Shown: piece after piece, positions 1-64,000 of the stretch
How positions within the stretch are numbered: the first letter of the stretch is position 1
How the letters are laid out: each line of letters starts with the position of its first letter
From: an uncultured Bacteroidales bacterium
Lineage (GTDB): Bacteria; Bacteroidota; Bacteroidia; Bacteroidales; BM520
Direction: 5' to 3'
Length of the DNA stretch: 64,000 nucleotides
Assembly: GCA_964594665.1 (NCBI GenBank)
Contig: CAZQNY010000001.1
Span: forward strand, 77,030-141,029
Notes under the pieces: generated by a model
The model's database searches: none
Told to the model about the DNA's origin: nothing
Seen by the model: only the letters and a program-made list of their open reading frames with translations
Made by a program: the position numbers and the translations under genes

Positions 1-2379
1 TGATATTTCATTCTTCTGCAGGGATATCTCTTTAGTCCTTTTCTTAACAATAGCCTCCAGGTTATCCTTTTCCCGTTGTAATTGCCTGGCACGCCATTTC
101 ACAAATAAATATACCAGAAATATTCCGGCCACCACAAGAGCAATATAAAATGCAAGCGTATTATACCACTCCGGTATTATACGAAATGAAATCATTGCTT
201 CATCACTGATAACCCCGCTGCTGTCCTTCGACTTAACGTGAAATGTATATTGTCCTTTGGGTAAATTACTATATGTTGTAAAAACCTGTGATGTGAAAGC
301 TGTCGGGTATTCATCTCTCCCTTCTAAAAAAGTGGAATACAAAACATCTTGCTCCCGGGTGAACAGGGGAGTGGAATAATAAATCTTCACATCACTCTGA
401 TGCGCCCGTAATTCATACGGATTATGGTCAGGTGACAGATTTCCGCCATTAAAAATCAAACTGTCATTGGATAAAATGCATTTTCGTATATAACATTTCT
501 GTCGATTACCCTCATTCACCGTTTCGGAGGTGTGAATAATAATTTCATTACCTCCCCCTAAAAAGGTTATCCCTGATTCAGCATAAACTGTCTTGATAAT
601 TTTGTTTTCTATAGGTACAAAACGATTCGGATACCCTTTCCATATGGAATCATGACGAACAATATACTGTGCATGTGTTTGATCACCTGCCACTATCCAG
701 ATTGTATCAGGGGTGCTGTTGTAAATACTGCTGATCCAGAAGTCTGAAAGCCATGCACTATCCGATTGTACTGATAATTGATAAAGCTGAAAGCTATTGC
801 TCTCAATATCATATTTATAAACCCCCTGAGGTGTGCTTATATAATACTTTCCTTCGAAAATAAATGCCTTTATCCCGGCAGTGTTTGGTATCCCTGACGG
901 GTTAGATATTGGTGTCAGAGTGTTATTATCCAAAATTTTAAAAATGCTGATATTATCAGATGTACTTTTCGTAATAACAATATTCGAAATACCGCATATT
1001 ATGTCTGCTATTTCTTCATTATCAGAATATTGCAGCTCTATAGCGGATAATTTATTATTTATAATGGAATAAGTTAACAATCCGTTTTCCGTTCCAAGGA
1101 GTAAAACCTTGTCACCGTATATTGCCACTGATAATGAAAAATACCCATTCTCCTTGATTATATTCCCTTGTTCAATATTTAATAAACCAGTAGATGTTGC
1201 AACATACAGATGTCCCCCGTGTTCCACCATGTCCCAACAGGCCATATTTATATCTTTAACAGGAATAAAAGACTTCAGAATGGTATCAAAGCGAAATAAG
1301 CCCTGATAGGTAGCAGCATAATATTCGCCCTGATATTTGGTGATTTTATTTACAATACCTTCAAGCCCTGAACCTTCTGCAAGATACCTGAACGGAGATG
1401 AAATATTTACCGAACAAATACCATTGTCAAGCACGCACCACAAAAGGCCTTTATCTTCAATGATCTTAACCACACCATTGTCGCCTAATCCTTTTTGTCG
1501 GGTTAATTTGTTGGTAATAACACCCTTATTTAAATCAATAAACAGCAAACCGTTTCGAAGAGTACCAAGAACAAGCTCTCCTGATGATGTAATAAGACCA
1601 TCTGAAATAACATATCTTTTCAACTGATCGTTTAATGTTTTGGCAAGAGGTCTGCATTTTCCGCCTTTATCAAACAGCCAAAGCCCCTGACGCGATGTGC
1701 CCAAAATGTATCCATCACGATAAACATTAAAAAACGAATATGTCGTTGCAGCAGGAAGGAGGTCTGTTGGAATAATCCGGTCCGTTTTGCCATTCTCAAG
1801 AACAAATAAGCCTTCCTGATTTATGGAAAGATAAATGTTGCCATTCGCAAGGAAAGCTTTGCTGATAGTGCCTTCAATAATGAATTTATCAGTCAGCTCT
1901 CTGTTTTCTATAGTAAAAACAGTATTCTTTGTTATATAGTAAGTCTTATCTCCGGATACAAAAATCTGTATCACTTCATTATTAGCCTCTGAGTTGTCAG
2001 AAAACAGATTCAGGGATTGGTATTCAGCCCCAAATTCATTCCGGATAATAATGCCTGCTTCTCCGATTCCTCCCACAAAAACGCCCTGGTCATGCGCATA
2101 GGCAATTGCAGTTGCCCTCATGCCCGCATCTGTTTCATACAACTGCCAGGAATTACCATCATATTCGATCGGGCCGGCGAAGTTTGCAAGATAAAGAAAA
2201 TCCCTGTCGTCAAAGCAAAGATCAAAGTTCTGATTATGCGCATGGTAGTCGGCAGGGCCATAATAGGATATGAAAGGTGTTCCGGCAAGGAAAACATCCT
2301 TTGCGTTCTGCCCTGATACAGTTTTCAGACTCAAAAGCCCGAATATCAAAATGACCCATAAAATCTCTTTTTTTGTCAT
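1..2379 (-). CDS. Membrane sensor protein whose C-terminus lies beyond the window edge: signal peptide, two-component-regulator-type beta-propeller repeats, Y_Y_Y-like domain, single TM, coiled coil
   Basis: My own minus-strand translation from the ATG at 2379-2377 gives MTKKEILWVILIFGLLSLKTVSGQNAKDVFLAGTPF... The frame stays open to base 1, so it is absent from the ORF track. The last readable residues are ...IPEWYNTLAFYIALVVAGIFLVYLFVKWRARQLQREKDNLEAIVKKRTKEISLQKNEIS, a TM followed by a coiled coil, as in Bacteroidota propeller/Y_Y_Y sensors. The output domain is off-window. There is an ATGA start/stop overlap with the upstream ORF. Confidence 0.7.
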   Translation of the reverse strand, partial: MTKKEILWVILIFGLLSLKTVSGQNAKDVFLAGTPFISYYGPADYHAHNQNFDLCFDDRDFLYLANFAGPIEYDGNSWQLYETDAGMRATAIAYAHDQGVFVGGIGEAGIIIRNEFGAEYQSLNLFSDNSEANNEVIQIFVSGDKTYYITKNTVFTIENRELTDKFIIEGTISKAFLANGNIYLSINQEGLFVLENGKTDRIIPTDLLPAATTYSFFNVYRDGYILGTSRQGLWLFDKGGKCRPLAKTLNDQLKRYVISDGLITSSGELVLGTLRNGLLFIDLNKGVITNKLTRQKGLGDNGVVKIIEDKGLLWCVLDNGICSVNISSPFRYLAEGSGLEGIVNKITKYQGEYYAATYQGLFRFDTILKSFIPVKDINMACWDMVEHGGHLYVATSTGLLNIEQGNIIKENGYFSLSVAIYGDKVLLLGTENGLLTYSIINNKLSAIELQYSDNEEIADIICGISNIVITKSTSDNISIFKILDNNTLTPISNPSGIPNTAGIKAFIFEGKYYISTPQGVYKYDIESNSFQLYQLSVQSDSAWLSDFWISSIYNSTPDTIWIVAGDQTHAQYIVRHDSIWKGYPNRFVPIENKIIKTVYAESGITFLGGGNEIIIHTSETVNEGNRQKCYIRKCILSNDSLIFNGGNLSPDHNPYELRAHQSDVKIYYSTPLFTREQDVLYSTFLEGRDEYPTAFTSQVFTTYSNLPKGQYTFHVKSKDSSGVISDEAMISFRIIPEWYNTLAFYIALVVAGIFLVYLFVKWRARQLQREKDNLEAIVKKRTKEISLQKNEIS

Positions 2380-5300
2380 GGGGTCTCCGGTTTAAAATAA
2401 AACGAATTTATTGCTTCCATCACCACCGGCCTGTTTGTAGCAAAATTATCAAAAACCGTGGTGTTAAAAATAATAAGCTTAGTTACTGATGGGAATTTAA
2501 AGATCAATGATTCCTCGGCGTTACGCACTGTACTCATGAAAAATCCATTGGGGGCAACATCCAAATAACCGGTACTTGTTACTTTTCCGGATATAACAAA
2601 CCCGTATGCTCTTTTCGAATTTATTGTTGTTGAATCGCCTTCTGAATAACCCTTTCTTACAGATGTTTCAAGTAACTCTTCCATTGCAAAAACAGGAATC
2701 AGGGAAGAATGAAAAGCCGTTGAAACTATCCGAAAGGCATCAAGAAGTAATATTGAGTCCTGAGCATTGATCCGGGAATCAATCTTGTCCTGCCATGCTT
2801 TCGGTAATAGTTCCCTTTTGTGTTTAAATACTTCAGGGTAATATTTGTACAACTGCAGGGTTGCATATTCTGCAACAACGTTTTCAGGATGAAGAAAATT
2901 ACTGATTAACAAGTTTTTATATGAATCGCCCGGGGGATACACAGCCAGTGCTTCGGCCCGTGTATATCCTGACACGGTTTTACCACGTGCATTTATCAAT
3001 TGTTCCATAGCTTCTGTGGCTGATTGCCTCTGATAAAAATAGGGCTCCATATTAGGAGTGAATCTTTTACCAAAGCAATAATTGTCAATTAATGGCATTA
3101 AGAATTCTATGTCGCTTTTGGTGAATATTAAATTCATCATTTCAACAACATACATTTTTGATGCTGAATTACTGTCTTCAATAATATTTGCAATAACAGC
3201 AACAGTGTTTTTATCATAAATTGTGCTTAATAATGCAAAAATGAAATGCATCCGCGAATTGATATCTGTCTTAAGCGTATGTGATAAGTGTATATTCTCA
3301 TCAGAAATTGATTCCATTTCATTTTCAACAGCCATTAAAAAGAATAGGTTTCTGCACTCTGATTCAAACTCCGCATGAAATGATTCCCGGGCACTATTGC
3401 TAATGATTAAGTTGCTTCCGGAAATAATTTCCATCAGCGCTTCTTTTCCATAATAACGACAACTAAAAAACAGTTTTTCAATCAATTCACTTTGCTCATT
3501 CGTGAAATTATGATTTCCGGATAATGCAATTCTGATGGCACCAGGGAGCCTGTCGTTGTGTTGCTTGGCAAGAATACTTTTCAATAAGGAGGTGATGCCT
3601 GAATCTCCATACTGTTTGATAGCGTGTAAACTAAAATTCCTCAGATCCGTCGAAAAAACATTCTGTAAAATTCCCGGAAGAAGCGGAAGCCTGCCAGTTT
3701 TTCCGGCTGCCAGAATACATTCCATTTTTATCTCCTGATCGTCAGACTTCAACAAGTCATTTAAAGCACTATAAGCATTATAATCAAACACCTCCACAAG
3801 TAAAGCAACAGACTGAAGCAGGTCGTTTTTATCTGTTTGTGGTATACGTTTGCGATTATTAAACATCGCGACAACATCTTTATCTGCGGTACCATTGTTT
3901 TTATTGTGGATAAAATCCAAATACGCAATTTTCAGAGGAACCTGCAAACCCGCAGAAATAGCTCCCTGACAAAAGTCCTTATGCTGTGATTCAGGGAGTT
4001 TCACCACGATGGCTGAAAATGAATATGGATTGGTATTGATAATTAAAGCGCCCATATGAAAGAGTATCCTGTCATTATTCGCCTTTATATATGGATTCTT
4101 TGAAAGTACCTTTTCTTCATTCTTGTGTGATTGGGAAAAAAGCTTGTCTTTTACTTTTAATGTGTATTGATGAAAGGTCTTCCGGGAAAGAAAAAACCAG
4201 CCTGTAACAGTTAAAATAAAGAACAGAGTAAGGTGTATAGATGACAGATTTTTGACAGAGGTAAAAAGAATAATAATTAACGCACTGAATATCACTGCAA
4301 ATGTTTTGGAATATCCTTCAATAATGGCCTGTGCCGAGGGCCGCACGTTTTTATCAAGTGGTTGATAAAGAATCTGATATGCCGGGTCATTGATACCGGA
4401 ACGAAGAACCCGTTCAAGGAGTTTTACCAATGCGATAAGTGAGAAAAACAAGCTTCCTGTACCGGAAACTATTCCTACTACTGCCGCCATGGAAAGAACG
4501 ATTAAAAATACAACTGAACTCACTGACAAACTGAATATTAACCCGTAGCGATTCATCATCTTTCCGGATAGCAATGCTTTTGTGATCAGTTCCACCACTG
4601 CACTAAATCCAAAAAATACTCCAAAAAAACCAGCTAATACATCCGCATCATGGAATTTTGCTTTTGATAAATCAAGGAAGATAAAATCAGCAAGATACAT
4701 GACGATAACAGGAACAAAAGCCAGTATAAACATGTATTTAAAATACGTTGTCCTGATAATTTTTTTTGATGAAGATTCGGAACGTTCCCCCTGTTTACGT
4801 TCCTGACCGGAGTTTTCAATTTTGAAGGTCAGAAAGAGACAGAAAAACATACTTGCCGCTGCAATAAACAGTAAATCCTGTGTTTGTAGCACTTTAATAA
4901 GTAAAGGTATAGAGAAGAAACCTATCATACTCGAGATTACTTCTCCGGAAGTAATGAGACCAAACAGACGCTTGCCCTGGTCGAGAGTGAAGGCTCTGTT
5001 CGCCATTGTCCAGAAACCTATTATCGTGATAAATGCAACTACCCTGTACCATACATAGTTCACAAAAATCAACCATCGCGGGGCATTGATATCTACTACC
5101 AATCCCAGCAGAACCATCGAAAGTATTAATAAACTGTTAGAGGTAAGAATGGTATTTCGTACCGAGGTTTTTTTTAACAGCGACTGAAAAAGCAGACTTA
5201 CAGGAATCCCAATACCACCCATGGCCAGATACGCATAGGGTATAATGCTGCTGGGAAAGATTGCAACCAACAAGGCGCTGGAAGAGGTGTAGAACATTGC

Positions 5301-5411
5301 ATTGGTTGTTCCGACAAAAAAAGAATACAACAATAGTAACATCACTGTTTTTCTCTCAGTGGAGGAAACGCCAAATGGCTTCAACAAGAGGTTACTATCT
5401 TTTAAAATCAT
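2376..5411 (-). CDS. TLC/Npt-family (ATP:ADP antiporter-like) nucleotide-transporter membrane domain fused to HEAT repeats and a degenerate cNMP-binding-like C-terminal domain
   Basis: 1011-aa ORF. The first ~430 aa contain about 12 hydrophobic helices with TLC-type signatures (FWTMANRAFTLDQGKRLFGLITSGEVISSMIG; PAYQILYQPLDKNVRPSAQAIIEG). The middle has HEAT/PBS-lyase-like repeats (LLKSDDQEIKMECILAAGKTGRLPLLPGILQNV). The last ~120 aa look like a cNMP-binding beta-barrel (VFAMEELLETSVRKGYSEGDSTTINSKRAYGFVISGKV), but I cannot see the FGE / R[ST]A phosphate-binding cassette. Confidence 0.65.
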   Translation of the reverse strand: MILKDSNLLLKPFGVSSTERKTVMLLLLYSFFVGTTNAMFYTSSSALLVAIFPSSIIPYAYLAMGGIGIPVSLLFQSLLKKTSVRNTILTSNSLLILSMVLLGLVVDINAPRWLIFVNYVWYRVVAFITIIGFWTMANRAFTLDQGKRLFGLITSGEVISSMIGFFSIPLLIKVLQTQDLLFIAAASMFFCLFLTFKIENSGQERKQGERSESSSKKIIRTTYFKYMFILAFVPVIVMYLADFIFLDLSKAKFHDADVLAGFFGVFFGFSAVVELITKALLSGKMMNRYGLIFSLSVSSVVFLIVLSMAAVVGIVSGTGSLFFSLIALVKLLERVLRSGINDPAYQILYQPLDKNVRPSAQAIIEGYSKTFAVIFSALIIILFTSVKNLSSIHLTLFFILTVTGWFFLSRKTFHQYTLKVKDKLFSQSHKNEEKVLSKNPYIKANNDRILFHMGALIINTNPYSFSAIVVKLPESQHKDFCQGAISAGLQVPLKIAYLDFIHNKNNGTADKDVVAMFNNRKRIPQTDKNDLLQSVALLVEVFDYNAYSALNDLLKSDDQEIKMECILAAGKTGRLPLLPGILQNVFSTDLRNFSLHAIKQYGDSGITSLLKSILAKQHNDRLPGAIRIALSGNHNFTNEQSELIEKLFFSCRYYGKEALMEIISGSNLIISNSARESFHAEFESECRNLFFLMAVENEMESISDENIHLSHTLKTDINSRMHFIFALLSTIYDKNTVAVIANIIEDSNSASKMYVVEMMNLIFTKSDIEFLMPLIDNYCFGKRFTPNMEPYFYQRQSATEAMEQLINARGKTVSGYTRAEALAVYPPGDSYKNLLISNFLHPENVVAEYATLQLYKYYPEVFKHKRELLPKAWQDKIDSRINAQDSILLLDAFRIVSTAFHSSLIPVFAMEELLETSVRKGYSEGDSTTINSKRAYGFVISGKVTSTGYLDVAPNGFFMSTVRNAEESLIFKFPSVTKLIIFNTTVFDNFATNRPVVMEAINSFYFKPETP

Positions 5412-5412
5412 A

Positions 5413-6237
5413 CTATTTCTCTATCAACTGATCGTATGGAATTGCAAGGAATGAATGATCGTAATGTCCCTCTTTACGACGTAAATAGGCTGCAATACGA
5501 AAGTCCTCTTCTATGTACATTTTCTGAATTGTGTCCAGATCATTATAGCTTACAATCTGATAATGAACGTTTTGTTTATGCGTTTTAATAAACTCAGCAA
5601 CTTTGACTTTATCCAATCTGTTTAAAATAAACCCCCTGGGAGAGAGTACCATAAATTCATCAAAGCTTGGTTCCCAGTTTTTGTATTGATGGAAGGTTTC
5701 AAAAAACCATCCCATATTATTGAGTTGATTATTAATGCTTGGGAAATTTGAATGACCGATAAGCCCCCTCTGCGTTTTCGAGCCTGTCTCCATGGAAATG
5801 AGCGCAGAAAATGTTAACAATATAAGGGCAAGTCCTTTACCACGAATGTTTTTATGTAAGGCAAAGCGTGTCCCTAAGGCAACATTGCCCCTTGTGCTGT
5901 ATTGTACATGAAATATCGTTCCCATGATATGTCCTTTTTTATCACAAATCAACATACCGTGGCCATAGGTTATACATTTATACAATTCAAAAAAAGTAAC
6001 ATTTGTTGGCATCCCCGATTCTTCATAGCAATCAGCAATCAAAGGGATAAGTTCCTCTATATCACTAAAATCAGCGAGTTTAAAGTGAAGTTCGTGTCTG
6101 GAAAGTTCTTCAATACATTTTTTCTTATAAACAGCCAAAAACTCTGAATCGGTGTATTCCAGTACTTTTCGCTCCTCAACTGTCAAGGTCTTGCATAAAT
6201 ATTCCGGTTTTCTGTATTTCGATAGATCAATAATCAT
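5413..6237 (-). CDS. GNAT-family N-acetyltransferase with a C-terminal extension of about 90 aa
   Basis: 274-aa ORF with ATG at 6237. It has a GNAT motif-A-like HKNIRGKGLALILLTFSAL preceded by GHIMGTIFHVQYS. There is a 1-nt gap to the downstream ORF and a 6-nt gap to the upstream ORF. Confidence 0.6.
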   Translation of the reverse strand: MIIDLSKYRKPEYLCKTLTVEERKVLEYTDSEFLAVYKKKCIEELSRHELHFKLADFSDIEELIPLIADCYEESGMPTNVTFFELYKCITYGHGMLICDKKGHIMGTIFHVQYSTRGNVALGTRFALHKNIRGKGLALILLTFSALISMETGSKTQRGLIGHSNFPSINNQLNNMGWFFETFHQYKNWEPSFDEFMVLSPRGFILNRLDKVKVAEFIKTHKQNVHYQIVSYNDLDTIQKMYIEEDFRIAAYLRRKEGHYDHSFLAIPYDQLIEK

Positions 6238-6243
6238 AAACAG

Positions 6244-8880
6244 CTATTTAAAATTGTATAGTACACGGATTAAAAAATTACGCTTCAGCTGCGGCGTGCG
6301 ATATGCATAAAAGACTCCATCTGCTGAGCGGACTCCGGGGTCAGCATATTCCGTATTTAAAATGTTATTACACCGCAGTTGGATATCGAGGCCATTAACA
6401 GGACTTACCCATGTCGCAGTTGCATTTAACAGAGCTACGGCAGGAAATTCACCCGGATTTGCTACTACAGAAGTGCCTTCTCCTACAGGCCTTTCTCCAA
6501 TAAAATTAACACGTGTATTTATATTTAACTGATCGAAAAGCACCACATTAACACCAAAATTTGCATGATGGGAGGCTATGTCGCCAATTCGCTGATATTC
6601 TCCGGTCAAAACACCGTCCTCCAGTTTATTATTTAAAGGATGACAATAGGTGTAATTGGCATAAACATTTGCATGTTCAAATTGGTAACGGATATTCGCC
6701 TGAATACCACTAATTTGCAACTCGCCAATGGCCTGGTGTTGCTGTGTTAAGCCTCCTTCATAAGGAACAAGAGCCGTTCCGACAACTCCATCATATTCAG
6801 AACGATAAACTTGCAAGTCAGCATAAAATGCTTTTGAAGGATGATATGCAGCACTTAATTCAAGGTTTTTAACTTCCTCCGGCAATAAAGTCGGGTTATT
6901 CAGCTGCCGAATATCTGAAGTGGAATATTTTGTCCAGTTGCTTGCATTTTGAAAGGCTTCAGAATATATGGCCTTAAAAACAAATTTGCCGGGCATGGCA
7001 ACAACTGCGACTCTCGGGTTAAACTGAAAACCATAACCACCGGTGACCCTGATTCTATTGTAATCATATCGTCCACCAAAGGTAAAGAGAACCTTGTCCC
7101 AGGCTTTATAGGTTGCCTGTGCATATATCCCAATGTCATTAACAGTAAAATAATTTCCTCCCGGAGAAGCGCTCTCAGCAGATATTCCCGACTCAACAAT
7201 ACTGGTGGTGTATTCAGATAGATCGCCAAGAAATAATGACTGGTAGTTTCCCTGCAAAACAGTATTCCTGTATTCCAAACCCGCAACCATATTAAACACA
7301 TCCGATGAATATGTCACTTTCAACTCATTACGAAACTGACGGTTGATCACGTAATCGAGACGGGTAGTCCAATATGGTGAAACTGAATCTGCAAGCGAAG
7401 ATGACGATAACCCTCCGTTGGCATAATTCGTTAACCAAATATACGACGATCCGTCAGAAACTTTTGTGATTCGGTATTGAGCAAGATTTGACAAACTGAC
7501 ATGATCTGTAATATCTTTATTGTATTGAGTATAAAAGAAATACTGCTCCGGAATCCAAAATAACTGATTATCAGCACCACATTGCAGATTATCAGTAAAA
7601 TAATTTGTGCTCCCGTTTTTAGCTTTCCACCATTGCATCCCGGCACTAAAATCTCCAATACTAAGTTTTGTATAGGAATAATAGTTATCTATCAAATTTG
7701 AGTAATGTACCGGCGAACCATTTACTGTTTCATTAATCGATGCCTGATCGTATTCCCTTGCTGTCTGTGCTCCAAGTTCAGTAAGTCTTGCTGCAACTGT
7801 ATCACCGGCAGTATTTGTTTCAATATGAAAATACGGGTTATCTGATCCTATATTATTCTCTTTAACAAAATCACCAGCATTGTTGGTTACCGATAATAAA
7901 GAATAGTAATCAACAGCATTATAATCGTCCGGGCTGAAATTGTATTCATCAAAAGAGGATAAATCCCTGTCGGTAGAAGTATATTTTCGAAAAGATGTAG
8001 AGATTGTCAGTTTTTTAAACCTTCCGGCAACAGTAATATCGGTAAACCATGTATTTGCCGAACCAATACCAGCATCTGCTGACACAGCAACAGGGGAGTT
8101 GATTTCAAGGTAATCTCCGGGATCTTTGGTAATAATATTGATAACCCCTGCAAGCGCATTGGCTCCATACATTGTCGAGGCGGGACCATAAATAATCTCT
8201 ATCCGTTTAACCATACTTACCGGATACTGAACACCCCAATACGCAATATTCGACCATAAATCGTTTTCCTCAACGCCATCAACCAAAAACAAGGTCCGGT
8301 CCGTATTACGGCTTCTGTAACCACGTTGATAAATATTACTGTATGTTGCGCCCCTGGTTCTGCTAACATCAAAGCCGGGTAAATCTGAAAAAACAGCATC
8401 CAGATCCGTATACCCTCTGGTTTTTATCTCTTCTGCTGTTACAACAATCACTGTGGCAGGAGTTTCGTTGGAATTCTCAGCCTTCTTGGAAACAGAAACA
8501 ACCTGCTGGGAATAACCTAATTTCTTCAGAATATCAATCATCGTGATAAAACGGGGAGGGTCAAAGTAATTGGCTTCAAAGTTTGGTTTTAACTGAATGA
8601 TACGATCAGCAGTGTTATATGCCTTTTCTATCGAATCTGTGGCAAGGTAACAAAGCGTCATTATTCTGTATGCTTCTATCTTCTCATTATATGAAAAACC
8701 ATCAGCCATGCAATTGTTTATAATATCAGTGGCTTCAAGAAATAATCCAAGATTATATTTCTTCTGTGCTTCATTAAGCGTAAACGAACCACACTGCTGC
8801 CCTGTTGCAGCTTCCCAACATAGCACAAACAGCAAAATTGCCAATACCGATTTTAAATAGATATATTTATTGTTTTTCAT
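6244..8880 (-). CDS. TonB-dependent outer-membrane receptor with a TPR-like N-terminal extension
   Basis: 878-aa ORF. Signal peptide MKNNKYIYLKSVLAILLFVLCWEAATGQ. TonB box and plug (ETPATVIVVTAEEIKTRGYTDLDAVFSDLPGF; RIEIIYGPASTMYGANALAGVINIITK). Long beta-barrel ending LIRVLYNFK. About 100 helical TPR-like residues sit between the signal peptide and the TonB box. Confidence 0.85.
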   Translation of the reverse strand: MKNNKYIYLKSVLAILLFVLCWEAATGQQCGSFTLNEAQKKYNLGLFLEATDIINNCMADGFSYNEKIEAYRIMTLCYLATDSIEKAYNTADRIIQLKPNFEANYFDPPRFITMIDILKKLGYSQQVVSVSKKAENSNETPATVIVVTAEEIKTRGYTDLDAVFSDLPGFDVSRTRGATYSNIYQRGYRSRNTDRTLFLVDGVEENDLWSNIAYWGVQYPVSMVKRIEIIYGPASTMYGANALAGVINIITKDPGDYLEINSPVAVSADAGIGSANTWFTDITVAGRFKKLTISTSFRKYTSTDRDLSSFDEYNFSPDDYNAVDYYSLLSVTNNAGDFVKENNIGSDNPYFHIETNTAGDTVAARLTELGAQTAREYDQASINETVNGSPVHYSNLIDNYYSYTKLSIGDFSAGMQWWKAKNGSTNYFTDNLQCGADNQLFWIPEQYFFYTQYNKDITDHVSLSNLAQYRITKVSDGSSYIWLTNYANGGLSSSSLADSVSPYWTTRLDYVINRQFRNELKVTYSSDVFNMVAGLEYRNTVLQGNYQSLFLGDLSEYTTSIVESGISAESASPGGNYFTVNDIGIYAQATYKAWDKVLFTFGGRYDYNRIRVTGGYGFQFNPRVAVVAMPGKFVFKAIYSEAFQNASNWTKYSTSDIRQLNNPTLLPEEVKNLELSAAYHPSKAFYADLQVYRSEYDGVVGTALVPYEGGLTQQHQAIGELQISGIQANIRYQFEHANVYANYTYCHPLNNKLEDGVLTGEYQRIGDIASHHANFGVNVVLFDQLNINTRVNFIGERPVGEGTSVVANPGEFPAVALLNATATWVSPVNGLDIQLRCNNILNTEYADPGVRSADGVFYAYRTPQLKRNFLIRVLYNFK

Positions 8881-11800
8881 ATTTTTCAGAAATCGTTCTC
8901 ACCACAGGGATGTCTTCTCCAAGATATTCGTTCCACTCTTCTGAAGTTAATTCCCGTTTAATATCATGCTTTATTTTTTTTGCTAATTCTTCTATATCTA
9001 CAGACTGAATAATTATGTTTCTATCCAGTCCTCCGCTAATAATTTTTTTATGTCCTGAATCATATGCCAAAGAAGTAACCCATCCGTCATGATTCTGTAT
9101 TATAACAGGTTGTGATTCCGGGTTCTGTGTGTTCCGGATTTTAATGGTGTTATCTAAACTTCCGGTGGCAAGGTATTTTCCCTGATGAATATATTGGATA
9201 GATGTCACCCGGGAAATATGTGAATCGATTTTTACAGGCTCCGACGATGATGAAGCGCCAAGAAAAACTAATGTGCCATCCTCATAACCTATGGATAAAC
9301 TATTGGTAACAGAATCACAACCAATTGCAGATACAGGCTTCATTACCTTATTATAAAGGTCCTCCACTTCCATTTTAAATGGATCAAAGCGTAAAAACGA
9401 ACCATTATCCAGACCGATAAGATATGCGCTGTGGCAGGTTTTAATAGCAGTGACGTCCGAGTCAAAAGAGTAGAGCAGGGCAGGAGCACTCTCCTGATTT
9501 TGGCTCCATGAATAAATTGCTTTCCCTCCATTAGTAAAAACAATATTATTTTTATCGTCGTACAGAACTTTATTAACCGGATTACCATTAGGTAATGTAA
9601 AAGACGTAACTTCCTGTGTACCATTGTCTATAACAATAATTCCTCCATCTACAGTACCCAGACAGGACGTATTTTCATCATCAGAAATCGCAAAACTTTT
9701 AATATCATAGTACTGCCGGGGGCTGAATACTGTGGTGAGTTGCTCTATTCCCTTTTCGCCAATTTTCCATTTGGCAATAGTACCATCCTTACTGCATGAA
9801 TAAAAAAATGATGATTTCTTCTGGCTGATAGCTACAATTTGATCAGGATGATTTCTTAAAAAGGTTATATTCTTTGAAATATTTGATAATGCATTAAAAA
9901 TATCCGGATCGTAGGGTAGTCCTCCGTTTTCTTTATTTAACCTGTAGGATTGAAGAGCGAGAAGTCGGGGCAAATCATCACTTTGTGATTTATTCATCTG
10001 GTTGGCTTTAACAGAAAGTGCTTTTGCCAATGATAACATCCGCAGTTTAAAGGCCTTTTCTTCATTTTTCTCAGCTATGGTGCGCTGTTCATTTGCAATA
10101 ATTGTTTGCTCAACCGCCTTGGAACGCTGCATATCAGCTTCATCACGGGCAATAATGGCCTCTTTTTGGGAGGCGAGAGCTTTTTCCCGTTCAGTCTCAG
10201 CAATTACTGTTTGACGTTCCGCCACATGTTGTTGCGACAAGGCATATTCACGTTGTGCTTCAGTGATAAGTTTTTGTTGATTGGAAATTTCCCGTTGCTG
10301 ATCGGAAATCCGTGTTTGAATAATTGCCTGTTTCCTTTGTTGCTCTGCCTTTTCTTTTTCAGCCAAAGCAAGATGCTCATTTTCCCGGGCAAGGGCTGCT
10401 GAAGCCTCAGCCTCAAATCTGAGATTCAGCGAAAAGACCAGAAATAATATGGATATCAACGAGGCAAAGCCCAGAAAAACAGAAGTATACCGTGCTCTTC
10501 GTAAATTTCTCTTTTGGCGCTCCTTTTCCAGCATTATCTTTGTATTAAATGCTTGGGAACTTATCTCCAAAAAGTTCATGGCATTCTCAAAAGAAGCATT
10601 GATACGTTCTCCCCAACAGGCATTTGGCTTCATCTTGTCGCGCCATGCCAGGGCAAGATTTAACTCCGGATTCACCCATAAACCACCTTCCCCCTGCTGA
10701 TATAATTGAGCTGAAGCAACCAGGCGTAAATATACGTCTACAGAAGAGCGCTCCTCAAGAACCCATTCGTTTAAACGGCCCCAGATCCGCATGATGCTTT
10801 CATGTGAAATATTAATTGCAGTATCCTCGTTTATCGATACCTGGTAGGGTGGCATCAAAAAAGCACATTCCGGGACTCTGAATTTGTTGATTACTTCCAA
10901 TAGGGTCTGATAATCAGTATTGCATAAATTTATAAGCTCATGTACCGTTGCTGACCTGCGGGTATTTTTTCCGTCATTTGGGTTTACGAGACTCCTGAAA
11001 ACCATACCGGCAATACGCTTTGATTTTTCGTCAGGTAAAGAATTATACACTTCTTCAGCGTGTTGGTTTAATGCAGAGGATACTGTTCCAATTGCCTGAT
11101 AATGAACCTGTGAAATGGGTTCATTATTGGAGCTGTTTCGTTGCCAGTATTCCCACGTTCTCATCAACGCATGTTGCAGTACAGGAAGCTGGTCTTTTTT
11201 TTCCGATACCTCATTTAATAAGATATCAACAAGGTTCTCATCAATCGCCGCTCCAAAATATTCTATGGGTCCTTTGATCGCCGCTCGTTGCTCTTCGCGG
11301 GTCATCTCCGGAACCAAATAGTAACTCTGATTAATAAGATCGTTGAATTCACGGAAATGAGTGCACTCATCAAGGAAGTCTGTGCGCATTGACACAATTG
11401 TTTTTAATGGAATGACATCCTGTTTTTGAGCCTCAATGATATGATTAATAAATGTTGAGTTTCTTTTCTGACTATTCTTGCCGGTGTAACTGAATAATTC
11501 CTCAAATTGGTCAATAATTAAAAATATTCTCTGGGTAGAATTAAACAAAGATTGAATGAATCTCGAAAATGTGCCGTCTTCCTTAGTAAGCAAATCCTGT
11601 AAATTGACTGTTTCTTTGTCAGAAAAACTTTTTGTCGATTTAGAAATAAAGGCATTTACCAGTTCATTTAAAGGATCATTGCCTGGTTTAAATAGTATTG
11701 TAATCCACTCTTCAGCACTATTCATTTCTGGAATGATTCCCGCATTTATCAATGATGATTTTCCGCATCCACTGGCTCCGCTCACAATTACAAAGTTATG

Positions 11801-11920
11801 AGTTGCAAGCATTTCCTTTAATATTGCAACCTGTTTTTTGCGACCATAAAAATACGATGACTCATTTACTGAGTAACTGCGGATTCCCGGGAATGGATTT
11901 AAAGTATTTTTTATTGACAT
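8867..11920 (-). CDS. STAND P-loop NTPase (nSTAND/NACHT-like) - single TM - long coiled coil - WD40 beta-propeller
   Basis: 1017-aa ORF. N-terminus NPFPGIRSYSVNESSYFYGRKKQ. Walker A VSGASGCGKSS, Walker B LIIDQFEELF, then LPVLQHALMRTW and ISHESIMRIWGRLNEWV, which are motifs typical of WD40-linked STAND NTPases. The basic stretch KERQKRNLRRAR is followed by the hydrophobic helix VFLGFASLISILFLVFSLNL. A Q/E/A/R-rich heptad region of ~150 aa follows. The C-terminus has WD40-like blades (SKDGTIAKWKI, GSLDNTIKIRN, GGLDRNIIIQS). It overlaps the downstream receptor gene by 14 nt. Confidence 0.8.
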   Translation of the reverse strand: MSIKNTLNPFPGIRSYSVNESSYFYGRKKQVAILKEMLATHNFVIVSGASGCGKSSLINAGIIPEMNSAEEWITILFKPGNDPLNELVNAFISKSTKSFSDKETVNLQDLLTKEDGTFSRFIQSLFNSTQRIFLIIDQFEELFSYTGKNSQKRNSTFINHIIEAQKQDVIPLKTIVSMRTDFLDECTHFREFNDLINQSYYLVPEMTREEQRAAIKGPIEYFGAAIDENLVDILLNEVSEKKDQLPVLQHALMRTWEYWQRNSSNNEPISQVHYQAIGTVSSALNQHAEEVYNSLPDEKSKRIAGMVFRSLVNPNDGKNTRRSATVHELINLCNTDYQTLLEVINKFRVPECAFLMPPYQVSINEDTAINISHESIMRIWGRLNEWVLEERSSVDVYLRLVASAQLYQQGEGGLWVNPELNLALAWRDKMKPNACWGERINASFENAMNFLEISSQAFNTKIMLEKERQKRNLRRARYTSVFLGFASLISILFLVFSLNLRFEAEASAALARENEHLALAEKEKAEQQRKQAIIQTRISDQQREISNQQKLITEAQREYALSQQHVAERQTVIAETEREKALASQKEAIIARDEADMQRSKAVEQTIIANEQRTIAEKNEEKAFKLRMLSLAKALSVKANQMNKSQSDDLPRLLALQSYRLNKENGGLPYDPDIFNALSNISKNITFLRNHPDQIVAISQKKSSFFYSCSKDGTIAKWKIGEKGIEQLTTVFSPRQYYDIKSFAISDDENTSCLGTVDGGIIVIDNGTQEVTSFTLPNGNPVNKVLYDDKNNIVFTNGGKAIYSWSQNQESAPALLYSFDSDVTAIKTCHSAYLIGLDNGSFLRFDPFKMEVEDLYNKVMKPVSAIGCDSVTNSLSIGYEDGTLVFLGASSSSEPVKIDSHISRVTSIQYIHQGKYLATGSLDNTIKIRNTQNPESQPVIIQNHDGWVTSLAYDSGHKKIISGGLDRNIIIQSVDIEELAKKIKHDIKRELTSEEWNEYLGEDIPVVRTISEKYEKQ

Positions 11921-12104
11921 TGGAGAATATTCATATGATTCCGTATTATTGTTTTTTTTGTATTTTGGTCAATCATATTTCATAATACATGCTAAGGTAC
12001 AAAAAAAAACATCCAGCTACTTTTTTACTGTTTATTTGTTTAATCATTAATTTTTCATTCGTATTACAGTAAAACAAAAGCAAACGACATAATAAAATAA
12101 GCGT

Positions 12105-15100
12105 ATGAATAAAATAGTAAAATTTATTGGCTCTTTAAAATTAGCCGGTATTATATTAATAGTATTATCTGTAGTATTGGCTTTTGCAACATTTATTGAG
12201 AATGATTTTGGTGCTTTGCATGCAAAAAATGTAGTTTACAATACATGGTGGTTCGAGGTGCTTTTGTTTATTCTTGCAATTAACCTCATAGGGTCAATAT
12301 TTTATCTTAAACTGTTTTCAGGTAAAAAATACTCAAGAATAGTCTTTCATATCGCATTTGTATTTATTCTTGCAGGAGGATTCTTTACCAAGCACCTTGC
12401 CATGGAAGGAATGATGCATATCCGGGAAGGTGACTGCTCAGCTGAAGTATTAATGGATCAATCCACTCTTTCCATTGAACTGCAATCTCAGAATTTTAGC
12501 GTCTCTAAATCCTATCCTGCAAATGTTAATGACTTTCAAAAAATCGATGAAATAGACCTCTCTTCAGTAGGAAAAACAAAAATTGACATCTATCATTACC
12601 CTGTTCCTAATGTACCGGTTATTTATGACTCCGAATCAGGAGAACCCACACTGGTCATTATGTTCGCTTCAAAATATCGCTCATTCGCTCTTGGTTTTGT
12701 TGAAGGACAAACAATGATTCTGGATGGCACTGAGATTGGTTTTAATACCGGTTCAGACCAGGGATTGCAATTCATCTACGAAAAAGATTCTCTCTCAATA
12801 GTTTATACCAATGATCTGAGTGTTCGACACATGATGGGAGATGGGGGAGAAGGCATGCTGTTGAAAAAAAATATCCGTCACCCTTTGACGTCATACGCCA
12901 TATATGAAACTGAAGATTTTCGGTTTGTCCTGACTGATTTTAATGCCAACGGAATAATTCGTTATGAACAGGAAAACAGCCCGCAACAAGCTGCTCCTGA
13001 AATGTTATTGGTTGTACAATCCCCCCAGCAGGTTTTATTCTTCCCTGTTCCAAAGTCTGAAGTTGCAATGGATCCAAATGTTTTTATATATAATGATATG
13101 AAAATTAAAGCCACATGGCAGCCGGCAACACTTTCATTGCCTTTCTCTGTCTGTCTGGAAAATTTTCACATAGAACGTTATCCCGGCTCGCAAAGCCCTT
13201 CAGAATACCGGAGTATGGTTACTCTTGACGATCAAAACAAAAATGTCTCCTTCCCATTTGAAATATATATGAATAATATCCTTAAATATAATGGCTATCG
13301 GTTTTATCAGAGTTCCTTTGATCAGGATGAAAAAGGAACAATTTTATCGGTGCGAAAAGACAGAATAGGGACTACACTTACCTATATCGGTTATTTTTTG
13401 ATGATATTTGGTATGCTATGGGCTCTGGTTGATAAAAAAAGCCGTTTCAGAACGCAGCTTAAATCACTGGCATCACAAAAAACCGTAAAAGCTATTCTTT
13501 TTATTGCATTAATTTTCAGTGGAATAACTGTTGCTGCACAGGAAAAGACCATAACCCCTGATAAAGATATTGCCAACCAATTCGGAAAGCTACAGGTATT
13601 GGGCGCTAATGGCCGTCTGATGCCCGTTAATACTCTCACCGATGAAGTATTACGAACCCTCTATGGCAAAAACCATTATAATGGTATGACTTCTGACCAG
13701 GTGATCCTTTCCATGATTGCAAATCCTCAAACATGGATGAATCAGAAAATTCTTAAAGTAAAATTTGAAGATCTTAAACAACGCCTGGGCCTTAATGCTT
13801 CATATGCCTCATTTAATGATATCGTTGATTCTGAAACAGGTAATTACAGACTTAGCAAGGATATAGAAGACGCCTACAATAAAAAAGCCAATTACCGGAC
13901 AAAATACGATCGTGAGGTAATAAAAATTGATGAAAGACTCAATGTGCTTTACCTGATTCTTACCAATCGCTATATAAAACTATATCCGGTAGAGCAGGAG
14001 GGTAGCTCGGTATGGCTCGCATCTTCACATAATCTGACAGGATTATCGCAGCATGATTCCATTTATATTGCCAACACAGAGTCAGAACTGGCAGAAGCAC
14101 TGATGAGCAGAAACAGTGTCAGGGCAACAACCATACTTGAAGACATTAAGCAATTTCAGGTTGCCAATGCCGGATCGGATATTATACCCGAAAGAAAAAT
14201 TAATGCAGAGATATTTTCCAACAAGGTGGATGTATTTAACCGTTTATGGCGCTTTTACAGCCTTTTTGGTTTTTTTATGATTATCGTTTTTATAGTAAAT
14301 GTTGCAAAGCCATTCAAACGGTATAGCTGGATGAGTAAAGTAGGTTTTATTCACCTGGCAGTAGCTTTTGCTATTCATACCGGAGCACTTGGATTACGAT
14401 GGTATATCTCCGGGCATGCTCCCTGGAGTAATGGTTATGAATCTCTCGTTTTTATGGCCTGGTCGGCAATGCTTGCCGGTATATTGTTTTATAAACGTGA
14501 GCCATTTGCACTTTGGTCCACATCAGTGCTGACCGCTATGGTACTAATGGTTGCTCATCTGTCATGGATGAATCCCCAGATATCAAACCTGGTTCCGGTG
14601 CTGAAATCAGTATGGCTGACAATACATGTCTCGGTGATCACCTCAAGTTATGGATTTCTCGGGCTCTCAGCCATTATTGGCTTGTCGGCAATTATCCTTC
14701 AGATTGCTTCAGGTACTACCGTTAAAACGAATATCGACAATGCCATAAACAGATTAACGACCATATCAGAGGTGATTATGATCCCCGGACTATATATGCT
14801 CACAATCGGGACTTTCCTCGGAGCTATTTGGGCAAATGTTTCATGGGGAAGATATTGGGGCTGGGATCCAAAAGAAACATGGGCGCTAATTACAATTTTT
14901 GTTTATTCCTTTGTGATTCATATGAAATATATTCCCGGCCTTAAAAGCAGGTATATCTTCAATGTAATGTCGGTGGTGGCCTTTTTTAGTATTTTAATGA
15001 CCTATTTTGGTGTGAATTATTATTTATCAGGGCTCCATAGCTATGCAGGAGGAGATCCGGTACCAATACCTGTTTGGCTATATTTTGCGATTGGTGGGCT

Positions 15101-15173
15101 TGTTGTACTGTTTGTGACAGGAAATTATATGCATAATGCGTCTAAAAAGAATATTAAACCAGGCAGAAAATAG
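12105..15173 (+). CDS. ccsBA: Fused cytochrome c biogenesis protein CcsBA (ResB-like N-terminal part plus CcsA haem-handling part)
   Basis: 1022-aa ORF. The N-terminal part has TM helices and a large soluble loop (GYRFYQSSFDQDEKGTILSV). The C-terminal polytopic part carries the WWD motif WGRYWGWDPKETWALITIF. Confidence 0.85.
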   Translation: MNKIVKFIGSLKLAGIILIVLSVVLAFATFIENDFGALHAKNVVYNTWWFEVLLFILAINLIGSIFYLKLFSGKKYSRIVFHIAFVFILAGGFFTKHLAMEGMMHIREGDCSAEVLMDQSTLSIELQSQNFSVSKSYPANVNDFQKIDEIDLSSVGKTKIDIYHYPVPNVPVIYDSESGEPTLVIMFASKYRSFALGFVEGQTMILDGTEIGFNTGSDQGLQFIYEKDSLSIVYTNDLSVRHMMGDGGEGMLLKKNIRHPLTSYAIYETEDFRFVLTDFNANGIIRYEQENSPQQAAPEMLLVVQSPQQVLFFPVPKSEVAMDPNVFIYNDMKIKATWQPATLSLPFSVCLENFHIERYPGSQSPSEYRSMVTLDDQNKNVSFPFEIYMNNILKYNGYRFYQSSFDQDEKGTILSVRKDRIGTTLTYIGYFLMIFGMLWALVDKKSRFRTQLKSLASQKTVKAILFIALIFSGITVAAQEKTITPDKDIANQFGKLQVLGANGRLMPVNTLTDEVLRTLYGKNHYNGMTSDQVILSMIANPQTWMNQKILKVKFEDLKQRLGLNASYASFNDIVDSETGNYRLSKDIEDAYNKKANYRTKYDREVIKIDERLNVLYLILTNRYIKLYPVEQEGSSVWLASSHNLTGLSQHDSIYIANTESELAEALMSRNSVRATTILEDIKQFQVANAGSDIIPERKINAEIFSNKVDVFNRLWRFYSLFGFFMIIVFIVNVAKPFKRYSWMSKVGFIHLAVAFAIHTGALGLRWYISGHAPWSNGYESLVFMAWSAMLAGILFYKREPFALWSTSVLTAMVLMVAHLSWMNPQISNLVPVLKSVWLTIHVSVITSSYGFLGLSAIIGLSAIILQIASGTTVKTNIDNAINRLTTISEVIMIPGLYMLTIGTFLGAIWANVSWGRYWGWDPKETWALITIFVYSFVIHMKYIPGLKSRYIFNVMSVVAFFSILMTYFGVNYYLSGLHSYAGGDPVPIPVWLYFAIGGLVVLFVTGNYMHNASKKNIKPGRK

Positions 15174-15216
15174 AAAGCAGCTGAAATAATTATTAGTTTT
15201 GAAAAAACATTATAAA

Positions 15217-16008
15217 ATGAATCTACGATATCTCCTGGTGACAGGGTTGTCAGTATTTCTGCTGGTTATTTCTGCCAGGGCCCAGGATGTTAATGTATAC
15301 AACGATGATGAAGGCTCAAAATCCTTTATCGCAGCGGGAGGGGGTTTAAGTATTCCTGCCGGATTATATGGCTCCTCAGGTACTGGAAGTGATGGCTTTG
15401 CCCTCCCGGGCGTCGGTGTATTTGCCGAAGGAGCAAAATTCAGTCGCTTTTTTGGGTTTGGAATACGTGCAGGATATAACCGTCATTTTATGAATATCTC
15501 CGATTTTCAGGAATATTCATTCGGCGGAATACCTGAAGATGCCACCTTCTCGGCCGATGTTTCAGGCAATTACACCATTATCACTGCAATGGCCGGCATT
15601 TACACAACAATGAGCCTCTTCCCATGGCTTCAGATAAATGGAAAAGCACTCTATGGACCCCATTTTATTTCCATACCCGAATTCAGCTTTTCTTATTACA
15701 ATGAATATGAATTTCAGGGCCAAACATTAATCGATGACTGGAAAGAAGAACATTATGCTGCAAACGACTGGCAGTTTGGATACATGATTGGACTTGGAGC
15801 CAGAATAAAACCCTCCAGCGACTGGAGCCTGAATATTGGCTGGGATTATTCTGAATCTAATCAATCGGTCGCTTATACTTCCAACGAATCAGGAATATTA
15901 CACGATGAAATAGGAAACCCACAGGTGGGACTGGGTGAGCAGCAACATTTTTTTAATATGAAATTTCGCTATATGGTTGTCTCTGCCGGAATAAGCATCT
16001 TTCTTTAA
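15217..16008 (+). CDS. Outer-membrane beta-barrel (porin-family) protein
   Basis: The ORF track starts at a TTG (15199); the first ATG gives MNLRYLLVTGLSVFLLVISARAQD, a signal peptide. The protein shows an alternating aromatic/Gly-rich beta-strand pattern and a hydrophobic C-terminus (VVSAGISIFL). Confidence 0.6.
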   Translation: MNLRYLLVTGLSVFLLVISARAQDVNVYNDDEGSKSFIAAGGGLSIPAGLYGSSGTGSDGFALPGVGVFAEGAKFSRFFGFGIRAGYNRHFMNISDFQEYSFGGIPEDATFSADVSGNYTIITAMAGIYTTMSLFPWLQINGKALYGPHFISIPEFSFSYYNEYEFQGQTLIDDWKEEHYAANDWQFGYMIGLGARIKPSSDWSLNIGWDYSESNQSVAYTSNESGILHDEIGNPQVGLGEQQHFFNMKFRYMVVSAGISIFL

Positions 16009-17216
16009 CCCCCTGCAGCATCGTTTGAACCTTTCGGGCGCATATTCTGCATATTTGCTTCCAGCTTTTTGCGTAATGGCTGAAAATATTCCCGTATCAA
16101 TCGCCACTTATCAGGATAACCTGACAGTAATTGGGTCATCTGATTTCCATAACGGGAAAGCCACTGTGATATGGCAGACGCTGTTACTGTTGGATGCATC
16201 ACATTACCCAGAGAGGTTCCGGTTAATTTACTCCCTGAAACATAAACTATTGATGCCGCTTTTTCCAGCTTATTAAGGTATTCCTCCGCTTCGTTCAGAT
16301 TTTGAATGGATACTAATTTAACATCCTCATGCAATTCGGCCTCTTGTCCATACTGGATATGAAAATCCATGATAATGACAGGGTCTCCGGGCGACTCTGT
16401 AAGATTCGCAGCGAAAAATACTGCCCGATGAATAATGTTTTCCAATTGATCCAGATCTCCGGAATAATGCATTAGCTTGTGCTGTGCGGATTCATGATAG
16501 CGCATCGGACGTACATACTCCTGTGACTCTCTGGTCAGCAGAAAGCTACAATACCTGAATATACGCTCCTGTGCTGATGTCTCAGTAATGGTCAGGCGTT
16601 TTTGCAGGTGCTCGATTTCCTTCGTTACATTGCCAACCAGATTCATGAGCATTTTATGATGTTCCCGACGATCTTTTTCATCCTGGTACATTTCATTAAA
16701 CACACCTGCCAGCAATGAGCCCATAGCCACTTTGGTCTGCTTGTATATCACCTCTTCTTCGCCTGTATTCCCCAGGGTGCTCACTCCACGAATAAAATAT
16801 AAAAACAGTAAATCATAATCCGTTGCAACAGGGGTAGGCAGACGCAATAGTAATACACTCTCGGAAAGCGCTGTCATTAATGTTTGCCCTTCCGGATTAT
16901 AACTATTTATCTCAAAATTTAGCTGACTCAGATCAAACCACTCCCAGGGCTGCGAACGCTTCCGCATTGCCCGGATATGATCCATTTTTGTTTGGTTGGG
17001 TAATTCAGCGGTCTCATAACGATTGCGTCTATCCGTATACGCGGCAGCAATTTTATCGTTTTCGATACTGCGGAAAAACAGGACAGCCTTTTCCAGGCCG
17101 GGGATAAACCGGCATAACCTGGGTAATATCGTTGTGGCAAAATTTGTATCTCCTGCTATTCCTGTCATGTTTCTCGTCGAATTGGCTTCTACAAAGATAA
17201 TGTATTTTTTTAACAA
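16005..17216 (-). CDS. Orphan regulator-like protein: GAF-like N-terminal half, then a remnant of a sigma-54-activator AAA+ lid, then a probable C-terminal HTH; no Walker A seen
   Basis: 403-aa ORF with a TTG start at 17216; the first ATG is at 17168. The segment ERIFRYCSFLLTRESQEYVRPMRYHESAQHKLMHYSGDLDQLENIIHRAVFF parallels the EBP pattern ..DI..L..hFL......ls.eA...L..Y.WPGNVRELEN.IeRAv. The C-terminal KLTGTSLGNVMHPTVTASAISQWLSRY is HTH-like. I found no GxxGxGK[ST]. Confidence 0.4.
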   Translation of the reverse strand: MLKKYIIFVEANSTRNMTGIAGDTNFATTILPRLCRFIPGLEKAVLFFRSIENDKIAAAYTDRRNRYETAELPNQTKMDHIRAMRKRSQPWEWFDLSQLNFEINSYNPEGQTLMTALSESVLLLRLPTPVATDYDLLFLYFIRGVSTLGNTGEEEVIYKQTKVAMGSLLAGVFNEMYQDEKDRREHHKMLMNLVGNVTKEIEHLQKRLTITETSAQERIFRYCSFLLTRESQEYVRPMRYHESAQHKLMHYSGDLDQLENIIHRAVFFAANLTESPGDPVIIMDFHIQYGQEAELHEDVKLVSIQNLNEAEEYLNKLEKAASIVYVSGSKLTGTSLGNVMHPTVTASAISQWLSRYGNQMTQLLSGYPDKWRLIREYFQPLRKKLEANMQNMRPKGSNDAAGG

Positions 17217-17417
17217 ATATTAGCTGTATGCTTAATTTATTTTTAAGCCAAACAGGAATTCATATAACAGATAAAAGAAAAATATTAGTGACTTAAATAC
17301 CGCTTAAAAGGAAAATCTTTAAAAAGATTAATCTTAATAATGTTGATTTACAGTGTTTTGAGAATGTAATTTTGTCTCTGACTTCGTATTTATTAATCAT
17401 AAATCCTTCTAAGTATT

Positions 17418-18143
17418 ATGTTTAAAAAGCCCGGTTTTAAGCAATCATTTATTAAAAAATTTAAGCGCATTCTATTGGTGCTATATAAAAAAGCATGTAG
17501 TGCTTCAGCAACTGTATTGCGATCACTTTACAGAAGCGTAAAGCGCGTACACAAGGTTCTTGCACCCTATATTAATGCATTTAAAAGGTCGGTTATTAAT
17601 AAAAGTGATGAGTTCGGAGAGATTATTTATAAATATGGTGTAATGATCTTCGATATGGATCCTGACCAAATTGAAGAAGGCTTTAATGAACCCTCGTATA
17701 TCGTGGAGACCAATGCCCGTTATATGGATAAGAATGCGGTTTGGGAATTCAAATCCGTACAATCACAACACCAGGGAATCCGGTTTAATAGCTTAAGATA
17801 CTCTCGTTTACTAGCCTTTAAAGCATTGGATCACCTCAAAAGTATAATTTCAAAAGCAGGATTGTCGTTCAATGCCGCCTCAATGCTCCTGGGCCGACTG
17901 ACAGTATCCGGGAATGAAATGCCATCCAAAAATATCCTTGTACAGCAGCAGAAGGAAACAAATCATATTTCGTTCATAAATGCAGTAAAACTATTTGTAA
18001 ACCGTGTAGGAAAAGGCCTCTCGTACCACAAGAGTAACTCGTTTAGCAATAATTGGTTTCAGACCAACTCATACCTCTGGAAATCAGTTAGTTTAGCTGT
18101 TTTAGAGAAAGGGGAGGAGCACTTCAGATATAAAAGAGAATGA
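17418..18143 (+). CDS. Hypothetical protein with a strongly basic N-terminus
   Basis: 241-aa ORF with ATG at 17418, divergent from the 403-aa gene across a 201-nt AT-rich spacer. I recognise no family. Confidence 0.4.
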   Translation: MFKKPGFKQSFIKKFKRILLVLYKKACSASATVLRSLYRSVKRVHKVLAPYINAFKRSVINKSDEFGEIIYKYGVMIFDMDPDQIEEGFNEPSYIVETNARYMDKNAVWEFKSVQSQHQGIRFNSLRYSRLLAFKALDHLKSIISKAGLSFNAASMLLGRLTVSGNEMPSKNILVQQQKETNHISFINAVKLFVNRVGKGLSYHKSNSFSNNWFQTNSYLWKSVSLAVLEKGEEHFRYKRE

Positions 18144-18256
18144 GATACCGCCCAATCGCATAATGTATTCTGATGATTTAAATCTATATTTGCATTACAA
18201 AGATGCTGATAAAAAGGGCATTATTGTGTTTTTTAACTGAAAATCAACTCTTTATA

Positions 18257-19216
18257 ATGGAGATATATCCCGTTTTTCATCAGATTTTGCTGCTCTTTAT
18301 TATGATTGCTGCAGGATTCACAGGTGGCAAAACAAGAATCCTGGGCAAAGGGTCGGACGATGTAATCGCCAAACTTGTATTCAATATCACGTTACCCTGT
18401 TTGCTTCTTACGTCAATAACCGGAATGGATATGACTCCGGAAATATGGAAAAACGGTATTGGGGTAATTATCTTTTCTGCCTTGATCCATGGTTTGCAGA
18501 TGCTGATTGGATATACCAGCTCCAGAATATTGAAACTTTCTGAAAGAAAATCAGTTATCCATATAATCCACACCTTTAAAGGGAATACTATTTTCATTGG
18601 CTTTCCTTTACTTGATGCACTGTTTCCCGGTGGAGAAGGCCTCTTATATGCTGCCCTTTATAACTTTGCAAGTAATATTATTATGTGGACCATAGGTGTA
18701 ATGTTTCTGGATAAGAGCCATAAAAAACATCCTTTGGATAACCTGAAAAAGCTCATAAATATCAATACCATTGCATTATTGATTGGCCTTGGTTTTTTGA
18801 TTGCAGGGGTCAGCTTCCCTGATATTATTACCGGAAGCATCGGCCGGCTCGGGTCTGCAACTTCACCATTGGCTATGATATTTATCGGCCTTAAATTCTC
18901 AGAAATTCGTTTTAAAAGTATTGTGACCGACAAATCGGCATGGGTTTATAGTTTTAATAAACTGTTATTTGTACCCATGATTTCCGGGTTATTAATTTTT
19001 CTGGCGGGAAATATTCCATTTTTTCAGATTAGCGACACTGCAAGGATGTGTGTGCTTATGCAGGCATCAACACCTGGATTTGCCATGATGATGATTATTT
19101 CCAGGATTTACAATGCAGACACCGACACAGCTGTTAAAAATTTCTTTTTAAGTACACTACTAAGCATCTTTTCATTACCGCTGGTGTATGTCATCCTTGA
19201 ATTACTTTATTTCTAA
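18257..19216 (+). CDS. AEC-family (auxin efflux carrier type) transporter
   Basis: Polytopic membrane ORF. The likely start is the internal ATG giving MEIYPVFHQILLLFIMIAAGFTGGKTRILGKGSDDVIAKLVFNITLPCLLL, a typical AEC N-terminus. Confidence 0.75.
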   Translation: MEIYPVFHQILLLFIMIAAGFTGGKTRILGKGSDDVIAKLVFNITLPCLLLTSITGMDMTPEIWKNGIGVIIFSALIHGLQMLIGYTSSRILKLSERKSVIHIIHTFKGNTIFIGFPLLDALFPGGEGLLYAALYNFASNIIMWTIGVMFLDKSHKKHPLDNLKKLININTIALLIGLGFLIAGVSFPDIITGSIGRLGSATSPLAMIFIGLKFSEIRFKSIVTDKSAWVYSFNKLLFVPMISGLLIFLAGNIPFFQISDTARMCVLMQASTPGFAMMMIISRIYNADTDTAVKNFFLSTLLSIFSLPLVYVILELLYF

Positions 19217-19713
19217 CAATGACATAAATTCTGAATTTTATAAAGTAGGGCATGTCTCAAATAATAAACTTAACATAATACAAATTATCGGACAAATATA
19301 TAGCGGGTAAACACTGGTAATCAGCGTGTTATATTTTGTTGTAAAAAAATAGTAAACTAAATTTGTATTATGAAAGAAATTAAGCTGATTCAGTACAACT
19401 TACCGGATAATACATCCGTCTACACAAAAAGACGTCAATTCTCAATCACTTTGGCCTGGGACGGACAGACAAAGTATTTCCATTCAAAAATCAAATGTTG
19501 GCACCGATAAAGTAGGTATCAGCAAACATAATGATCACAATCACCAGTGGAATCCTTACCAGTGTGTGAATGCTTTTCAATGATGCGGCTGTAAACTTCA
19601 TAGTAAATTTTCGTTTTTGAGTTACAAGGACAGGACAGTGGAATCATATGGGTTGGCTATTTCTTGCAATTCCTTGCGATTTTCCACGATAGCACCGATT
19701 ATTGAAAAAGTTG

Positions 19714-19721
19714 TATTTTTG
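19714..19721 (+). promoter_or_regulatory. Bacteroidota -7 promoter box (TAttTTTG) upstream of the toxin-antitoxin pair
   Basis: tatttttg lies 25 nt upstream of the antitoxin ATG (19747) and matches TAnnTTTG. I did not find a clear -33 TTG at the canonical spacing. Confidence 0.35.
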
Positions 19722-19746
19722 TAGGGAACAAAAAAAAGAGGCAATC

Positions 19747-19959
19747 ATGGCAACATACACGATAACAATCAGCGACAGTACAAACAGAACAAAAGCCCTT
19801 ATTCAAATGATTCTGGAGTATGCAAAAATTGATAATCAATATATCAAAGTTGAAGATACTCCCAATGAAACTACCATTAAAGCAATGATGGACGCAGAAC
19901 ATGGAAAAGGAACAAGGACTAAAAGCAAGAAAGATTTTTTTGAAAAACTAAACAGCTAA
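19747..19959 (+). CDS. Type II antitoxin, partner of the YafQ-family toxin
   Basis: MATYTITISDSTNRTKALIQMILEYAKIDNQYIKVEDTPNETTIKAMMDAEHGKGTRTKSKKDFFEKLNS. This is the small two-part protein usually found upstream of RelE/YafQ toxins in Bacteroidota. Its stop codon is 1 nt before the toxin ATG. Confidence 0.7.
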   Translation: MATYTITISDSTNRTKALIQMILEYAKIDNQYIKVEDTPNETTIKAMMDAEHGKGTRTKSKKDFFEKLNS

Positions 19960-19960
19960 G

Positions 19961-20233
19961 ATGTTCACCTGTAACTTCACAAACGAATTCAAAAGAGACT
20001 ATAAAAGAGCGCTTAAAAGGCGTAAGAAAATGAATTTGTTTGAAAGTGTCTATGATCATCTGGCAAAGAGTGGGAGTTTACCTCCAAAGTACAAACCTCA
20101 CCCACTCAAAGGAAAATGGATTGGGAATATTGATGCTCACATAGGACCTGATTGGATTTTGATTTACAGGATTGATACTGAAAAAAAAGAGGTTTGGTTT
20201 ATTCGTATGGGATCTCATTCAGACTTATTTTAA
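19961..20233 (+). CDS. yafQ: YafQ-family (RelE superfamily) mRNA interferase toxin
   Basis: 90 aa: FKRDYKRALKRRKKMNLFESVYDHLAKSGSLPPKYKPHPLKGKWIGNIDAHIGPDWILIYRIDTEKKEVWFIRMGSHSDLF. It matches the YafQ pattern, ending in (R)TGSHSDLF. Confidence 0.85.
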   Translation: MFTCNFTNEFKRDYKRALKRRKKMNLFESVYDHLAKSGSLPPKYKPHPLKGKWIGNIDAHIGPDWILIYRIDTEKKEVWFIRMGSHSDLF

Positions 20234-20240
20234 TAAAAAA

Positions 20241-20263
20241 AGCCTGGATCAATGAACCAGGCT
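20241..20263. terminator. Hairpin immediately after the yafQ stop codon
   Basis: agcctgg-atcaatgaa-ccaggct forms a perfect 7-bp stem. The A-run lies on its 5' side on the + strand, so the U-tract is on the minus strand and its directionality is ambiguous. Confidence 0.35.
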
Positions 20264-20395
20264 CTTCAAATACAAGATTCAACTGTTTGAGTTGCTCTTT
20301 TACAGCCTTCATCTGTTTTGATTTTGCGGTTTTTTCCATCTTTTCCAGTTCAAAATACTCCAACATCTCCGGGTATTTTTCAATTCTGCGACTAA

Positions 20396-20551
20396 GACAT
20401 TGCTTTGATAGTACATTCAATAAGCGACAAAACAAACAGAACAAAAGCTTTGCTTTATATGATTATTGAGTGTGCAAAAATTGATAATAAATTCACAACA
20501 TCAAAACGCGGATCCTTTCCGGAATTCTTATCACAATTAAGATTTTCGTAA
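20396..20551 (+). pseudogene. Decayed or truncated second copy of the antitoxin N-terminal module
   Basis: The frame reads ..IVHSISDKTNRTKALLYMIIECAKIDNKFTTSKRGSFPEFLSQLRFS*, compared with ITISDSTNRTKALIQMILEYAKIDNQY in the intact gene. It shares identical nucleotide runs with 19771-19842 (acaaacagaacaaaagc, tgcaaaaattgataat). There is no in-frame ATG (only a TTG at 20405), no toxin-binding C-terminal half and no cognate toxin. Confidence 0.5.
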
Positions 20552-20584
20552 AATAAAAAGGCTGCCTGCTCGCAACAGACAGCC
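20551..20584 (-). terminator. Intrinsic terminator of the TPR gene
   Basis: ggctgcctg-ctcgcaa-cagacagcc forms a 9-bp stem with one mismatch. On the minus strand it is followed by a T-rich run. It lies 26 nt beyond the stop codon at 20610. Confidence 0.55.
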
Positions 20585-20609
20585 TTGAAAAAAGTAACGA
20601 TTCGCAGTA

Positions 20610-21878
20610 TTAACGCTCTAAGCGAGCATTAATTTCTTTTACTTTGTCATACATACTTAAACGGGAATAGATCTCTTTAAGTGATGTTAAAGTATATTGA
20701 TCATCAGGTTGTAACTCATCCGCTTTCTCAAGATATGGCAGAGCCTGCTTGAGGAAGTCTTTCATCTCAGTTTGTTTTGCCTGATATTCATCATTTGCAT
20801 CCAAAGGAAGTGCATTAATCTCTTCCTGTATTACAGCAGCCTTGTTAACATACAGTGCACCAAGGTTGTAGTTGGCATCAAAGTAATTGGGATCAAGTTC
20901 TATAGCTCTTTTATAAGCTGAGGCAGCTTTATCAAAATCTTCGAGAACATCATAGGATACTCCGGCAGCATAGAAAATTGTAGCGTTATCTTTTTCTATA
21001 TCCATCAGGTATTCAAGAAGTTCAACAGTTTTTGCATTATTCTCAAGTTTAAGATAAATATTAGCCTCATTAATGATAAGATCTACATCTTTGGGGAATT
21101 TCTCTTTCGCAACATTAATTACTTCCAGTGCTTCATTGTATTTTTCATTCTCAATATAGTTCTGAACTGCAAGTTTATATGCAAGGTTTGCATTACTTAA
21201 TGATGATGAATCTACAGTACCCAATTTTCCAAGAATGTCATACGCTTTTTCAAATGCTGAAGCAGCTTCAAGGTAAGCTTCTTCGTTATATTTAGCAACT
21301 GCAGTATTAAACACATTATCATAGATAACACCCATGTTACCAAGGGCCTTTTGTTTAAGGTCATTATCATCGACATTGAATTCCAGGGAATTCATTAAAG
21401 CTTCTTCTGCTTCTGCCAGTAAATTTCTTGATGCAAATGCTCCATCTGTTGGTTCAATCACTTCTACCAGTTTATCTTCTGCACTGATGATAAACTCCAG
21501 GCCATACTTATAGGTAAGTTTACGTCCTTTGGTGCCATCATCAAACTTATAACGTTTATCTGATAAAGCTTTAACCGGCTGATACTGGTTTCCAAAAGAA
21601 GCCATTTTTGCTTCTACTTCCTCCTGTGACATACCCAATTCACAGCTATTGGCCCATTTGTACAAATTATTCATTTCCAGACAAATAGCTCCTTTATAGA
21701 ACCATGCCTTATGGTCTTTTTTAGTATCTTCATGGCTTACCGCTTTATCTGCAGATTCAAGGGCTTTTCCCAGTTGTTCGTTCCTGAGGTAATTGGAAGC
21801 GTTCTGGATTTCAACTTTTTGCGCAAAACTTACGGTCGCAGCCAAAAATAGTATTGCGGCAACAAATAACTTTTTCAT
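20610..21878 (-). CDS. Exported TPR-repeat protein
   Basis: The internal ATG gives MKKLFVAAILFLAATVSFAQ, a signal peptide. There are repeated TPR-like helices, e.g. AYKRAIELDPNYFDANYNLGALYVNKA. Confidence 0.7.
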   Translation of the reverse strand: MKKLFVAAILFLAATVSFAQKVEIQNASNYLRNEQLGKALESADKAVSHEDTKKDHKAWFYKGAICLEMNNLYKWANSCELGMSQEEVEAKMASFGNQYQPVKALSDKRYKFDDGTKGRKLTYKYGLEFIISAEDKLVEVIEPTDGAFASRNLLAEAEEALMNSLEFNVDDNDLKQKALGNMGVIYDNVFNTAVAKYNEEAYLEAASAFEKAYDILGKLGTVDSSSLSNANLAYKLAVQNYIENEKYNEALEVINVAKEKFPKDVDLIINEANIYLKLENNAKTVELLEYLMDIEKDNATIFYAAGVSYDVLEDFDKAASAYKRAIELDPNYFDANYNLGALYVNKAAVIQEEINALPLDANDEYQAKQTEMKDFLKQALPYLEKADELQPDDQYTLTSLKEIYSRLSMYDKVKEINARLER

Positions 21879-21964
21879 GTGGAAAAATTTAAATTTCGTA
21901 ATATGTTCTTGTTTCTTAAAAATCATGTCGTTTACCTTTGACAAATGTAAGACATCCTTACAAA

Positions 21965-24511
21965 CTAATCAATATCTGTACCATTTTCCGTATTGGTTGT
22001 TTCAATGGATGTGCCTTCTGATGTATCATCTTTATTTTCAGTGTCTTCAGGTGTTTCTTCCGTTTCATCTTCAACAACATCTACTTTTGTCACAGCGGCG
22101 ATGGAATCATTATCTCGAAGATGAATCAGACGTACGCCCTGGGTTGCCCGACCCATTGTCCGAAGTTCGGAAACTGCCATTCTGATTGTAATCCCCGATC
22201 GGTTAATGATCATTAAATCATCACTGTCAACAACGCTGTGAATAGAAATCAAGTCGCCTGTTTTTTCGGTGATACTCATTGTTTTCACACCTTTACCACC
22301 CCGGTTGGTTACGCGGTAATCTTCTAATGATGAACGTTTTCCGTAACCATTTTCTGATACCACAAGTACTTCGCTCTCTGAATCATTAATGCAAATCATT
22401 CCAATAACTTCATCTTCCTGCGAATTAAGTGTTATTCCTCTTACCCCGGAGGCATTACGCCCCATAGCACGAACATTACTTTCATGGAAGCGAATTGCCC
22501 TGCCACTTCTGAGCGCCATGAGGACTTCATAATTACCATCTGTCATTCTGGCTTGCAGGAGTTCATCCCCTTCACGAATGGTAATTGCATTGATACCACT
22601 TTGCCTTGGGCGGGAATAAGCTTCCAGTGAAGTTTTTTTGATAACACCTTTTTTAGTACAAAGGATAATGTTGTTATTATTTATATAATCCTGATCTTTA
22701 ATATCTTTAAGATTAATAAATGCTTTTACGCGGTCATCGGGAGGAATACTGATAACATTTTGTATCGCTCTTCCTTTGGATGATTTTCCACCTTCAGGGA
22801 TTTCGAATACCCGAAGCCAGAAGCATTTCCCTTTTTCCGTAAAGAAAAGCATATAATTATGCATGGAAGCAACAAAGAGGTATTCCACAAAGTCATCTCC
22901 ACGGATTGAAGATCCGCGTGCTCCGATGCCTCCCCTGCCCTGTCGGCGGTATTCGGCCAGTGGCGTACGTTTTATATATCCAAGATGAGAAATCGTTATC
23001 ACAACATCTTCATCAGCGATAATATCTTCAATGCGGAAATCCTGAGCAGAATATTCAATTTGTGAGCGCGATTCATCACCATATTTTTCTTTTACCTCCA
23101 GCAGTTCATCCTTGATTATCTGCATTCTGCGCTCTTTACTTTCAAGAATTTCTTTCAATTCAGCGATCAGCTTCATTAACTCATCATACTCAGCTCTGAT
23201 TTTATCCTGCTCCAGGCCTGTGAGCTTCTGCAGGCGCATATCAAGAATTGCTCTGGCCTGTATTTCAGAAAGGCTAAATCGGGTTATAAGCCCTGTTCTT
23301 GCCTCTTCAGGTGTTTTACTGGCACGGATAAGCTTGATTATTTCATCCAGGTTATCTAAAGCAATGAGTAAACCCTCAAGAATATGAGCACGCTTTTCAG
23401 CTTCCTTTAATTCGTATTGCGTTCTTCTGACGACAACCTCATGGCGGTGTTCCACAAAGTACTTAATCAGCTGTTTGAGGTTCAGCAGCATTGGCCGGCC
23501 ATTAACAAGGGCAATATTATTGACCGAGAATGATGTTTGTAATGCTGTATATTGATACAGTTTGTTTAGAACTACATTTGAGATTGCGTCTTTTTTAAGT
23601 TCGTAAACGATTCGTAATCCGTTTCGGTCACTTTCATCACGAATATCAGAGATACCTTCAATTTTCTTTTCATTTACCAGGTCTGCGGTTTTTTTGATCA
23701 TTTCCGCTTTATTCACCTGATAGGGAATAGAAGTCACGATGATTGTTTCCCTGCCATGGTTGTTTTCTTCCACTTTAGCTTCTCCCCTCATAACAACACG
23801 ACCACGACCGGTTTCATAAGCATCTTTTACGCCTTCATAGCCGTAAATTATTCCTCCGGTGGGGAAATCGGGGGCTTTAATAAACTTCATCAAACCGGCA
23901 ATATCGATATCTGTGTCATCGATATAAGCGATAGTACCATCCACTACTTCGGAAAGGTTGTGGGGAGGCATATTTGTGGCCATACCTACGGCAATACCGG
24001 AGGCACCATTAACCAATAGCTGAGGAATTCTTGATGGCAGTACGGTTGGTTCCTTCAGCGAATCGTCGAAATTGAGCTGGAAATCAACGGTATCTTTATT
24101 GATATCTGCGAGCATTTCTTCAGCTATTTTCTGAAGCCTGGCTTCAGTATAACGCATTGCCGCCGGGCTGTCACCGTCAATTGAGCCAAAGTTTCCCTGG
24201 CCGTCGACCAATGGATATCTTAATGACCATTCCTGAGCCATACGAACCATGGCATCATATACTGCGGTATCACCATGAGGGTGATATTTACCCAGCACCT
24301 CTCCAACGATCCTTGCTGATTTTTTATAGGGTTTCCCTGAAGAGATCCCCAGTTCAGCCATCCCGAATAGTATTCTGCGGTGTACTGGCTTCATTCCGTC
24401 ACGCACATCCGGCAAGGCACGGCTAACAATTACACTCATGGAGTAATCGATATAAGCCGATTTCATCTGATTTTCGATGTTAACCTTTACGATCCGCTCT
24501 CTATCTTGCAT
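21965..24511 (-). CDS. gyrA: DNA gyrase subunit A
   Basis: [31 protein letters not shown] and [18 protein letters not shown] are present. 848 aa with C-terminal beta-pinwheel repeats and an acidic tail. Confidence 0.97.
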
Positions 24512-24774
24512 ATCTTTTCCTTTAATTCATTCATTTACAGGGGCTTAAAAAAGCCATACATAGAAGACGAATTTACAAAAATATCCCTTTCATACAACAT
24601 TCACTGAACACATATATTACTAACACTTATTTGTTGATAAAACCATGCCTCAAAATTACCATATTTCTGGTTTGGTATTATATTTGATAATCAAAGCGGG
24701 CTGCTTAGAAAATTTGATGTATTGTCAAACTATCAGACGTATTTTTTGTTCAGATTTAAAACAATAATGAATAT

Positions 24775-27372
24775 ATGGAAGCAAAATTTTCACAACGCGT
24801 AAAAGATGTTATTTCCTATAGCCGTGAAGAGGCAATACGCCTGAAAAATGGCTATATTGGAGTAGAACACCTTTTTCTGGGAATGATCAGAGATGGCGGA
24901 GGCGTTGCGATCCAAATACTTAACTACCTGGGTGTGGATATGCCAGAGATCCGTAAACATATTGAATCGGCTGTTGCCGGTAATATGAATGATAAAGGTT
25001 CGATTGACAGAGACAACCTGCCACTAATAAAACAGGCAGAAAGAGCCCTCAAATTAACGTACCTCGAAGCACGTACTTTTAATAGTGAAATAATTGGTAC
25101 TGAACACCTTTTGCTTGCTATTCTTAAAGATAGTAACAATATAGTATCCTCGTCACTTTCAAAGTATGGCCTTAACTACGATGCAGTTAAAGATGAAGTG
25201 ATTGCAACAACATCCGGAAAACCATCCTCGCAGGATTATCGTTTTTCTCAGGATGATCCGGTTAAAAATGAATTCCCCGATGACATGACGGAGGACCCTG
25301 CTGATGAATCATACGGAAGTTCATCAGGCGGCAGGACAAAACGATCAAAAGATTCGTCACGAAAGGATACACCGGTGCTGGATAATTTTGGCCGGGATAT
25401 CACAAAGTCAGCTGAGAATAATCAGCTTGACCCCATTGTTGGAAGAGATAAAGAGCTTGAACGCATTGCTCAGATTCTTAGCAGAAGAAAAAAGAACAAC
25501 CCGATTCTGATTGGGGAACCCGGTGTCGGTAAATCCGCTATTGCGGAAGGCCTGGCGTTGCGTATTGTCAGCCGTCAGGTTTCCAGAGCATTGTTTAATA
25601 AACGAATTTACACACTCGACCTGGCATCTGTTGTTGCAGGAACCAAATATCGCGGTCAATTCGAAGAACGCCTGAAGGCTGTGTTAAATGAACTGGAGAA
25701 AAATCCCGACATTATTCTGTTTATTGATGAAATTCATACTATCGTGGGAGCTGGTAACGCCAGTGGTAGTCTGGATGCTTCAAATATTTTTAAACCTGCA
25801 CTTGCACGTGGTGAAATACAATGCATCGGAGCAACGACACTTGATGAATACCGTCAGCATATTGAAAAGGATGGTGCGCTGGAACGCCGTTTTCAGAAAG
25901 TTCTTGTTGAACCTACCACTCCTGAAGAAACGGTGGAAATACTCAATAATATCAAGGAAAAATATGAAGACCATCATCTGGTTTCTTATACCGATGAGGC
26001 TATTGATTCCTGTGTCGCGCTTACAACACGTTACATAAGCGATCGTTATCTTCCGGATAAGGCTATTGATGCATTGGATGAAGCCGGAGCCCGTGTTCAT
26101 ATTAAAAATATTAATGTTCCTCCGGAAATTATTAATATCGAAAATGCCATTGAGGAAACCCGCTTGAATAAAACACAGGCGATTAAAGCTCAAAAATTTG
26201 AAGAAGCTGCCGGCTATCGTGATATTGAACGTAAACTTCAGGAAGACCTTTCACTGGCAAAAAAACGATGGGAAGAAGATTCAAAAATTCATCGGGAAAC
26301 AGTCAGTGAGGAAAATGTGGCAGAAGTTGTTGCCATGATGACAGGTGTTCCGGTTCAGCGTATTGCAGAAAATGAAAGCAATCGGCTGATTAATATGGAA
26401 AATGAACTTCAAAATGAAGTTATCGGGCAGGATGATGCCATAAAAAAAGTTGTTAAAGCTATCCGCCGTAACCGTGCCGGCCTTAAAGATCCTAATAAAC
26501 CTATCGGAACCTTTATTTTTCTGGGCCCGACAGGCGTTGGAAAAACTCACCTTGCAAAGGTGCTTTCTGAATACCTTTTTGATTCTCAGGATGCGTTGGT
26601 ACGCATTGATATGAGTGAATATATGGAGAAATTTGCTGTCTCACGCCTCGTAGGAGCGCCTCCGGGATATGTGGGTTATGAAGAAGGTGGCCAGCTGACT
26701 GAAAAAGTGCGCCGAAAGCCCTACTCTATCGTGTTGTTGGATGAAATTGAAAAAGCACATCCCGATATTTTCCATCTTATGCTGCAGGTTCTCGACGACG
26801 GTGTTCTGACCGACAGCCTGGGTCGTAAAGTGGATTTCAAAAACACGATTATCATTATGACCTCCAATATCGGTTCACGCCAGTTGAAAGACTTTGGTAA
26901 AGGGGTTGGATTTAATACTACGGCCAAACAGGCTGCAAGTAAAGATCATGCCCGTTCGGTTATCGAAAATGCATTGAAAAAATCCTTTGCTCCGGAATTT
27001 CTGAATCGTATTGATGACGTTGTTATCTTTGAGGAACTTCAGCGTAAATCCATTCATCAGATTATTGATATCGAATTAGCTCACCTTCTTTCGCGCGTCA
27101 GCGGTCTGGGATTCACTCTTAATGTTACTGAAAAAGCCAAAGATTTTATTGTTGAGAAAGGCTGGGACAGCCAATTTGGAGCACGTCCGTTAAAACGTGC
27201 TATTCAGAAGTATGTCGAGGATCCTCTGGCTGAAGAAATGATTAAAGCAACACTTCAACCAGGGACAATTATAAATGCTGATTACGAAGATGATATGCAG
27301 GAATTGAAAGTATCTTTTGCTGTACCGTCAAAATCGCTTGAAGAACCTGAAGATACCATTGCTGAAGCATAA
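24775..27372 (+). CDS. clpC: ATP-dependent Clp protease ATP-binding subunit (ClpC-type AAA+ chaperone)
   Basis: Clp_N repeats at the N-terminus. Two Walker A motifs ([30 protein letters not shown]). A short UVR-like linker ([18 protein letters not shown]). Confidence 0.9.
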
Positions 27373-27385
27373 ATCTGTTTGAAAT

Positions 27386-27427
27386 AAAAAATGGCGGGTA
27401 ACCACTATGGATTATCCGCCATTTTTT
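27386..27427. terminator. Bidirectional intrinsic terminator between clpC and the acyl-CoA dehydrogenase gene
   Basis: aaaaaatggcgg ... ccgccatttttt forms a GC core stem (atggcgg/ccgccat) flanked by an A-run and a T-run. It sits between convergent stop codons. Confidence 0.7.
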
Positions 27428-27444
27428 ATTCGGAGTTTACATTT

Positions 27445-29151
27445 TTACTGTCTGAAATCATCCAGATCTTTTGGTTGGAAATTATTGATAAAGCTTACTG
27501 ACGAAATATTATCAGCTTTTGCTTTACGAATAAATATATCAGTGGATTTCAAATAATCCCCTCCCCTGTTTGTATCGAGCATTAACACATATCCAATAAT
27601 GATATTACCCGCCATTTCTACCAGTCGGCGCGACATGAAAGTCAGGTAATCTTCCATTTCCTGGGCATGTTCCAGAACTTTGGCAACGGTTTTTTCATAC
27701 TGAGCGGTCATCTTTTGCAGTGTCCTGCTCAGATATTCAAGTTCAGGTTTCACCGGTATTTCTGCATATTCGTGCATTTTTTTCAGGAAAGCACCATTGG
27801 TAACGCCACGAATAGCAGCAACAACCTGAAGCTGAGAAGTTCCTTCATAAATATTTGTGATACGGGCATCACGGTATATGCGTTCTACCGGGTAATCTTT
27901 CATGTAACCGGATCCGCCATGCACCTGTAATGCATCATAAGCAACCTGGTTACAATATTCTGAAGCGAACAATTTCAGCAACGGTGTAAATACATCCGCA
28001 TTTTTCTGATAATATTTCATTTCCTTCCGCTCTTCCGGCAAGAGTTTTCTTTCTTCCTGCACAAAGCCATAGGTTTTATATACATCCACCATACGACTTG
28101 TTTCATAGAGCAATGCCCGAGCGGCATCAGTTTTTACCTTCATCATGGTAATCATCTCATACACAGCAGGATATTGGATAATTGCTTTTCCAAACTGCTC
28201 GCGTTCTTTTGCATAAGCAAGCGCCTCCCTGTAGGCAGCCTCAGCAATTCCAACCGATTGGGCACCGACACCCAGACGAGCAGAGTTCATTAATGCCATG
28301 ACATATTTGATAAGCCCCAGTTTTCTGTCACCAACAAGTTCTGCCGGTGCATTTTTAAAAACAAGCTCGCATGTCGGGCTACCCTTAATTCCGAGTTTGT
28401 TTTCAATACGACGGACAGAAACAGCCTGATGGGCTTTATCGTAAACAAAAAGCGACAAACCACGGGCATCGGTTGTTCCCTCTTCGCTACGGGCGAGAAC
28501 CAGCGAAACATCAGCATCGCCATTAGTAATAAAACGTTTAACACCATTGAGAAGCCAGGTTCCTTTTTCCTCGCTGTATTCTGCCTTCAGCTGCACTGCC
28601 TGAAGGTCGGAGCCTGCATCTGGTTCTGTAAGATCCATTGCTGCTGTTGCCCCCTGATTAAACCGCGGGAGATACTTTTCCTTTATTTCGTCGGAACCAA
28701 ATTCATGCAATGTTTCAGCACAATCCTGAAGCCCCCAGATATTTGCAAAACCGGCATCCGCACGGCTTACAATTTCTGCCGACATTACATAAGGTACAAT
28801 GGAAAAGTTAAGCCCGTTGTATTTACGTGGTAAACTTAGTCCGACAACACCTGCCTGGGTGAGTTTATCATGATTTTCCTGTGTGCCTCGTGCATATTTA
28901 ACACCACTATTAATTAATTCAGGACCTTCCGCATCAACCGATTCGGCATTGGGAGCAATAGTATCGCCCGCGATTCCTCCAATAATATCCAGAACTTTTT
29001 CATAGGAATCCATTGCATCCTCATAATCCAGTGGAGCATGTGGATAAGCCTCCTTTTCAGTGTAATCATTCTCTTTCAGCCTTACAATCTTCTCCATTAG
29101 CGGGTGTTGAAGGTGAAAAAGCAGGTTTTTATTATCAGTAAAAAAATTCAT
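27445..29151 (-). CDS. Acyl-CoA dehydrogenase, long form with a C-terminal extension
   Basis: About 568 aa. ACAD-like blocks are present (TEPDAGSDLQAV, RFITNGDADV, QVHGGSGYMKDYPVERIYRDARITNIYEGTSQLQ). The first ATG is at 29151; the ORF track starts at a TTG at 29157. It sits directly upstream of etfA/etfB on the same strand. Confidence 0.85.
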   Translation of the reverse strand: MNFFTDNKNLLFHLQHPLMEKIVRLKENDYTEKEAYPHAPLDYEDAMDSYEKVLDIIGGIAGDTIAPNAESVDAEGPELINSGVKYARGTQENHDKLTQAGVVGLSLPRKYNGLNFSIVPYVMSAEIVSRADAGFANIWGLQDCAETLHEFGSDEIKEKYLPRFNQGATAAMDLTEPDAGSDLQAVQLKAEYSEEKGTWLLNGVKRFITNGDADVSLVLARSEEGTTDARGLSLFVYDKAHQAVSVRRIENKLGIKGSPTCELVFKNAPAELVGDRKLGLIKYVMALMNSARLGVGAQSVGIAEAAYREALAYAKEREQFGKAIIQYPAVYEMITMMKVKTDAARALLYETSRMVDVYKTYGFVQEERKLLPEERKEMKYYQKNADVFTPLLKLFASEYCNQVAYDALQVHGGSGYMKDYPVERIYRDARITNIYEGTSQLQVVAAIRGVTNGAFLKKMHEYAEIPVKPELEYLSRTLQKMTAQYEKTVAKVLEHAQEMEDYLTFMSRRLVEMAGNIIIGYVLMLDTNRGGDYLKSTDIFIRKAKADNISSVSFINNFQPKDLDDFRQ

Positions 29152-29175
29152 TTTCAATGGTTTTAATTCATGACA

Positions 29176-30198
29176 TTACTTGGAGTTTGCTCTAAAATAG
29201 CGAATCATCTTAGGAATAATATCTTCAGCCTTTCCAACGATGCTATAATCGGCAATTTGATTCAATGGAGCATTCGGGTCGGTATTTACAGAGATGATTT
29301 TAGCACTTTGATCCATACCGGCACGATGTTGAACAGCTCCGGAGATCCCAAAGCCAATATACAATTTGGGCCGCACTGTTACACCTGTCTGGCCCACCTG
29401 TCGTTCATGATCCACAAATCCTGCATCAACAGCCGCACGGGAAGCACCCACTTCTCCACCAAGGATACCGGCTAGTTCAAATAGTTTGTCAAAAGCCTCA
29501 CGGGAACCAACGCCATACCCTCCGGCAATGATAACAGACGATTTTTTGATATCTACTTTCGGTGGTTCTATATGACGTTCGATAATTTCAATAGCAAAAT
29601 CAGCAGGATCAACAATATCATCTACGACAAGATTTACTACCTCAGGTATGGATGGTGTTTCGGCGGGTTCATTTTTCATAACACCTTCCCTTACCGTTGC
29701 CATTTGTGGTCGGGTATCAGGATTAATGATGGTAGCAATAATGTTACCCCCAAAAGCAGGGCGAATCTGATACAACAGATTATCATATTGCGTATCACTT
29801 TTTTTATCATAATGCTCACCGTATACCAGGCTGGTACAGTCTGCTGTCAGGCCACATTTTAAATCGGAAGCAACTCGTGGAGCAAGATCACGGCCAACAG
29901 GAGACGCCCCGACAAGTGCGATTTGAGGGTCGGACTTACGGCATACATGCGCCATAATTGCAGCATGAGGCTGTGTCGTAAAAGGGAACAGCCGGTTGTC
30001 ATTGGCAACATAAACAGTTGAAACACCGTAATTTCCACATACATCAAATAACGCTTCCGTATTGATACCAATAAGCACAGCATCCAGGTGTACTTTCTGT
30101 TCTTCAGCAAGCTTTCTGCCTTTGGATAGCAGTTCAAGACTTACATCAGCAATATTACCTTCTTCGGTAATCTCACAATATACTAATATATTTTGCAT
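29176..30198 (-). CDS. etfA: Electron transfer flavoprotein subunit alpha
   Basis: 340 aa. Contains the FAD-binding C-terminal block RPKLYIGFGISGAVQHRAGMDQSAKIISVNTDPNAPL. Confidence 0.9.
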   Translation of the reverse strand: MQNILVYCEITEEGNIADVSLELLSKGRKLAEEQKVHLDAVLIGINTEALFDVCGNYGVSTVYVANDNRLFPFTTQPHAAIMAHVCRKSDPQIALVGASPVGRDLAPRVASDLKCGLTADCTSLVYGEHYDKKSDTQYDNLLYQIRPAFGGNIIATIINPDTRPQMATVREGVMKNEPAETPSIPEVVNLVVDDIVDPADFAIEIIERHIEPPKVDIKKSSVIIAGGYGVGSREAFDKLFELAGILGGEVGASRAAVDAGFVDHERQVGQTGVTVRPKLYIGFGISGAVQHRAGMDQSAKIISVNTDPNAPLNQIADYSIVGKAEDIIPKMIRYFRANSK

Positions 30199-30223
30199 AA
30201 TAAATTCGATTTAAGATAACAGG

Positions 30224-31096
30224 TTAACCCAGAACATGGCTGTCGATAAGGTCTTTCATCATTGCATCAATATCGTCATTGCTATCAGTCAACACCTTAG
30301 TTTCTTTCGCTTTAAAGACGACATTTTCAATTTTCTTAACTTTGGTAGGAGAACCGCTAAGGCCCAGTTTATCCACATCAGCGTTCACATCATCCACCGA
30401 CCACTCTTCAATAGAAAGATAAGGGCGTTGATCGAAAAGCTCGGTATAGTCACGGGTTTCTTCCTGCAATTCAGTAACGGTTCTTGCATGTTTAAACTGC
30501 ATAAGACGTTGTGCATGCCTGGGGCGGCACTCTTCAGCTGAGGCATTAACCGTTATCAGTGCCGGGAGATTACATTTCACTGTTTCAACGCCCCGTTCAA
30601 GGCGCCGTTTGACGGTAATATGTTCCGTTGTTATCTCTTCCAGATTTTCGGCATAGGTTATTTGGGGAAGATGTAGTTTCTCTGCTGTTTGAGGCCCTAC
30701 CTGAGCAGTATCTCCATCAATGGCCTGTCGCCCTGCAATAACAATATCATAAGGTTCCAGATTTCGTATTGCCATTGATAATGCATAGGATGTTGCCAGG
30801 GTATCAGAACCGGCAAAACGACGGTCTGTTAACAAGATACCTCTGTCTGCACCACGGTAAATGGCTTCACGAATTATTCCTGCTGCACGGGAGGGTCCCA
30901 TTGTCAGTACTACTATTTCTGCATCCTGAATCTGATCTTTGATTTTAAGGGCAAATTCCAGGGCATTAAGGTCTTCCGGATTATAAATCGCCGGAAGCAC
31001 CCCTCGATTTACTGTTCCATCGGCTTTCATTGCATCCTTACCCACGTTTCGTGTGTCAGGCACCTGCTTCGCCATTACAATAATTCTAAAACTCAT
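30224..31096 (-). CDS. etfB: Electron transfer flavoprotein subunit beta
   Basis: The internal ATG gives MSFRIIVMAKQVPDTRNV..., a typical EtfB N-terminus. The ORF track begins at an upstream TTG (31129). Confidence 0.9.
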   Translation of the reverse strand: MSFRIIVMAKQVPDTRNVGKDAMKADGTVNRGVLPAIYNPEDLNALEFALKIKDQIQDAEIVVLTMGPSRAAGIIREAIYRGADRGILLTDRRFAGSDTLATSYALSMAIRNLEPYDIVIAGRQAIDGDTAQVGPQTAEKLHLPQITYAENLEEITTEHITVKRRLERGVETVKCNLPALITVNASAEECRPRHAQRLMQFKHARTVTELQEETRDYTELFDQRPYLSIEEWSVDDVNADVDKLGLSGSPTKVKKIENVVFKAKETKVLTDSNDDIDAMMKDLIDSHVLG

Positions 31097-31164
31097 GCTT
31101 TCATTTTTTATGAACAGCAAAAATACCAAAACATTTTAAACTACCACGGTGAATCAATATTCAT

Positions 31165-31205
31165 AAAAAAATCCCTGATGCAGCATGAATGCATATACCA
31201 GGGAT
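31165..31205 (-). terminator. Intrinsic terminator of the 338-aa exported-protein gene
   Basis: atccctg...cagggat forms the outer stem, with an inner atgca/tgcat stem. On the minus strand it is followed by a T-run (an A6 run on +). Confidence 0.6.
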
Positions 31206-31245
31206 AATTATCAAAAACGGTATGTATGTTGTTATAAATCAGCAG

Positions 31246-32262
31246 CTAAAAGATATTAATGCATTTTGTATAACATGATTTGCCTTTAACAATTTGGATG
31301 TAAAATTTATTGTGATCCGATGAAATATCCACATTTCGCTTATACGAACCTGCCTTTAGCTTAAACTCTTCATCCAATAATGGTGTAAGATCTTCGTTGA
31401 GTAAGATTACCTTATATGTTTGATCAGGAATAACATTAAAGCTGATTCCGAGACCACTCCGGCCGCGTATTGAATTAATGCGCAGATTCATAGGGGTAAA
31501 TGTTTCTCTGCATTTCGAATAGCCCCACTCCTTAAAATATTCCCATTGTTGCTCAGTAAGGTCACTGATTTCAGTTGTCGATGCGGCATGACTATTCCCG
31601 TAGAATTTTATATCCTGTGGCATACCATGTACGAAGATATCTTTGTCGAGGTTCTTAAGAACCGAGAGATCGATGTCCATACCTTCAAGTTCTTTCGAAA
31701 AATCATCCATATTTGCTTTGATCGTCATTACAAGGCTATCACCATCCACCGTTTTCCAATAGGCCAGGTCGTCCGACATAGCATCAATGGTTACCATAAT
31801 TTCTTTTTCACATTCCTCTAAGCCATCTTCTAAATCTTCAAGGTCAGCAGTTATTTTCATGGTAATAAATTCTTCCAGATCATCAAATCGAATTTCCTTT
31901 TCTGAATCAAGCTGAATACTGATAATTTTAGGTTTTTCGCCCGTTGAATGGTCCGCTCGCAGTACTATGGCTTTTGCATCTACTTTGATATCACTTTCTG
32001 TTGTATATACAATATGATCCTCATTGCCATCTACTTCAATGTCCATAGTGATTTCAATCTCATCTTCAAGTCCCAGGCTTTCGAGAATCTCCTCAACTTC
32101 AAAATGCTCATTATGAATGGTTGTATCAAGAACCATCTTTTCACCATTTTTTATGGTTATTACTTTAATGCGAGCCTCCTTTTCATTTTCCTGAGCGATT
32201 GATATTCCAGTGAAAACCAAAAGTGAAATAGTAGTAAGAATAATTGGAAATAACTTTTTCAT
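31246..32262 (-). CDS. Exported acidic hypothetical protein, possibly with a T9SS-type C-terminal beta-sandwich
   Basis: The internal ATG gives MKKLFPIILTTISLLVFTGISIAQ. The middle is very D/E-rich. The tail YKVILLNEDLTPLLDEEFKLKAGSYKRNVDISSDHNKFYIQIV resembles T9SS sorting domains, but this is a weak call made by eye. Confidence 0.45.
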   Translation of the reverse strand: MKKLFPIILTTISLLVFTGISIAQENEKEARIKVITIKNGEKMVLDTTIHNEHFEVEEILESLGLEDEIEITMDIEVDGNEDHIVYTTESDIKVDAKAIVLRADHSTGEKPKIISIQLDSEKEIRFDDLEEFITMKITADLEDLEDGLEECEKEIMVTIDAMSDDLAYWKTVDGDSLVMTIKANMDDFSKELEGMDIDLSVLKNLDKDIFVHGMPQDIKFYGNSHAASTTEISDLTEQQWEYFKEWGYSKCRETFTPMNLRINSIRGRSGLGISFNVIPDQTYKVILLNEDLTPLLDEEFKLKAGSYKRNVDISSDHNKFYIQIVKGKSCYTKCINIF

Positions 32263-32338
32263 ACGCTTTATTTTTTTGTTACATGACAAAGCTATATGAA
32301 TCGCTCTTGTAAAACGGTTAATGGTCTGTTAAGCTCTG

Positions 32339-33235
32339 TTAATGAGTGTTAACAGGCTGTGGATCGGTGAGATATAGTCTGCCTTTCTTGATAACATCTA
32401 CTTCGCAGTCAATCAATCCTGATTTTTTAAAGACATCAGAGGAAGAAACATCAGTAACAACATCAATTGCGTGCCCCCAACAATCTTTAACCGTTAAAAC
32501 ATATTCTTTTCTGCCGTTATAGCTAATTTTAAAGTGGAAATCGCTGTATGGGAACAAGTATCTTTTTCCGGGAACATATGCGGGATTTAGCGGTTCCAGG
32601 GTAGTTTGCCCATCAGCACTCTGTTTAATGACATTACAGCGGATATGGGTATCAGCACTAATCCCATAATGCAAATAGTTTTTCGTTGGTAAAAGATGAA
32701 TTCTGTCTGCATTATCTCTTAGATAAAAACACACACCACAACCTTCCGCATCTTTTATGTCAGCTACATAAAAGGAATACACATTCCCCTCGGTAAACCA
32801 ACATTCGTCAGTATCCCGGGAATCAGAAAGATATAATTTTCCCTTTTTGATCCTTGCTATGCGAAGATCAACAGCTTCTCCAACGTTATGTTTCAGACTT
32901 ACTGTGTGTCTGAATCCCAGTTTATCTTCAACGGTAACGATAAAACAATTCTCTATATGAGAAATGCCAATAACAGGAAAAGAGCACACATCACCCACAG
33001 AATAAAACGGGTGCGGTGGTTCGAGGAATATTTTTCCCGTACAATTAATTTTGTCTACTTTACAGCGTAAAACAATTTCCGGAGCGATGTGATATTTTTT
33101 ATAATAGGAAGCATCTAGCATGTGGCGGAAACCAAAAGGATCCTCAAGAACCCAAAATTGGGAAGAATCCCCAAGAGCGACCTTTTTAATAACTCTAAAG
33201 TCGTAGTATTCACCTTGTACAAGTTTTCCTTTCAT
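32339..33235 (-). CDS. Hypothetical protein built of four tandem beta-rich modules of ~70 aa (S1/OB-like?)
   Basis: Each ~70-aa module has a similar strand-pair pattern: YDFRVIKKV..FWVLEDPFGFRHML; CSFPVIGISHIENCFIVTVEDKLGFRHTVSL; YSFYVADIKDAEGCGVCFYLRDNADRIHLLP; YLFPYSDFHFKISYNGRKEYVLTVKDCWGHAIDV. Confidence 0.45.
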   Translation of the reverse strand: MKGKLVQGEYYDFRVIKKVALGDSSQFWVLEDPFGFRHMLDASYYKKYHIAPEIVLRCKVDKINCTGKIFLEPPHPFYSVGDVCSFPVIGISHIENCFIVTVEDKLGFRHTVSLKHNVGEAVDLRIARIKKGKLYLSDSRDTDECWFTEGNVYSFYVADIKDAEGCGVCFYLRDNADRIHLLPTKNYLHYGISADTHIRCNVIKQSADGQTTLEPLNPAYVPGKRYLFPYSDFHFKISYNGRKEYVLTVKDCWGHAIDVVTDVSSSDVFKKSGLIDCEVDVIKKGRLYLTDPQPVNTH

Positions 33236-33259
33236 AGAAGCAAGGCTCCCGGCACTGGA

Positions 33260-34228
33260 TTATTCACCGAAGAGGGAGAGTACAAATTGTTCTTTATCAA
33301 ATATTTGTAAGTCTGATATTTTTTCACCGATGCCAATATATTTTACGGGAACTTTAAATTGATCAGAGATACCAATTGCGACTCCACCTTTGGCAGTACC
33401 ATCGAGTTTTGTCAGAGCCAAAGCATTGACTTCAGTCGCAGCAGTAAATTGTTTGGCTTGTTCAATCGCATTTTGACCTGTTGAAGCATCCAGAATAAGT
33501 AAAATTTCATGGGGAGCATCGGGAATAACTTTTTGCATCACCTTTTTAATCTTCGAGAGCTCATTCATGAGGTTTACTTTGTTGTGCAAGCGTCCGGCAG
33601 TATCAACAATTACCACATCAGCACCACTTGCTGTTGCAGAGCTAAGCGTATCATAAGCCACTGAAGCGGGATCAGCATCCATACCCTGGCTGACAATTTC
33701 CACCTCTGCCCTTTGCGACCAGATAATCAGCTGGTCAACAGCAGCGGCACGGAAAGTATCAGCAGCACCAAGCACAACTTTTTTACCTGCAGCTTTATAC
33801 TGGTGGGCCAGCTTGCCGATCGTTGTAGTTTTTCCAACACCATTAACACCTACCACAAGAATGACATAAGGTTTATCCTGCCTTGGGAAGTCAAACCCGG
33901 AAATAAGCTTATCGTTATCATTTTCTGCTAATAACTCAGCGATTTCTTCACGTAAAATTCTATTCAGTTCGTTTGTGCCGAGATATTTATCACGAGCCAC
34001 GCGTGCTTCAATACGTTCAATAATTTTCAGTGTTGTTTCAACCCCCACATCAGAAGTTATCAATACCTCTTCAAGGTTATCAAGCACTTCATCATCAACC
34101 TTTGATTTCCCGGCAACAGCTTTTGTAAGTTTTGAAAAAACGCTTGATTTGGTTTTTTCAAGCCCTTTATCAAGGTCTTTTTTTATTTCTTCTTTTTTAT
34201 TTTTTGAAAATACTGAAAACAGTCCCAT
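33260..34228 (-). CDS. ftsY: Signal recognition particle receptor FtsY
   Basis: The internal ATG gives MGLFSVFSK... SRP-GTPase motifs are present: VGVNGVGKTTTIGKLA, DTAGRLHNK, LTKLDGTAKGG. Confidence 0.95.
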   Translation of the reverse strand: MGLFSVFSKNKKEEIKKDLDKGLEKTKSSVFSKLTKAVAGKSKVDDEVLDNLEEVLITSDVGVETTLKIIERIEARVARDKYLGTNELNRILREEIAELLAENDNDKLISGFDFPRQDKPYVILVVGVNGVGKTTTIGKLAHQYKAAGKKVVLGAADTFRAAAVDQLIIWSQRAEVEIVSQGMDADPASVAYDTLSSATASGADVVIVDTAGRLHNKVNLMNELSKIKKVMQKVIPDAPHEILLILDASTGQNAIEQAKQFTAATEVNALALTKLDGTAKGGVAIGISDQFKVPVKYIGIGEKISDLQIFDKEQFVLSLFGE

Positions 34229-34321
34229 ATCATCAATTTTTGAATGGTAAAAATACAAAAAAAGCTTTCTTCCCTGAGAGAAAAAAGCTTTTCTTCCGAT
34301 ATCGGATATACGCGAATAAAA

Positions 34322-34477
34322 TTATTTCTTAGCCAAAAAATCCTTTACCTGATCAGAAGGTATAATTTGTTCCTTAAAAGTATAGGCACCTGTTTTGGGT
34401 GATTTTACGGAACGGATCACTTTGGCAAAATCCTTACCAGAAGAAGTTCTCAGTGTTGCAACGGTTTTCTTTGCCAT
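34322..34477 (-). CDS. DUF4295-family small protein (51 aa), missing from the ORF track
   Basis: My own translation gives MAKKTVATLRTSSGKDFAKVIRSVKSPKTGAYTFKEQIIPSDQVKDFLAKK*. It starts 8 nt downstream of rpmG, the usual Bacteroidota position for this small basic protein. Confidence 0.75.
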   Translation of the reverse strand: MAKKTVATLRTSSGKDFAKVIRSVKSPKTGAYTFKEQIIPSDQVKDFLAKK

Positions 34478-34485
34478 AATTCAGA

Positions 34486-34674
34486 TTATTTAATTTCTTT
34501 ATGAATAGTCATTTTCTTTAAAATCGGATTATACTTCTTAATCTCTAAGCGATCAGGAGTATTTTTCTTGTTCTTGGTAGTAATATACCTTGATGTACCC
34601 GGCATTCCGCTTGCTTTGTGCTCGGTACATTCCAGGATAACCTGGATTCTTGCATCTTTACTCTTCTTAGCCAT
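34486..34674 (-). CDS. rpmG: 50S ribosomal protein L33
   Basis: The internal ATG of the 121-aa ORF gives [62 protein letters not shown] (62 aa). Confidence 0.9.
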
Positions 34675-34702
34675 TTGTTTACCCTCTTTAATTTCAGGAC
34701 GG

Positions 34703-34733
34703 CAAAAGTATAAAATTTCTAAAAGGATACCAA
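34703..34733 (-). promoter_or_regulatory. Putative Bacteroidota promoter for rpmG-DUF4295(-ftsY)
   Basis: The minus strand reads TTG-N20-TActTTTG. The -7 box ends 29 nt upstream of the rpmG ATG. Confidence 0.4.
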
Positions 34734-34819
34734 ACCAACCACTAAAAAAATTATTAAAAATGAATGGTTTATAACTTTTCGCATCACCCTCTTGCACATT
34801 AATATTATCTTTACATGCT

Positions 34820-35731
34820 GTGAATGTTAAGGGATACATAAAAGGATACAAACAGTGGCTATTGCTGGAAAGGAATCTTTCACCTCAAACAATAACTTCG
34901 TATTTATCAGATTTACAATTATTTAGCGAATACATAGAAGATCACAGAACCGATAAATCAGGAAATATCACAAGTAAACAGATCCAGGACTATCTGTCGT
35001 ATTTTTCGGATAATGAGCTATCTGCTGCCACGCAGGCGCGCATGTTATCAACATTACGCAGTTTTTTTCAATATCTTCAATTGGAAGAAATTATTCGGGA
35101 AAACCCGGCAAAATTGATCGATATGCCCCGACAGACGCGAAAATTACCTGTGGTATTATCGGTTGAGGAGGTTTATCAAATACTTGATAGTATCGATCTG
35201 AGCAAACCAGGAGGTGAACGCAACAAGGCCATTCTGGAAGTACTTTACGGATGCGGCTTGCGGGTTTCAGAGCTTGTAAACCTTCACTTATCGGATTTGT
35301 TTCTTAAAAATGAATACATCCGGATCATTGGCAAAGGAAATAAAGAGCGTCTTGTCCCCATTGCAAGAGCATCATCAGCACAGTTGCAGCGCTACATTAA
35401 TCAGGTCAGGGTTCATGAAAAAATCGATCCACAATCACAAGATATCGTATTCTTAAACCGATCAGGGAAGAAACTCTCGCGGGTCTCAGTATACAATATA
35501 ATAAAAGCCTGTACGGAACAAAGTGGTGTCAGAAAAAATGTAAGCCCCCACACCTTTCGCCATAGCTTTGCCAGCCATCTTGTTGAAGGGGGGGCTAATT
35601 TGCGTGCAGTACAACAAATGCTGGGGCATGTTTCAATAACAACAACGGAAATATACACCCATATGAGCACCCGTTATCTTAGGGATGCCATTATGCATTA
35701 TCATCCTCTGGAATCCAAAGGACATCAATAG
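34820..35731 (+). CDS. xerD: Tyrosine recombinase XerD
   Basis: 303 aa with an apparent GTG start. The N-terminal SAM-like domain reads [20 protein letters not shown]. The catalytic region reads [10 protein letters not shown] and [38 protein letters not shown]. Confidence 0.85.
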
Positions 35732-35733
35732 AA

Positions 35734-36186
35734 CTAAATGGATTCGATTTTACCTTCCTCTGTTACCAACACACCCCAATTAATGGTTGTAAGCTTATCA
35801 TTGGCATAGTAGAAGTCAATGAGTCCATCCTCAAAAGATATTCGTTGTTCTCCCCATTCTTCATCACTGGTATCAAGGTCCTCAAACCCATTTTTTTTCA
35901 TAAGGGCGACCAAATCCTGCTTACTAAGATCAAAGGCTCTCTCACCAAACAACATGCAATTTTTATTATCAGACTCTATGCATGAAAGCATAGGAGCTTC
36001 AGCACCTTCAAAAAAGATACTCAACCCCTGATCATTATAATTCAATACAGTTGTATTAAAGTCATCATCGTCCACAAGTGGTTCAACCTGAGCAGGTTTA
36101 CCAAGAATCCCGGTCATTGATTCCATTGTCATTCCAAAAGTAATATTGCCTAACCCTTTCAACGGGAGTACATTTAAGTCAATCAT
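35734..36186 (-). CDS. Acidic hypothetical protein (150 aa)
   Basis: ATG at 36186. Its stop codon is 2 nt from the xerD stop codon (convergent). I recognise no family. Confidence 0.4.
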   Translation of the reverse strand: MIDLNVLPLKGLGNITFGMTMESMTGILGKPAQVEPLVDDDDFNTTVLNYNDQGLSIFFEGAEAPMLSCIESDNKNCMLFGERAFDLSKQDLVALMKKNGFEDLDTSDEEWGEQRISFEDGLIDFYYANDKLTTINWGVLVTEEGKIESI

Positions 36187-36315
36187 TTTACAGTAATTTT
36201 ATCATTTAGGTGTTAAAGATATAGAAAAAGTGATATAGCAGACAAAATAGAGGAAAAAAAACAGGAAATTGTATCCAGGAGATATATTTCATACTTTTGA
36301 ACAGAGGAATTTAAT

Positions 36316-36768
36316 ATGTCAAAAAACAAAAAGAAAACGCTTTCGAGCACAAGATTTCCAGAGCTTCCGGAGTTTCCGGGAGGAAAAGATGCATTTAAAA
36401 AGTTTATCAGTGAAAATATGCGTTATCCCAAAGAAGCTATAAAACATAATATCGAAGGTGATGTTTATCTGAAATTTGTCATTAATGACAATGGCAGGGT
36501 TCAGGATGCATTTGTTCTGAAAGGTATAGGATATGGATGTGATGAGGAGGCTTTACGATTAATAAAACTACTCCGTTTTGGAGAAACCCGAAACCGTGGA
36601 TTCAAAATCACAGCCACAAAAAAAATAAAAATCCGATTTTCTTTAAAAAACGTAAAAAAAAGTATTCAGTACAGCTACACATCTAAACCTGTTCATAATC
36701 AAAAAAATAAGAATAATACGCCCTCCAAAGAGGCGGGTGATGTATATGAATATTCCATAGAAATTTGA
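36316..36768 (+). CDS. TonB C-terminal-domain protein (energy-transducer TonB-like; no TM seen)
   Basis: FPELPEFPGGKDAFKKFISENMRYPKEAIKHNIEGDVYLKFVINDNGRVQDAFVLKGIGYGCDEEALRLIK is the classic Bacteroidota TonB_C pattern. Confidence 0.75.
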   Translation: MSKNKKKTLSSTRFPELPEFPGGKDAFKKFISENMRYPKEAIKHNIEGDVYLKFVINDNGRVQDAFVLKGIGYGCDEEALRLIKLLRFGETRNRGFKITATKKIKIRFSLKNVKKSIQYSYTSKPVHNQKNKNNTPSKEAGDVYEYSIEI

Positions 36769-36787
36769 AAAAAATGCGCTGTAAGGG

Positions 36788-36816
36788 TTGCAGATAAAGA
36801 AAAACGATTATCTTTG
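36788..36816 (+). promoter_or_regulatory. Bacteroidota promoter for the tRNA pair
   Basis: TTG (36788-36790), an 18-nt spacer, then TAtcTTTG (36809-36816). It lies 33 nt upstream of tRNA-Thr. Confidence 0.5.
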
Positions 36817-36849
36817 CAGCCCTGAAACGGAAATGTTCTTAACAGTAAT

Positions 36850-36922
36850 GCCGATGTAGCTCAGTTGGTAGAGCAGCTGATTTGTAATCAGCCGGTCGGC
36901 GGTTCGAGTCCGTCCATCGGCT
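36850..36922 (+). tRNA. tRNA-Thr (anticodon UGU)
   Basis: I folded the cloverleaf by hand. Acceptor stem GCCGATG/CATCGGC, D arm GCTC..GAGC, anticodon stem GCTGA/TCAGC with loop TTTGTAA, T arm GGCGG-TTCGAGT-CCGTC. No CCA is encoded. Confidence 0.9.
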
Positions 36923-36930
36923 CTCTTTAC

Positions 36931-37012
36931 GGGGAGATTCCAGAGCGGTCAAATGGGGCAGACTGTAAATCTGTTGGCTAAGCCTTCGGAGGTTCGAATC
37001 CTCCTCTCCCCA
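36931..37012 (+). tRNA. tRNA-Tyr (anticodon GUA), long variable arm
   Basis: Acceptor stem GGGGAGA/TCTCCCC, anticodon stem GCAGA/TCTGT with loop CTGTAAA, a variable arm of ~13 nt, T arm GGAGG-TTCGAAT-CCTCC. Confidence 0.9.
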
Positions 37013-37020
37013 CAAAAAAA

Positions 37021-37046
37021 AGGTGCGTTTGTCGCACCTTTTTTTA
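37021..37046. terminator. Intrinsic terminator after the tRNA pair; flanking runs make it usable for convergent fabI too
   Basis: aggtgcg-tttgt-cgcacct is followed by T7 and preceded by A7. Confidence 0.75.
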
Positions 37047-37066
37047 TACCCTGAAGTCTCTTTATC

Positions 37067-37900
37067 CTATTCGCATTCTCCCGAAAGGCTTTTGTTATAC
37101 ATATGCATGGCACGCCGGCTCATACCCATACTTGAGAACCCTCCGTCATGATACAGATTTTGCATTGTGATTTTTTTTGTAAGATCAGAGAAGAGAGTGA
37201 TAACATAATCAGCACACTCCCCGGCAGTGGCATTACCTAAAGGCGACATCCTCTCAGTAAAATCCATCAATCCATCAATACCTTTTACACCGCTACCGGC
37301 AGTTGTCATTGTCGGCGACTGGGATACCGTATTTATCCGGATATGCTTTTCACGGCCATAGATATAGCCAAAGCTACGTGCTATGGACTCAAGCATTGCT
37401 TTTGCCTCAGCCATATCGTTATACTCGAAAAGCGTGCGTTGCGCAGCGATATATGATAAAGCCACAATAGACCCCCATTCATTCAGCGCATCTTTTTTCT
37501 TAAGGCTTTGAATAAGTTTATGGAAAGAAACGGCAGAAATATCCAGGGTTTTTTTCAGGTATTCATAATTCAGATCATCATATGGCCGGCGTTTTCTAAC
37601 ATTAGGAGACATGCCAACAGAGTGCAGGACAAAATCAAAACTTCCGCCAAAATGCTCCATTGCCTGCGTTATTAAGGCTTCAAGGTCATCTACATTTGTT
37701 GCGTCAGACGGAATTACAGGGGCATTCACCTTCTTTCCCAACTCGTGAATATCACCCATTCTAATGGCAACAGAAGTATTTGTTAACACCAGTTCAGCAC
37801 CTTCTTCTGCTGCTCTTTCAGCTACCTTCCATGCTATTGATTTATCGTTTAAAGCCCCAAATACGAGACCCTTTTTGCCTTTTAAAAGATTATAACTCAT
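37067..37900 (-). CDS. fabI: Enoyl-[acyl-carrier-protein] reductase (NADH) FabI
   Basis: 277 aa. N-terminus LKGKKGLVFGALNDKSIAWKVAERAAEEGAELVLT, with an SDR-type core. Confidence 0.9.
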   Translation of the reverse strand: MSYNLLKGKKGLVFGALNDKSIAWKVAERAAEEGAELVLTNTSVAIRMGDIHELGKKVNAPVIPSDATNVDDLEALITQAMEHFGGSFDFVLHSVGMSPNVRKRRPYDDLNYEYLKKTLDISAVSFHKLIQSLKKKDALNEWGSIVALSYIAAQRTLFEYNDMAEAKAMLESIARSFGYIYGREKHIRINTVSQSPTMTTAGSGVKGIDGLMDFTERMSPLGNATAGECADYVITLFSDLTKKITMQNLYHDGGFSSMGMSRRAMHMYNKSLSGECE

Positions 37901-37954
37901 AAATATAATTTTTGGTCTTAAGAAAATAACAGTTACGAGAGGTAAATGTTTTTT

Positions 37955-39613
37955 TTAATTGTTTTTAAGCAGCGCTTTGGCATTCTCTACTGCCTGCTCT
38001 GAGATATTGCCATCACTGAGCATTATGGAAAGTTCGTTAATGCGCTCCTCTTTCGAGAGATACTTTATATTACTATACGTTTTGTTATTGGAATTATCCT
38101 TATAAACATGATACTGAGCCTGGCTTTTTGCTGCCAATTGTGGCAAATGTGTAATGGCAATAACCTGCATTGATGAGCCCATATTACCAAGGAGATCAGC
38201 AATTTTTCCTGCTGCAATCCCTGAAACCCCCGATTCTATCTCATCAAAAATGATTGTTGGGAGTGTTTCCTTTTCTGTCAGAACAGCTTTTAATGAAAGC
38301 ATTAAACGTGAGAGCTCTCCACCAGACGCTACTTTTTGAATATCATTCATTTCAACACCTTTGTTCGCAGAAAAAAGAAACCGAACATTATCCCCACCAT
38401 CTCTGCCGGGTTCTTGTGTTGCTTTTATCTCAATACTGAATGTTGCATTATCCAGGTTTACAGCCTTTAAATTTTTCAATACAGCCTTTGTTAACCCGGG
38501 AATGGCTTTTTTTCTTTTTTCAGAAAGCCTGCCCATCACTTCCAACAGTTTTTCATACGAGGATGCAACAGCATTTGTAGCCGCGATTATTTCGGTTGAA
38601 AAGCTATCGATTTTCAATAACTTTTCTTCTGTCGCTACACGAATAGCAAGCAATTCATCAATGCCCGAAGCATTAAACTTTTGCATTAAAGCATAGATAA
38701 CATCCAATTCATTCTGAATATTTTCCAGCCTTTGAGGATCAATAGCAACGTCGTCATTAAGGTTTTCCATTTCATGGCCCAGATCATCACACTCCACAAT
38801 AAGGCTCTCGAGCCGATCTGATATGAACATGAAACTGCTACTAAGTGCTGATATGCCATTTATCTCCTTCTGCATACTTCTGAGCATTGTAATAATGGCA
38901 TTTTCACTATTTAGCAATGTTTCCGAAGCATTATAGAGTACCATTTTTACTGTTTCGCTATTCTCAAGTATTCTCTTTTCCTCTTCAATCTCCTGAAGTT
39001 TAATTTTTTGCAGATCAATACCTGAAAGTTGCTGAAGCGAAAACCGCAAATAATCTTCCTCCCGCCTTGCTCTTATTCCGGCTTCCTGTAATGTTTCAAG
39101 ATCCTGTTTTGCTTGTCTCCATTGGTTCAGGGCGTCATGGTACTGCATGAGTTCATTATTAGTACCGGCATAACGATCCAGTAGGGCAATCTGATAGGAA
39201 TTATCGGCCAAATGAAGAGTGCTGAATTGGGAATGAATATCCATAAGCTTATCGCCCAATATTTTGAGATCTTTTAGCGCAACAGGAGTATCGTTTATAA
39301 AAGCCCGTGATTTTCCAGATGGAGTTATTTCCCTGCGTATAATACTCTGATGGTCATAATCCACATCGAGCTTCCTGAAAAGGTTTTGCAGGTTATAATT
39401 CTTTATTTCGAAAGTGCCTTCAATGATACATTTATTATCTTTAACCTTCAATGCGGCATTTTCAGCTCTGTTTCCTGTTAAAAGACCTATTGCACCTAAA
39501 AGTATGGATTTACCGGCACCTGTTTCGCCGGTAATGGAGATAAACCCATTGGGAAAATCGATGTCAAGATTTTCAATTAACGCATAATTAGAGATATAAA
39601 GATGCGATAACAT
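37955..39613 (-). CDS. recN: DNA repair protein RecN
   Basis: Walker A GETGAGKSILLGAIGLL, a long coiled-coil middle, the SMC signature ASGGELSRLMLSLK, and Walker B TIIFDEIESG. Confidence 0.95.
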   Translation of the reverse strand: MLSHLYISNYALIENLDIDFPNGFISITGETGAGKSILLGAIGLLTGNRAENAALKVKDNKCIIEGTFEIKNYNLQNLFRKLDVDYDHQSIIRREITPSGKSRAFINDTPVALKDLKILGDKLMDIHSQFSTLHLADNSYQIALLDRYAGTNNELMQYHDALNQWRQAKQDLETLQEAGIRARREEDYLRFSLQQLSGIDLQKIKLQEIEEEKRILENSETVKMVLYNASETLLNSENAIITMLRSMQKEINGISALSSSFMFISDRLESLIVECDDLGHEMENLNDDVAIDPQRLENIQNELDVIYALMQKFNASGIDELLAIRVATEEKLLKIDSFSTEIIAATNAVASSYEKLLEVMGRLSEKRKKAIPGLTKAVLKNLKAVNLDNATFSIEIKATQEPGRDGGDNVRFLFSANKGVEMNDIQKVASGGELSRLMLSLKAVLTEKETLPTIIFDEIESGVSGIAAGKIADLLGNMGSSMQVIAITHLPQLAAKSQAQYHVYKDNSNNKTYSNIKYLSKEERINELSIMLSDGNISEQAVENAKALLKNN

Positions 39614-39616
39614 AGC

Positions 39617-40522
39617 CTATGGATTGGTAGTATTTTGTATTTTCTGATATCTGGAAGCATTTGCGGGGTCAATTTCATTCATAATCTGAATTACTTTCGA
39701 CTTCTCATTAGGCATTCCTTCAGTATAGAGGTTAATTATTTCATCACGTTTGGCATCCAGGATTAGTTGAAGAGCAAAAAGGCCGGGTTTTTGGCGCGAT
39801 GCTTTACGCAGATCTTCCAGTGCCTGAGTAGTAAAAGATCGCCCGAGCTGCACATTATCAGCCATGGCATCAAGGCCTTTACGGTGGTATTTGTATAAAA
39901 AGCTACGAATGCCATCATAACTGCTATTCATAAGGTTTTCGATGAGCCAGAAGCGATTTTTCATACTTTCATAAGAGCTCCATCCGGGATACGGAGACCC
40001 CTGAGCACTATTGACAATGGATTGAGCTTTCTCGTAAAAAGGAGTTCCTGCATGAAACTGAAAAGTATCGAAATCCATTCCAAGGTACACATAAAGATAG
40101 AATGCAATTACAGCTGTAAGGTTGTTGTCGAAGCTGTTATCAGTAAAAATGAGGGGCTCTGATTCAATATATTCAAACCGAAGGCTTTTATCCTGATAAT
40201 TCAAAATCGGAGTGTTATATGAGGAGTTAAATACCGGGCGCCGCAAGGCAATATTCATCTGCCCTTCATACTCTTCACTTGAGATACGCTTTGTAAGATT
40301 TATCTGAATAGAACACTCAATTTTTTCTTCTTCGCTAAATTCGAAGTTTGTCCATTTACGATCATTAACAAACTCATAAAGTGCTTTTTGCATATCCTGA
40401 AACACTCTTCTGTCGGTACCTTCAAGCTTGGAAGAGCTCACGCTGACAGTACATTTAAATTCCTGTGCAGCAATAGTTAATGACAACAATGAAGTAATCA
40501 GTATGAGGATGTATTTGTACAT
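39617..40522 (-). CDS. DUF4835-family protein (reported as T9SS-associated in newer annotations, which I cannot verify here)
   Basis: It has a signal peptide followed by FKCTVSVSSSKLEGTDRRVFQDMQKALYEFVNDRKWTN, the hallmark N-terminus of DUF4835. It occupies the conserved position between coaBC and recN. Confidence 0.75.
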   Translation of the reverse strand: MYKYILILITSLLSLTIAAQEFKCTVSVSSSKLEGTDRRVFQDMQKALYEFVNDRKWTNFEFSEEEKIECSIQINLTKRISSEEYEGQMNIALRRPVFNSSYNTPILNYQDKSLRFEYIESEPLIFTDNSFDNNLTAVIAFYLYVYLGMDFDTFQFHAGTPFYEKAQSIVNSAQGSPYPGWSSYESMKNRFWLIENLMNSSYDGIRSFLYKYHRKGLDAMADNVQLGRSFTTQALEDLRKASRQKPGLFALQLILDAKRDEIINLYTEGMPNEKSKVIQIMNEIDPANASRYQKIQNTTNP

Positions 40523-40559
40523 ATTCCAATTATTTACAAATCTATAAGTGTAAAAAGCA

Positions 40560-41756
40560 TTACATTAATGCTTTAATATGGTCTGCAATATCTTCAGCAA
40601 CGAGCGACTTATCTTTCAACGCATATGCTTTGCTATTGCCATCACGATCTAAAATAGTAACCTTATTTGTTTCAGTATTAAAACCGGCACCATCGTCTTT
40701 TAATGAGTTTAGAACGATGAAATCAAGGTTCTTATTTTGCAATTTTGCCAACGCATTATTTTTTTCGCTATCAGTTTCCAGTGCAAAGCCTGCAAGGATC
40801 TGATTTTTATTTTTTCGTTTCCCCAGTTCAGCAAGGATGTCAGGATTTCTTCTCAGACGAATAGAAGTAAAATCTTCTGATTTTTTAATTTTCAGTTTTG
40901 CCGGATTTTCGGGAGTATAATCAGCAACAGCGGCAGCCATAACAACAATATCGCAGGCTCTGGCAATATCATAACAAACCGAAGCCATTTGCTCTGCGGT
41001 ATGCACATCAATACGATCAGCGATACGACAAGGAGTATCGAGGAATGTCGGTCCGGTAACAAGATATACCTCTGCGCCTCTACGGGCAAGGGTTTCGGCA
41101 ACACTAAATCCCATTTTTCCGGACGAATAATTACCTATAAAACGCACCGGATCGATAGGTTCATAGGTTGGTCCTGCGGTAACAAGGACTTTTTTTCCGG
41201 CAAAATCTTTTTCATCCGCAAAATAATCGGAGAGGATTTGAATGATCTGATCGGGTTCTTCCATTCTTCCGGCACCTGAAAGGCCACTGGCAAGTTCACC
41301 TTCCTGAGGGCTAATAAGCAGATTGCCATAGCCCAGAAGGGTATTTATGTTGGTTTGGACGGAAGGGTGACGGAACATGTCAAGATCCATTGCCGGAGCA
41401 AAGAATACAGGGCATTTAGCCGCAAGATAGCAGGTTGTAACAAAGTTATCAGCAATTCCGGCAGCCATTTTCGATAACGTATTTGCCGATGCCGGAGCAA
41501 CAATCATTACGTCAGCCCAGCGCCCCAGTTCAACGTGATTTGACCACTCCCCTGTTTCAGGATCAAAAGGTTCGATAATTACCGGACGCTTTGATAATGT
41601 TGAGAGTGTTAACGGGGTAATAAAATCCTTTGCCGAGGGAGTCATTACTACTTGTACCTCGGCACCTTCTTTAACAAGAAGTCGGACAAAAAAGGCGGTT
41701 TTATAGGCTGCAATGCTGCCTGTTACCGCCAATAATACATTCTTACCTTTGAGCAT
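40560..41756 (-). CDS. coaBC: Bifunctional phosphopantothenoylcysteine decarboxylase / phosphopantothenate-cysteine ligase
   Basis: GKNVLLAVTGSIAAYK marks the flavoprotein domain. GPTYEPIDPVRFIGNYSSGKMG marks the ligase domain. Confidence 0.95.
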   Translation of the reverse strand: MLKGKNVLLAVTGSIAAYKTAFFVRLLVKEGAEVQVVMTPSAKDFITPLTLSTLSKRPVIIEPFDPETGEWSNHVELGRWADVMIVAPASANTLSKMAAGIADNFVTTCYLAAKCPVFFAPAMDLDMFRHPSVQTNINTLLGYGNLLISPQEGELASGLSGAGRMEEPDQIIQILSDYFADEKDFAGKKVLVTAGPTYEPIDPVRFIGNYSSGKMGFSVAETLARRGAEVYLVTGPTFLDTPCRIADRIDVHTAEQMASVCYDIARACDIVVMAAAVADYTPENPAKLKIKKSEDFTSIRLRRNPDILAELGKRKNKNQILAGFALETDSEKNNALAKLQNKNLDFIVLNSLKDDGAGFNTETNKVTILDRDGNSKAYALKDKSLVAEDIADHIKALM

Positions 41757-41762
41757 CTTATA

Positions 41763-42101
41763 TTATGCTTTCTTTTCAACAATTTCTTTATGAGGATTTC
41801 TGAAATAAATTTTGTCCTCAAGGAATTCATGAATAGCTATAAGGGTAGGCTTTGGAAGTTGTTCATAAAATTTGGCGATTTCAATTTGTTCCCTGTTTTC
41901 AAACACCTCTTCCAGGTTGTCTGCCGGTGTAGCGAACTCCTCAATTTTCTGATCCAACTCCTTTTTTATATCAAGGCCAATCTGGTTTGCTCGTTTTGCC
42001 AGAATAGCAACTGACTCATAAATATTGTCAGTTTCTTTGTCGAAGTCTCTCATTTGGCGTGTAATAGCCTCGGGATCAGTTTTTACTTTTTTATAATCCA
42101 T
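41763..42101 (-). CDS. rpoZ: DNA-directed RNA polymerase subunit omega (Bacteroidota long form)
   Basis: 112 aa. It has the core NIYESVAILAKRANQI and the conserved position between bamD and coaBC. Confidence 0.7.
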   Translation of the reverse strand: MDYKKVKTDPEAITRQMRDFDKETDNIYESVAILAKRANQIGLDIKKELDQKIEEFATPADNLEEVFENREQIEIAKFYEQLPKPTLIAIHEFLEDKIYFRNPHKEIVEKKA

Positions 42102-42124
42102 ACCTGTATCTTAAAAATAAACGT

Positions 42125-42916
42125 TTATTCTACCACTGAACGAGACGCAGAAACAATTTGTTCAATACGTCCTGTATATTTACTTTCTGGAAATGCATCA
42201 ATAAATGTATTGGTTGCTTCCAATGTATTCTGATACCTTTCCTTTTGTTTTTCCGCAACACTATTTTTTGCAAATTCATAATTTGCAATTACGATATAAA
42301 AGAGTACATCTTCACGGTACTTTGTTGAAGGATAATCCTTTATAACATTATCTAAGGCCGTAAGGGCAGCTTTATATTCTTCCATTTTCAAATAAAGCTG
42401 TGCGATCTCAAAGTCTTTTTTCTCAAGCTTCGCTCTTAATTCATCAATAAGCGTATTGCATTCTTCAATGCGATTGCTTTCGGGGTAAAGATTAATGAAA
42501 AGCTGAAGTTCAGTGATTGCTTCATAAGTATTCGTTTGATCCAGACTGGATTTCGGCGATTCGAGGTACTTGCAATAGGCACCCATAAAGGCACACTCTT
42601 CAGCATATTCACTACGGGGGAATTCTTTGGCAAACCTTTTGAAATAGTAGCTTGCCATGATATTTTCGTTTAAATTATAATAACAATATGCATTATAATA
42701 AGCCAGCATTTCAGCATTTTCAGTGCCACGAATCAATGGTGCCACATGGTCGAAAAGCTGCAATGCCCGTGTATAATCCTCTTTTTCATAACGACTTACG
42801 CCCTCCTGATAGATAGCTTCATAATCGTTAGTTTTCAAAAGCTTGTTAACCCCATTGCACGAGGTAACAACAATAATCATTGTAATGATAATACCAATGA
42901 TGCTCTTATTTTTCAT
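42125..42916 (-). CDS. bamD: Outer membrane protein assembly factor BamD
   Basis: Lipoprotein signal (IIVVTSCNG). TPR-like repeats with YEKEDYTRALQLFD and AQLYLKMEEYKAALTALDNVIKDYPSTKYREDVLF. Confidence 0.85.
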   Translation of the reverse strand: MKNKSIIGIIITMIIVVTSCNGVNKLLKTNDYEAIYQEGVSRYEKEDYTRALQLFDHVAPLIRGTENAEMLAYYNAYCYYNLNENIMASYYFKRFAKEFPRSEYAEECAFMGAYCKYLESPKSSLDQTNTYEAITELQLFINLYPESNRIEECNTLIDELRAKLEKKDFEIAQLYLKMEEYKAALTALDNVIKDYPSTKYREDVLFYIVIANYEFAKNSVAEKQKERYQNTLEATNTFIDAFPESKYTGRIEQIVSASRSVVE

Positions 42917-42977
42917 GGGCGCAAAAATACATTTTTAAATTGAATAAAAAAACGACAACAGATGAATAAATATTACA

Positions 42978-44147
42978 TTAACAGCAGGTTAAATGTACTC
43001 CTTCAGAAGGTGTCACAGGATAAAACTCAGGCGTAAAACCTGTTTTTTTTGTGTATGCAGCACATACTTCATCTATACACTGGTTTTGAATATTGTTTTT
43101 CACAAGGCATATGCAGCAGCCCCCAAAACCGGCACCTGTCATACGAGCCCCAAGAACAACAGGCAGATCCTGAAGAATCTCCACCATTGTATCTAATTCA
43201 AAACCAGTGACTTCATAATCATTTTTCAATGACAAGTGTGATTCATTCATTAATTGTCCAAGGGATATCAGGTCACCGTCCATCAAGGCTTTTTCAGCTT
43301 TTAAAACACGGTGTTTTTCAGATACCACATGCCTGAGGCGTTGTTGTAATACAGAATCGTCTGATAATAAATTTTCAGCAGCTGCAAGATCATGAATGTT
43401 CAGATCACATAAATTATCGATATAGATTATTTCCCGGATTCTGGATAATGCATTTTGACACTGCTGATAGCGTTCATTATATTTTGATTCTGCCAGGCCA
43501 CGTTTTTTACCTGTATTCACAACAAGGAATCCGTAACCATCAATTTGAGCTTTAACAAAACGGTGTCTTGGCTTGTCACACTCCAAAAAAAGCATGTGCC
43601 CGACTTCACCAAAAGAAACAGCATATTGATCCATAATGCCACATGAAACACCTACAAATTCATTTTCTGCTTTTTGAGCAAGAATAACAATATCAATTAA
43701 TTCCAGGCTCAGGTTAAAGTATTCATTTAAGGCAAAAAGTGTTGCAACTTCTATACTGGCTGATGAAGACATTCCGGCTCCTGCCGGGATATTTCCGGAA
43801 AAAAGGAAATCCATTCCAATAGATGGCAAGGAGGTCTTTTCATTGAGTTGTTGGATCGCACCCAGGGGGTAATTAATCCATAAATCAGCCTTTTTGGTGT
43901 ATTTTTCCGAAAGGGGTATCTGATGAACCTTATCAGGGAAATTAAGGGAAAAAAAGCGCAACATACCTTTATTGTTGGGTCGCAGTAAAAGATGTGTTCC
44001 CATTTCAACGGGAAAAGGCATCACAGGACCACCATTATAATCAATATGCTCACCAATAAGATTTATTCTCCCGGGGGCAAAACAGGAAGTAATTTTCTCG
44101 TTGGAAGACCCAAAGCACTGTACAAAATGTGAGGTTAAATTATGCAT
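42978..44147 (-). CDS. galK: Galactokinase
   Basis: APGRINLIGEHIDYNGG is the galactokinase signature. PAGAGMSSSASIEVA is the GHMP kinase motif. Confidence 0.93.
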   Translation of the reverse strand: MHNLTSHFVQCFGSSNEKITSCFAPGRINLIGEHIDYNGGPVMPFPVEMGTHLLLRPNNKGMLRFFSLNFPDKVHQIPLSEKYTKKADLWINYPLGAIQQLNEKTSLPSIGMDFLFSGNIPAGAGMSSSASIEVATLFALNEYFNLSLELIDIVILAQKAENEFVGVSCGIMDQYAVSFGEVGHMLFLECDKPRHRFVKAQIDGYGFLVVNTGKKRGLAESKYNERYQQCQNALSRIREIIYIDNLCDLNIHDLAAAENLLSDDSVLQQRLRHVVSEKHRVLKAEKALMDGDLISLGQLMNESHLSLKNDYEVTGFELDTMVEILQDLPVVLGARMTGAGFGGCCICLVKNNIQNQCIDEVCAAYTKKTGFTPEFYPVTPSEGVHLTCC

Positions 44148-44184
44148 AAAAAAACTGTAATACCCGCAATAGAACGGGTATTAC
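44148..44184 (-). terminator. Intrinsic terminator of the upstream FKBP gene
   Basis: gtaatacccg-caatagaa-cgggtattac forms a perfect 10-bp stem. On the minus strand it is followed by T7. Confidence 0.75.
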
Positions 44185-44197
44185 TTTATAAATATTA

Positions 44198-45508
44198 TTA
44201 ATCTACGATTTCAATAAGCTCTACGTCAAAAATAAGCGCCATGTTAGGTTCAATAATTCCACCGGGGCGCGGGCTTTCACCATATGCCAGTTCGGAAGGA
44301 ATAAAGAGCTTCCACTTATCTCCTGTTTTCATTAATTGTAATGCTTCCGTCCAGCCTTTAATTACGCCATTAACGGCGAATTCTGAGGGTTTCCCTCTCT
44401 CGTAAGAGCTGTCAAAAGTTCTTCCATCGATAAGAGTGCCATGGTAATGCACACGAACACGACTTGATGCAGAGGGGGAATCACCATCACCAGATTGAAG
44501 CACCTTATACTGCAGGCCACTGGGTAAAACAACAACACCATCAGCGTTAGCATTATTGGCTAAAAAGGTTTCGCTTTGTTTTTTATTCAGCGCCATTTGG
44601 CGGATTTTTTCTTTCTTTACATCGTCCTGTGATTTGATATCAAGTATTTCAACATCATAGAGCAAAGTAGAATAGGGTTCAATAAGACCCTGGCGGCCAA
44701 ATTCACCAAAAGCGAGTGATGAAGGAACAATTAAATGAGCCACCTGACCTTTACGCATCTGCGAAATACCTTCCACAAGGCCCTTGGTATCAAAACGGCG
44801 ACCAAATTCAAATTGTACAGGGCGATTTTCCTGCCAGCTGTCGAAGAGCACCGTGCCATCCATAAGCATTACCTTGAAATTAATCTCAACGACATCCCCA
44901 TTTACAGGTGTTTTTCCTTTCCCGTCACGAATATTAATGAAATAGAGTCCTGATTCGGTTGGTTTCGCAGTGATTTCATTTTGCTCAATATACTCTGCCA
45001 TAACAATTGGTTCGTCAGCTTTTCTTTTATCAACACGCTCACGGAGTTCGGTTGAATGTTCTTCTTCTGACATCACTTTTGTAAGCTTAACATCAAAAAC
45101 CATATTGGTATTCTCCTTAACAAATGCAGGAGCCGGTTCACCGGGCTGGCCGGCCAGTTTGGTAAAGAAATTCACCGCATCAATAAGAAATGAAGCGCTG
45201 TCGCCTTCCGACATCATGGCAACGGCAGCATAGATATCCCCATCAAAAGTGGGTTCTTCCAGTTTCATTTCAAAGTCTCTTTTGGAGCCACGAGTGTCAA
45301 ACAGAATACTATCTTCATAGGAATAAACCATTTGAACCCTGACATAATCACCGAGGTTTGCTGCTTTATCACTGCCTGACTGGCTGTAATACTTATAAAC
45401 TACACCTGTATCAGACAATTCATACCCTTTGGGATATTTTGAATTACAGGAAGTCATAGAGAGCATAACCATTGCTGCTCCCATAATAATCATTAATTTG
45501 TTTCTCAT
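44198..45508 (-). CDS. Multi-domain FKBP-type peptidyl-prolyl cis-trans isomerase lipoprotein
   Basis: The internal ATG gives MRNKLMIIMGAAMVMLSMTSC. There are several FKBP modules, the last being GLQYKVLQSGDGDSP..VRVHYHGTLIDGRTFDSSYERGKPSEFAVNGVIKGWTEALQLM. Confidence 0.85.
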   Translation of the reverse strand: MRNKLMIIMGAAMVMLSMTSCNSKYPKGYELSDTGVVYKYYSQSGSDKAANLGDYVRVQMVYSYEDSILFDTRGSKRDFEMKLEEPTFDGDIYAAVAMMSEGDSASFLIDAVNFFTKLAGQPGEPAPAFVKENTNMVFDVKLTKVMSEEEHSTELRERVDKRKADEPIVMAEYIEQNEITAKPTESGLYFINIRDGKGKTPVNGDVVEINFKVMLMDGTVLFDSWQENRPVQFEFGRRFDTKGLVEGISQMRKGQVAHLIVPSSLAFGEFGRQGLIEPYSTLLYDVEILDIKSQDDVKKEKIRQMALNKKQSETFLANNANADGVVVLPSGLQYKVLQSGDGDSPSASSRVRVHYHGTLIDGRTFDSSYERGKPSEFAVNGVIKGWTEALQLMKTGDKWKLFIPSELAYGESPRPGGIIEPNMALIFDVELIEIVD

Positions 45509-45518
45509 TTTAAAGTTT

Positions 45519-46061
45519 CTATAGTTTTTCAACATTGATTAGTTCTATATAATAAATCATGGTTGCTTTTGGCGGAATTTTATTTCCGTCGCCGGCCAGG
45601 CCATGCCCCAGAAAAGAAGGAATAATTATTCTGGCTTTATCGTTATTTTTAAGCAACAAAACAGCTTCTTCCAATCCGGCCACAACCTCACCTTTCCCGG
45701 TAATAAAAGTCTTAACTCCATCCTCTTTCCAATGATATACCGTTGTTCCATTTATGAGTTTTACAGTATACTGCATTGAAACCCTGCAATTTTTTGTTAC
45801 AGCGACGCCACCCGGGCTGTCATAAACCTCGTACCGGAGACCGGTGCCGGTAGTAGTCATACTCCAACCGTAGCGGGCTACGAGGTCATCAATTTGCTGA
45901 ACTTCAGAAGCCACAACCTTTTTATTTGCATCAATAAGCTGCTCGTCCAGCTGTTGTTTGTTAATGATCACCGGACTACGTTCTTTTACCCGGTTCTCCG
46001 TACAGGCAGTAACCATGAGCACAGGCAATAAAAATAACATTATACTACGAAAAAGTGACAT
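45519..46061 (-). CDS. FKBP-type peptidyl-prolyl cis-trans isomerase lipoprotein
   Basis: The likely start gives MSLFRSIMLFLLPVLMVTAC. If correct, this overlaps the nrnA 3' end by 17 nt; an alternative ATG at 46040 avoids the overlap. FKBP core: GLRYEVYDSPGG...GKGEVVAGLEEAVLLLK. Confidence 0.8.
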   Translation of the reverse strand: MSLFRSIMLFLLPVLMVTACTENRVKERSPVIINKQQLDEQLIDANKKVVASEVQQIDDLVARYGWSMTTTGTGLRYEVYDSPGGVAVTKNCRVSMQYTVKLINGTTVYHWKEDGVKTFITGKGEVVAGLEEAVLLLKNNDKARIIIPSFLGHGLAGDGNKIPPKATMIYYIELINVEKL

Positions 46062-47118
46062 CTTTATTAAGTTCTTCAGAATACAATGGTAAAAGATCTT
46101 CAAACATGCGTATGGTATCGCCCAGTTCCATTTTTGATTCAGCACCGGCAGCATTCTTATGGCCACCACCGGTAAAATGATTGCGAGCAAAATCATTTAC
46201 GGAGAAGTTACCTTTTGACCGCAATGAAATTTTTATATGCCCTACCCTTTCAGTAAAAAGTACACCCAGGTTAATGCCTTTAATGGAGAGCGTATAATTT
46301 ACCAGCCCTTCGGTGTCACCAACCCGGAAATGAAATCGCTTAAGATCCTGTTGTGTTAAATAAATATAAGCTGTTTTATGTTCTTTCAGTACTACCATTC
46401 GTTTCAGCAGGCTATACCCTAACAGGCGTGTTCTGCTTTCGGAGGAAGTACTGTAAACAAGTGTATGGATTAACTCCGGATCAGCACCAGCCCTGACAAG
46501 GTCACCGATTTTGGGGTATAAATCAGGGTTATTGGATGAAAAGTTAAATGAGCCTGTATCGGTCATAATACCAACATAAATTCCGGAAGCAATATCTTTA
46601 GTGAGGCATTTTTTATCAGGATTAAGAGCCAAAATAATATCAAAAACTATTTCTGATGCGGAGGATGCTTCATGGGTTGAGAAATAAAGGGTAAAACCAT
46701 CCTCAGGTTCCAGATGATGATCAATTAGTACTATTGGACCGGAGTACTTATCCAGTTCTTCAGCGAAATTACCTGCACGGTGGCGGGCATTAAAATCAAG
46801 GCATATGGCCAGGTCTGCCTGATGCAAGGCCTGTGTGGCCTCATCCCTTTTTTTCTCAGCATTTACCATTTCACCAGATCCGGGAATCCAGCGTAAAAAA
46901 GCCGGAAATGCATTGGGGGTAATCATCGTGACTGATTTACCCTGTTGTTTCAAAAACAATCCTAAAGCTGCTGTAGATCCAATGGCATCACCATCAGGAT
47001 TTAAATGGGTTATTAAAACAATGTTTTTGCTTTCCGAAAGCAGGTTTCGGAATATATCAATTTTCTTTGTATCTTTCATGCTTAAACTATCGAATGCGTC
47101 TGTATCTGCAATCAACAA
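46045..47118 (-). CDS. nrnA: DHH-family bifunctional oligoribonuclease / pAp phosphatase NrnA
   Basis: HLNPDGDAIGS, LIDHH, TDTGSF and GGGHKNAAG motifs are present. Confidence 0.85.
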   Translation of the reverse strand: MLIADTDAFDSLSMKDTKKIDIFRNLLSESKNIVLITHLNPDGDAIGSTAALGLFLKQQGKSVTMITPNAFPAFLRWIPGSGEMVNAEKKRDEATQALHQADLAICLDFNARHRAGNFAEELDKYSGPIVLIDHHLEPEDGFTLYFSTHEASSASEIVFDIILALNPDKKCLTKDIASGIYVGIMTDTGSFNFSSNNPDLYPKIGDLVRAGADPELIHTLVYSTSSESRTRLLGYSLLKRMVVLKEHKTAYIYLTQQDLKRFHFRVGDTEGLVNYTLSIKGINLGVLFTERVGHIKISLRSKGNFSVNDFARNHFTGGGHKNAAGAESKMELGDTIRMFEDLLPLYSEELNKDVTFS

Positions 47119-47173
47119 ATGTAAGAAAAAGCTGTTATCCTATTTATTAATATTTCATAAAAAAACCATAATT

Positions 47174-47587
47174 ATGACGGGACGCCTGACCTTCACGATA
47201 ATTAAACCTGTGGCTGTTGCCGAACGACAAGAGGGTAAAATCATTGATGCTATCTTAAAGAAAGGTTTTAACATTGTGGCTTTAAAACGACATCAACTGA
47301 CACAAGAGGAAGCTGAAGATTTTTATACAGTACATAAAGATAAATATTTTTTTACTGATTTGGTAACTTTTATGACCAGTTCACCAGTGTATTTGGGTGT
47401 TTTGGAGAAGGAGGACTGTGTAGCTCAATTCAGGAAAATAATTGGCGAAACGGACCCCCGGAAGGCTGCATCTGGTACTATCCGCAAGCGATTTGGAAAA
47501 TCCCTGAGATCAAATGCTGTACACGGATCCGACAGCGATGAAAATGCAGCCAGGGAAATTGCTCTTTTTTTCCCTGAAGTGCTATAA
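47174..47587 (+). CDS. ndk: Nucleoside diphosphate kinase
   Basis: The internal ATG of the 250-aa ORF gives MTGRLTFTIIKPVAVAERQEGKIIDAILKKGF...NAVHGSDS (137 aa). The upstream part of that ORF is antisense to nrnA. Confidence 0.92.
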   Translation: MTGRLTFTIIKPVAVAERQEGKIIDAILKKGFNIVALKRHQLTQEEAEDFYTVHKDKYFFTDLVTFMTSSPVYLGVLEKEDCVAQFRKIIGETDPRKAASGTIRKRFGKSLRSNAVHGSDSDENAAREIALFFPEVL

Positions 47588-47591
47588 TAAT

Positions 47592-48098
47592 TTATGACGG
47601 TTTATACGATTTAAATGTCCCATCCGTATAAAAAATCATAACATTTTCAATTTCACGATTCCTTTCCTCAAAATTGGCTACACCTACTTTTTTCTGTGTA
47701 ACATTTGTGTCAACGGGAATCTCACTTGTATTTACCGGGTTCTCAGGCTCTTGGTTTACAGTATTGCTACTTTTACCCTTATCCTGGCTCGTATGTTTGG
47801 TTTCAATTGTATTCAATCCTGAAAACAGATCCTGTGCAGGCAATGCTTCCCGATTCTCTGTGTCCTGTGCACTCAACGGTTGTTTACTTTTGTCAACAGG
47901 GATTTCTGCTCCTCTAAGTAGCCAATCGGCATCAATTTCAGGAAATTCATCCAATATTTTCACAATAACATCAAGACTGGGCTTATTCCTGCCTGAAAGT
48001 ATATGAGACAGCGTAGAACGCTGTATACTAATCCTGTCAGCAAGTTGCGAAGCATTGATACCATTATCATTCATCAACTGTCTTATGCGGGTAATCAT
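47592..48098 (-). CDS. XRE-family helix-turn-helix transcriptional regulator
   Basis: The N-terminal HTH reads IRQLMNDNGINASQLADRISIQRSTLSHILSGRNKPSLDVIVKIL. The C-terminal half is low-complexity. Confidence 0.75.
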   Translation of the reverse strand: MITRIRQLMNDNGINASQLADRISIQRSTLSHILSGRNKPSLDVIVKILDEFPEIDADWLLRGAEIPVDKSKQPLSAQDTENREALPAQDLFSGLNTIETKHTSQDKGKSSNTVNQEPENPVNTSEIPVDTNVTQKKVGVANFEERNREIENVMIFYTDGTFKSYKPS

Positions 48099-48164
48099 GG
48101 CTGTTAATATTTATATGATTCACAAATATAAACATAATTTCACAAAAGTAAAAACACTAATTGT

Positions 48165-48197
48165 TTCACTTCTGTAACCGTTGGTTACTTGTGTGAA
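48165..48197. promoter_or_regulatory. Compound palindrome TTCAC-N4-GTAACC-N3-GGTTAC-N4-GTGAA upstream of the XRE gene (candidate operator)
   Basis: ttcacttctgtaaccgttggttacttgtgtgaa has both arm pairs perfectly symmetrical around position 48181. Two additional TTCACAAA direct copies lie at 48119-48126 and 48139-48146, 20 nt apart. Confidence 0.4.
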
Positions 48198-48342
48198 TGT
48201 GGATGGTTTACAATTGTGATCATTGCTTTGTTTACAAATGTATCCATCCCCCGTTACCAAGAATCAATAGATAAAACCAGTTATTAAACCTCCATTCTTT
48301 CAATGAAGATTTTATACACCAAAAAATAAAGACAATGGAAAA

Positions 48343-49971
48343 TTAGTTTATAATTACTTTATATGCTGATAATGAGGAGTTAGTGCCAATAATTAAAACG
48401 ATAATACCTCTCTGAGAGTTAGCTGAAAAAGATGCTTCTTTACCATCGGAGGAAATATAAAGATCTGATAAGGTTATTTCGCTACCAGATAAGTTATAGG
48501 CCTTAAAATTTGTAATTGCATCATCAGCAATAATAGAGATGGTATTTCCTGGGAACGCAGGATTTGGGTATACCCGTAAATTATGATCGGTTGAATTAAA
48601 AATATCTATATCAAGCAGAATACTAACCGCTCCTACCCCATCAGCAATTCCATATCCAAGCATATAGGATGGATTTCCTGAAGACCGTCCGGACTGTTTT
48701 AATGCACTACGGATCTCGATTGTGTTTTTACCCGGGTCAGCCTGCATTATACAAGCTGATAATCCGGCGATGAGAGGTGAAGCAAAAGAGGTACCACTAC
48801 CGAAAGTCATTCCACCAGTTGGCGTCGACACCAGATTTCCCTGCCCGAGGGCTACAATATCAGGCTTTATTCTTCCATCAAAGGTAGGCCCTACTGAACT
48901 AAACGATGCATAAGAGGAATCTGTTTTTACAGCACCAACGGTAATAACATCTACGGCATCAGCCGGAGCTGTGATATAGTGCCAGTCATCATCACCTTCA
49001 TTTCCTGCACTGGTAACCACCAGAATACCTTTTGATGCCGCTAATGAAGCAGCGATAGTAATTGGAGTTGTCTGGCCGTCCATATCTTCATACGAATGGT
49101 TTTGCGCAGGGTCATCAAAAAGAGAATACCCGAGTGAGGAGTTGATAATATGTACACCTGCACTATCGGCATATTCTGCAGCGGCAGCCCAATAATACTC
49201 TTCCATTAGGTATTCAGCATACACATCTTCTGTTCTCAGAAGATAATATTCAGCATCCGGGGCAGTACCAATCAGGTTTCCCTGATCAAGAGCGCCCATT
49301 TGAGAAAGTACAGCAGTTCCATGGCCGCTATGAGCATAAACAGATCCCCCGTCAATAAAGTCTTTTGTGCCCAAAACCCGATTCTGTTCATACAAATGTG
49401 AGAATACATTTATCGTATCGGCACCCATAAATCCACCATCCAGAACAGCTATTTTAATTCCTTCTCCGGTATAACCCAGGTCATGTAATGAGTCAGCATT
49501 TATCATGGCATTTTGAAGCCAGCTGTTTCCATATTCATAGTCCTTTGCAATACCAATTATCGAATTTTCAACTATTCCAAATTTCGATGTTTTTCTGCGC
49601 TCTTGTGCATTTGTTTTTACAATATCAATAGATGAGACAAAAGGCAGATCAATAATTTCATCTAATATGTCTAAATTCTCAATAGTAAAAAACGCACTAT
49701 TAAACCATTTGCTAATCAGTACTATATCAACATCAAATTGATTTAATACTTTAATGTAATCAGGTGCTACAGGGAGATCATTAAAATCAATAGGAATATT
49801 GTTTTTAGTTCGCCTCGATAAGGATTCTTCGGATAAGAAATCCTGAGGAGAGTCCCATAATTTTAAAGAGGCATTCTTATCAGAGAATTGAGCTTTATAA
49901 ATTTGCTGCTGTGCTGAAACTGAACCCGTAAGAATAAAGAGGAGTATAAAGAGAATTGTATTTTTCATCAT
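48343..49971 (-). CDS. S8 (subtilisin) family serine peptidase with a T9SS-type C-terminal sorting domain
   Basis: Signal peptide MMKNTILFILLFILTGSVSAQ. Catalytic triad contexts AVLDGGF, HGTAVLS and GTSFASPL. C-terminal domain LRVYPNPAFPGNTISII...YKVIIN. Confidence 0.85.
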   Translation of the reverse strand: MMKNTILFILLFILTGSVSAQQQIYKAQFSDKNASLKLWDSPQDFLSEESLSRRTKNNIPIDFNDLPVAPDYIKVLNQFDVDIVLISKWFNSAFFTIENLDILDEIIDLPFVSSIDIVKTNAQERRKTSKFGIVENSIIGIAKDYEYGNSWLQNAMINADSLHDLGYTGEGIKIAVLDGGFMGADTINVFSHLYEQNRVLGTKDFIDGGSVYAHSGHGTAVLSQMGALDQGNLIGTAPDAEYYLLRTEDVYAEYLMEEYYWAAAAEYADSAGVHIINSSLGYSLFDDPAQNHSYEDMDGQTTPITIAASLAASKGILVVTSAGNEGDDDWHYITAPADAVDVITVGAVKTDSSYASFSSVGPTFDGRIKPDIVALGQGNLVSTPTGGMTFGSGTSFASPLIAGLSACIMQADPGKNTIEIRSALKQSGRSSGNPSYMLGYGIADGVGAVSILLDIDIFNSTDHNLRVYPNPAFPGNTISIIADDAITNFKAYNLSGSEITLSDLYISSDGKEASFSANSQRGIIVLIIGTNSSLSAYKVIIN

Positions 49972-50017
49972 CTGATTATTTTTAATAAAACATATCCATA
50001 GGCTCAAGGTTCACCGG

Positions 50018-51109
50018 TTATGATACCGAGACGATGATTCCTCCACCCAGGAGGTCATTTTTTTCGTAAAAAACAGCTGATTGCCCGGGTGTAGGAGATT
50101 GAACAGGTTCGATAAAGGTGACTAGTCCTTTCCCATCCTCCATATAGGAGAAATGCCCTCTTTCACCGGCATGATGATAGCGCAGTTTAATAATAAGCTC
50201 TTTGTTTTCAGGGATACGTTCATATTTCAGAGCATTAATATTATCTATAATGATTTCTTTTTTAAACAATTCATCCTCTTTACCAATTACCACTTCATTG
50301 GTATCAGGTCGGATTTCATTAACATAAGCACGGTACCCCATAGCGGGTAGTCCTTTACGCTGGCCAATGGTAAAAAACATATAGCCTTCATGATGCCCCA
50401 GGAAGCGTCCTTCCTTATCAACAAAATTTCCATTATGAAAACGATTAGCAATGCCATCCACTTTACGTTTTAGGTATAAACGATAATCTTTATCAGCTAT
50501 AAAGCATACATCAAAGCTTTCTCCTTTTGAAGCCACTTTTGACAGTCCGTAGTGATTAGCCAGTTCCCGTGCCTGTTTTTTGGACATTTCAGCCAGAGGG
50601 AATAAAGTACGTTTTAATACATCCTGTCCCAATTGCCATAGCATATAGGATTGTTCTTTCAATGGGTCGTCACCTTTACGAACAAAGCATCGGCTATTTT
50701 CAGTAACTATATGCGCATAATGACCTGTAGCAATATAACTGCAGCCGAGCACATCAGCTTTTTGAATTACTGCATCCCATTTTATCACACGGTTACAGTA
50801 GGTACAGGGGTTCGGAGTTCTGCCCCTCATATATTCGTCAATAAAATTTTGGATTACCGTATTGGCAAATTTTTCCCGCACATCAATCACATAATGAGGG
50901 ATATTTAATTTTTGGGCTACTTCCCTGGCATCATCTATTTCCTGATCACCGCCAATACTAAGGTGTCTGCATCCCGGAGGCAAATCATCGGGATCCCAAA
51001 TTTTAAGTGTTACGCCATATACCTCATAACCTTGCTGTTGCAGTATCAGACAAACAACAGAGCTATCAAGACCACCACTCATTGCCACAAGTACTTTTTC
51101 TTTTTTCAT
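50018..51109 (-). CDS. mnmA: tRNA 2-thiouridine(34) synthase MnmA
   Basis: The internal ATG gives MKKEKVLVAMSGGLDSSV (PP-loop). Other blocks: RTPNPCTYCNRVIKW, ATGHYA. Confidence 0.93.
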   Translation of the reverse strand: MKKEKVLVAMSGGLDSSVVCLILQQQGYEVYGVTLKIWDPDDLPPGCRHLSIGGDQEIDDAREVAQKLNIPHYVIDVREKFANTVIQNFIDEYMRGRTPNPCTYCNRVIKWDAVIQKADVLGCSYIATGHYAHIVTENSRCFVRKGDDPLKEQSYMLWQLGQDVLKRTLFPLAEMSKKQARELANHYGLSKVASKGESFDVCFIADKDYRLYLKRKVDGIANRFHNGNFVDKEGRFLGHHEGYMFFTIGQRKGLPAMGYRAYVNEIRPDTNEVVIGKEDELFKKEIIIDNINALKYERIPENKELIIKLRYHHAGERGHFSYMEDGKGLVTFIEPVQSPTPGQSAVFYEKNDLLGGGIIVSVS

Positions 51110-51208
51110 AGCGATACTTTTTGCAAAAATACTAAACTGCAGAAACATGGGGTGAAATAGATTTGTTTATGACGATTTTGTATTTTCGCCGGTAATAAAT
51201 GATAAGCC

Positions 51209-51895
51209 ATGAGAATTGATATATTAACTCTTTTTCCGGGGATGTTTGAAGGGCCTTTCAGTGAGAGCATGCTAAAGCGGGCTTGTGAAAAGGGTATTGC
51301 AGAAATCCACATACATAATATCAGAGATTACAGCACAAACAAGCACAAGCGCGTTGATGATTATGCATATGGTCCGGGGGCAGGCATGGTAATGATGATA
51401 CAACCTATCGCAGACTGTATCGATAAGCTTCAAAAGGAGCGGCCCTATGATGCGGTTATTTATACCACACCTGATGGGGAGCGACTGGAGCAACCAAGGG
51501 CTAACCATCTGAGCACGTTAAAGAATATAATCATTCTTTGTGGCCATTATAAGGGTGTTGATGAACGAATAAGGGAGAAATATATCACCCTTGAGCTCTC
51601 TATTGGTGACTATGTACTCACGGGTGGTGAGCTTGCTGCCATGGTCATTACCGACAGTATTATAAGGCTTATTCCCGGGGTTTTAAGTGATGAAACATCG
51701 GCTCTGTCTGACTCGTTTCAAAACGGGCTCCTCTCCCCTCCTGTTTACACACGGCCTGCTGAATATGATGGCATGAAAGTTCCTGATATCCTTTTATGTG
51801 GTGATGATAAGAAAATTGAAGAGTGGCGATTTGAGCAGGCTCTTGAACGCACTAAAAAAAGAAGACCCGGACTACTGGATGATATAAACCAGTAA
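51209..51895 (+). CDS. trmD: tRNA (guanine37-N1)-methyltransferase TrmD
   Basis: [17 protein letters not shown].., then [11 protein letters not shown] and [11 protein letters not shown]...[16 protein letters not shown]. Confidence 0.95.
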
Positions 51896-51923
51896 CCCGG
51901 GACTGCCAAACAATATTTTTATT

Positions 51924-54233
51924 TTAACGAATAATCAGCTTTTCTATAGCAAGGTTACCTTCATAATCCTGAACATTAACCAGGTAAATTCCCGGCAGTA
52001 AGCCTGAAATATCCAATCGACAGGATTTTGATTCAGGATGAAGGCTTCTCACTGTTCTTCCTGTAAGATCAGAAACTGAAACAAGGTTCATTATTATCGG
52101 ATTTACAATCGTAACATACTTTCCATCAACAGGGTTTGGATAGAGAGTGAAGGAAGGCTCAGCAGTATGATCATTGATACCTACACCGCCGGCGCAGGAA
52201 ACTACGGCTTCCCATCCGGCTCCGGTAGTATTATAATCTGAATGAAAAACAAAAGTCAATGCACCGGCATCATTATCTGCGGTCACAATGCCCGGAGAGT
52301 CTGTACCACAGAATTTTCCAATTAAGGTAGCTGTTTCATCCTCGCCATTATAGATCTCGAGATAGTCATAGTCGCAAGAGCTTTGATATTCAACATCAAA
52401 AGACAGAAATTCACATTCGATCATTTTATTTTCTTCACCGGGATAAAAAGTCATTGAATAGTCTTCATTATCGCCATAGTTTGCATTAGCGCTGCCGCTA
52501 TCATAAAATATTCCGCCACAGGTTGTAATGGTGGTATTATTCATCACATATTCAAGGGAAACAGCGATATAATCTTCTTTTGTAAGAACCTGCACATTAT
52601 TATCGGCATCGTACACGGTCAGGGATACATCCCATTCACCTTCAGTATTCCACACGACAACCGGATTTTGGTCGGTTGAGGTAGCGGGAGAGCCGTTTTC
52701 AAAGCTCCACTCCCAGGAAACAGGGTTACCAAAGGAGAGGTCGAAAAAGTTAACATCTGTTCCTGCTGCAACCATTGTTTTATCAGCATAAAAGTCAGCA
52801 GTCAGCTCGCCGGCATCCATTTGCGCATTTATTTCTGTAGTGGCGTAGTTATCAATTTCGACACCAGAGATGGTCAGGGGCATATATCCCGGAGCCTGGA
52901 AGGTAACATCGTATGTTCCGGCAAGTATTGGGCGATAAAACATACCCTGCGCATTGGATTCAACCTGAGACTCAAGAAAATCATGATCTTCAATCAGAAC
53001 TGTTGCCTCAATGGGGTCACCGGTATTCAGATCGGTAACACTACCATGGATACCGAAAAGGGCCTGTTCCATATAATTAATCAGCGACCGGCGGTTATAC
53101 TCCCAATGGTCTTCCAGCTGCGATGCAGGAAGAAGTTTTGTGTTGGATACCTCTATGGTAACCTCGCGGCAATGGTGAAAATAGTTCATATAATCCTGAC
53201 GACATCCGTTTGTAGTGTACCATTGATATCCATTTGTTATTCCATCATCAAAACCCGACAGATAACCAGTAGGAGAATATTCCTGACAGGTATCCGCATA
53301 TTCGTGAGAGATCAGCTGAAACCATAAGTCATCAGCATGAAGATCGGGCCAGGTATCAAAAGGATAGTTGACCACTTCAGCACCGCCATGGAAATTTGCA
53401 GACATCACAAAGTCGTGATCTTCGGCAAACTGCATAAAGGCAACGGTTTCAGGTTGCCATTCATTACCATCCGGATGTGGTCCGTCCTGTGGATCCGGGT
53501 AGTTACGGTTAAGATCAACGCCATTGGCATTATATCGTGTTGCGCCCTGAACAGTGCTGTTTCCTCCGTTATAGGTTCCATCAGGGTTTGCATTGGGATT
53601 AATATAGATATCAAGATTATTTACCAGGTTTGTCACATCATCAAGTACTCCATAATTGGAAAGCAGGTAGTCAATTAAGGCTAACATTGAGATATATGGT
53701 GTGGTTTCATCACCATGCATTGTTGAAGTATAGAGAAATTCAGGTTCTCCAACCTGAGCTAAATCATTATTAATATGAGCTGCAAGGAGTTTACGCCCCT
53801 CTGTTGATTCACCAATTTCCACAATTTCACACAAATCCGGATATGTGGAAGCAAACTCATTCATAAGAGAGATGTACCCTTCATAAGTTGGGTAATAATC
53901 CCATTCCTGCAGCACCTGCATAGTAAAATTGCTGTTCATTGTTATTCCTGTTGCCAGCTCTGATGGTGAGGGGCTTAGAAAATATGGGATATTGAGTTCA
54001 AGGAACTGTTCAAATTCGGTTTTACTTGCATAGGCAAAGGCTTTATTACCATCAATATCATCAATGGAAATCATTGAGGACAATTTCCCAAGGTCAAGGT
54101 CTTCCTGCAGATAAAAGTAAAAGCAAATTTCCTTTTTATCGTCAAAAAGAGAACTAATTTCCGGCTTTTGAGCCCAGCTCAGGGAAATAAAAAAACAAGT
54201 AAAAAGTAGTAACAGTATTTTTCTCATCTTCAA
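51924..54233 (-). CDS. M14-family zinc carboxypeptidase with PKD, CUB-like and T9SS C-terminal sorting domains
   Basis: Signal peptide. M14 core (FLYTSTMHGDETTPY, NANGVDLNRNYP). PKD-like segment (VNFFDLSFGNPVSWEWSFENGSPATS). CUB-like segment (CDYDYLEIYNG). Tail FTLYPNPVDGKYVTIV...LIIR. Confidence 0.8.
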   Translation of the reverse strand: MKMRKILLLLFTCFFISLSWAQKPEISSLFDDKKEICFYFYLQEDLDLGKLSSMISIDDIDGNKAFAYASKTEFEQFLELNIPYFLSPSPSELATGITMNSNFTMQVLQEWDYYPTYEGYISLMNEFASTYPDLCEIVEIGESTEGRKLLAAHINNDLAQVGEPEFLYTSTMHGDETTPYISMLALIDYLLSNYGVLDDVTNLVNNLDIYINPNANPDGTYNGGNSTVQGATRYNANGVDLNRNYPDPQDGPHPDGNEWQPETVAFMQFAEDHDFVMSANFHGGAEVVNYPFDTWPDLHADDLWFQLISHEYADTCQEYSPTGYLSGFDDGITNGYQWYTTNGCRQDYMNYFHHCREVTIEVSNTKLLPASQLEDHWEYNRRSLINYMEQALFGIHGSVTDLNTGDPIEATVLIEDHDFLESQVESNAQGMFYRPILAGTYDVTFQAPGYMPLTISGVEIDNYATTEINAQMDAGELTADFYADKTMVAAGTDVNFFDLSFGNPVSWEWSFENGSPATSTDQNPVVVWNTEGEWDVSLTVYDADNNVQVLTKEDYIAVSLEYVMNNTTITTCGGIFYDSGSANANYGDNEDYSMTFYPGEENKMIECEFLSFDVEYQSSCDYDYLEIYNGEDETATLIGKFCGTDSPGIVTADNDAGALTFVFHSDYNTTGAGWEAVVSCAGGVGINDHTAEPSFTLYPNPVDGKYVTIVNPIIMNLVSVSDLTGRTVRSLHPESKSCRLDISGLLPGIYLVNVQDYEGNLAIEKLIIR

Positions 54234-54248
54234 AATGCGTTATCGTAA

Positions 54249-55136
54249 TTAAATATTGGTCTCAGAAACAAAGGTAATAATTTCATTGGATAATTTACGT
54301 GATACAGGGGCAAGAGGAAGTCGAACATTATCATATTCGCATAGCCCAAGGTTTTTTAATGCCACTTTCACACCTGAAGGGCTTCCTTCGCGAAAGATCA
54401 TTTCTACAAAAGGCAGTAGTTCATTATGAATTTCCAGTGCTGCTTGATTTTGTCCGTCAAGTGCAAATTGAACCATATCAGAAAACAAAGCGGGGAAAGC
54501 ATTTGACACAACAGATATAACACCATCTGCACCTAAACCAAGCAAAGAATACGTCAGTGCATCGTCACCGGAAAGAACTGAGAAGCCCGCTGGTTTATTC
54601 CGTAATATAGTCATTATCTGCATCATATCTCCGCTTGCTTCCTTTACAGCGACAATTTTTTTACATTTATATGCAAGCTTGAGAGTTGTGGCTGCATCCA
54701 TATTTTTGCCTGTTCTTCCCGGTACATTATAAATTATTACCGGAACAGGTGAGGCATCTGCAATGGCTTCGAAATGGAGGTAAATACCTTCCTGAGAAGG
54801 TTTATTATAATAAGGAACAACAGACAGGATGGCATCAATGTCGGTAAAATCAGTATCATTAATCTGATTTACAACTGCTTCGGTATTATTTCCTCCTATC
54901 CCGAGCACCAGAGGAAGTCCGTTACGATGTTTTTTAAAAACATCAACAACTTTTGTTCGCTCTTCTTTGGTTAACGATACTGCTTCTCCGGTAGTTCCCA
55001 TTGCCACAAGGAAATCTATACCGTTATGAGTCTGGTGGAGAAGGATTCTCTTTAAAGCATTATAATCCACCTCTCCTTGCCAATCAAAAGGAGTAACTAC
55101 AGCTGTTCCAGTACCTTTGATTTTATTGTTTTTCAT
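54249..55136 (-). CDS. dapA: 4-hydroxy-tetrahydrodipicolinate synthase
   Basis: GTAVVTPF, AMGTTGEAVSLT, YNVPGRTG and the Schiff-base Lys context VAVKEASGD are present. Confidence 0.93.
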   Translation of the reverse strand: MKNNKIKGTGTAVVTPFDWQGEVDYNALKRILLHQTHNGIDFLVAMGTTGEAVSLTKEERTKVVDVFKKHRNGLPLVLGIGGNNTEAVVNQINDTDFTDIDAILSVVPYYNKPSQEGIYLHFEAIADASPVPVIIYNVPGRTGKNMDAATTLKLAYKCKKIVAVKEASGDMMQIMTILRNKPAGFSVLSGDDALTYSLLGLGADGVISVVSNAFPALFSDMVQFALDGQNQAALEIHNELLPFVEMIFREGSPSGVKVALKNLGLCEYDNVRLPLAPVSRKLSNEIITFVSETNI

Positions 55137-55683
55137 ATTCTTTATTTATTTCTGATAGATAATGTAATGAGGTTTGCATAAATCCTTTAAGCCCGGATTT
55201 TTCCCGGGTATCGATAATCACATCACTATATTCCGAAATTGAATCATTCTGATTACTAACCCGAAGTTTTGCCGGAGAAAGAGCAAAAATATAATCCAAT
55301 GGTGTATTTTCATTTAGCGTATAATACAATAATACATCAAAATCATGTTTCAGGAAAGAGTCAGAAAATTCAGCAACAGGACGACCGTACCAGTTCACAT
55401 CTTTGCTTTTCATAAGGTCGTAGCTTAATTTTGGGATATAATAAAGTGGTTGAATATCCCCATAGAACAGCGCCATTACTTTAACTTCTTTTCCCTGTTT
55501 CTGAAGACTTTCAACAAATTGCGTAAGGTTTTTATAGGTATCTTCATTATCGAGGACAAATAAAACACCAACCGTATGGACTTGTGCAATATTACGGATA
55601 TCGCGTATACGATTAATTTTCGCAGCATCTTTGCTGATTCGTCGTAATGCCACTTTACGTTTTACATTATTCAGCAACTTCAC
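55123..55683 (-). CDS. Conserved hypothetical protein (186 aa) translationally coupled to dapA
   Basis: ATG at 55683. Its 3' end overlaps the dapA start by 14 nt. I recognise no family with confidence. Confidence 0.5.
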   Translation of the reverse strand: MKLLNNVKRKVALRRISKDAAKINRIRDIRNIAQVHTVGVLFVLDNEDTYKNLTQFVESLQKQGKEVKVMALFYGDIQPLYYIPKLSYDLMKSKDVNWYGRPVAEFSDSFLKHDFDVLLYYTLNENTPLDYIFALSPAKLRVSNQNDSISEYSDVIIDTREKSGLKGFMQTSLHYLSEINKEYEKQ

Positions 55684-55767
55684 AAGAGAGACAATTTAAA
55701 TTGTTAAAGTTAGTCAAAAGCATAAGAACAAGAAGTTTATCAACAAATAAACAGTGCATCACCGCTG

Positions 55768-57291
55768 CTAATTGCGTTTTTTCATTCTTTTTTCATAAGC
55801 TCTTTGTTTTTCGCGGTATCCTTTTCGTTTTTGAAATAAATCAGATGCAAACTCAATAGCAGTATCAATGCCATTTGCTAAATCATCAGCATTTTGTCCG
55901 ACAGAATAATCGGGTAACACGCCAAAGCCTGAATCGAAAGATGATGGGCGCAGATAATAACGATGAGGCACCATGCACTGTAAACCGGTATTTGGCAGAG
56001 AAAAATAATAATAATCATTAAACCTGCTTGCTCTGGAACCTGTTTCACCGCCAATCACAAGTCCTTGTTTATGATCCTGAACAATAGCAGCCAGAACAAC
56101 GCCACTGTTTTTAGTCCCCTCATTAACAAGAAGATAAAATTCACCTTTAAGGGATGTACCTCCGCCGGCAGGTTTCTTCACATCAGGAGAGTAAAAAGTA
56201 TTGGCATAATCCATACCCTTAAGAACCATTTTATGAGCTTGTTTGACCGCTTTTTTATCGCGAACAACTTTTTTCTGAGCCTTCATTATTTGTTTGAAAT
56301 CGCCTTTATAAAATTCTTTTGTAATGGGGCTGGCTTTTGCCTCAATAGCAGCGTAATGGCGGTAAGGTACATCAGTAACATAATGTAAAACAGCATCAGG
56401 TAATCCGGCATCATCAACAGCCAGGTCACGAATATCAATAATAATATTATCAACATTCGCACGTTTTATCCGGGCAAATGCCGATGAAAGAAAAGCCTTC
56501 AGCTCCTTATGCGACACATAGTCAGCGATTTTTACAATACCAAAATTTCGTTTGTCATCAATTGTGACTTCCAATATATTTTCATGAATATTTTTTGTCT
56601 TTCCTGTAGAAATATTCAATTTTTCAGCGCTGACACCATTAACATTGTATGTATGAATAATACCGTCATCTGGAAGGCGGATACCCAGCTCAAAAGGAGC
56701 ATCGAATTGATAGGCAGCCCAAAGCAGCAGGCCAAAGTCATGTTCCATTTCAGCCATTCGTAATGACTCTTTTGCTCCAGGGAGCAGTTGATTAAGCTTT
56801 TTGATAATACGTTTTGCACTGTAACCATTTATAGCAGATATTTTCGCACCTACGGGAATTTCATTAACAGGCAATAGATTTTCTTTAATAAAAATCTCAT
56901 TATCAATAACTTGCACTTTAAATGGGAAAAAAGCTCCATCGGCATTGATATACTTTTCCAGCACCTCTTTGGGGAAGAACACACGGGTATTTTCATCTCC
57001 GATTGCATTTACAAAAGGTAATAACTGGCTATAAAATGCAGTTGCGGAAATAGAATCTTTTAGTTCATTACGAAAAGTTATTAAAGTTGTATCGAATTCT
57101 TCAGCAGAAGTATACCAATAGGGTTTGGGATGTACTGACCGAAAAACACCGGTAAAAAAATTCAAATCTTCCTGGAGCTGAGTTTTTTCAAAATAACGAA
57201 TTTGATTATTAAGACTATCAGTTTGAGCACAGGCCCCTGACGCCAGAGCCACAAACCATAAAAATATCAGAGCTGTTGCTAATTTATTCAT
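55768..57291 (-). CDS. S41-family peptidase-like exported protein
   Basis: Signal peptide MNKLATALIFLWFVALASGACAQ. The block FYLLVNEGTKNSGVVLAAIVQDHKQGLVIGGETG parallels the S41 pattern vLvn..saSasE..a.alqd...a.lvGe.T.G. I could not verify the catalytic residues by eye. Confidence 0.55.
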   Translation of the reverse strand: MNKLATALIFLWFVALASGACAQTDSLNNQIRYFEKTQLQEDLNFFTGVFRSVHPKPYWYTSAEEFDTTLITFRNELKDSISATAFYSQLLPFVNAIGDENTRVFFPKEVLEKYINADGAFFPFKVQVIDNEIFIKENLLPVNEIPVGAKISAINGYSAKRIIKKLNQLLPGAKESLRMAEMEHDFGLLLWAAYQFDAPFELGIRLPDDGIIHTYNVNGVSAEKLNISTGKTKNIHENILEVTIDDKRNFGIVKIADYVSHKELKAFLSSAFARIKRANVDNIIIDIRDLAVDDAGLPDAVLHYVTDVPYRHYAAIEAKASPITKEFYKGDFKQIMKAQKKVVRDKKAVKQAHKMVLKGMDYANTFYSPDVKKPAGGGTSLKGEFYLLVNEGTKNSGVVLAAIVQDHKQGLVIGGETGSRASRFNDYYYFSLPNTGLQCMVPHRYYLRPSSFDSGFGVLPDYSVGQNADDLANGIDTAIEFASDLFQKRKGYREKQRAYEKRMKKRN

Positions 57292-57330
57292 ACAAACACT
57301 ATTTCTTTATTTAACAGCCAAAGATAAGAT

Positions 57331-57362
57331 AAAATGGCCATATTCGTGAAGAGTATGGCCAT
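57331..57362 (-). terminator. Intrinsic terminator of the S9 peptidase gene
   Basis: atggccata-ttcgtgaagag-tatggccat forms a perfect 9-bp stem. On the minus strand it is followed by TTTT. Confidence 0.65.
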
Positions 57363-57374
57363 ATGAGAAAGGAA

Positions 57375-59630
57375 TTATTTCCGGTTATGTTCTATTAAAT
57401 AATCGGTTATCAGCTGATAGAGGTGTTTACGGGTATTCCGGCCTTCATAAATACCATGAGAACGATTCGGATAAGCCATAAAATCAAACTGTTTATCCTT
57501 CTTAATCAGCTCATTAATTAATATTTCCGCACTTTGATAATGAACATTATCATCTGCTGTTCCATGGATAAGCAATAGATTCCCCTGCAAATTTTCAGCA
57601 TACGTTACAGGAGAGCCTTCTATAAAATCCTCCGGATTATTCTGAGGCAGGCCCATATAACGTTCCTGATAGATATTATCATATATAAGCTGATTGGAGA
57701 CTGCGGCAACGGCAATACCGGTATGATAGATTTCCGGGTATCGGAAAAGGAGATTTAGCGTCATTGATCCTCCGCCACTCCATCCCCAAACAGAGACACG
57801 CTCGTTATCAAGAAAATCAGATTTCAATATTTCCTGAGCTGCTTTAGCCTGATCCCGGCTATTTATTACTCCAACCTTTCGGTAAATGCATTTTCTCCAT
57901 TCGCTTCCTTTGAGGCAAGGAGTTCCTCTGTTGTCCATATCGATCACAACAAATCCCTTTTGAGCCATCATAATATTCCAAAGCCCGATAAAATTATCCG
58001 TTGCAACCTGCCCCCAAGGTTCGCCATAAACATGAAAAAGCACGGGATATTTCTTTGATGAATCGAAATTCACAGGTAATATTATTCGGGCATCAACTTC
58101 AATATTTTCATCAGTAGTTACACTTGCAAACTGAACCTCCGGCAAATCCAAACCTTCAAGTTTTGCTTTAAATGAATCGTTTTTCATTATGTTTTTCAGC
58201 GTATTATGACCTGGCAGCTCCACCAAACGAACTGTAGAAGGAGCTAAAGCTGCAGTGTGCGTATGAAATGCATACTTCCCATTTGGAGCAAGGTTATAGG
58301 TATTAATACCTGCATAATCGGCTGGAGTAACTCTAAGTGTATCACCTCTCCCTTTCAGGTTGCAGCGATAAAGATACCGTTGTGTGGAATTATAAGGAGA
58401 AGCATTGAACCAGATATATTTATCATCGGAAGGATAAAGTGTAGCAACATCGTAATTTCCGGGAGTAAGAAGTTTTTTGCTGCCATCCTGAAATGAAATA
58501 CGGTAAAGATGGCGCCAGCCGTCGTTTTCAGAAAGTCGCAGAAAGGCTTTATTGTTATCTACCAGAATAAGTTTATTTTCGCCCCATTGGTTGGCGGTTA
58601 CATCAGGGTAGCTTAAATCGACCCATGTCTCTTCGCGTTCTTCATATACCAGTGAAATCTGATTATCGCCGGGGATATATTTATAAACTTTAAGGTGATT
58701 CTGAAGACGGTTTAGCTGCTGGATTGCAATCATATTATCATCAACCCATTGAATTGAAGGGATGTAATGCTGTATGGGATTACCTGGAACAGGTATCCAG
58801 GAGAGATCACCGGTGTTCAGGTCGATCCATCCTGTGCGGCAGGATGATGGATCCTGCCCTACTTTGGGATATTGAACGGGTAAAAGCTGAGAATATATGG
58901 AGTCGGTATTATTAATCATATAAAAAGTCCCGATAGAGGATGCATCCAGTTGCCAGAAGGCTATTTTCGAATTATCGGGAGAGATGCGAAAGCCATCACG
59001 ACACCCAAACTCTTCTTCATAAACCCAGTCGAAAGTACCGTTAATAATATCTCCATTACCATCAGTAGTTAGTTGTGATATTTCTCCTGAAGCAAGATTT
59101 TCAGTATAAATATTAAAATCATGAACGTAAGCAACAAATTCATTATTTGAAGCAATTTTGGCAAACATTAACGAGGAAGATGGAAATTCGGCGCCAATTT
59201 GCCGTATAGAGTGGGTATTAAAGTTATAAATATAGTAATCACCTTTTGTATTCGAGCGCCATACGCGGGAGGAATTGGCAAACAGCAACGCCAGGGATCC
59301 ATCTTCGGAAAGAGTAAAGGATTCGATATCAACAGGTTTTTCTTTTCCATCAACCACAATATCGTCGGCTGCTATGTACAGTGACCGATCCTGTGTTTTA
59401 CTGTCATACCTCACAAGGTCATAGTATCCGCCCCAAGACTCCGAGGGTTCCATACGAACGAAAGCATTTCCATTTTCAATCCATTGAACGGGGGTAAACC
59501 ACTCCTGTCGGAACTCTCCGGAATAAATACGATCCAGGGTAAGAGTAGCATCAGATTGAGCAAACAGATTGAAAGAAGTGCATGCAAAAGTTACAGCCAG
59601 AGCAGTAATGATTATCGTTAAAGTGCGCAT
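57375..59630 (-). CDS. S9-family dipeptidyl-peptidase IV
   Basis: The internal ATG gives MRTLTIIITALAVTFACTSFNLFAQ. It has a DPP-IV N-terminal propeller pattern (NGTFDWVYEEEF). Catalytic contexts are GWSGGGSMT and HGTADDNVH. Confidence 0.85.
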   Translation of the reverse strand: MRTLTIIITALAVTFACTSFNLFAQSDATLTLDRIYSGEFRQEWFTPVQWIENGNAFVRMEPSESWGGYYDLVRYDSKTQDRSLYIAADDIVVDGKEKPVDIESFTLSEDGSLALLFANSSRVWRSNTKGDYYIYNFNTHSIRQIGAEFPSSSLMFAKIASNNEFVAYVHDFNIYTENLASGEISQLTTDGNGDIINGTFDWVYEEEFGCRDGFRISPDNSKIAFWQLDASSIGTFYMINNTDSIYSQLLPVQYPKVGQDPSSCRTGWIDLNTGDLSWIPVPGNPIQHYIPSIQWVDDNMIAIQQLNRLQNHLKVYKYIPGDNQISLVYEEREETWVDLSYPDVTANQWGENKLILVDNNKAFLRLSENDGWRHLYRISFQDGSKKLLTPGNYDVATLYPSDDKYIWFNASPYNSTQRYLYRCNLKGRGDTLRVTPADYAGINTYNLAPNGKYAFHTHTAALAPSTVRLVELPGHNTLKNIMKNDSFKAKLEGLDLPEVQFASVTTDENIEVDARIILPVNFDSSKKYPVLFHVYGEPWGQVATDNFIGLWNIMMAQKGFVVIDMDNRGTPCLKGSEWRKCIYRKVGVINSRDQAKAAQEILKSDFLDNERVSVWGWSGGGSMTLNLLFRYPEIYHTGIAVAAVSNQLIYDNIYQERYMGLPQNNPEDFIEGSPVTYAENLQGNLLLIHGTADDNVHYQSAEILINELIKKDKQFDFMAYPNRSHGIYEGRNTRKHLYQLITDYLIEHNRK

Positions 59631-59707
59631 AAATTGTAATTTAAATAAACATACAGAAGAGTGTAAATACAATTAGTTACAAAAATAGCAAAGGGATAAT
59701 CATTCCA

Positions 59708-59733
59708 TAAAAAAACCGGCAAAAAAGCCGGTT
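59708..59733 (-). terminator. Intrinsic terminator of lon
   Basis: aaccggc-aaaaaa-gccggtt is followed by T6+ on the minus strand. It lies 6 nt beyond the lon stop codon. Confidence 0.75.
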
Positions 59734-59738
59734 AAATA

Positions 59739-62165
59739 TTAAAATACAAGATCCATTATTTCGATCATTTTTTTAATGTAATGAAACTTCACACCTTTTA
59801 TATAGGAGTCCGGGATTTCATCAATATCTTTTCGGTTATTTTCAGACAGAATAATTTCAGTAATATCAGCACGTTTTGCTGCCAGGATTTTCTCCTTAAT
59901 TCCGCCAACAGGCAGTACCTGCCCCCGTAGGGTTATTTCGCCTGTCATGGCAATATTTTTTTTCACAGGCTTTTGAGTGTATACCGAAGCAAGGGCTGTA
60001 AACATAGCAATACCGGCAGAAGGGCCATCTTTAGGAGTAGCACCTTCCGGAACGTGGATATGCACATTTTGAGACTCAAGGAAGCCTTCATCAACATGTA
60101 GTTCCGGCGCATGAGCCTTAAGATACATATGAGCAAGCGTTGCGGATTCTTTCATTACGTCACCAAGGTTTCCGGTCATGGTAAGTTCTCCTTTCCCTTT
60201 TCGGAGGCTGGATTCAATAAACAGTATTTCTCCTCCCACGGAGGTCCAGGCAAGGCCGGTAACAACACCTACAGCATTCTTATCCAGTGATTTATCTCTT
60301 TGGAAGCGGGGTTTTCCCAGAATTATCTGTAAGTCGGTCAGGGTCAAACGCTTGTTATATTTATCTCCAAGAGCTATATATTTCACTCTGTTGCGGATAA
60401 CATTTGCAATTTGTTTATCCAATAGACGGACACCTGATTCGCGGGTATAGTCCTGGATTATTTTTTCAAGTACCGGACGGGAAAAAGAGAGTTCACTTTT
60501 TGTTATACCATGTTCATGTAACTGTTTTGGAATCAAATGACGTTTAGCGATTTCTATTTTTTCTTCGAGCAAATATCCTGAGATATCAATAATTTCCATG
60601 CGATCGCGTAATGCGGGATGGATACTGTTAAGGCTGTTTGCTGTGGCAACAAACATAATCCTCGAGAGGTCGTATTCTATTTCCAGGAAATTATCGTGGA
60701 AGGTATTGTTTTGTTCCGGGTCAAGTACTTCCAGGAGAGCTGCAGATGGGTCACCATTGAGTGTAGCACCTGAAATTTTATCTACTTCATCGAGAACAAA
60801 AACCGGGTTAGAGGCATTCACTTTTCGAAGGCTTTGGACGATTCTTCCGGGCATAGCACCGATATAGGTTTTTCTATGTCCTCTGATTTCAGCTTCATCT
60901 CTCAGGCCGCCTAATGACATTCTGACATATTTACGACCTACAGCCCTTGCTATAGATTTTCCAAGCGATGTTTTCCCTACACCTGGAGGGCCTACAAGGC
61001 AAAGGATTGGTGATTTCATATCACCTTTTACTTTTAATACAGCAAGGTATTCGATAATGCGTTCCTTAACTTTTTCCAGGCCGTAATGATCTTCATCAAG
61101 GATTCGCTGAGCATCAGCGAGTTCAAAATCCTCGGTAGTAAATTCATTCCATGGGAGTTCAACCAGCACATCGAGGTAATTTTTCTGGATGCTGTACTCA
61201 ACAGCTGCAGCATTCATTCGCTGAAGCTTTCTCAACTCTTTAAGAAAGACCTCTTTAACTTCCGGGCCCCACTTTTTACTTTTTGCTTTCTCCTTCAGCT
61301 CATCAACATCCTGAAGAGAAGGAAGTTCACCAAGTTCTTCCTGGATCGTTTTAAGCTGTTGATTAAGAATAAATTCCCGTTGTTGTTTATCCAGATCTGT
61401 TTTCACTTTCGACTGGATTTGATTTTTAACCTCCAGCGCCTGAAGTTCTTTATTGAGCAGCTCCATAACAGCCGTAGCACGTTCGGAGAGATCCATAATT
61501 TCCAGAAGTTCCTGTTTCTTACCTACTTCAATATCAAGATTAGAGGCAATAAAATTAACGATAAACGGCGGGCTATCAATATTTTTTATGGCGAAAGCTG
61601 TTTCATTTGGGACATTCGGAGCCTTTTCAATTACCTGTATGGCCATATCCTTTATCATAGAAACAGTAGCCGAAAAGTCACTATCACCAGAAGTTTCTTT
61701 CGCAGGACCAAAAGGAAGGATTTCAGCGATCATATAGGGATCTTCTTTCACTCCTTTTTTCAGGATAAGCCGTGTACGTCCCTGAATAATAGCCGTTTGG
61801 CTACCATCCGGCATAGTCAGTATTTTCAATATCCTTGCAACGGTTCCAATACGATTCAGGTCGGAAAAAGTAGGGTTTTCTACTTCCACATCTTTCTGTG
61901 CAACAACGCCAATGTGCTTATCGCCTTCATCAAATGCTTCTTTAATAAGCTTAATTGATTTATCTCTACCGACAGTAATAGGAATCACAACGCCAGGGAA
62001 AAGGACTGTATTTCGAAGTGGGAGAACAGGCACAGACTCAGGCACATCTTCCATTGGTGTATCAGCTTCATCATCAAGGGTCATCAAAGGAATAACTTCC
62101 TGATCTTTTTCTTCAGGGGTTTCATCAGCTTCAAACTGATAAAAATCGAGGTCATTATTTTTCAT
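59739..62165 (-). CDS. lon: ATP-dependent endopeptidase La (LonA)
   Basis: The internal ATG gives [12 protein letters not shown].. LON N-terminal domain ([20 protein letters not shown]). Walker [16 protein letters not shown]. Protease site [15 protein letters not shown]. Confidence 0.95.
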
Positions 62166-62232
62166 ATAATCGGGTTCTGTCAAAGTGTCAATAGATAAAT
62201 ACCAGCGCTGTGAGTCAAAAGCTATGCCAAAA

Positions 62233-63423
62233 TTAATAGTTCTGTTGTTTTTGACATAAATCATAAACAGCTTTCATAATTTTCTGTTCAGTATCATCGA
62301 AAGGCAAATCTCTGCGCTTGTATACAGCTGTTGCGACCTGAACATTTTTTTCGTAAGAATAGTGAGAATGCGGTTTTGCACCACCACCCCAAGAGAATGA
62401 AGGTATCAGATTACGCTGATATCCTGCACCAAAAATATTGCAATTGACGCCAACCACTGTACCGGTGTTAAACATGGTATTAATACCACATTTGGAGTGA
62501 TCCCCCATTAACAAACCGCAAAACCGGAGCCCTGTTTTAATAAAACGCTGGTCAGGATAGCTCCACATTTTCACAATATCATAGGTATTTTTCAGGTTTG
62601 AGTTATTGGTATCAGCGCCAAGGTTACACCATTCACTAATCACCGCCTGCCCCAGAAATCCATCGTGTGCTTTATTGGCAAACCCCTGAAAAACAGAGTT
62701 ATTCACCTCGCCCCCCACCTTGCAATGTGGGCCAATATTCACGGGACCATAGATTTTCGACATCACCTTAAGGGTAGAATGATCGCCGAGTGAAAAGGGG
62801 CCGTAAATAACAGATCCTTCCATAACCGTAGCATCTTTTCCCAAATAAATGGGTCCGTTGGTGGTATTAAAAACGGCACATTCAGCTTTCGCTCCTTTTT
62901 CAAGGAATATTCCTCCATTACCGATCACGGTGTTTGTATCGGATAATTGTTCCGATTCACGATTTTCTGTTATCAGGGAATAATCGTAACGGATACAAGA
63001 ATCATTATGAGAGAACAGGTCCCAGCCATAGGTTATCCAGGGGATGTCAGGAGCATCAAAAGTTTTAAAATCCGCTAACGCAGCTTTAACGTCTTTTTTT
63101 TGCATTGTAGAACGATCAGCACGAGCTGCGACAAGGAGGTCATTATCCATCAGGCACTCCCCGGGATGTAACTGTTGAATAGCACATATCAATGCGTCAT
63201 TGGGAAGAGCACGGCCATTTATCAACAGGTTATCATCACCAATTTCAGATGAGTATTTCAAAGACAGGTAATCACGTGTCAGAAAAGATCCCTTTAAATT
63301 AAGAAGAATATTCCATCGCTCAGCAGTGGTTAATATGCCGCTTCGCAGGCAGGCTGCAGGGCGATAAAATGTTAGCGGATAAAGGTTTTCCGTTAGTGTA
63401 TCGTCAAAAAAAATCAGGTTCAT
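62233..63423 (-). CDS. GlmU-like putative sugar-phosphate nucleotidyltransferase with a left-handed beta-helix
   Basis: MNLIFFDDTLTENLYPLTFYRPAACLRSGILT is the nucleotidyl-transferase N-terminus. Hexapeptide-repeat-like stretches follow (GKDATVMEGSVIYGPFSLGDHSTLKVMSKIYGPVNIGPHCKVGGEV). Confidence 0.7.
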   Translation of the reverse strand: MNLIFFDDTLTENLYPLTFYRPAACLRSGILTTAERWNILLNLKGSFLTRDYLSLKYSSEIGDDNLLINGRALPNDALICAIQQLHPGECLMDNDLLVAARADRSTMQKKDVKAALADFKTFDAPDIPWITYGWDLFSHNDSCIRYDYSLITENRESEQLSDTNTVIGNGGIFLEKGAKAECAVFNTTNGPIYLGKDATVMEGSVIYGPFSLGDHSTLKVMSKIYGPVNIGPHCKVGGEVNNSVFQGFANKAHDGFLGQAVISEWCNLGADTNNSNLKNTYDIVKMWSYPDQRFIKTGLRFCGLLMGDHSKCGINTMFNTGTVVGVNCNIFGAGYQRNLIPSFSWGGGAKPHSHYSYEKNVQVATAVYKRRDLPFDDTEQKIMKAVYDLCQKQQNY

Positions 63424-63533
63424 GGTTTTTTTTGTAAAGATATATGATTTCTTTCAAGTATAAAACAGAAAAGCCGCCTTAATCAAAAGACAGCTTCACG
63501 ATATACCTTAAAAAATACGAGTACCGATAAAGA

Positions 63534-63794
63534 CTAGCGGCTTTCGTAATGTTTTTTGTATTTACTTCTAAATTTATCTACACGACCTGCAGTATCCACA
63601 AGCTTCATCTTACCGGTGAAGAAAGGATGCGAAGTGTGCGAAATTTCTAATTTTACCAAAGGATACTCTTTACCGTCTTCCCAGGTTATTTTTTCCTTGG
63701 TTTGCACTGTTGAACGACATACAAAAGAATAATCATTCGACATATCTTTAAAAACCACTAATCTGTAGTCCTTTGGGTGAATTCCTGCTTGCAT
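63534..63794 (-). CDS. rpmE: 50S ribosomal protein L31, type B (no CxxC zinc knuckle)
   Basis: [62 protein letters not shown].. Confidence 0.9.
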
Positions 63795-63949
63795 TGCTAT
63801 TCAGTTTAAATTCTAATAATTCTTATCTCTACCAAATTCAGGGGTGCAAAATTAGGGGTTTATCATTAAATAACAAAGGATTACTAAAAAATAATTAACA
63901 TTCGCCTGTTCATAACCCCCTCTTAGGGCTTATGGAACCAGAAATGCGC

Positions 63950-63979
63950 TTGCATCCCATTGAAATTTAACTATTTTTG
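63950..63979 (+). promoter_or_regulatory. Canonical Bacteroidota promoter firing out of the window
   Basis: TTG (63950-63952), a 19-nt spacer, then TAttTTTG (63972-63979). The transcript would start near 63986 (..ctcgggcaccaaaacagc). The gene is off-window. Confidence 0.5.
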
Positions 63980-64000
63980 TCTCTCGGGCACCAAAACAGC

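Follow-up and report, generated by a model that had tools for sequence, protein, structure and literature searches.

Five tightly packed genes at the left end of the window (the 64,000-nt stretch of DNA analyzed here) are part of a larger cassette, in which an nSTAND1 STAND protein with a transmembrane (TM) helix, coiled coil and WD40 domain is followed in order by a TonB-dependent receptor, an enzyme, an NTT-like/HEAT/CNB-like transporter and a Y_Y_Y sensor kinase. Our tentative reading, to which we assign a probability of about 0.45, is that the cassette is an envelope-spanning uptake-and-sense locus whose output would be a partner-switching cascade of the RsbU/V/W type. The first-pass annotation had proposed either surface signaling with the STAND protein as transducer or envelope defense; its reading is partly supported overall, and surface signaling is the better of the two hypotheses.

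Gene order and distribution of the cassette

The ORF map places the five minus-strand genes at 8867-11920 (STAND), 6244-8880 (receptor), 5413-6237 (GNAT), 2376-5411 (transporter) and 1-2379 (sensor kinase), the last of which leaves the window at its left edge. The junction sequences bear out the close packing first described: the STAND and receptor genes overlap by 14 nt (ATG at 8878-8880, TAA at 8867-8869), gaps of 6 and 1 nt separate receptor from GNAT and GNAT from transporter, and the transporter and sensor kinase genes share an ATGA overlap. The 184-nt divergent spacer upstream of the STAND gene (11921-12104) is likewise seen in the ORF map and sequence and is a probable promoter region. 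The top sigma-70-like match on its minus strand lies at 11972-11945 (10/12), in a scan that was not above chance overall and whose model does not cover Bacteroidota promoters. An Rfam search gave no match in the spacer and detected no riboswitch. The five genes had been taken as one expression unit. A single conserved unit is indeed present, but it comprises at least seven genes, as the source contig continues past the left edge on the same strand with a 275-aa HisKA/HATPase kinase (HK2) and then a Response_reg-SpoIIE protein (173 bits), a response-regulator/PP2C phosphatase.

Synteny in relatives had been named beforehand as one of the points on which the proposal could fail, and the homologues proved clearly, indeed decisively, syntenic. 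In a transporter-seeded survey of GTDB species genomes, STAND was present at 61/61 loci, the receptor at 67/68 and the sensor kinase at 64/68, with median intergenic gaps of 9 and 6 nt; a receptor-seeded survey of metagenomes found STAND upstream at 62 of 63 loci and the transporter downstream at 48 of 53. Carriers belong to the Bacteroidota and the Ignavibacteria/Kapabacteria, with one Chitinispirillaceae MAG, and Bacteroidota-type carriers are put at hundreds of species. Among the carriers in culture are Runella rosea HYN0085, Mucilaginibacter aquatilis HME9299 and Arundinibacter roseus DMA-K-7a. Because the adjacency recurs in ∼60 or more species at 27-42% protein identity between cassettes of conserved order, it is not due to chance. 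Full-text literature searches gave no description of the cassette, in agreement with the earlier claim that no described system has this gene set, and the database names of its proteins are generic.

Not every component is constant. A few variant cassettes are without the transporter and 11 are without any enzyme, so that neither is indispensable. Such variants, together with the occurrence of STAND paralogues and distant GNAT-like proteins in other contexts, would fit the absence of any joint function, with two or three independent sets of genes, such as receptor with STAND and transporter with kinase, that simply happen to be passed on side by side. We consider this the least probable explanation, as all these lineages preserve the gene order, the common strand and the almost absent spacing at 27-42% identity, despite bordering genes that change from locus to locus.

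The STAND NTPase and its receptor partner

The STAND NTPase (1017 aa, 8867-11920, minus strand) consists, by Pfam and AF2, of an nSTAND1 NOD, a single TM helix, a long Ala-zipper helix and a seven-bladed WD40 propeller. Pfam assigns PF20703 (nSTAND1) at 300 bits in addition to WD40, and the Walker A (GASGCGKSS) and Walker B (IIDQFEE) motifs are intact; the AF2 model has a pLDDT of 82. Orthologues with 37-41% identity are labeled just "hypothetical" or "WD40 repeat protein". The NOD module, residues 9-410 by Pfam coordinates (10691-11896), is predicted to be cytoplasmic and has a mean column conservation of 0.70. The TM helix, residues 480-498 (10427-10483; hydropathy 2.41), is flanked by seven K/R residues on its N side and two on its C side, and is the most conserved segment of the protein (0.83). 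It is followed by a helix/coiled coil, residues 499-645 (9986-10426; conservation 0.75), that is predicted to be periplasmic. In the AF2 model, residues 444-645 form a single unbroken helix, the post-TM part of which would measure ∼22 nm if straight, and within residues 567-616 invariant Ala residues recur at 7-residue spacing. The propeller, residues 685-973 (9002-9868), has 28 strands in the AF2 model, matches G-beta/WD40 chains in Foldseek (E ∼ 1e-18) and is also predicted to be periplasmic; at 0.50 it is the least conserved STAND domain. The TM helix and coiled coil are thus more conserved than the NOD or the WD40 domain, which suggests that they make specific contacts. STAND paralogues with ∼30% identity were also found in the gene cluster of a contractile injection system, in which no receptor is encoded.

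The receptor (878 aa, 6244-8880, minus strand) has a signal peptide, an N-terminal extension, a plug (78 bits) and a barrel (93 bits), and scores under the cut-off of every substrate-specific NCBIfam model. The extension, residues ∼27-130 (8491-8802), carries two conserved Cys residues within a motif kept in orthologues, C..D..L.EA.K.Y..G.F....C. It had been called TPR-like. The helical character stands, but the TPR matches are weak (PDB E 1.7e-3; Pfam TPR_14/19/2 in 4-5 of 34 members). The compartments predicted earlier fit these features: one TM helix with N-side K/R is found in 56/60 STAND homologues, and the extension combines a signal peptide with a Cys pair.

The closest parallels to this pair are FecA-FecR-FecI and the Bacteroides SusC-like/anti-sigma/ECF-sigma systems, in which, likewise, an outer-membrane TonB receptor extended at its N terminus by a periplasmic domain is encoded beside an inner-membrane protein that crosses the membrane once and has its C-terminal part in the periplasm, followed by a cytoplasmic regulatory output. 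The cassette is nevertheless not Fec-type because it has no sigma factor, no anti-sigma factor and no STN domain (none found in the receptor by Pfam). Its extension is helical, TPR-like and Cys-paired instead, its single-pass partner is a STAND protein with coiled coil and WD40 domain rather than a FecR-type anti-sigma factor, and its output is a two-component system with PP2C in place of an ECF sigma factor.

The intimacy of the pair could be taken further, with the STAND helix and WD40 domain energizing or gating the receptor, either instead of TonB-ExbBD or together with it, and the other genes providing uptake and regulation. STAND and receptor do form an invariant core with coupled translation (61/61 and 62/63; genes that overlap or lie a median 9 nt apart), the AF2 helix is long enough to span the periplasm, and the TM helix and coiled coil are highly conserved. 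Such gating has no known precedent, however. The receptor has a plug and a normal barrel, with a TonB-box-like strand possible, and STAND proteins are switches, not motors. We therefore hold it to be very unlikely.

The transporter and the variable enzyme slot

The fourth gene (2376-5411, minus strand) encodes a 1011-aa NTT-like transporter of the MFS clan with fused HEAT repeats and CNB-like domain. The protein shows full-length homology to PF03219/HEAT/PF00027 proteins (E ∼ 1e-65). Taken alone, the window sequence gives sub-threshold MFS_1 and HEAT_2 matches in Pfam and no NTT match in the PDB; the link to plastid NTT1 structures (E ∼ 5e-15), HEAT repeats and cNMP-binding domains comes from the family profile. 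Hydropathy and the family profile delimit a membrane domain, residues 1-410 (4182-5411), with ∼10 hydrophobic helices in residues 46-407, and the start at ATG 5409-5411 is supported because the invariant E18 precedes the alternative start. The C-terminal CNB-like domain, residues ∼870-1011 (2379-2804), matches PKG/PKA-R CNB domains by profile (E ∼ 1e-13). The suggested cNMP-binding-like module thus holds as a fold relationship but not as a canonical site: the G[ED]..R[ST]A phosphate-binding motif occurs in 0/76 cassette proteins and is present in non-cassette relatives. In the retrieved text of Major, Embley and Williams (2017), NTT-HEAT(-cNBD) fusions of the same three-part architecture, to which the cassette protein is directly homologous, are likewise described as uncharacterized, and a fixed gene neighborhood of the cassette transporters does not appear in that text (PMC5381601). 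The cassette clade differs from these fusions in its strong divergence, with MFS_1 sub-threshold, and in the loss of the phosphate-binding cassette.

The third gene encodes a 274-aa GNAT-fold, acetyltransferase-like enzyme (5413-6237, minus strand). At 20.1 bits its Pfam score is borderline, just short of the 20.7-bit cut-off, but the AF2 model (pLDDT 94.8) and Foldseek confirm the fold, and an acetyl-CoA motif, RGKGLA, is present. The best Foldseek matches are phosphinothricin/MSO N-acetyltransferases, Naa10, RimI and SpeG (E ∼ 1e-8), so that the closest folds are amino-acid and amine N-acetyltransferases. The GNAT family comprises ∼104 clusters among 1.84 billion representatives. The first-pass annotation had cast the GNAT as a candidate output, a role that we abandon as a fixed one: other cassettes hold different enzymes in the same, interchangeable slot, among them an Fmt/ArnA-like formyltransferase (N-x-H...D motif retained), a UbiE-like methyltransferase, a FeeM-like GNAT, short acyltransferases, an IPMS/homocitrate-synthase-like enzyme and an Asp/Glu racemase.

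A swappable tailoring enzyme next to a transporter and a receptor also invites a producer scheme, in which a metabolite signal or shared good, made by the slot enzyme as an acylated, formylated or methylated compound, would leave the cell through the NTT-like protein, return through the TonB receptor and be measured by the sensor kinase, much as in quorum sensing or siderophore use with lineage-specific chemistry. The transporter (27% identity) and enzyme (29%) evolve fastest, against 59% for the PP2C protein, as expected of specificity determinants. A single enzyme hardly amounts to a biosynthetic pathway, though; the cassette has no conserved synthetase, precursor peptide or hydroxylase, and 11 cassettes are enzyme-free. 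We regard this scheme as unlikely.

Defense would give the same parts another meaning: the STAND protein would detect, at the receptor or within the periplasm, an invader or an attack, and the response would be a harmful one, such as leakage of nucleotides via the NTT-like protein, modification by an enzyme, or lysis. The nSTAND1 clade was defined in conflict systems, from which its proteins are otherwise known (PMC8195603), and this counts against our uptake-and-sense reading. The variable slot, the poorly conserved WD40 domain, the patchy distribution (the Runella rosea cassette lies on an 88-kb plasmid), the STAND paralogues adjoining a contractile injection system and a variant with a GTA-type holin and endolysin within the cassette all point the same way. 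That variant is rare, however, at 1 locus in ∼160. PADLOC gave 0 matches for seven proteins, the transporter had no counterpart in a phage collection, and the genes on either side are of housekeeping type (cytochrome c biogenesis, YkuD, PdxB-like) and do not form defense islands. The slot enzymes are biosynthetic-type transferases, with no nucleases, proteases or TIR domains, and the two-component system with PP2C/STAS/RsbW is typical regulatory wiring. The nSTAND1/Avs-type conflict proteins (Kaur et al. 2020/2021; PMC13581612) share the nSTAND1 NOD, intact Walker motifs and C-terminal WD40 sensor; the cassette protein differs in a TM helix predicted to place the sensor outside the cytoplasm, in its obligate pairing with a TonB receptor, and, as first noted, in having no N-terminal effector or effector-associated domain by Pfam. 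The term "TonB" is absent from the STAND papers searched for it, including PMC10907252. The defense hypothesis thus finds little support, and we consider it unlikely.

Sensor kinase and proposed regulatory output

The window holds the first 793 of 1239 residues of the sensor kinase (1-2379, minus strand), with a predicted periplasmic propeller, a Y_Y_Y domain (37.9 bits) and TM helices at residues 5-23 and 742-760; the full-length protein (locus L001) carries HATPase_c. The propeller sensor proposed earlier is present, but its H-box reads GIVDR, with Asp in place of the phospho-acceptor His. This replacement follows gene content: where HK2 lies downstream the sensor kinase has Asp, and where HK2 is absent the His is retained.

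PP2C, STAS or RsbW-like genes accompany 31 of the 49 fully flanked loci, and RsbV/RsbW-like genes occur in many cassette relatives. In L009, L013, L032, L051 and L075, STAS and RsbW-like genes lie immediately 5′ of STAND. Cultured Runella rosea encodes on one strand STAS, RsbW-like, STAND, receptor, GNAT, "MFS transporter", sensor kinase, "ATP-binding protein" and SpoIIE phosphatase. Counting against partner switching, 18/49 full loci have no such gene within 10 kb, and neither a STAS nor an RsbW gene lies near the cassette of the window. RsbU/RsbV/RsbW-type switching with a response-regulator-PP2C input is known, for example, from Pseudomonas HsbR/HsbA and Shewanella CrsR. A Response_reg-SpoIIE phosphatase under histidine kinases is common to both, as are, in many relatives, the adjoining STAS antagonist and RsbW-like kinase genes; the cassette inputs (STAND, TonB receptor, NTT-HEAT, slot enzyme) have no counterpart there. 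Surface signaling fits the conserved sensor kinase, the response-regulator-PP2C protein and, in relatives, the RsbV/RsbW-like genes, though not in its Fec-type form.

The logic of the cassette also parallels Bacteroides polysaccharide utilization loci with Y_Y_Y hybrid sensors, which co-encode a receptor, an inner-membrane MFS-clan permease, a cytoplasmic processing enzyme and a periplasmic propeller/Y_Y_Y sensor, and in which receptor, permease and enzyme also differ between loci. Unlike these loci, the cassette has no SusD and its receptor is not SusC-type; its sensor is without a fused receiver and AraC and, in the source lineage, without the acceptor His; its enzymes are acyl-, formyl- or methyltransferases, synthases or a racemase rather than glycoside hydrolases; and STAND and the NTT/HEAT/CNB-like protein are additional.

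The sequences themselves show the gene content, the domain families, the tight and conserved gene order, the variable slot, the His-to-Asp change and the partner-switch genes of relatives. The uptake-and-sense reading goes further and infers from protein anatomy the topology, the physical contacts, the direction of transport, the class of ligand and the regulatory target. In this reading the receptor would let a small ligand, probably resembling an amino acid or a nucleotide, into the periplasm. This compartment would be read from the inner membrane by the propeller/Y_Y_Y sensor kinase and by the STAND protein, whose ∼22-nm helix could lift the WD40 domain to the receptor's TPR-like extension. 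The NTT-like/HEAT/CNB-like protein may carry the ligand over the inner membrane or report on it, and the slot enzyme, here the GNAT, would cap or convert it in the cytoplasm. Lacking the acceptor His in the source lineage, the sensor kinase would therefore act via the His-bearing HK2, which would phosphorylate the response-regulator/PP2C phosphatase, which in turn would reset a STAS-domain antagonist. The STAND NTPase would be the nucleotide-dependent switch that couples the state of the receptor or periplasm to the cytoplasmic components.

Arrangement and conservation of the cassette

In more than 120 independent loci, the gene for a STAND NTPase is locked to that of a TonB receptor. The copy in the window lies on the minus strand, and our ORF map reproduced the coordinates put forward by the first-pass annotation for four of its genes: the STAND gene (8867-11920, 1017 aa), the TonB receptor gene (6244-8880, 878 aa), a GNAT-fold gene (5413-6237, 274 aa) in the position between receptor and transporter that we call the slot, and the gene for an NTT-like/HEAT/CNB-like transporter (2376-5411, 1011 aa). 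The N-terminal part of a sensor kinase follows on the same strand (1-2379), and its frame exits the window at the left edge. The junction sequences contain the 14-nt overlap, 6-nt gap, 1-nt gap, and ATGA overlap that had been claimed, and from the ORF map and the sequence the divergent 184-nt region at 11921-12104 is indeed the sole sizeable spacer. It adjoins a fused ResB/CcsB cytochrome c biogenesis gene; the divergent neighborhood (12105-16008) encodes this 1022-aa fusion of ResB-like and CcsB parts and then an outer-membrane beta-barrel protein of ∼269 aa. The start of the transporter gene is disputed (5343-5411), with one source-contig call placed 23 codons later to give 988 instead of 1011 aa. 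The longer start, which leaves the 1-nt gap, is supported because E18 is invariant in the family alignment.

The window sequence is also present on a 164-kb ENA metagenome scaffold, L001, which encodes in order and on the same strand a 1239-aa Y_Y_Y/HATPase_c protein, a 275-aa HisKA/HATPase_c kinase (HK2), and a 388-aa Response_reg-SpoIIE protein (RR-PP2C), followed by a convergent acyltransferase gene. The earlier proposal of a five-gene unit thus stands for the five tightly packed genes but not for its extent: the cluster has at least seven genes because HK2 and RR-PP2C follow the fifth gene on the same strand. A promoter and terminator scan of the window, of a kind unsuited to Bacteroidota, gave nothing above chance, and a riboswitch search returned none in the window or in six related loci.

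We scanned one genome per GTDB species with an alignment of the transporter, which found 452 species with a relative, and examined its 80 best loci with six-frame ORFs and phmmer. Of the 68 among them with enough flank, 67 have the receptor gene upstream in the same orientation; the STAND gene is upstream in 61/61, and the propeller kinase is directly downstream in 64/68, with median gaps of 9 and 6 nt. We also searched metagenome contigs in the reverse direction, from an alignment of the receptor extension and plug. STAND precedes the receptor in 62/63 of these loci and the transporter follows it in 48/53, so that this synteny check bears out the co-occurrence of STAND and receptor from both directions. 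Identity to the window proteins is 27% for the transporter, 29% for GNAT, 32% for the kinase, 38% for STAND, 42% for the receptor, and 59% for PP2C, and the genes that flank the cassette vary from locus to locus. The adjacency is meaningful; that the genes are mere co-travelling units is the least likely of the readings weighed here. The main carriers are Bacteroidota (Bacteroidales, Prolixibacteraceae, Lentimicrobiaceae, Mucilaginibacter, Arundinibacter, and Runella), with further cases in Ignavibacteria/Kapabacteria and in one Chitinispirillaceae MAG. A few carrier MAGs bear labels of other phyla, which we suspect reflect mis-binning.

The STAND NTPase and the TonB receptor

The STAND protein matches nSTAND1 (PF20703) with 300.1 bits against a gathering cut-off of 27.1, over residues 9-410, and also carries WD40 repeats. 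Its translation contains a Walker A motif, GASGCGKSS, which is kept in 59 of 60 orthologues, and a Walker B motif, IIDQFEE. Because the nSTAND1 NTPase module (NOD) begins at residue 9, there is no N-terminal effector, in agreement with the earlier claim that none is fused, and no effector-associated domain was found on the protein. A single hydrophobic helix (residues 480-498) is flanked by seven K/R residues on its N-side and two on its C-side. In the AlphaFold model (pLDDT 82), an unbroken helix spans residues 444-645 and a seven-bladed propeller spans residues 685-973; if straight, the 147-residue stretch beyond the membrane would reach ∼22 nm. Column conservation across 40 orthologues is 0.83 in the transmembrane segment, 0.75 in the helix, 0.70 in the NOD, and 0.50 in the WD40 region, and the helix has an invariant Ala at each seventh position (567, 574, ... 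616). Such conservation of the transmembrane segment and helix (window 9986-10483) is more than one would usually expect of a simple anchor or spacer. The clade is predicted to be membrane-anchored with its repeat sensor in the periplasm, a topology that we derive from the positive-inside rule, signal peptides, and a Cys pair in the receptor. In a sister sample assembly (L004:2424-2435), 10 nt replace the 41 nt at window 9341-9381 in the WD40 region and split the gene, which reflects either disruption at the strain level or misassembly.

The receptor contains a Plug domain (PF07715, 78.3 bits) and a barrel (PF00593, 93.5 bits), and scores under the cut-off of every substrate-specific NCBIfam model. 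Between signal peptide and plug is a conserved helical extension of ∼100 aa with two conserved Cys residues, for which weak profile matches suggest the description "TPR-like". FecA-type transducers have an STN domain and adjacent genes for a FecR-like anti-sigma and an ECF sigma factor; in contrast, the cassette receptor gave no STN match, and no sigma or anti-sigma gene is among the conserved neighbors of the cassette.

One reading is that the NLR-like STAND protein may be a trans-envelope transducer, in which the periplasmic WD40 domain on its ∼22-nm Ala-zipper helix would dock to the receptor extension and nucleotide switching in the NOD would couple outer-membrane events to the NTT/HEAT protein and to kinase/PP2C partner switching. 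We offer this docking model tentatively, as rather unlikely. An alternative in which STAND instead drives gating of the receptor appears very unlikely; like co-travelling, it is less likely than either a defense role or a producer loop, which are discussed below.

Slot enzyme and transporter

The 274-aa slot protein of the window scores just under the Pfam cut-off (20.1 versus 20.7), but its AF2 model (pLDDT 94.8) matches many GNATs in Foldseek (E ∼1e-8, target TM 0.6-0.8), with phosphinothricin/methionine-sulfoximine acetyltransferases, Naa10, RimI, and SpeG as neighbors, and residues 132-137 (RGKGLA) fit the acetyl-CoA pyrophosphate-binding motif [QR]-x-x-G-x-[GA]. The predicted structure thus indicates a genuine GNAT fold. 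Exhaustive HMMER found 104 relatives; a word-indexed search gave 3.

Across loci, the slot is nearly always one same-strand gene between receptor and transporter, and its family changes. The commonest occupant is an Fmt/ArnA-like formyltransferase in which the N-x-H...D motif is retained; an HMM of this enzyme has no match in the window. Others are the 274-aa GNAT-like protein, a short FeeM-like GNAT, a UbiE-like methyltransferase, an isopropylmalate/homocitrate-synthase-like protein (with a 225-aa unknown, or methyltransferase-fused with a P-loop protein), and an Asp/Glu racemase with a 205-aa unknown; in 11 metagenome loci the slot is empty. Example loci are L010:9086-9985, L022:9084-9989, L032:9125-9952, L021:9383-9958, L059:8058-9958, L081:6046-9146, and L151:10334-11643. 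The suggestion that GNAT is the output of the system, as a fixed protein-acetylating enzyme, was rejected, given that different enzymes can fill the slot and that some loci leave it empty. Loosely, the families found in the slot and the structural neighbors of GNAT point to amino-acid-like or amine-bearing candidate substrates.

The transporter is recognizable mainly through its family. The window protein alone gives 25.2 bits to MFS_1 (cut-off 33.4) and a sub-threshold 18.6 bits to HEAT_2, and its membrane domain alone has no meaningful PDB match and none to an NTT. The family profile matches the plastid NTT1 structures 9j3n/9j3j (E ∼5e-15), alphaRep/HEAT chains (E 1e-32), and, at the level of fold, PKG/PKA cNMP-binding domains (E ∼1e-13). 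Relatives bearing PF03219 align to 88-89% of the window protein (E ∼1e-65), which is homologous along its full length to TLC + HEAT + cNMP-binding proteins. From these alignments, we assign it to the NTT-HEAT-cNBD fusion family, called uncharacterized by Major et al. 2017 (PMC5381601). The phosphate-binding cassette G-E...R-[ST]-A is present in 0 of 76 cassette-clade proteins, and likewise not in the window protein; non-cassette relatives retain phosphate-binding motifs of GEMAILDGEPRSA type. Of the TLC-HEAT-CNB make-up proposed earlier, HEAT repeats (by family profile) and the cNMP-binding-like fold hold. The loss of the phosphate-binding cassette makes cAMP or cGMP binding doubtful. The family points to nucleotides as candidate substrates. 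Some variants dispense with the transporter yet have STAND, receptor, and the GNAT-like gene (L108:6346-15812, L091:1-2839); TrmO_N-like, GT2-TPR, and methyltransferase genes replace it in the former and a PAP2 phosphatase in the latter.

A loop in which the cell produces a compound and takes it up again would account for the fast-evolving enzyme and transporter, but the cassette contains no pathway, and we consider such a loop improbable, placing it after defense. Siderophore or RiPP biosynthesis was rejected: conserved ORFs for a synthetase, a hydroxylase, or a precursor are lacking, and intergenic gaps in the window do not exceed 6 nt.

Kinase pair, proposed partner switching, and implications

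On L001, the propeller sensor (1239 aa, L001:13859-17578) matches Y_Y_Y with 37.9 bits and HATPase_c with 72.5 bits. Its H-box reads GIVDR, with Asp replacing the phospho-acceptor His; in the soluble HK2 (275 aa, L001:17604-18431) the H-box is GIMHE and the His is retained. The window lineage and three further loci (L009, L030, and L032) combine a His-less sensor with a downstream HK2 that reads G-I-x-H-E, and the propeller kinase retains its His where HK2 is absent. From these motifs, the two look like a pseudo-kinase/kinase pair. No receiver or HTH domain is present in the 1239-aa sensor, which shares Y_Y_Y with the hybrid two-component sensors of Bacteroides but not their fused receiver and AraC domains. 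In 40 loci (L009:17872-18444, L010:16782-17381, and 38 others), the sensor kinase gene is followed by one for a ∼199-aa secreted protein with a signal peptide, an aromatic C-terminal residue, and no Pfam match, which may be a small outer-membrane barrel; its HMM found none in the window.

The RR-SpoIIE gene downstream of HK2 is on the window's contig. HMMs of small STAS, the 403-aa STAS protein, and RsbW-like proteins found no such genes in the window. In Runella rosea HYN0085, an 88-kb plasmid carries the cassette, and upstream of it, in the same orientation, are genes for STAS, an "anti-sigma factor antagonist", and a 141-aa RsbW-like "ATP-binding protein"; a STAS/RsbW pair is directly upstream of STAND in L009, L013, L032, L051, and L075. 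PP2C, STAS, or RsbW genes, singly or together, occur in 31 of 49 fully flanked loci. The 403-aa protein, with an N-terminal STAS domain and a ∼290-aa C-terminal domain of no assigned family, occurs in 15 loci (L061:809-2020, L062:19962-21209, and 13 others), mostly with Fmt-type cassettes, and accompanies divergently placed HK2 and RR-PP2C genes.

This regulatory-type wiring argues against a defense module, as do the housekeeping flanks, the STAND protein without an effector, the lack of a PADLOC match for any of the seven cassette proteins, and the lack of a match for the transporter in the phage collection. The nSTAND1 pedigree, the variable enzyme slot, and the plasmid location speak for defense. 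So does one locus in ∼160 (L089:5983-7036, Logan SRR11734692) with GTA_holin_3TM and a GTA-type endolysin (BgtA-like, E 4e-39) inside the cassette, between the GNAT-like and NTT-HEAT-cNBD genes. Further support comes from plasmid pPP2 of Persicobacter psychrovividus (L096:10801-17000), where genes for two tandem hypothetical proteins of ∼1013-1048 aa divide a contractile-injection-system cluster (sheath, baseplate, PAAR, and tape measure) into two parts and no TonB receptor gene is close by; the second of the two (13959-17000) matches the window STAND in tblastn at 30% identity, as a STAND paralogue. On balance, we regard defense as unlikely.

We favor instead, at roughly 45%, a cassette for uptake and sensing of a small ligand. 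STAND would link the state of the receptor or periplasm to the cytoplasm, conversion of the ligand would fall to the slot enzyme, and the kinase/RR-PP2C/STAS-RsbW cascade would be the output; we infer all contacts among the proteins. Bacteroidota utilization loci are alike in their outer-membrane receptor, MFS-clan inner-membrane protein, cytoplasmic enzyme, and periplasmic propeller/Y_Y_Y sensor. Their output, however, is a fused AraC domain, where the cassette has a kinase, RR-PP2C, and STAS/RsbW, and the STAND protein locked to the receptor is an addition of the cassette.

Full-text literature searches found no mention of the STAND-TonB-receptor pairing or of the cassette, and the database names are generic ("hypothetical protein", "WD40 repeat protein", "MFS transporter"), in keeping with the first-pass remark that no described system with this gene set was known. 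A targeted term search of the main STAND papers found no "TonB". Work on STAND/NLR-type NTPases has so far dealt almost exclusively with immune sensors in the cytoplasm and with regulators of transcription. An NTT-HEAT fusion has been noted before, in passages of PMC5381601 that do not place it in this gene context. The parts are known families; we read the whole as TonB-receptor-linked sensing across the envelope, with partner switching as its proposed output.

Several carriers have been cultured (Runella rosea, Mucilaginibacter aquatilis, M. terrae, and Arundinibacter roseus), and these questions are therefore directly testable. The cassette offers a natural pseudo-kinase/kinase pair for study, a readable enzyme "specificity slot" that may hint at the ligand class, and the first genomic context for the NTT-HEAT-CNB family, uncharacterized since 2017. 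If the STAND-receptor pair communicates, it would be a third Gram-negative envelope signaling route beside Fec-type anti-sigma systems and hybrid two-component sensors. If the docking model is true, the cassette would represent a new cell-surface signaling class and would provide the first STAND protein shown to detect signals beyond the cytoplasm with an outer-membrane transporter as partner.

Follow-up and report, generated by a model that had tools for sequence, protein, structure and literature searches.

A STAND NTPase with a predicted periplasmic WD40 propeller is encoded beside an outer-membrane barrel across Bacteroidota

The closest described relatives of the protein analysed here are the nSTAND1 conflict STANDs (Pfam PF20703; Kaur, Burroughs, Iyer & Aravind, eLife 2020 and 2021), members of a clade defined within counter-invader systems (PMC8195603), in which an RK-rich cluster and a transmembrane (TM) helix commonly come right after the NTPase, repeat or ligand-binding sensors (WD40, TPR, SBP) lie at the C-terminus, and caspase, trypsin, CHAT, TIR or HTH domains are also carried. 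That TM-bearing bacterial STANDs sense periplasmic or extracellular signals has been proposed before on bioinformatic grounds (Kaur et al. 2020, PMC7159879; Kibby et al. 2022, preprint). The FecA-FecR-FecI system offers another parallel: a TonB-dependent receptor (TBDR) with an extra periplasmic domain N-terminal to its TonB box and plug is co-transcribed with an adjacent gene, the product of which crosses the inner membrane once (N-in/C-out) and has a C-terminal periplasmic domain able in principle to touch the receptor's extension. Apaf-1 joins a nucleotide-binding oligomerisation module to a WD40 sensor, and M. tuberculosis PknD and the Bacteroides Reg_prop/Y_Y_Y hybrid two-component sensors link a cytoplasmic signalling enzyme through a single TM helix to an extracytoplasmic beta-propeller. 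Of the anchors and rulers that cross the periplasm, TonB and TolA each comprise a rod and a C-terminal domain, and Lpp, a trimeric coiled coil of the Ala-zipper type, determines the spacing of the envelope.

In a 64,000-nucleotide stretch of DNA from an uncultured Bacteroidales bacterium (the window), an open reading frame on the minus strand (8867..11920) encodes a 1017-aa protein that consists of an nSTAND1 module, a TM helix, a stalk and a WD40 propeller; an identical protein (P0001) is found in public metagenome data. A first-pass annotation had called it a STAND NTPase, and this is borne out by a Pfam nSTAND1 match of 300 bits (cutoff 27.1, E=4.7e-89) to a module (aa 9-410; 10691..11896, minus strand) that is predicted to be cytoplasmic. 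The motifs and helices described in that annotation are all present where it placed them: Walker A (VSGASGCGKSS, aa 46-56, nt 11753-11785), Walker B (LIIDQFEELF, aa 134-143, nt 11492-11521), the conserved helices LPVLQHALMRTW (aa 245-256) and ISHESIMRIWGRLNEWV (aa 371-387), and a hydrophobic helix. Within the NTPase, residues G48, G51, G53, K54, S55, D137, E140, E141, R179, P218 and H250 are invariant in 44 homologs. The Pfam match begins at residue 9, so the protein carries no fused N-terminal effector, as had been noted, which sets this family apart from the nSTAND1 conflict STANDs. Although no sequence similarity to PDB chains is detectable, Foldseek aligns the whole AlphaFold2 model to full-length Apaf-1 (3shf, 3sfz) over more than 1060 columns; Apaf-1, however, is soluble and cytosolic, with an N-terminal CARD effector, two propellers and neither TM helix nor stalk.

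The NTPase module is followed by a conserved, helical juxtamembrane region (aa 411-480; 10481..10690, minus strand) in which W415, P418, W426, P432, W436 and R439 are invariant and which ends in the K/R cluster KERQKRNLRRAR (aa 466-477). Directly beyond it lies the predicted single TM helix VFLGFASLISILFLVFSLNL (aa 481-500; 10421..10480, minus strand), the sole strongly hydrophobic stretch of the protein (Kyte-Doolittle (KD) 19-mer mean 2.41; second best 1.23). The helix is kept in 120 of 120 close homologs and is 20 aa long in 84 of 84 aligned family members, with a segment hydropathy of KD 2.4-2.9; among 146 50%-identity representatives, 143 reach KD >= 1.9 at this position and the remaining three score 1.86-1.89 at the same site. 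Seven K/R residues fall within 15 residues on its N-terminal side and two on its C-terminal side (family means of about 6.1-6.6 ahead of the helix and about 2.6-3.3 beyond), and the protein has no signal peptide. Taken together, the lone conserved TM helix, the positive-inside bias and the missing signal peptide strongly predict an N-in/C-out topology that puts the stalk and the propeller in the periplasm; in silico this is the sole reasonable reading, and it agrees with the orientation first proposed. Distant relatives point the same way. A TM helix behind the NTPase module is a trait of the nSTAND1 clade at large: of 11 such proteins sampled from Actinomycetota, Cyanobacteriota, Pseudomonadota and Deinococcota, 10 have one. 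The RK-rich cluster and TM helix are succeeded by SBP_bac_3 in one distant relative (a Streptomyces protein) and by PPC in another (P0264), which are extracytoplasmic domains by nature and hence support the predicted topology. The architecture had been called unusual; the layout itself stands, but given these relatives and the earlier proposals of periplasmic sensing it is not peculiar to the gene in the window.

From the TM helix the chain continues into a 145-aa stalk (aa 501-645; 9986..10420, minus strand), predicted to be periplasmic, with a strict Ala-centred heptad repeat. The repeat unit is x-x-[IVLY]-A-x-x-Q, with Ala at each seventh residue; in the family profile Ala occupies one heptad position in 81% of cases and Gln the +3 position in 51%. 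At period 7.0 the hydropathy power reaches 102, compared with 10.7 +/- 10.6 in shuffled sequence (0 of 2000 shuffles as high), and aa 501-660 contain one Pro and zero Gly. The strict seven-residue spacing that had been remarked on is therefore far above chance, but the pattern departs from the canonical a/d hydrophobic heptad and instead forms an Ala/Gln/Arg stripe, and a 3.5-residue harmonic was not significant when tested. Stalk lengths in the family (110, 117, 131, 138, 145, 152 and 159 aa) differ in 7-residue steps, and all 33 motif-anchored measurements leave a remainder of 5 on division by 7. They vary with the type of partner described below (145-159 aa with TBDRs, mostly 131 aa with small barrels). 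Compared with the nSTAND1 conflict STANDs, the stalk is far longer and heptad-quantised. The estimated span, about 21-22 nm for 145 aa and more broadly about 20-24 nm, is comparable to the width of the periplasm.

AlphaFold2 models aa 444-645 as a single straight helix of 202 aa, in which the TM segment is exposed, with low confidence over aa 499-570 (pLDDT 45-50). A coiled coil is plausible, and the stalk is probably a homo-oligomeric one; its core of small or polar residues (Ala, Gln, Arg) and the low model confidence leave its oligomeric state and rigidity uncertain. The predicted layout parallels that of TonB and TolA: an inner-membrane anchor on the N-terminal side leads into an extended rod of about 20 nm, which carries a globular domain at its far end, close to the outer membrane. 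The Ala-rich heptad resembles the alanine zipper of Lpp. In contrast to TonB and TolA, the rod is a heptad helix rather than a Pro-rich or Lys/Ala-rich segment and a large cytoplasmic NTPase takes the place of the ExbBD/TolQR proton-motive-force motor; the distal domain is a WD40 propeller.

A helical linker (aa 646-684; 9869..9985, minus strand; modelled helices 650-664 and 672-682) with conserved DDLP...LALQ...NGG...DPDIF motifs joins the stalk to the propeller (aa 685-973; 9002..9868, minus strand), which is predicted to be periplasmic. Pfam WD40 families and the AlphaFold2 model (seven blades, pLDDT about 85-94) confirm the WD40-like blades seen at the outset, and the best Foldseek matches are G-beta propellers. 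Beyond the propeller lies a conserved C-terminal tail (aa 974-1017; 8870..9001, minus strand; modelled helices 976-986 and 993-999) with invariant R989, E995, W996, G1001 and D1003. Compared with PknD and the Reg_prop/Y_Y_Y sensors, a STAND switch takes the place of the kinase as the cytoplasmic part, and a long stalk parts the propeller from the membrane.

The first-pass annotation treated the STAND gene in isolation and so missed its coupled outer-membrane partner and conserved operon, which we regard as the decisive context. The next gene (6244..8880, minus strand) encodes an 878-aa TBDR with Pfam Plug (aa 138-246) and TonB_dep_Rec_b-barrel matches and overlaps the STAND stop codon by 14 nt; the pair is translationally coupled. 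Its signal peptide (nt 8800-8880, minus strand) precedes an N-terminal domain (NTD; aa 28-125; 8506..8799, minus strand) that is modelled as a TPR-like five-helix fold (pLDDT above 90 over aa 40-120), matches no Pfam family and gives at most weak TPR matches in the PDB. The NTD contains an invariant pair, Cys30/Cys57 (C3, G18 and C30 are the invariant positions of NTD alignment A2), and is followed by a TonB-box-like QVVSVSKK motif and the plug. This placement recalls FecA, as does the co-transcribed neighbour, a predicted single-pass N-in/C-out protein with a C-terminal periplasmic domain, but the extension is a Cys-pair TPR-like domain and not an STN/Secretin_TonB_N fold, the inner-membrane partner is a STAND NTPase and not an anti-sigma factor as in FecR, there is no ECF sigma factor corresponding to FecI, and in most loci the same NTD sits on a small non-TonB barrel.

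The same STAND-receptor gene order recurs in ten loci (L001-L010), in other loci and on a Runella plasmid. More broadly, of 82 loci across Bacteroidota, 80 have an NTD of ~100 aa, detected with an HMM and preceded by a signal peptide, encoded by the gene that immediately follows STAND, with gaps of -67 to +230 nt; the NTD is fused to a TBDR in 23 loci and to an OMP_b-brl_2 barrel in 55. Since the NTD occurs on either type of barrel, the constant element is a periplasmic NTD on an outer-membrane anchor. The STAND family is a large one of Bacteroidota, present in at least 593 species genomes. Four orders of the phylum share its operon in syntenic form, with 30-40% identity over the full length and fixed lengths. 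A third frequent member is an MFS/TLC-like transporter of 1011 aa (2376..5411, minus strand; Pfam MFS_1 and HEAT_2), with about 10-12 TM segments and a ~600-aa soluble HEAT-repeat region, whose homolog in locus L011 also matches the TLC and NTP/NDP exchanger families; it is found in 66 of 83 loci, upstream or downstream of STAND according to partner class, and is absent from the fetched region in 17. Unlike this family, the conflict STANDs are not obligately linked to an MFS/HEAT protein or to an outer-membrane barrel bearing a periplasmic domain of its own, and they occur as patchy islands rather than as one syntenic operon within one phylum.

Our preferred reading, to which we give a probability of about 0.55, is that the protein acts as a FecA/FecR-like trans-envelope sensor in which a STAND switch replaces the anti-sigma factor. 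The nSTAND1 module would reside in the cytoplasm of a protein anchored in the inner membrane, and the TM helix would run unbroken into a rigid stalk that presents the propeller close to the outer membrane, on its inner side. At this site either the propeller or the conserved tail beyond it would dock on the disulfide-stapled NTD hanging from the N-terminus of the co-translated barrel; gene linkage and geometry suggest this contact, and no specific co-evolution signal was found: when identity within partner classes is set against identity between them, the propeller does not exceed the NTPase module. A change at the outer membrane (ligand occupancy, TonB action or envelope geometry) may then alter propeller binding or clustering, which the in-register stalk and TM helix would relay inward to shift the nucleotide state and oligomerisation of the cytoplasmic module. 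We infer both this direction of the signal and the output of the device. Because no effector is fused to the proteins of this subfamily, cytoplasmic partners encoded alongside must read the output, most likely the HEAT-repeat part of the transporter and alternatively the Y_Y_Y kinase or partner-switching proteins; in small-barrel operons a weakly TIR/DUF4062-like protein encoded immediately upstream is a further candidate. Against trans-envelope sensing, STAND activation usually consists of direct ligand binding and release of autoinhibition inside one polypeptide, a mechanism that would here have to act through a single TM helix. TBDR-type operons, moreover, have neither a sigma/anti-sigma pair nor an obvious effector. 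A physical obstacle is that the ~4.5-nm propeller must pass, or fold beyond, the peptidoglycan layer. We found no published description of a STAND/outer-membrane-barrel system, and the near-constant pairing suggests an undescribed device linking outer membrane and cytoplasm across Bacteroidota.

Other readings account for parts of these data. Like other nSTAND1 proteins, this one could be a STAND of biological conflict, directed against phages or other invaders, its propeller detecting periplasmic invader parts (phage tail or ejection proteins, bacteriocins) that enter via the adjacent receptor or barrel and its NTPase module triggering a separately encoded effector. Outer-membrane barrels are common phage receptors, the clade was delineated in counter-invader systems, distant relatives bear caspase, trypsin, CHAT or TIR effectors, one copy is plasmid-borne, and the gene that immediately precedes STAND gives weak TIR_2 and DUF4062 matches in 43 small-barrel loci. 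Those matches, however, fall below or near Pfam thresholds, PADLOC returns zero matches for proteins of either operon type, and the operon in the window encodes no effector at all. With a transporter, a histidine kinase and partner-switching genes as neighbours, and a synteny over four orders that looks less like a defence island, patchy and quick to turn over, than like a housekeeping system passed on vertically, we consider a role in conflict unlikely.

We think it more doubtful still that the protein is mainly a structural or mechanical element, either a nucleotide-regulated tether or ruler that holds the barrel over the inner-membrane transporter to form an uptake route, or a TonB/TolA-like coupler in which cytoplasmic NTP replaces proton-motive force to act on the receptor. 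The length-quantised, partner-specific stalk with a span close to the width of the periplasm, the TonB- and TolA-like layout, the frequent transporter and the TBDR of the window's class would all suit such a role, but STAND modules are slow switches rather than motors, the receptor keeps its TonB-box-like motif and so probably still uses TonB, the partner in 55 of 83 loci is a small OMP_b-brl_2 barrel, for which any transport is improbable, and the transporter gene is variable in position and missing from the fetched region of 17 loci. That the hydrophobic helix is buried or a peripheral anchor, with the whole protein cytoplasmic like characterised STANDs, appears very improbable: low model confidence around aa 499-570 would allow it, yet the segment is strongly hydrophobic, invariant in length and bordered at just one end by a K/R cluster, the continuous modelled helix offers nothing to bury it, relatives carry SBP_bac_3 or PPC after the same helix, and the linkage with a secreted outer-membrane partner is obligate.

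The remaining genes of the window's operon are more variable or incomplete. A 274-aa GNAT-like frame (5413..6237, minus strand; weak Acetyltransf_1 match, E=8e-4) fills a variable acyl/formyl-transferase slot that elsewhere holds a ~295-aa formyltransferase-like gene or a GNAT gene, or is empty. Partner-switching genes are also among the operon neighbours. The Reg_prop/Y_Y_Y-type sensor histidine kinase, of the kind compared above, is an open frame cut by the window edge (1..2379, minus strand; first 793 aa, with a signal peptide, a periplasmic domain and a TM helix at aa 742-760); its ATG overlaps the stop codon of the preceding transporter gene, and full-length homologous kinases are found at the equivalent place in the operons of L001-L003 and of further loci.

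The gene at 8867–11920 (minus strand) is an ORF of 1017 amino acids (aa) whose product scores 300.1 bits with nSTAND1 (Pfam PF20703; cutoff 27.1 bits, E = 4.7e-89), with aa 9–410 covering model positions 1–374 of 379. The motifs that the first-pass annotation had quoted were all found where it placed them. Read on the minus strand, they are Walker A VSGASGCGKSS (aa 46–56, nt 11753–11785; P-loop GASGCGKSS, aa 48–56), Walker B LIIDQFEELF (aa 134–143; LIIDQFEE, aa 134–141), two conserved helices (aa 245–256 and aa 371–387) and the basic cluster KERQKRNLRRAR (aa 466–477). In an alignment of 44 homologs the key residues of Walker A and Walker B are invariant, as are R179, G217-P218 and H250, which we infer to be the sensor-1 Arg, the GxP motif and the WHD His; the invariance of Walker A/B, R179, P218 and H250 is consistent with an active switch. 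A sequence search of the PDB with the NTPase module returned no chain with detectable similarity. Just 8 residues precede this module, here and likewise in all close homologs (1011–1088 aa), and because nothing precedes it the protein has no fused effector; the nSTAND1 match, which begins at aa 9, bears out the earlier reading on this point.

The putative sensor consists of C-terminal superstructure-forming repeats. Pfam WD40 families cover aa ~690–1000, and an AlphaFold2 (AF2) model built from 44 homologs (mean pLDDT 81) forms a seven-bladed propeller from aa 685–973 (pLDDT about 85–94) followed by a short helical tail, so the WD40 assignment made from the sequence stands. The rest of the model comprises a compact N-terminal NTPase region, a single unbroken helix (aa 444–645) that includes the transmembrane (TM) segment, and two short linker helices; pLDDT is low (45–50) over aa 499–570, a common outcome when a lone helix is modeled as a monomer. 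The best Foldseek matches of the model are G-beta propellers, and full-length Apaf-1 (3shf, 3sfz) aligned over more than 1060 columns.

The hydrophobic helix and positive-inside bias that had been proposed are both borne out. At aa 481–500 (nt 10421–10480, minus strand) lies the sole strongly hydrophobic stretch of the protein, with a Kyte–Doolittle (KD) value of 2.41 against 1.23 for the next best, and it is flanked by seven K/R in the preceding 15 residues versus two after it (family means 6.1–6.6 before versus 2.6–3.3 after). The position of this helix is kept in all of the 120 best homologs, with the near-invariant motif RNLKRAR..AIILGIASVISILFLIISLNLRFKAEAS, and it scores KD ≥ 1.9 in 143 of the 146 best full-length representatives, the remaining three reaching 1.86–1.89 at the same site. 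A single helix of about 20 residues, the lack of a cleavable signal peptide and the positive-inside bias are together the sequence signature of a type II (N-in/C-out) protein, and we consider it very improbable that the helix does not span the membrane. Since the NTPase needs nucleotide and no signal peptide is present, it follows that this module should be cytoplasmic. The stalk and propeller are, with high probability, predicted to be periplasmic, because the one TM helix is conserved, the charges are biased, relatives carry extracytoplasmic domains and the protein is obligately coupled to an outer-membrane partner that is secreted.

The first-pass annotation had called this architecture unusual; it is not peculiar to this gene. 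Among distant nSTAND1 proteins we examined a sample of 11, which are encoded on plasmids of Streptomyces, Rhodococcus, Pseudonocardia, cyanobacteria, Rhizobium, Caballeronia and Deinococcus and have classical caspase, trypsin, CHAT, TIR or HTH N-termini. In ten of the 11 an Arg/Lys cluster and then a hydrophobic 19-mer (KD 2.0–2.8) follow right after the NTPase module, and one representative of the family itself carries a PPC pre-peptidase domain after the TM helix. The TM helix and extracytoplasmic domains of distant relatives therefore make the N-in/C-out layout a property of the nSTAND1 clade. The ten include a protein of a Deinococcus sp. NW-56 plasmid (L096, 3493–8075) that is split over two adjoining genes, the first encoding a protein kinase and the NTPase module and the second, downstream, an RK-rich cluster and the TM helix, then repeats. 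On a plasmid of Streptomyces sp. NBC_00257 (L091, 3691–6792), caspase, nSTAND1, TM helix and SBP_bac_3, an extracellular solute-binding domain, follow one another in that order. By its domain order the product is a STAND protein with an extracellular solute-binding domain as sensor, in agreement with a remark by Kaur et al. 2020 on TM plus PBP domains (PMC7159879).

Between the TM helix and the propeller runs a stalk with a strong heptad repeat. The power of its hydropathy at period 7 (aa 501–660) is 102, compared with 10.7 ± 10.6 in shuffled sequences, none of 2000 of which reached this value; the strict 7-residue spacing seen by eye is thus statistically sound. Power at period 3.5 is not significant (10.9 versus 10.1 in shuffles), and the same region contains no Gly and one Pro. 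The 7-residue periodicity is uninterrupted, as in a coiled coil, but hydrophobic residues do not occupy both a and d: the stalk heptad is not the canonical a/d pattern. Across 120 homologs one position is Ala in 81% (the remainder Thr/Ser) with hydrophobics on either side, followed three residues later by Gln (51%) and then by Arg/Lys (67%), and in the 44-sequence alignment the Ala at every seventh residue from A560 to A616 is invariant.

Stalk length was measured as the alignment columns equivalent to aa 501–645 in 84 family members, as simple motif anchors missed many sequences; the TM helix is 20 aa in all 84. Length differs with the type of outer-membrane partner encoded next to the STAND gene. 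Where the partner is a TonB-dependent receptor (TBDR-type), as here, stalks are 138 aa (one protein), 144 (one), 145 (13), 152 (four) or 159 (four), and where it is an OMP_b-brl_2 barrel (small-barrel-type) they are 130/131 aa (42), 137/138 (eight), 116 (two), 109 (one) or 144/145 (two). In the 33 proteins in which the distance from the TM start to an invariant LR[ML]L motif could be used, it is congruent to 5 mod 7 in every case (110, 117, 131, 138, 145, 152). Because length changes in whole heptads only, rotational phase between membrane and propeller is preserved, and from these lengths the stalk behaves as a ruler would. At about 0.15 nm per residue it would span roughly 16–24 nm across the family and about 22 nm in the protein studied here; stalk, linker and propeller together are comparable to published distances between the inner and outer membranes of Gram-negative bacteria. 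An antiparallel Alacoil hairpin, in which the stalk folds back and leaves the propeller near the inner membrane, was also considered; it is unlikely because the AF2 helix is straight, no Gly/Pro break occurs and the heptad phase is continuous.

The first-pass annotation treated the STAND gene in isolation and missed a conserved operon with an outer-membrane partner. The gene is the first of a tightly packed minus-strand operon, in which it is followed by a TonB-dependent receptor (6244–8880), which shares 14 nt with the STAND gene, an MFS-like protein of 1011 aa that bears HEAT repeats (2376–5411) and a Reg_prop/Y_Y_Y-type sensor kinase (1–2379). The kinase gene has an ATG that overlaps the stop codon of the gene before it, and it is truncated by the window edge. 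This order is conserved around homologs of only about 40% identity (L001–L004) and on a Runella rosea plasmid (L090, NZ_CP030852.1), where the RefSeq names read, in order, hypothetical protein, TonB-dependent receptor, GNAT, MFS transporter and sensor histidine kinase. What lies between the receptor and MFS-HEAT genes varies: a GNAT-like ORF of 274 aa here (5413–6237, minus strand), a formyltransferase-like gene of ~295 aa in both L001 and L003, a GNAT gene of 195 aa in Runella and no gene at all in L002. On the other side, across a 184-bp AT-rich spacer in which we found no Bacteroidetes-type TAnnTTTG promoter motif upstream of the STAND gene, a divergent gene (12105–15173, plus strand) encodes a 1022-aa fusion of ResB-like and CcsB parts (cytochrome c biogenesis system II).

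When the receptor was used as a tblastn query, many loci gave just a weak match to its residues ~5–115, directly downstream of the STAND gene. This region is a distinct domain of ~100 aa behind the signal peptide, which we call the NTD. Among 84 fetched loci, a custom HMM detected the NTD in the gene directly after the STAND gene in 80 of the 82 with enough sequence (all but L020 and L039), at gaps of −67 to +230 nt; it is fused to a TonB-dependent receptor in 23 loci and to an OMP_b-brl_2 barrel of ~350 aa in 55. Homolog searches with the window sequence returned an identical fragment only, and those with a 33-sequence profile 16 short fragments only; these counts rest on the HMM because word-index searching does not reach the fast-diverging NTD. 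The domain has an invariant Cys pair and one invariant Gly, and no Pfam match at E ≤ 1. Its AF2 model has five helices (pLDDT > 90 over aa 40–120), with Cys30 and Cys57 at opposite ends of the first hairpin, and its Foldseek matches are all weak (E ≥ 0.04), to peptide-binding TPR domains. After the propeller of the STAND protein, the tail (aa 974–1017; nt 8870–9001, minus strand) is strongly conserved, with R989, E995, W996, G1001 and D1003 invariant; because the NTD resembles peptide-binding TPR domains, one speculative idea is that this tail is a candidate docking peptide for it.

In the receptor, the NTD (aa 28–125) is followed by a conserved QVVSVSKK and by the Plug (aa 138–246). It occupies the same place as the signalling domain of FecA-type transducers, which lies N-terminal to the TonB box and plug. 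The FecA-type extension is an STN (Secretin_TonB_N) domain, however, whereas the NTD is all-helical and TPR-like in AF2 and matches no Pfam family. In addition, systems of the FecA–FecR type have an anti-sigma and an ECF sigma factor alongside, and the operon described here has neither; no sigma or anti-sigma genes were found in L001–L004 or L090 either. Genes for partner switching adjoin the operon in several loci (L001, 6593–9884; L090, 5522–8941; L011, 6599–8611); their products are a STAS/anti-sigma antagonist, an ATP-binding protein resembling RsbW and a phosphatase of the SpoIIE/PP2C type.

Clustering of all ORFs flanking the STAND gene in the fetched loci gave further co-encoded genes. 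The MFS/HEAT protein, weakly TLC/NTP-NDP-exchanger-like, occurs in 66 of 83 loci, and a sequence comparison of its soluble part with the PDB returned only HEAT-like artificial repeat proteins. Small-barrel operons encode a beta-propeller-like lipoprotein of ~400 aa (47 loci), a HAMP-SpoIIE membrane phosphatase (23 loci) and, in some cases, a giant protein that exceeds 2000 aa (14 loci). In a Sporocytophaga MAG (L017) the NTD-small-barrel gene is apparently split by a frameshift (13003–13575 and 13400–14080), and a few kb downstream (18312–20902) are ORFs that by eye resemble the phage tail sheath and tube of a contractile injection system.

What partners of both types share is not transport but a TPR-like domain in the periplasm, anchored in the outer membrane. 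In the most parsimonious model, the STAND protein would dock on this domain, the NTD, with its distal end and so bridge the envelope, and cytoplasmic proteins encoded alongside would read the output. Because STAND modules act as switches, through induced oligomerization, we favor a signal that would run inward from the outer membrane, as in FecA/FecR. We put the probability of this trans-envelope signaling model as a whole at roughly 0.55. A broader version is tentative and somewhat less probable: that these proteins are a phylum-wide, so far undescribed class of Bacteroidota transducers in which a STAND (NLR-like) switch ATPase replaces the anti-sigma/TonB-type partner and a heptad-quantized coiled-coil ruler sets the periplasmic propeller against the NTD, so that events at the outer membrane lead to oligomerization of the NLR-like module in the cytoplasm in a nucleotide-dependent way. 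Sequence identity within and between partner classes, compared as a test of co-evolution, was uninformative, since partner class sets the propeller apart no more than it does the NTPase module.

Two other functions were weighed against trans-envelope signaling. The operon could be a conflict system that senses the periplasm. Just upstream of the STAND gene, 43 loci of the small-barrel type encode a protein of ~460–480 aa with weak matches to TIR_2, DUF4062 and FxsC-N (TIR-like), for example in L011 (8614–9987) and L074 (8520–9965), which, judging from these matches, may act as an effector or adaptor with a gene of its own; it is absent from the window operon. Conflict-system nSTAND1 members typically carry an N-terminal effector or adaptor, whereas the protein studied here has none. 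In PADLOC-DB v2 no component of either operon type, the TIR-like neighbor included, has a match above threshold; the only match of any kind is a sub-threshold one of the STAND protein to mad8 (E = 0.0037). We regard a conflict system as unlikely. Alternatively, the STAND protein could serve as a structural or energy-coupling tether; this is less likely still.

Neither the NTPase family nor the broad notion of STAND proteins with a TM helix is new, and periplasmic or extracellular sensing by such bacterial proteins has been suggested from sequence only (PMC7159879; Kibby et al. preprint; PMC10907252). In the literature that we searched, we found no description of the effector-less Bacteroidota subfamily, its heptad-quantized stalk of periplasmic length, the NTD on outer-membrane barrels or the conserved operons, and there is a substantial chance that these proteins are a new class of trans-envelope transducer. 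If so, sensing outside the cytoplasm would be demonstrated for a STAND protein for the first time, and an NLR-type module would for the first time be seen to serve envelope or nutrient signaling instead of immunity or transcription. To our knowledge, all mechanistically characterized STAND/NLR proteins (Apaf-1, NLRs, plant R proteins, MalT, Avs, bNACHT) sense their ligand in the NTPase's own compartment. Here a membrane and a rod of 20 nm would lie between sensor and switch, which raises the question of how a single TM helix would couple the binding of a ligand to nucleotide exchange and oligomerization, and the NLR paradigm would extend to transmembrane signaling. The heptad-stepped, partner-dependent stalk is a natural experiment on whether distance across the periplasm and the phase of the helix are informative. 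As STAND copies at 80 of 82 loci have an identifiable outer-membrane partner, these questions are directly testable, and cultured Dyadobacter, Mucilaginibacter, Fulvivirga, Flammeovirga, Marivirga and Runella that carry the family make it tractable.

More than 3000 homologs were found at E ≤ 1e-10. The best 120 of these are full-length (1011–1088 aa), come from Bacteroidota MAGs and are 37–41% identical to the query, save one at 65%. A search with aa 1–520 against 1.84 billion representatives gave 44,185 matches at E ≤ 1e-3, of which 8,755 have E ≤ 1e-30. In current annotation, family proteins are called hypothetical or WD40 repeat proteins; several thousand of them gain a context here, and a periplasmic domain that lacked annotation is defined in TonB-dependent receptors and in OMP_b-brl_2 barrels. 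When one genome was scanned for each species, the family was present in at least 593 species; among those listed are Bacteroidales, Cytophagales, Chitinophagales and Sphingobacteriales, with the cultured genera Dyadobacter, Larkinella, Sediminibacterium, Mucilaginibacter, Fulvivirga, Flammeovirga, Marivirga and Chryseosolibacter, and a few Acidobacteriota and Chloroflexota MAGs.
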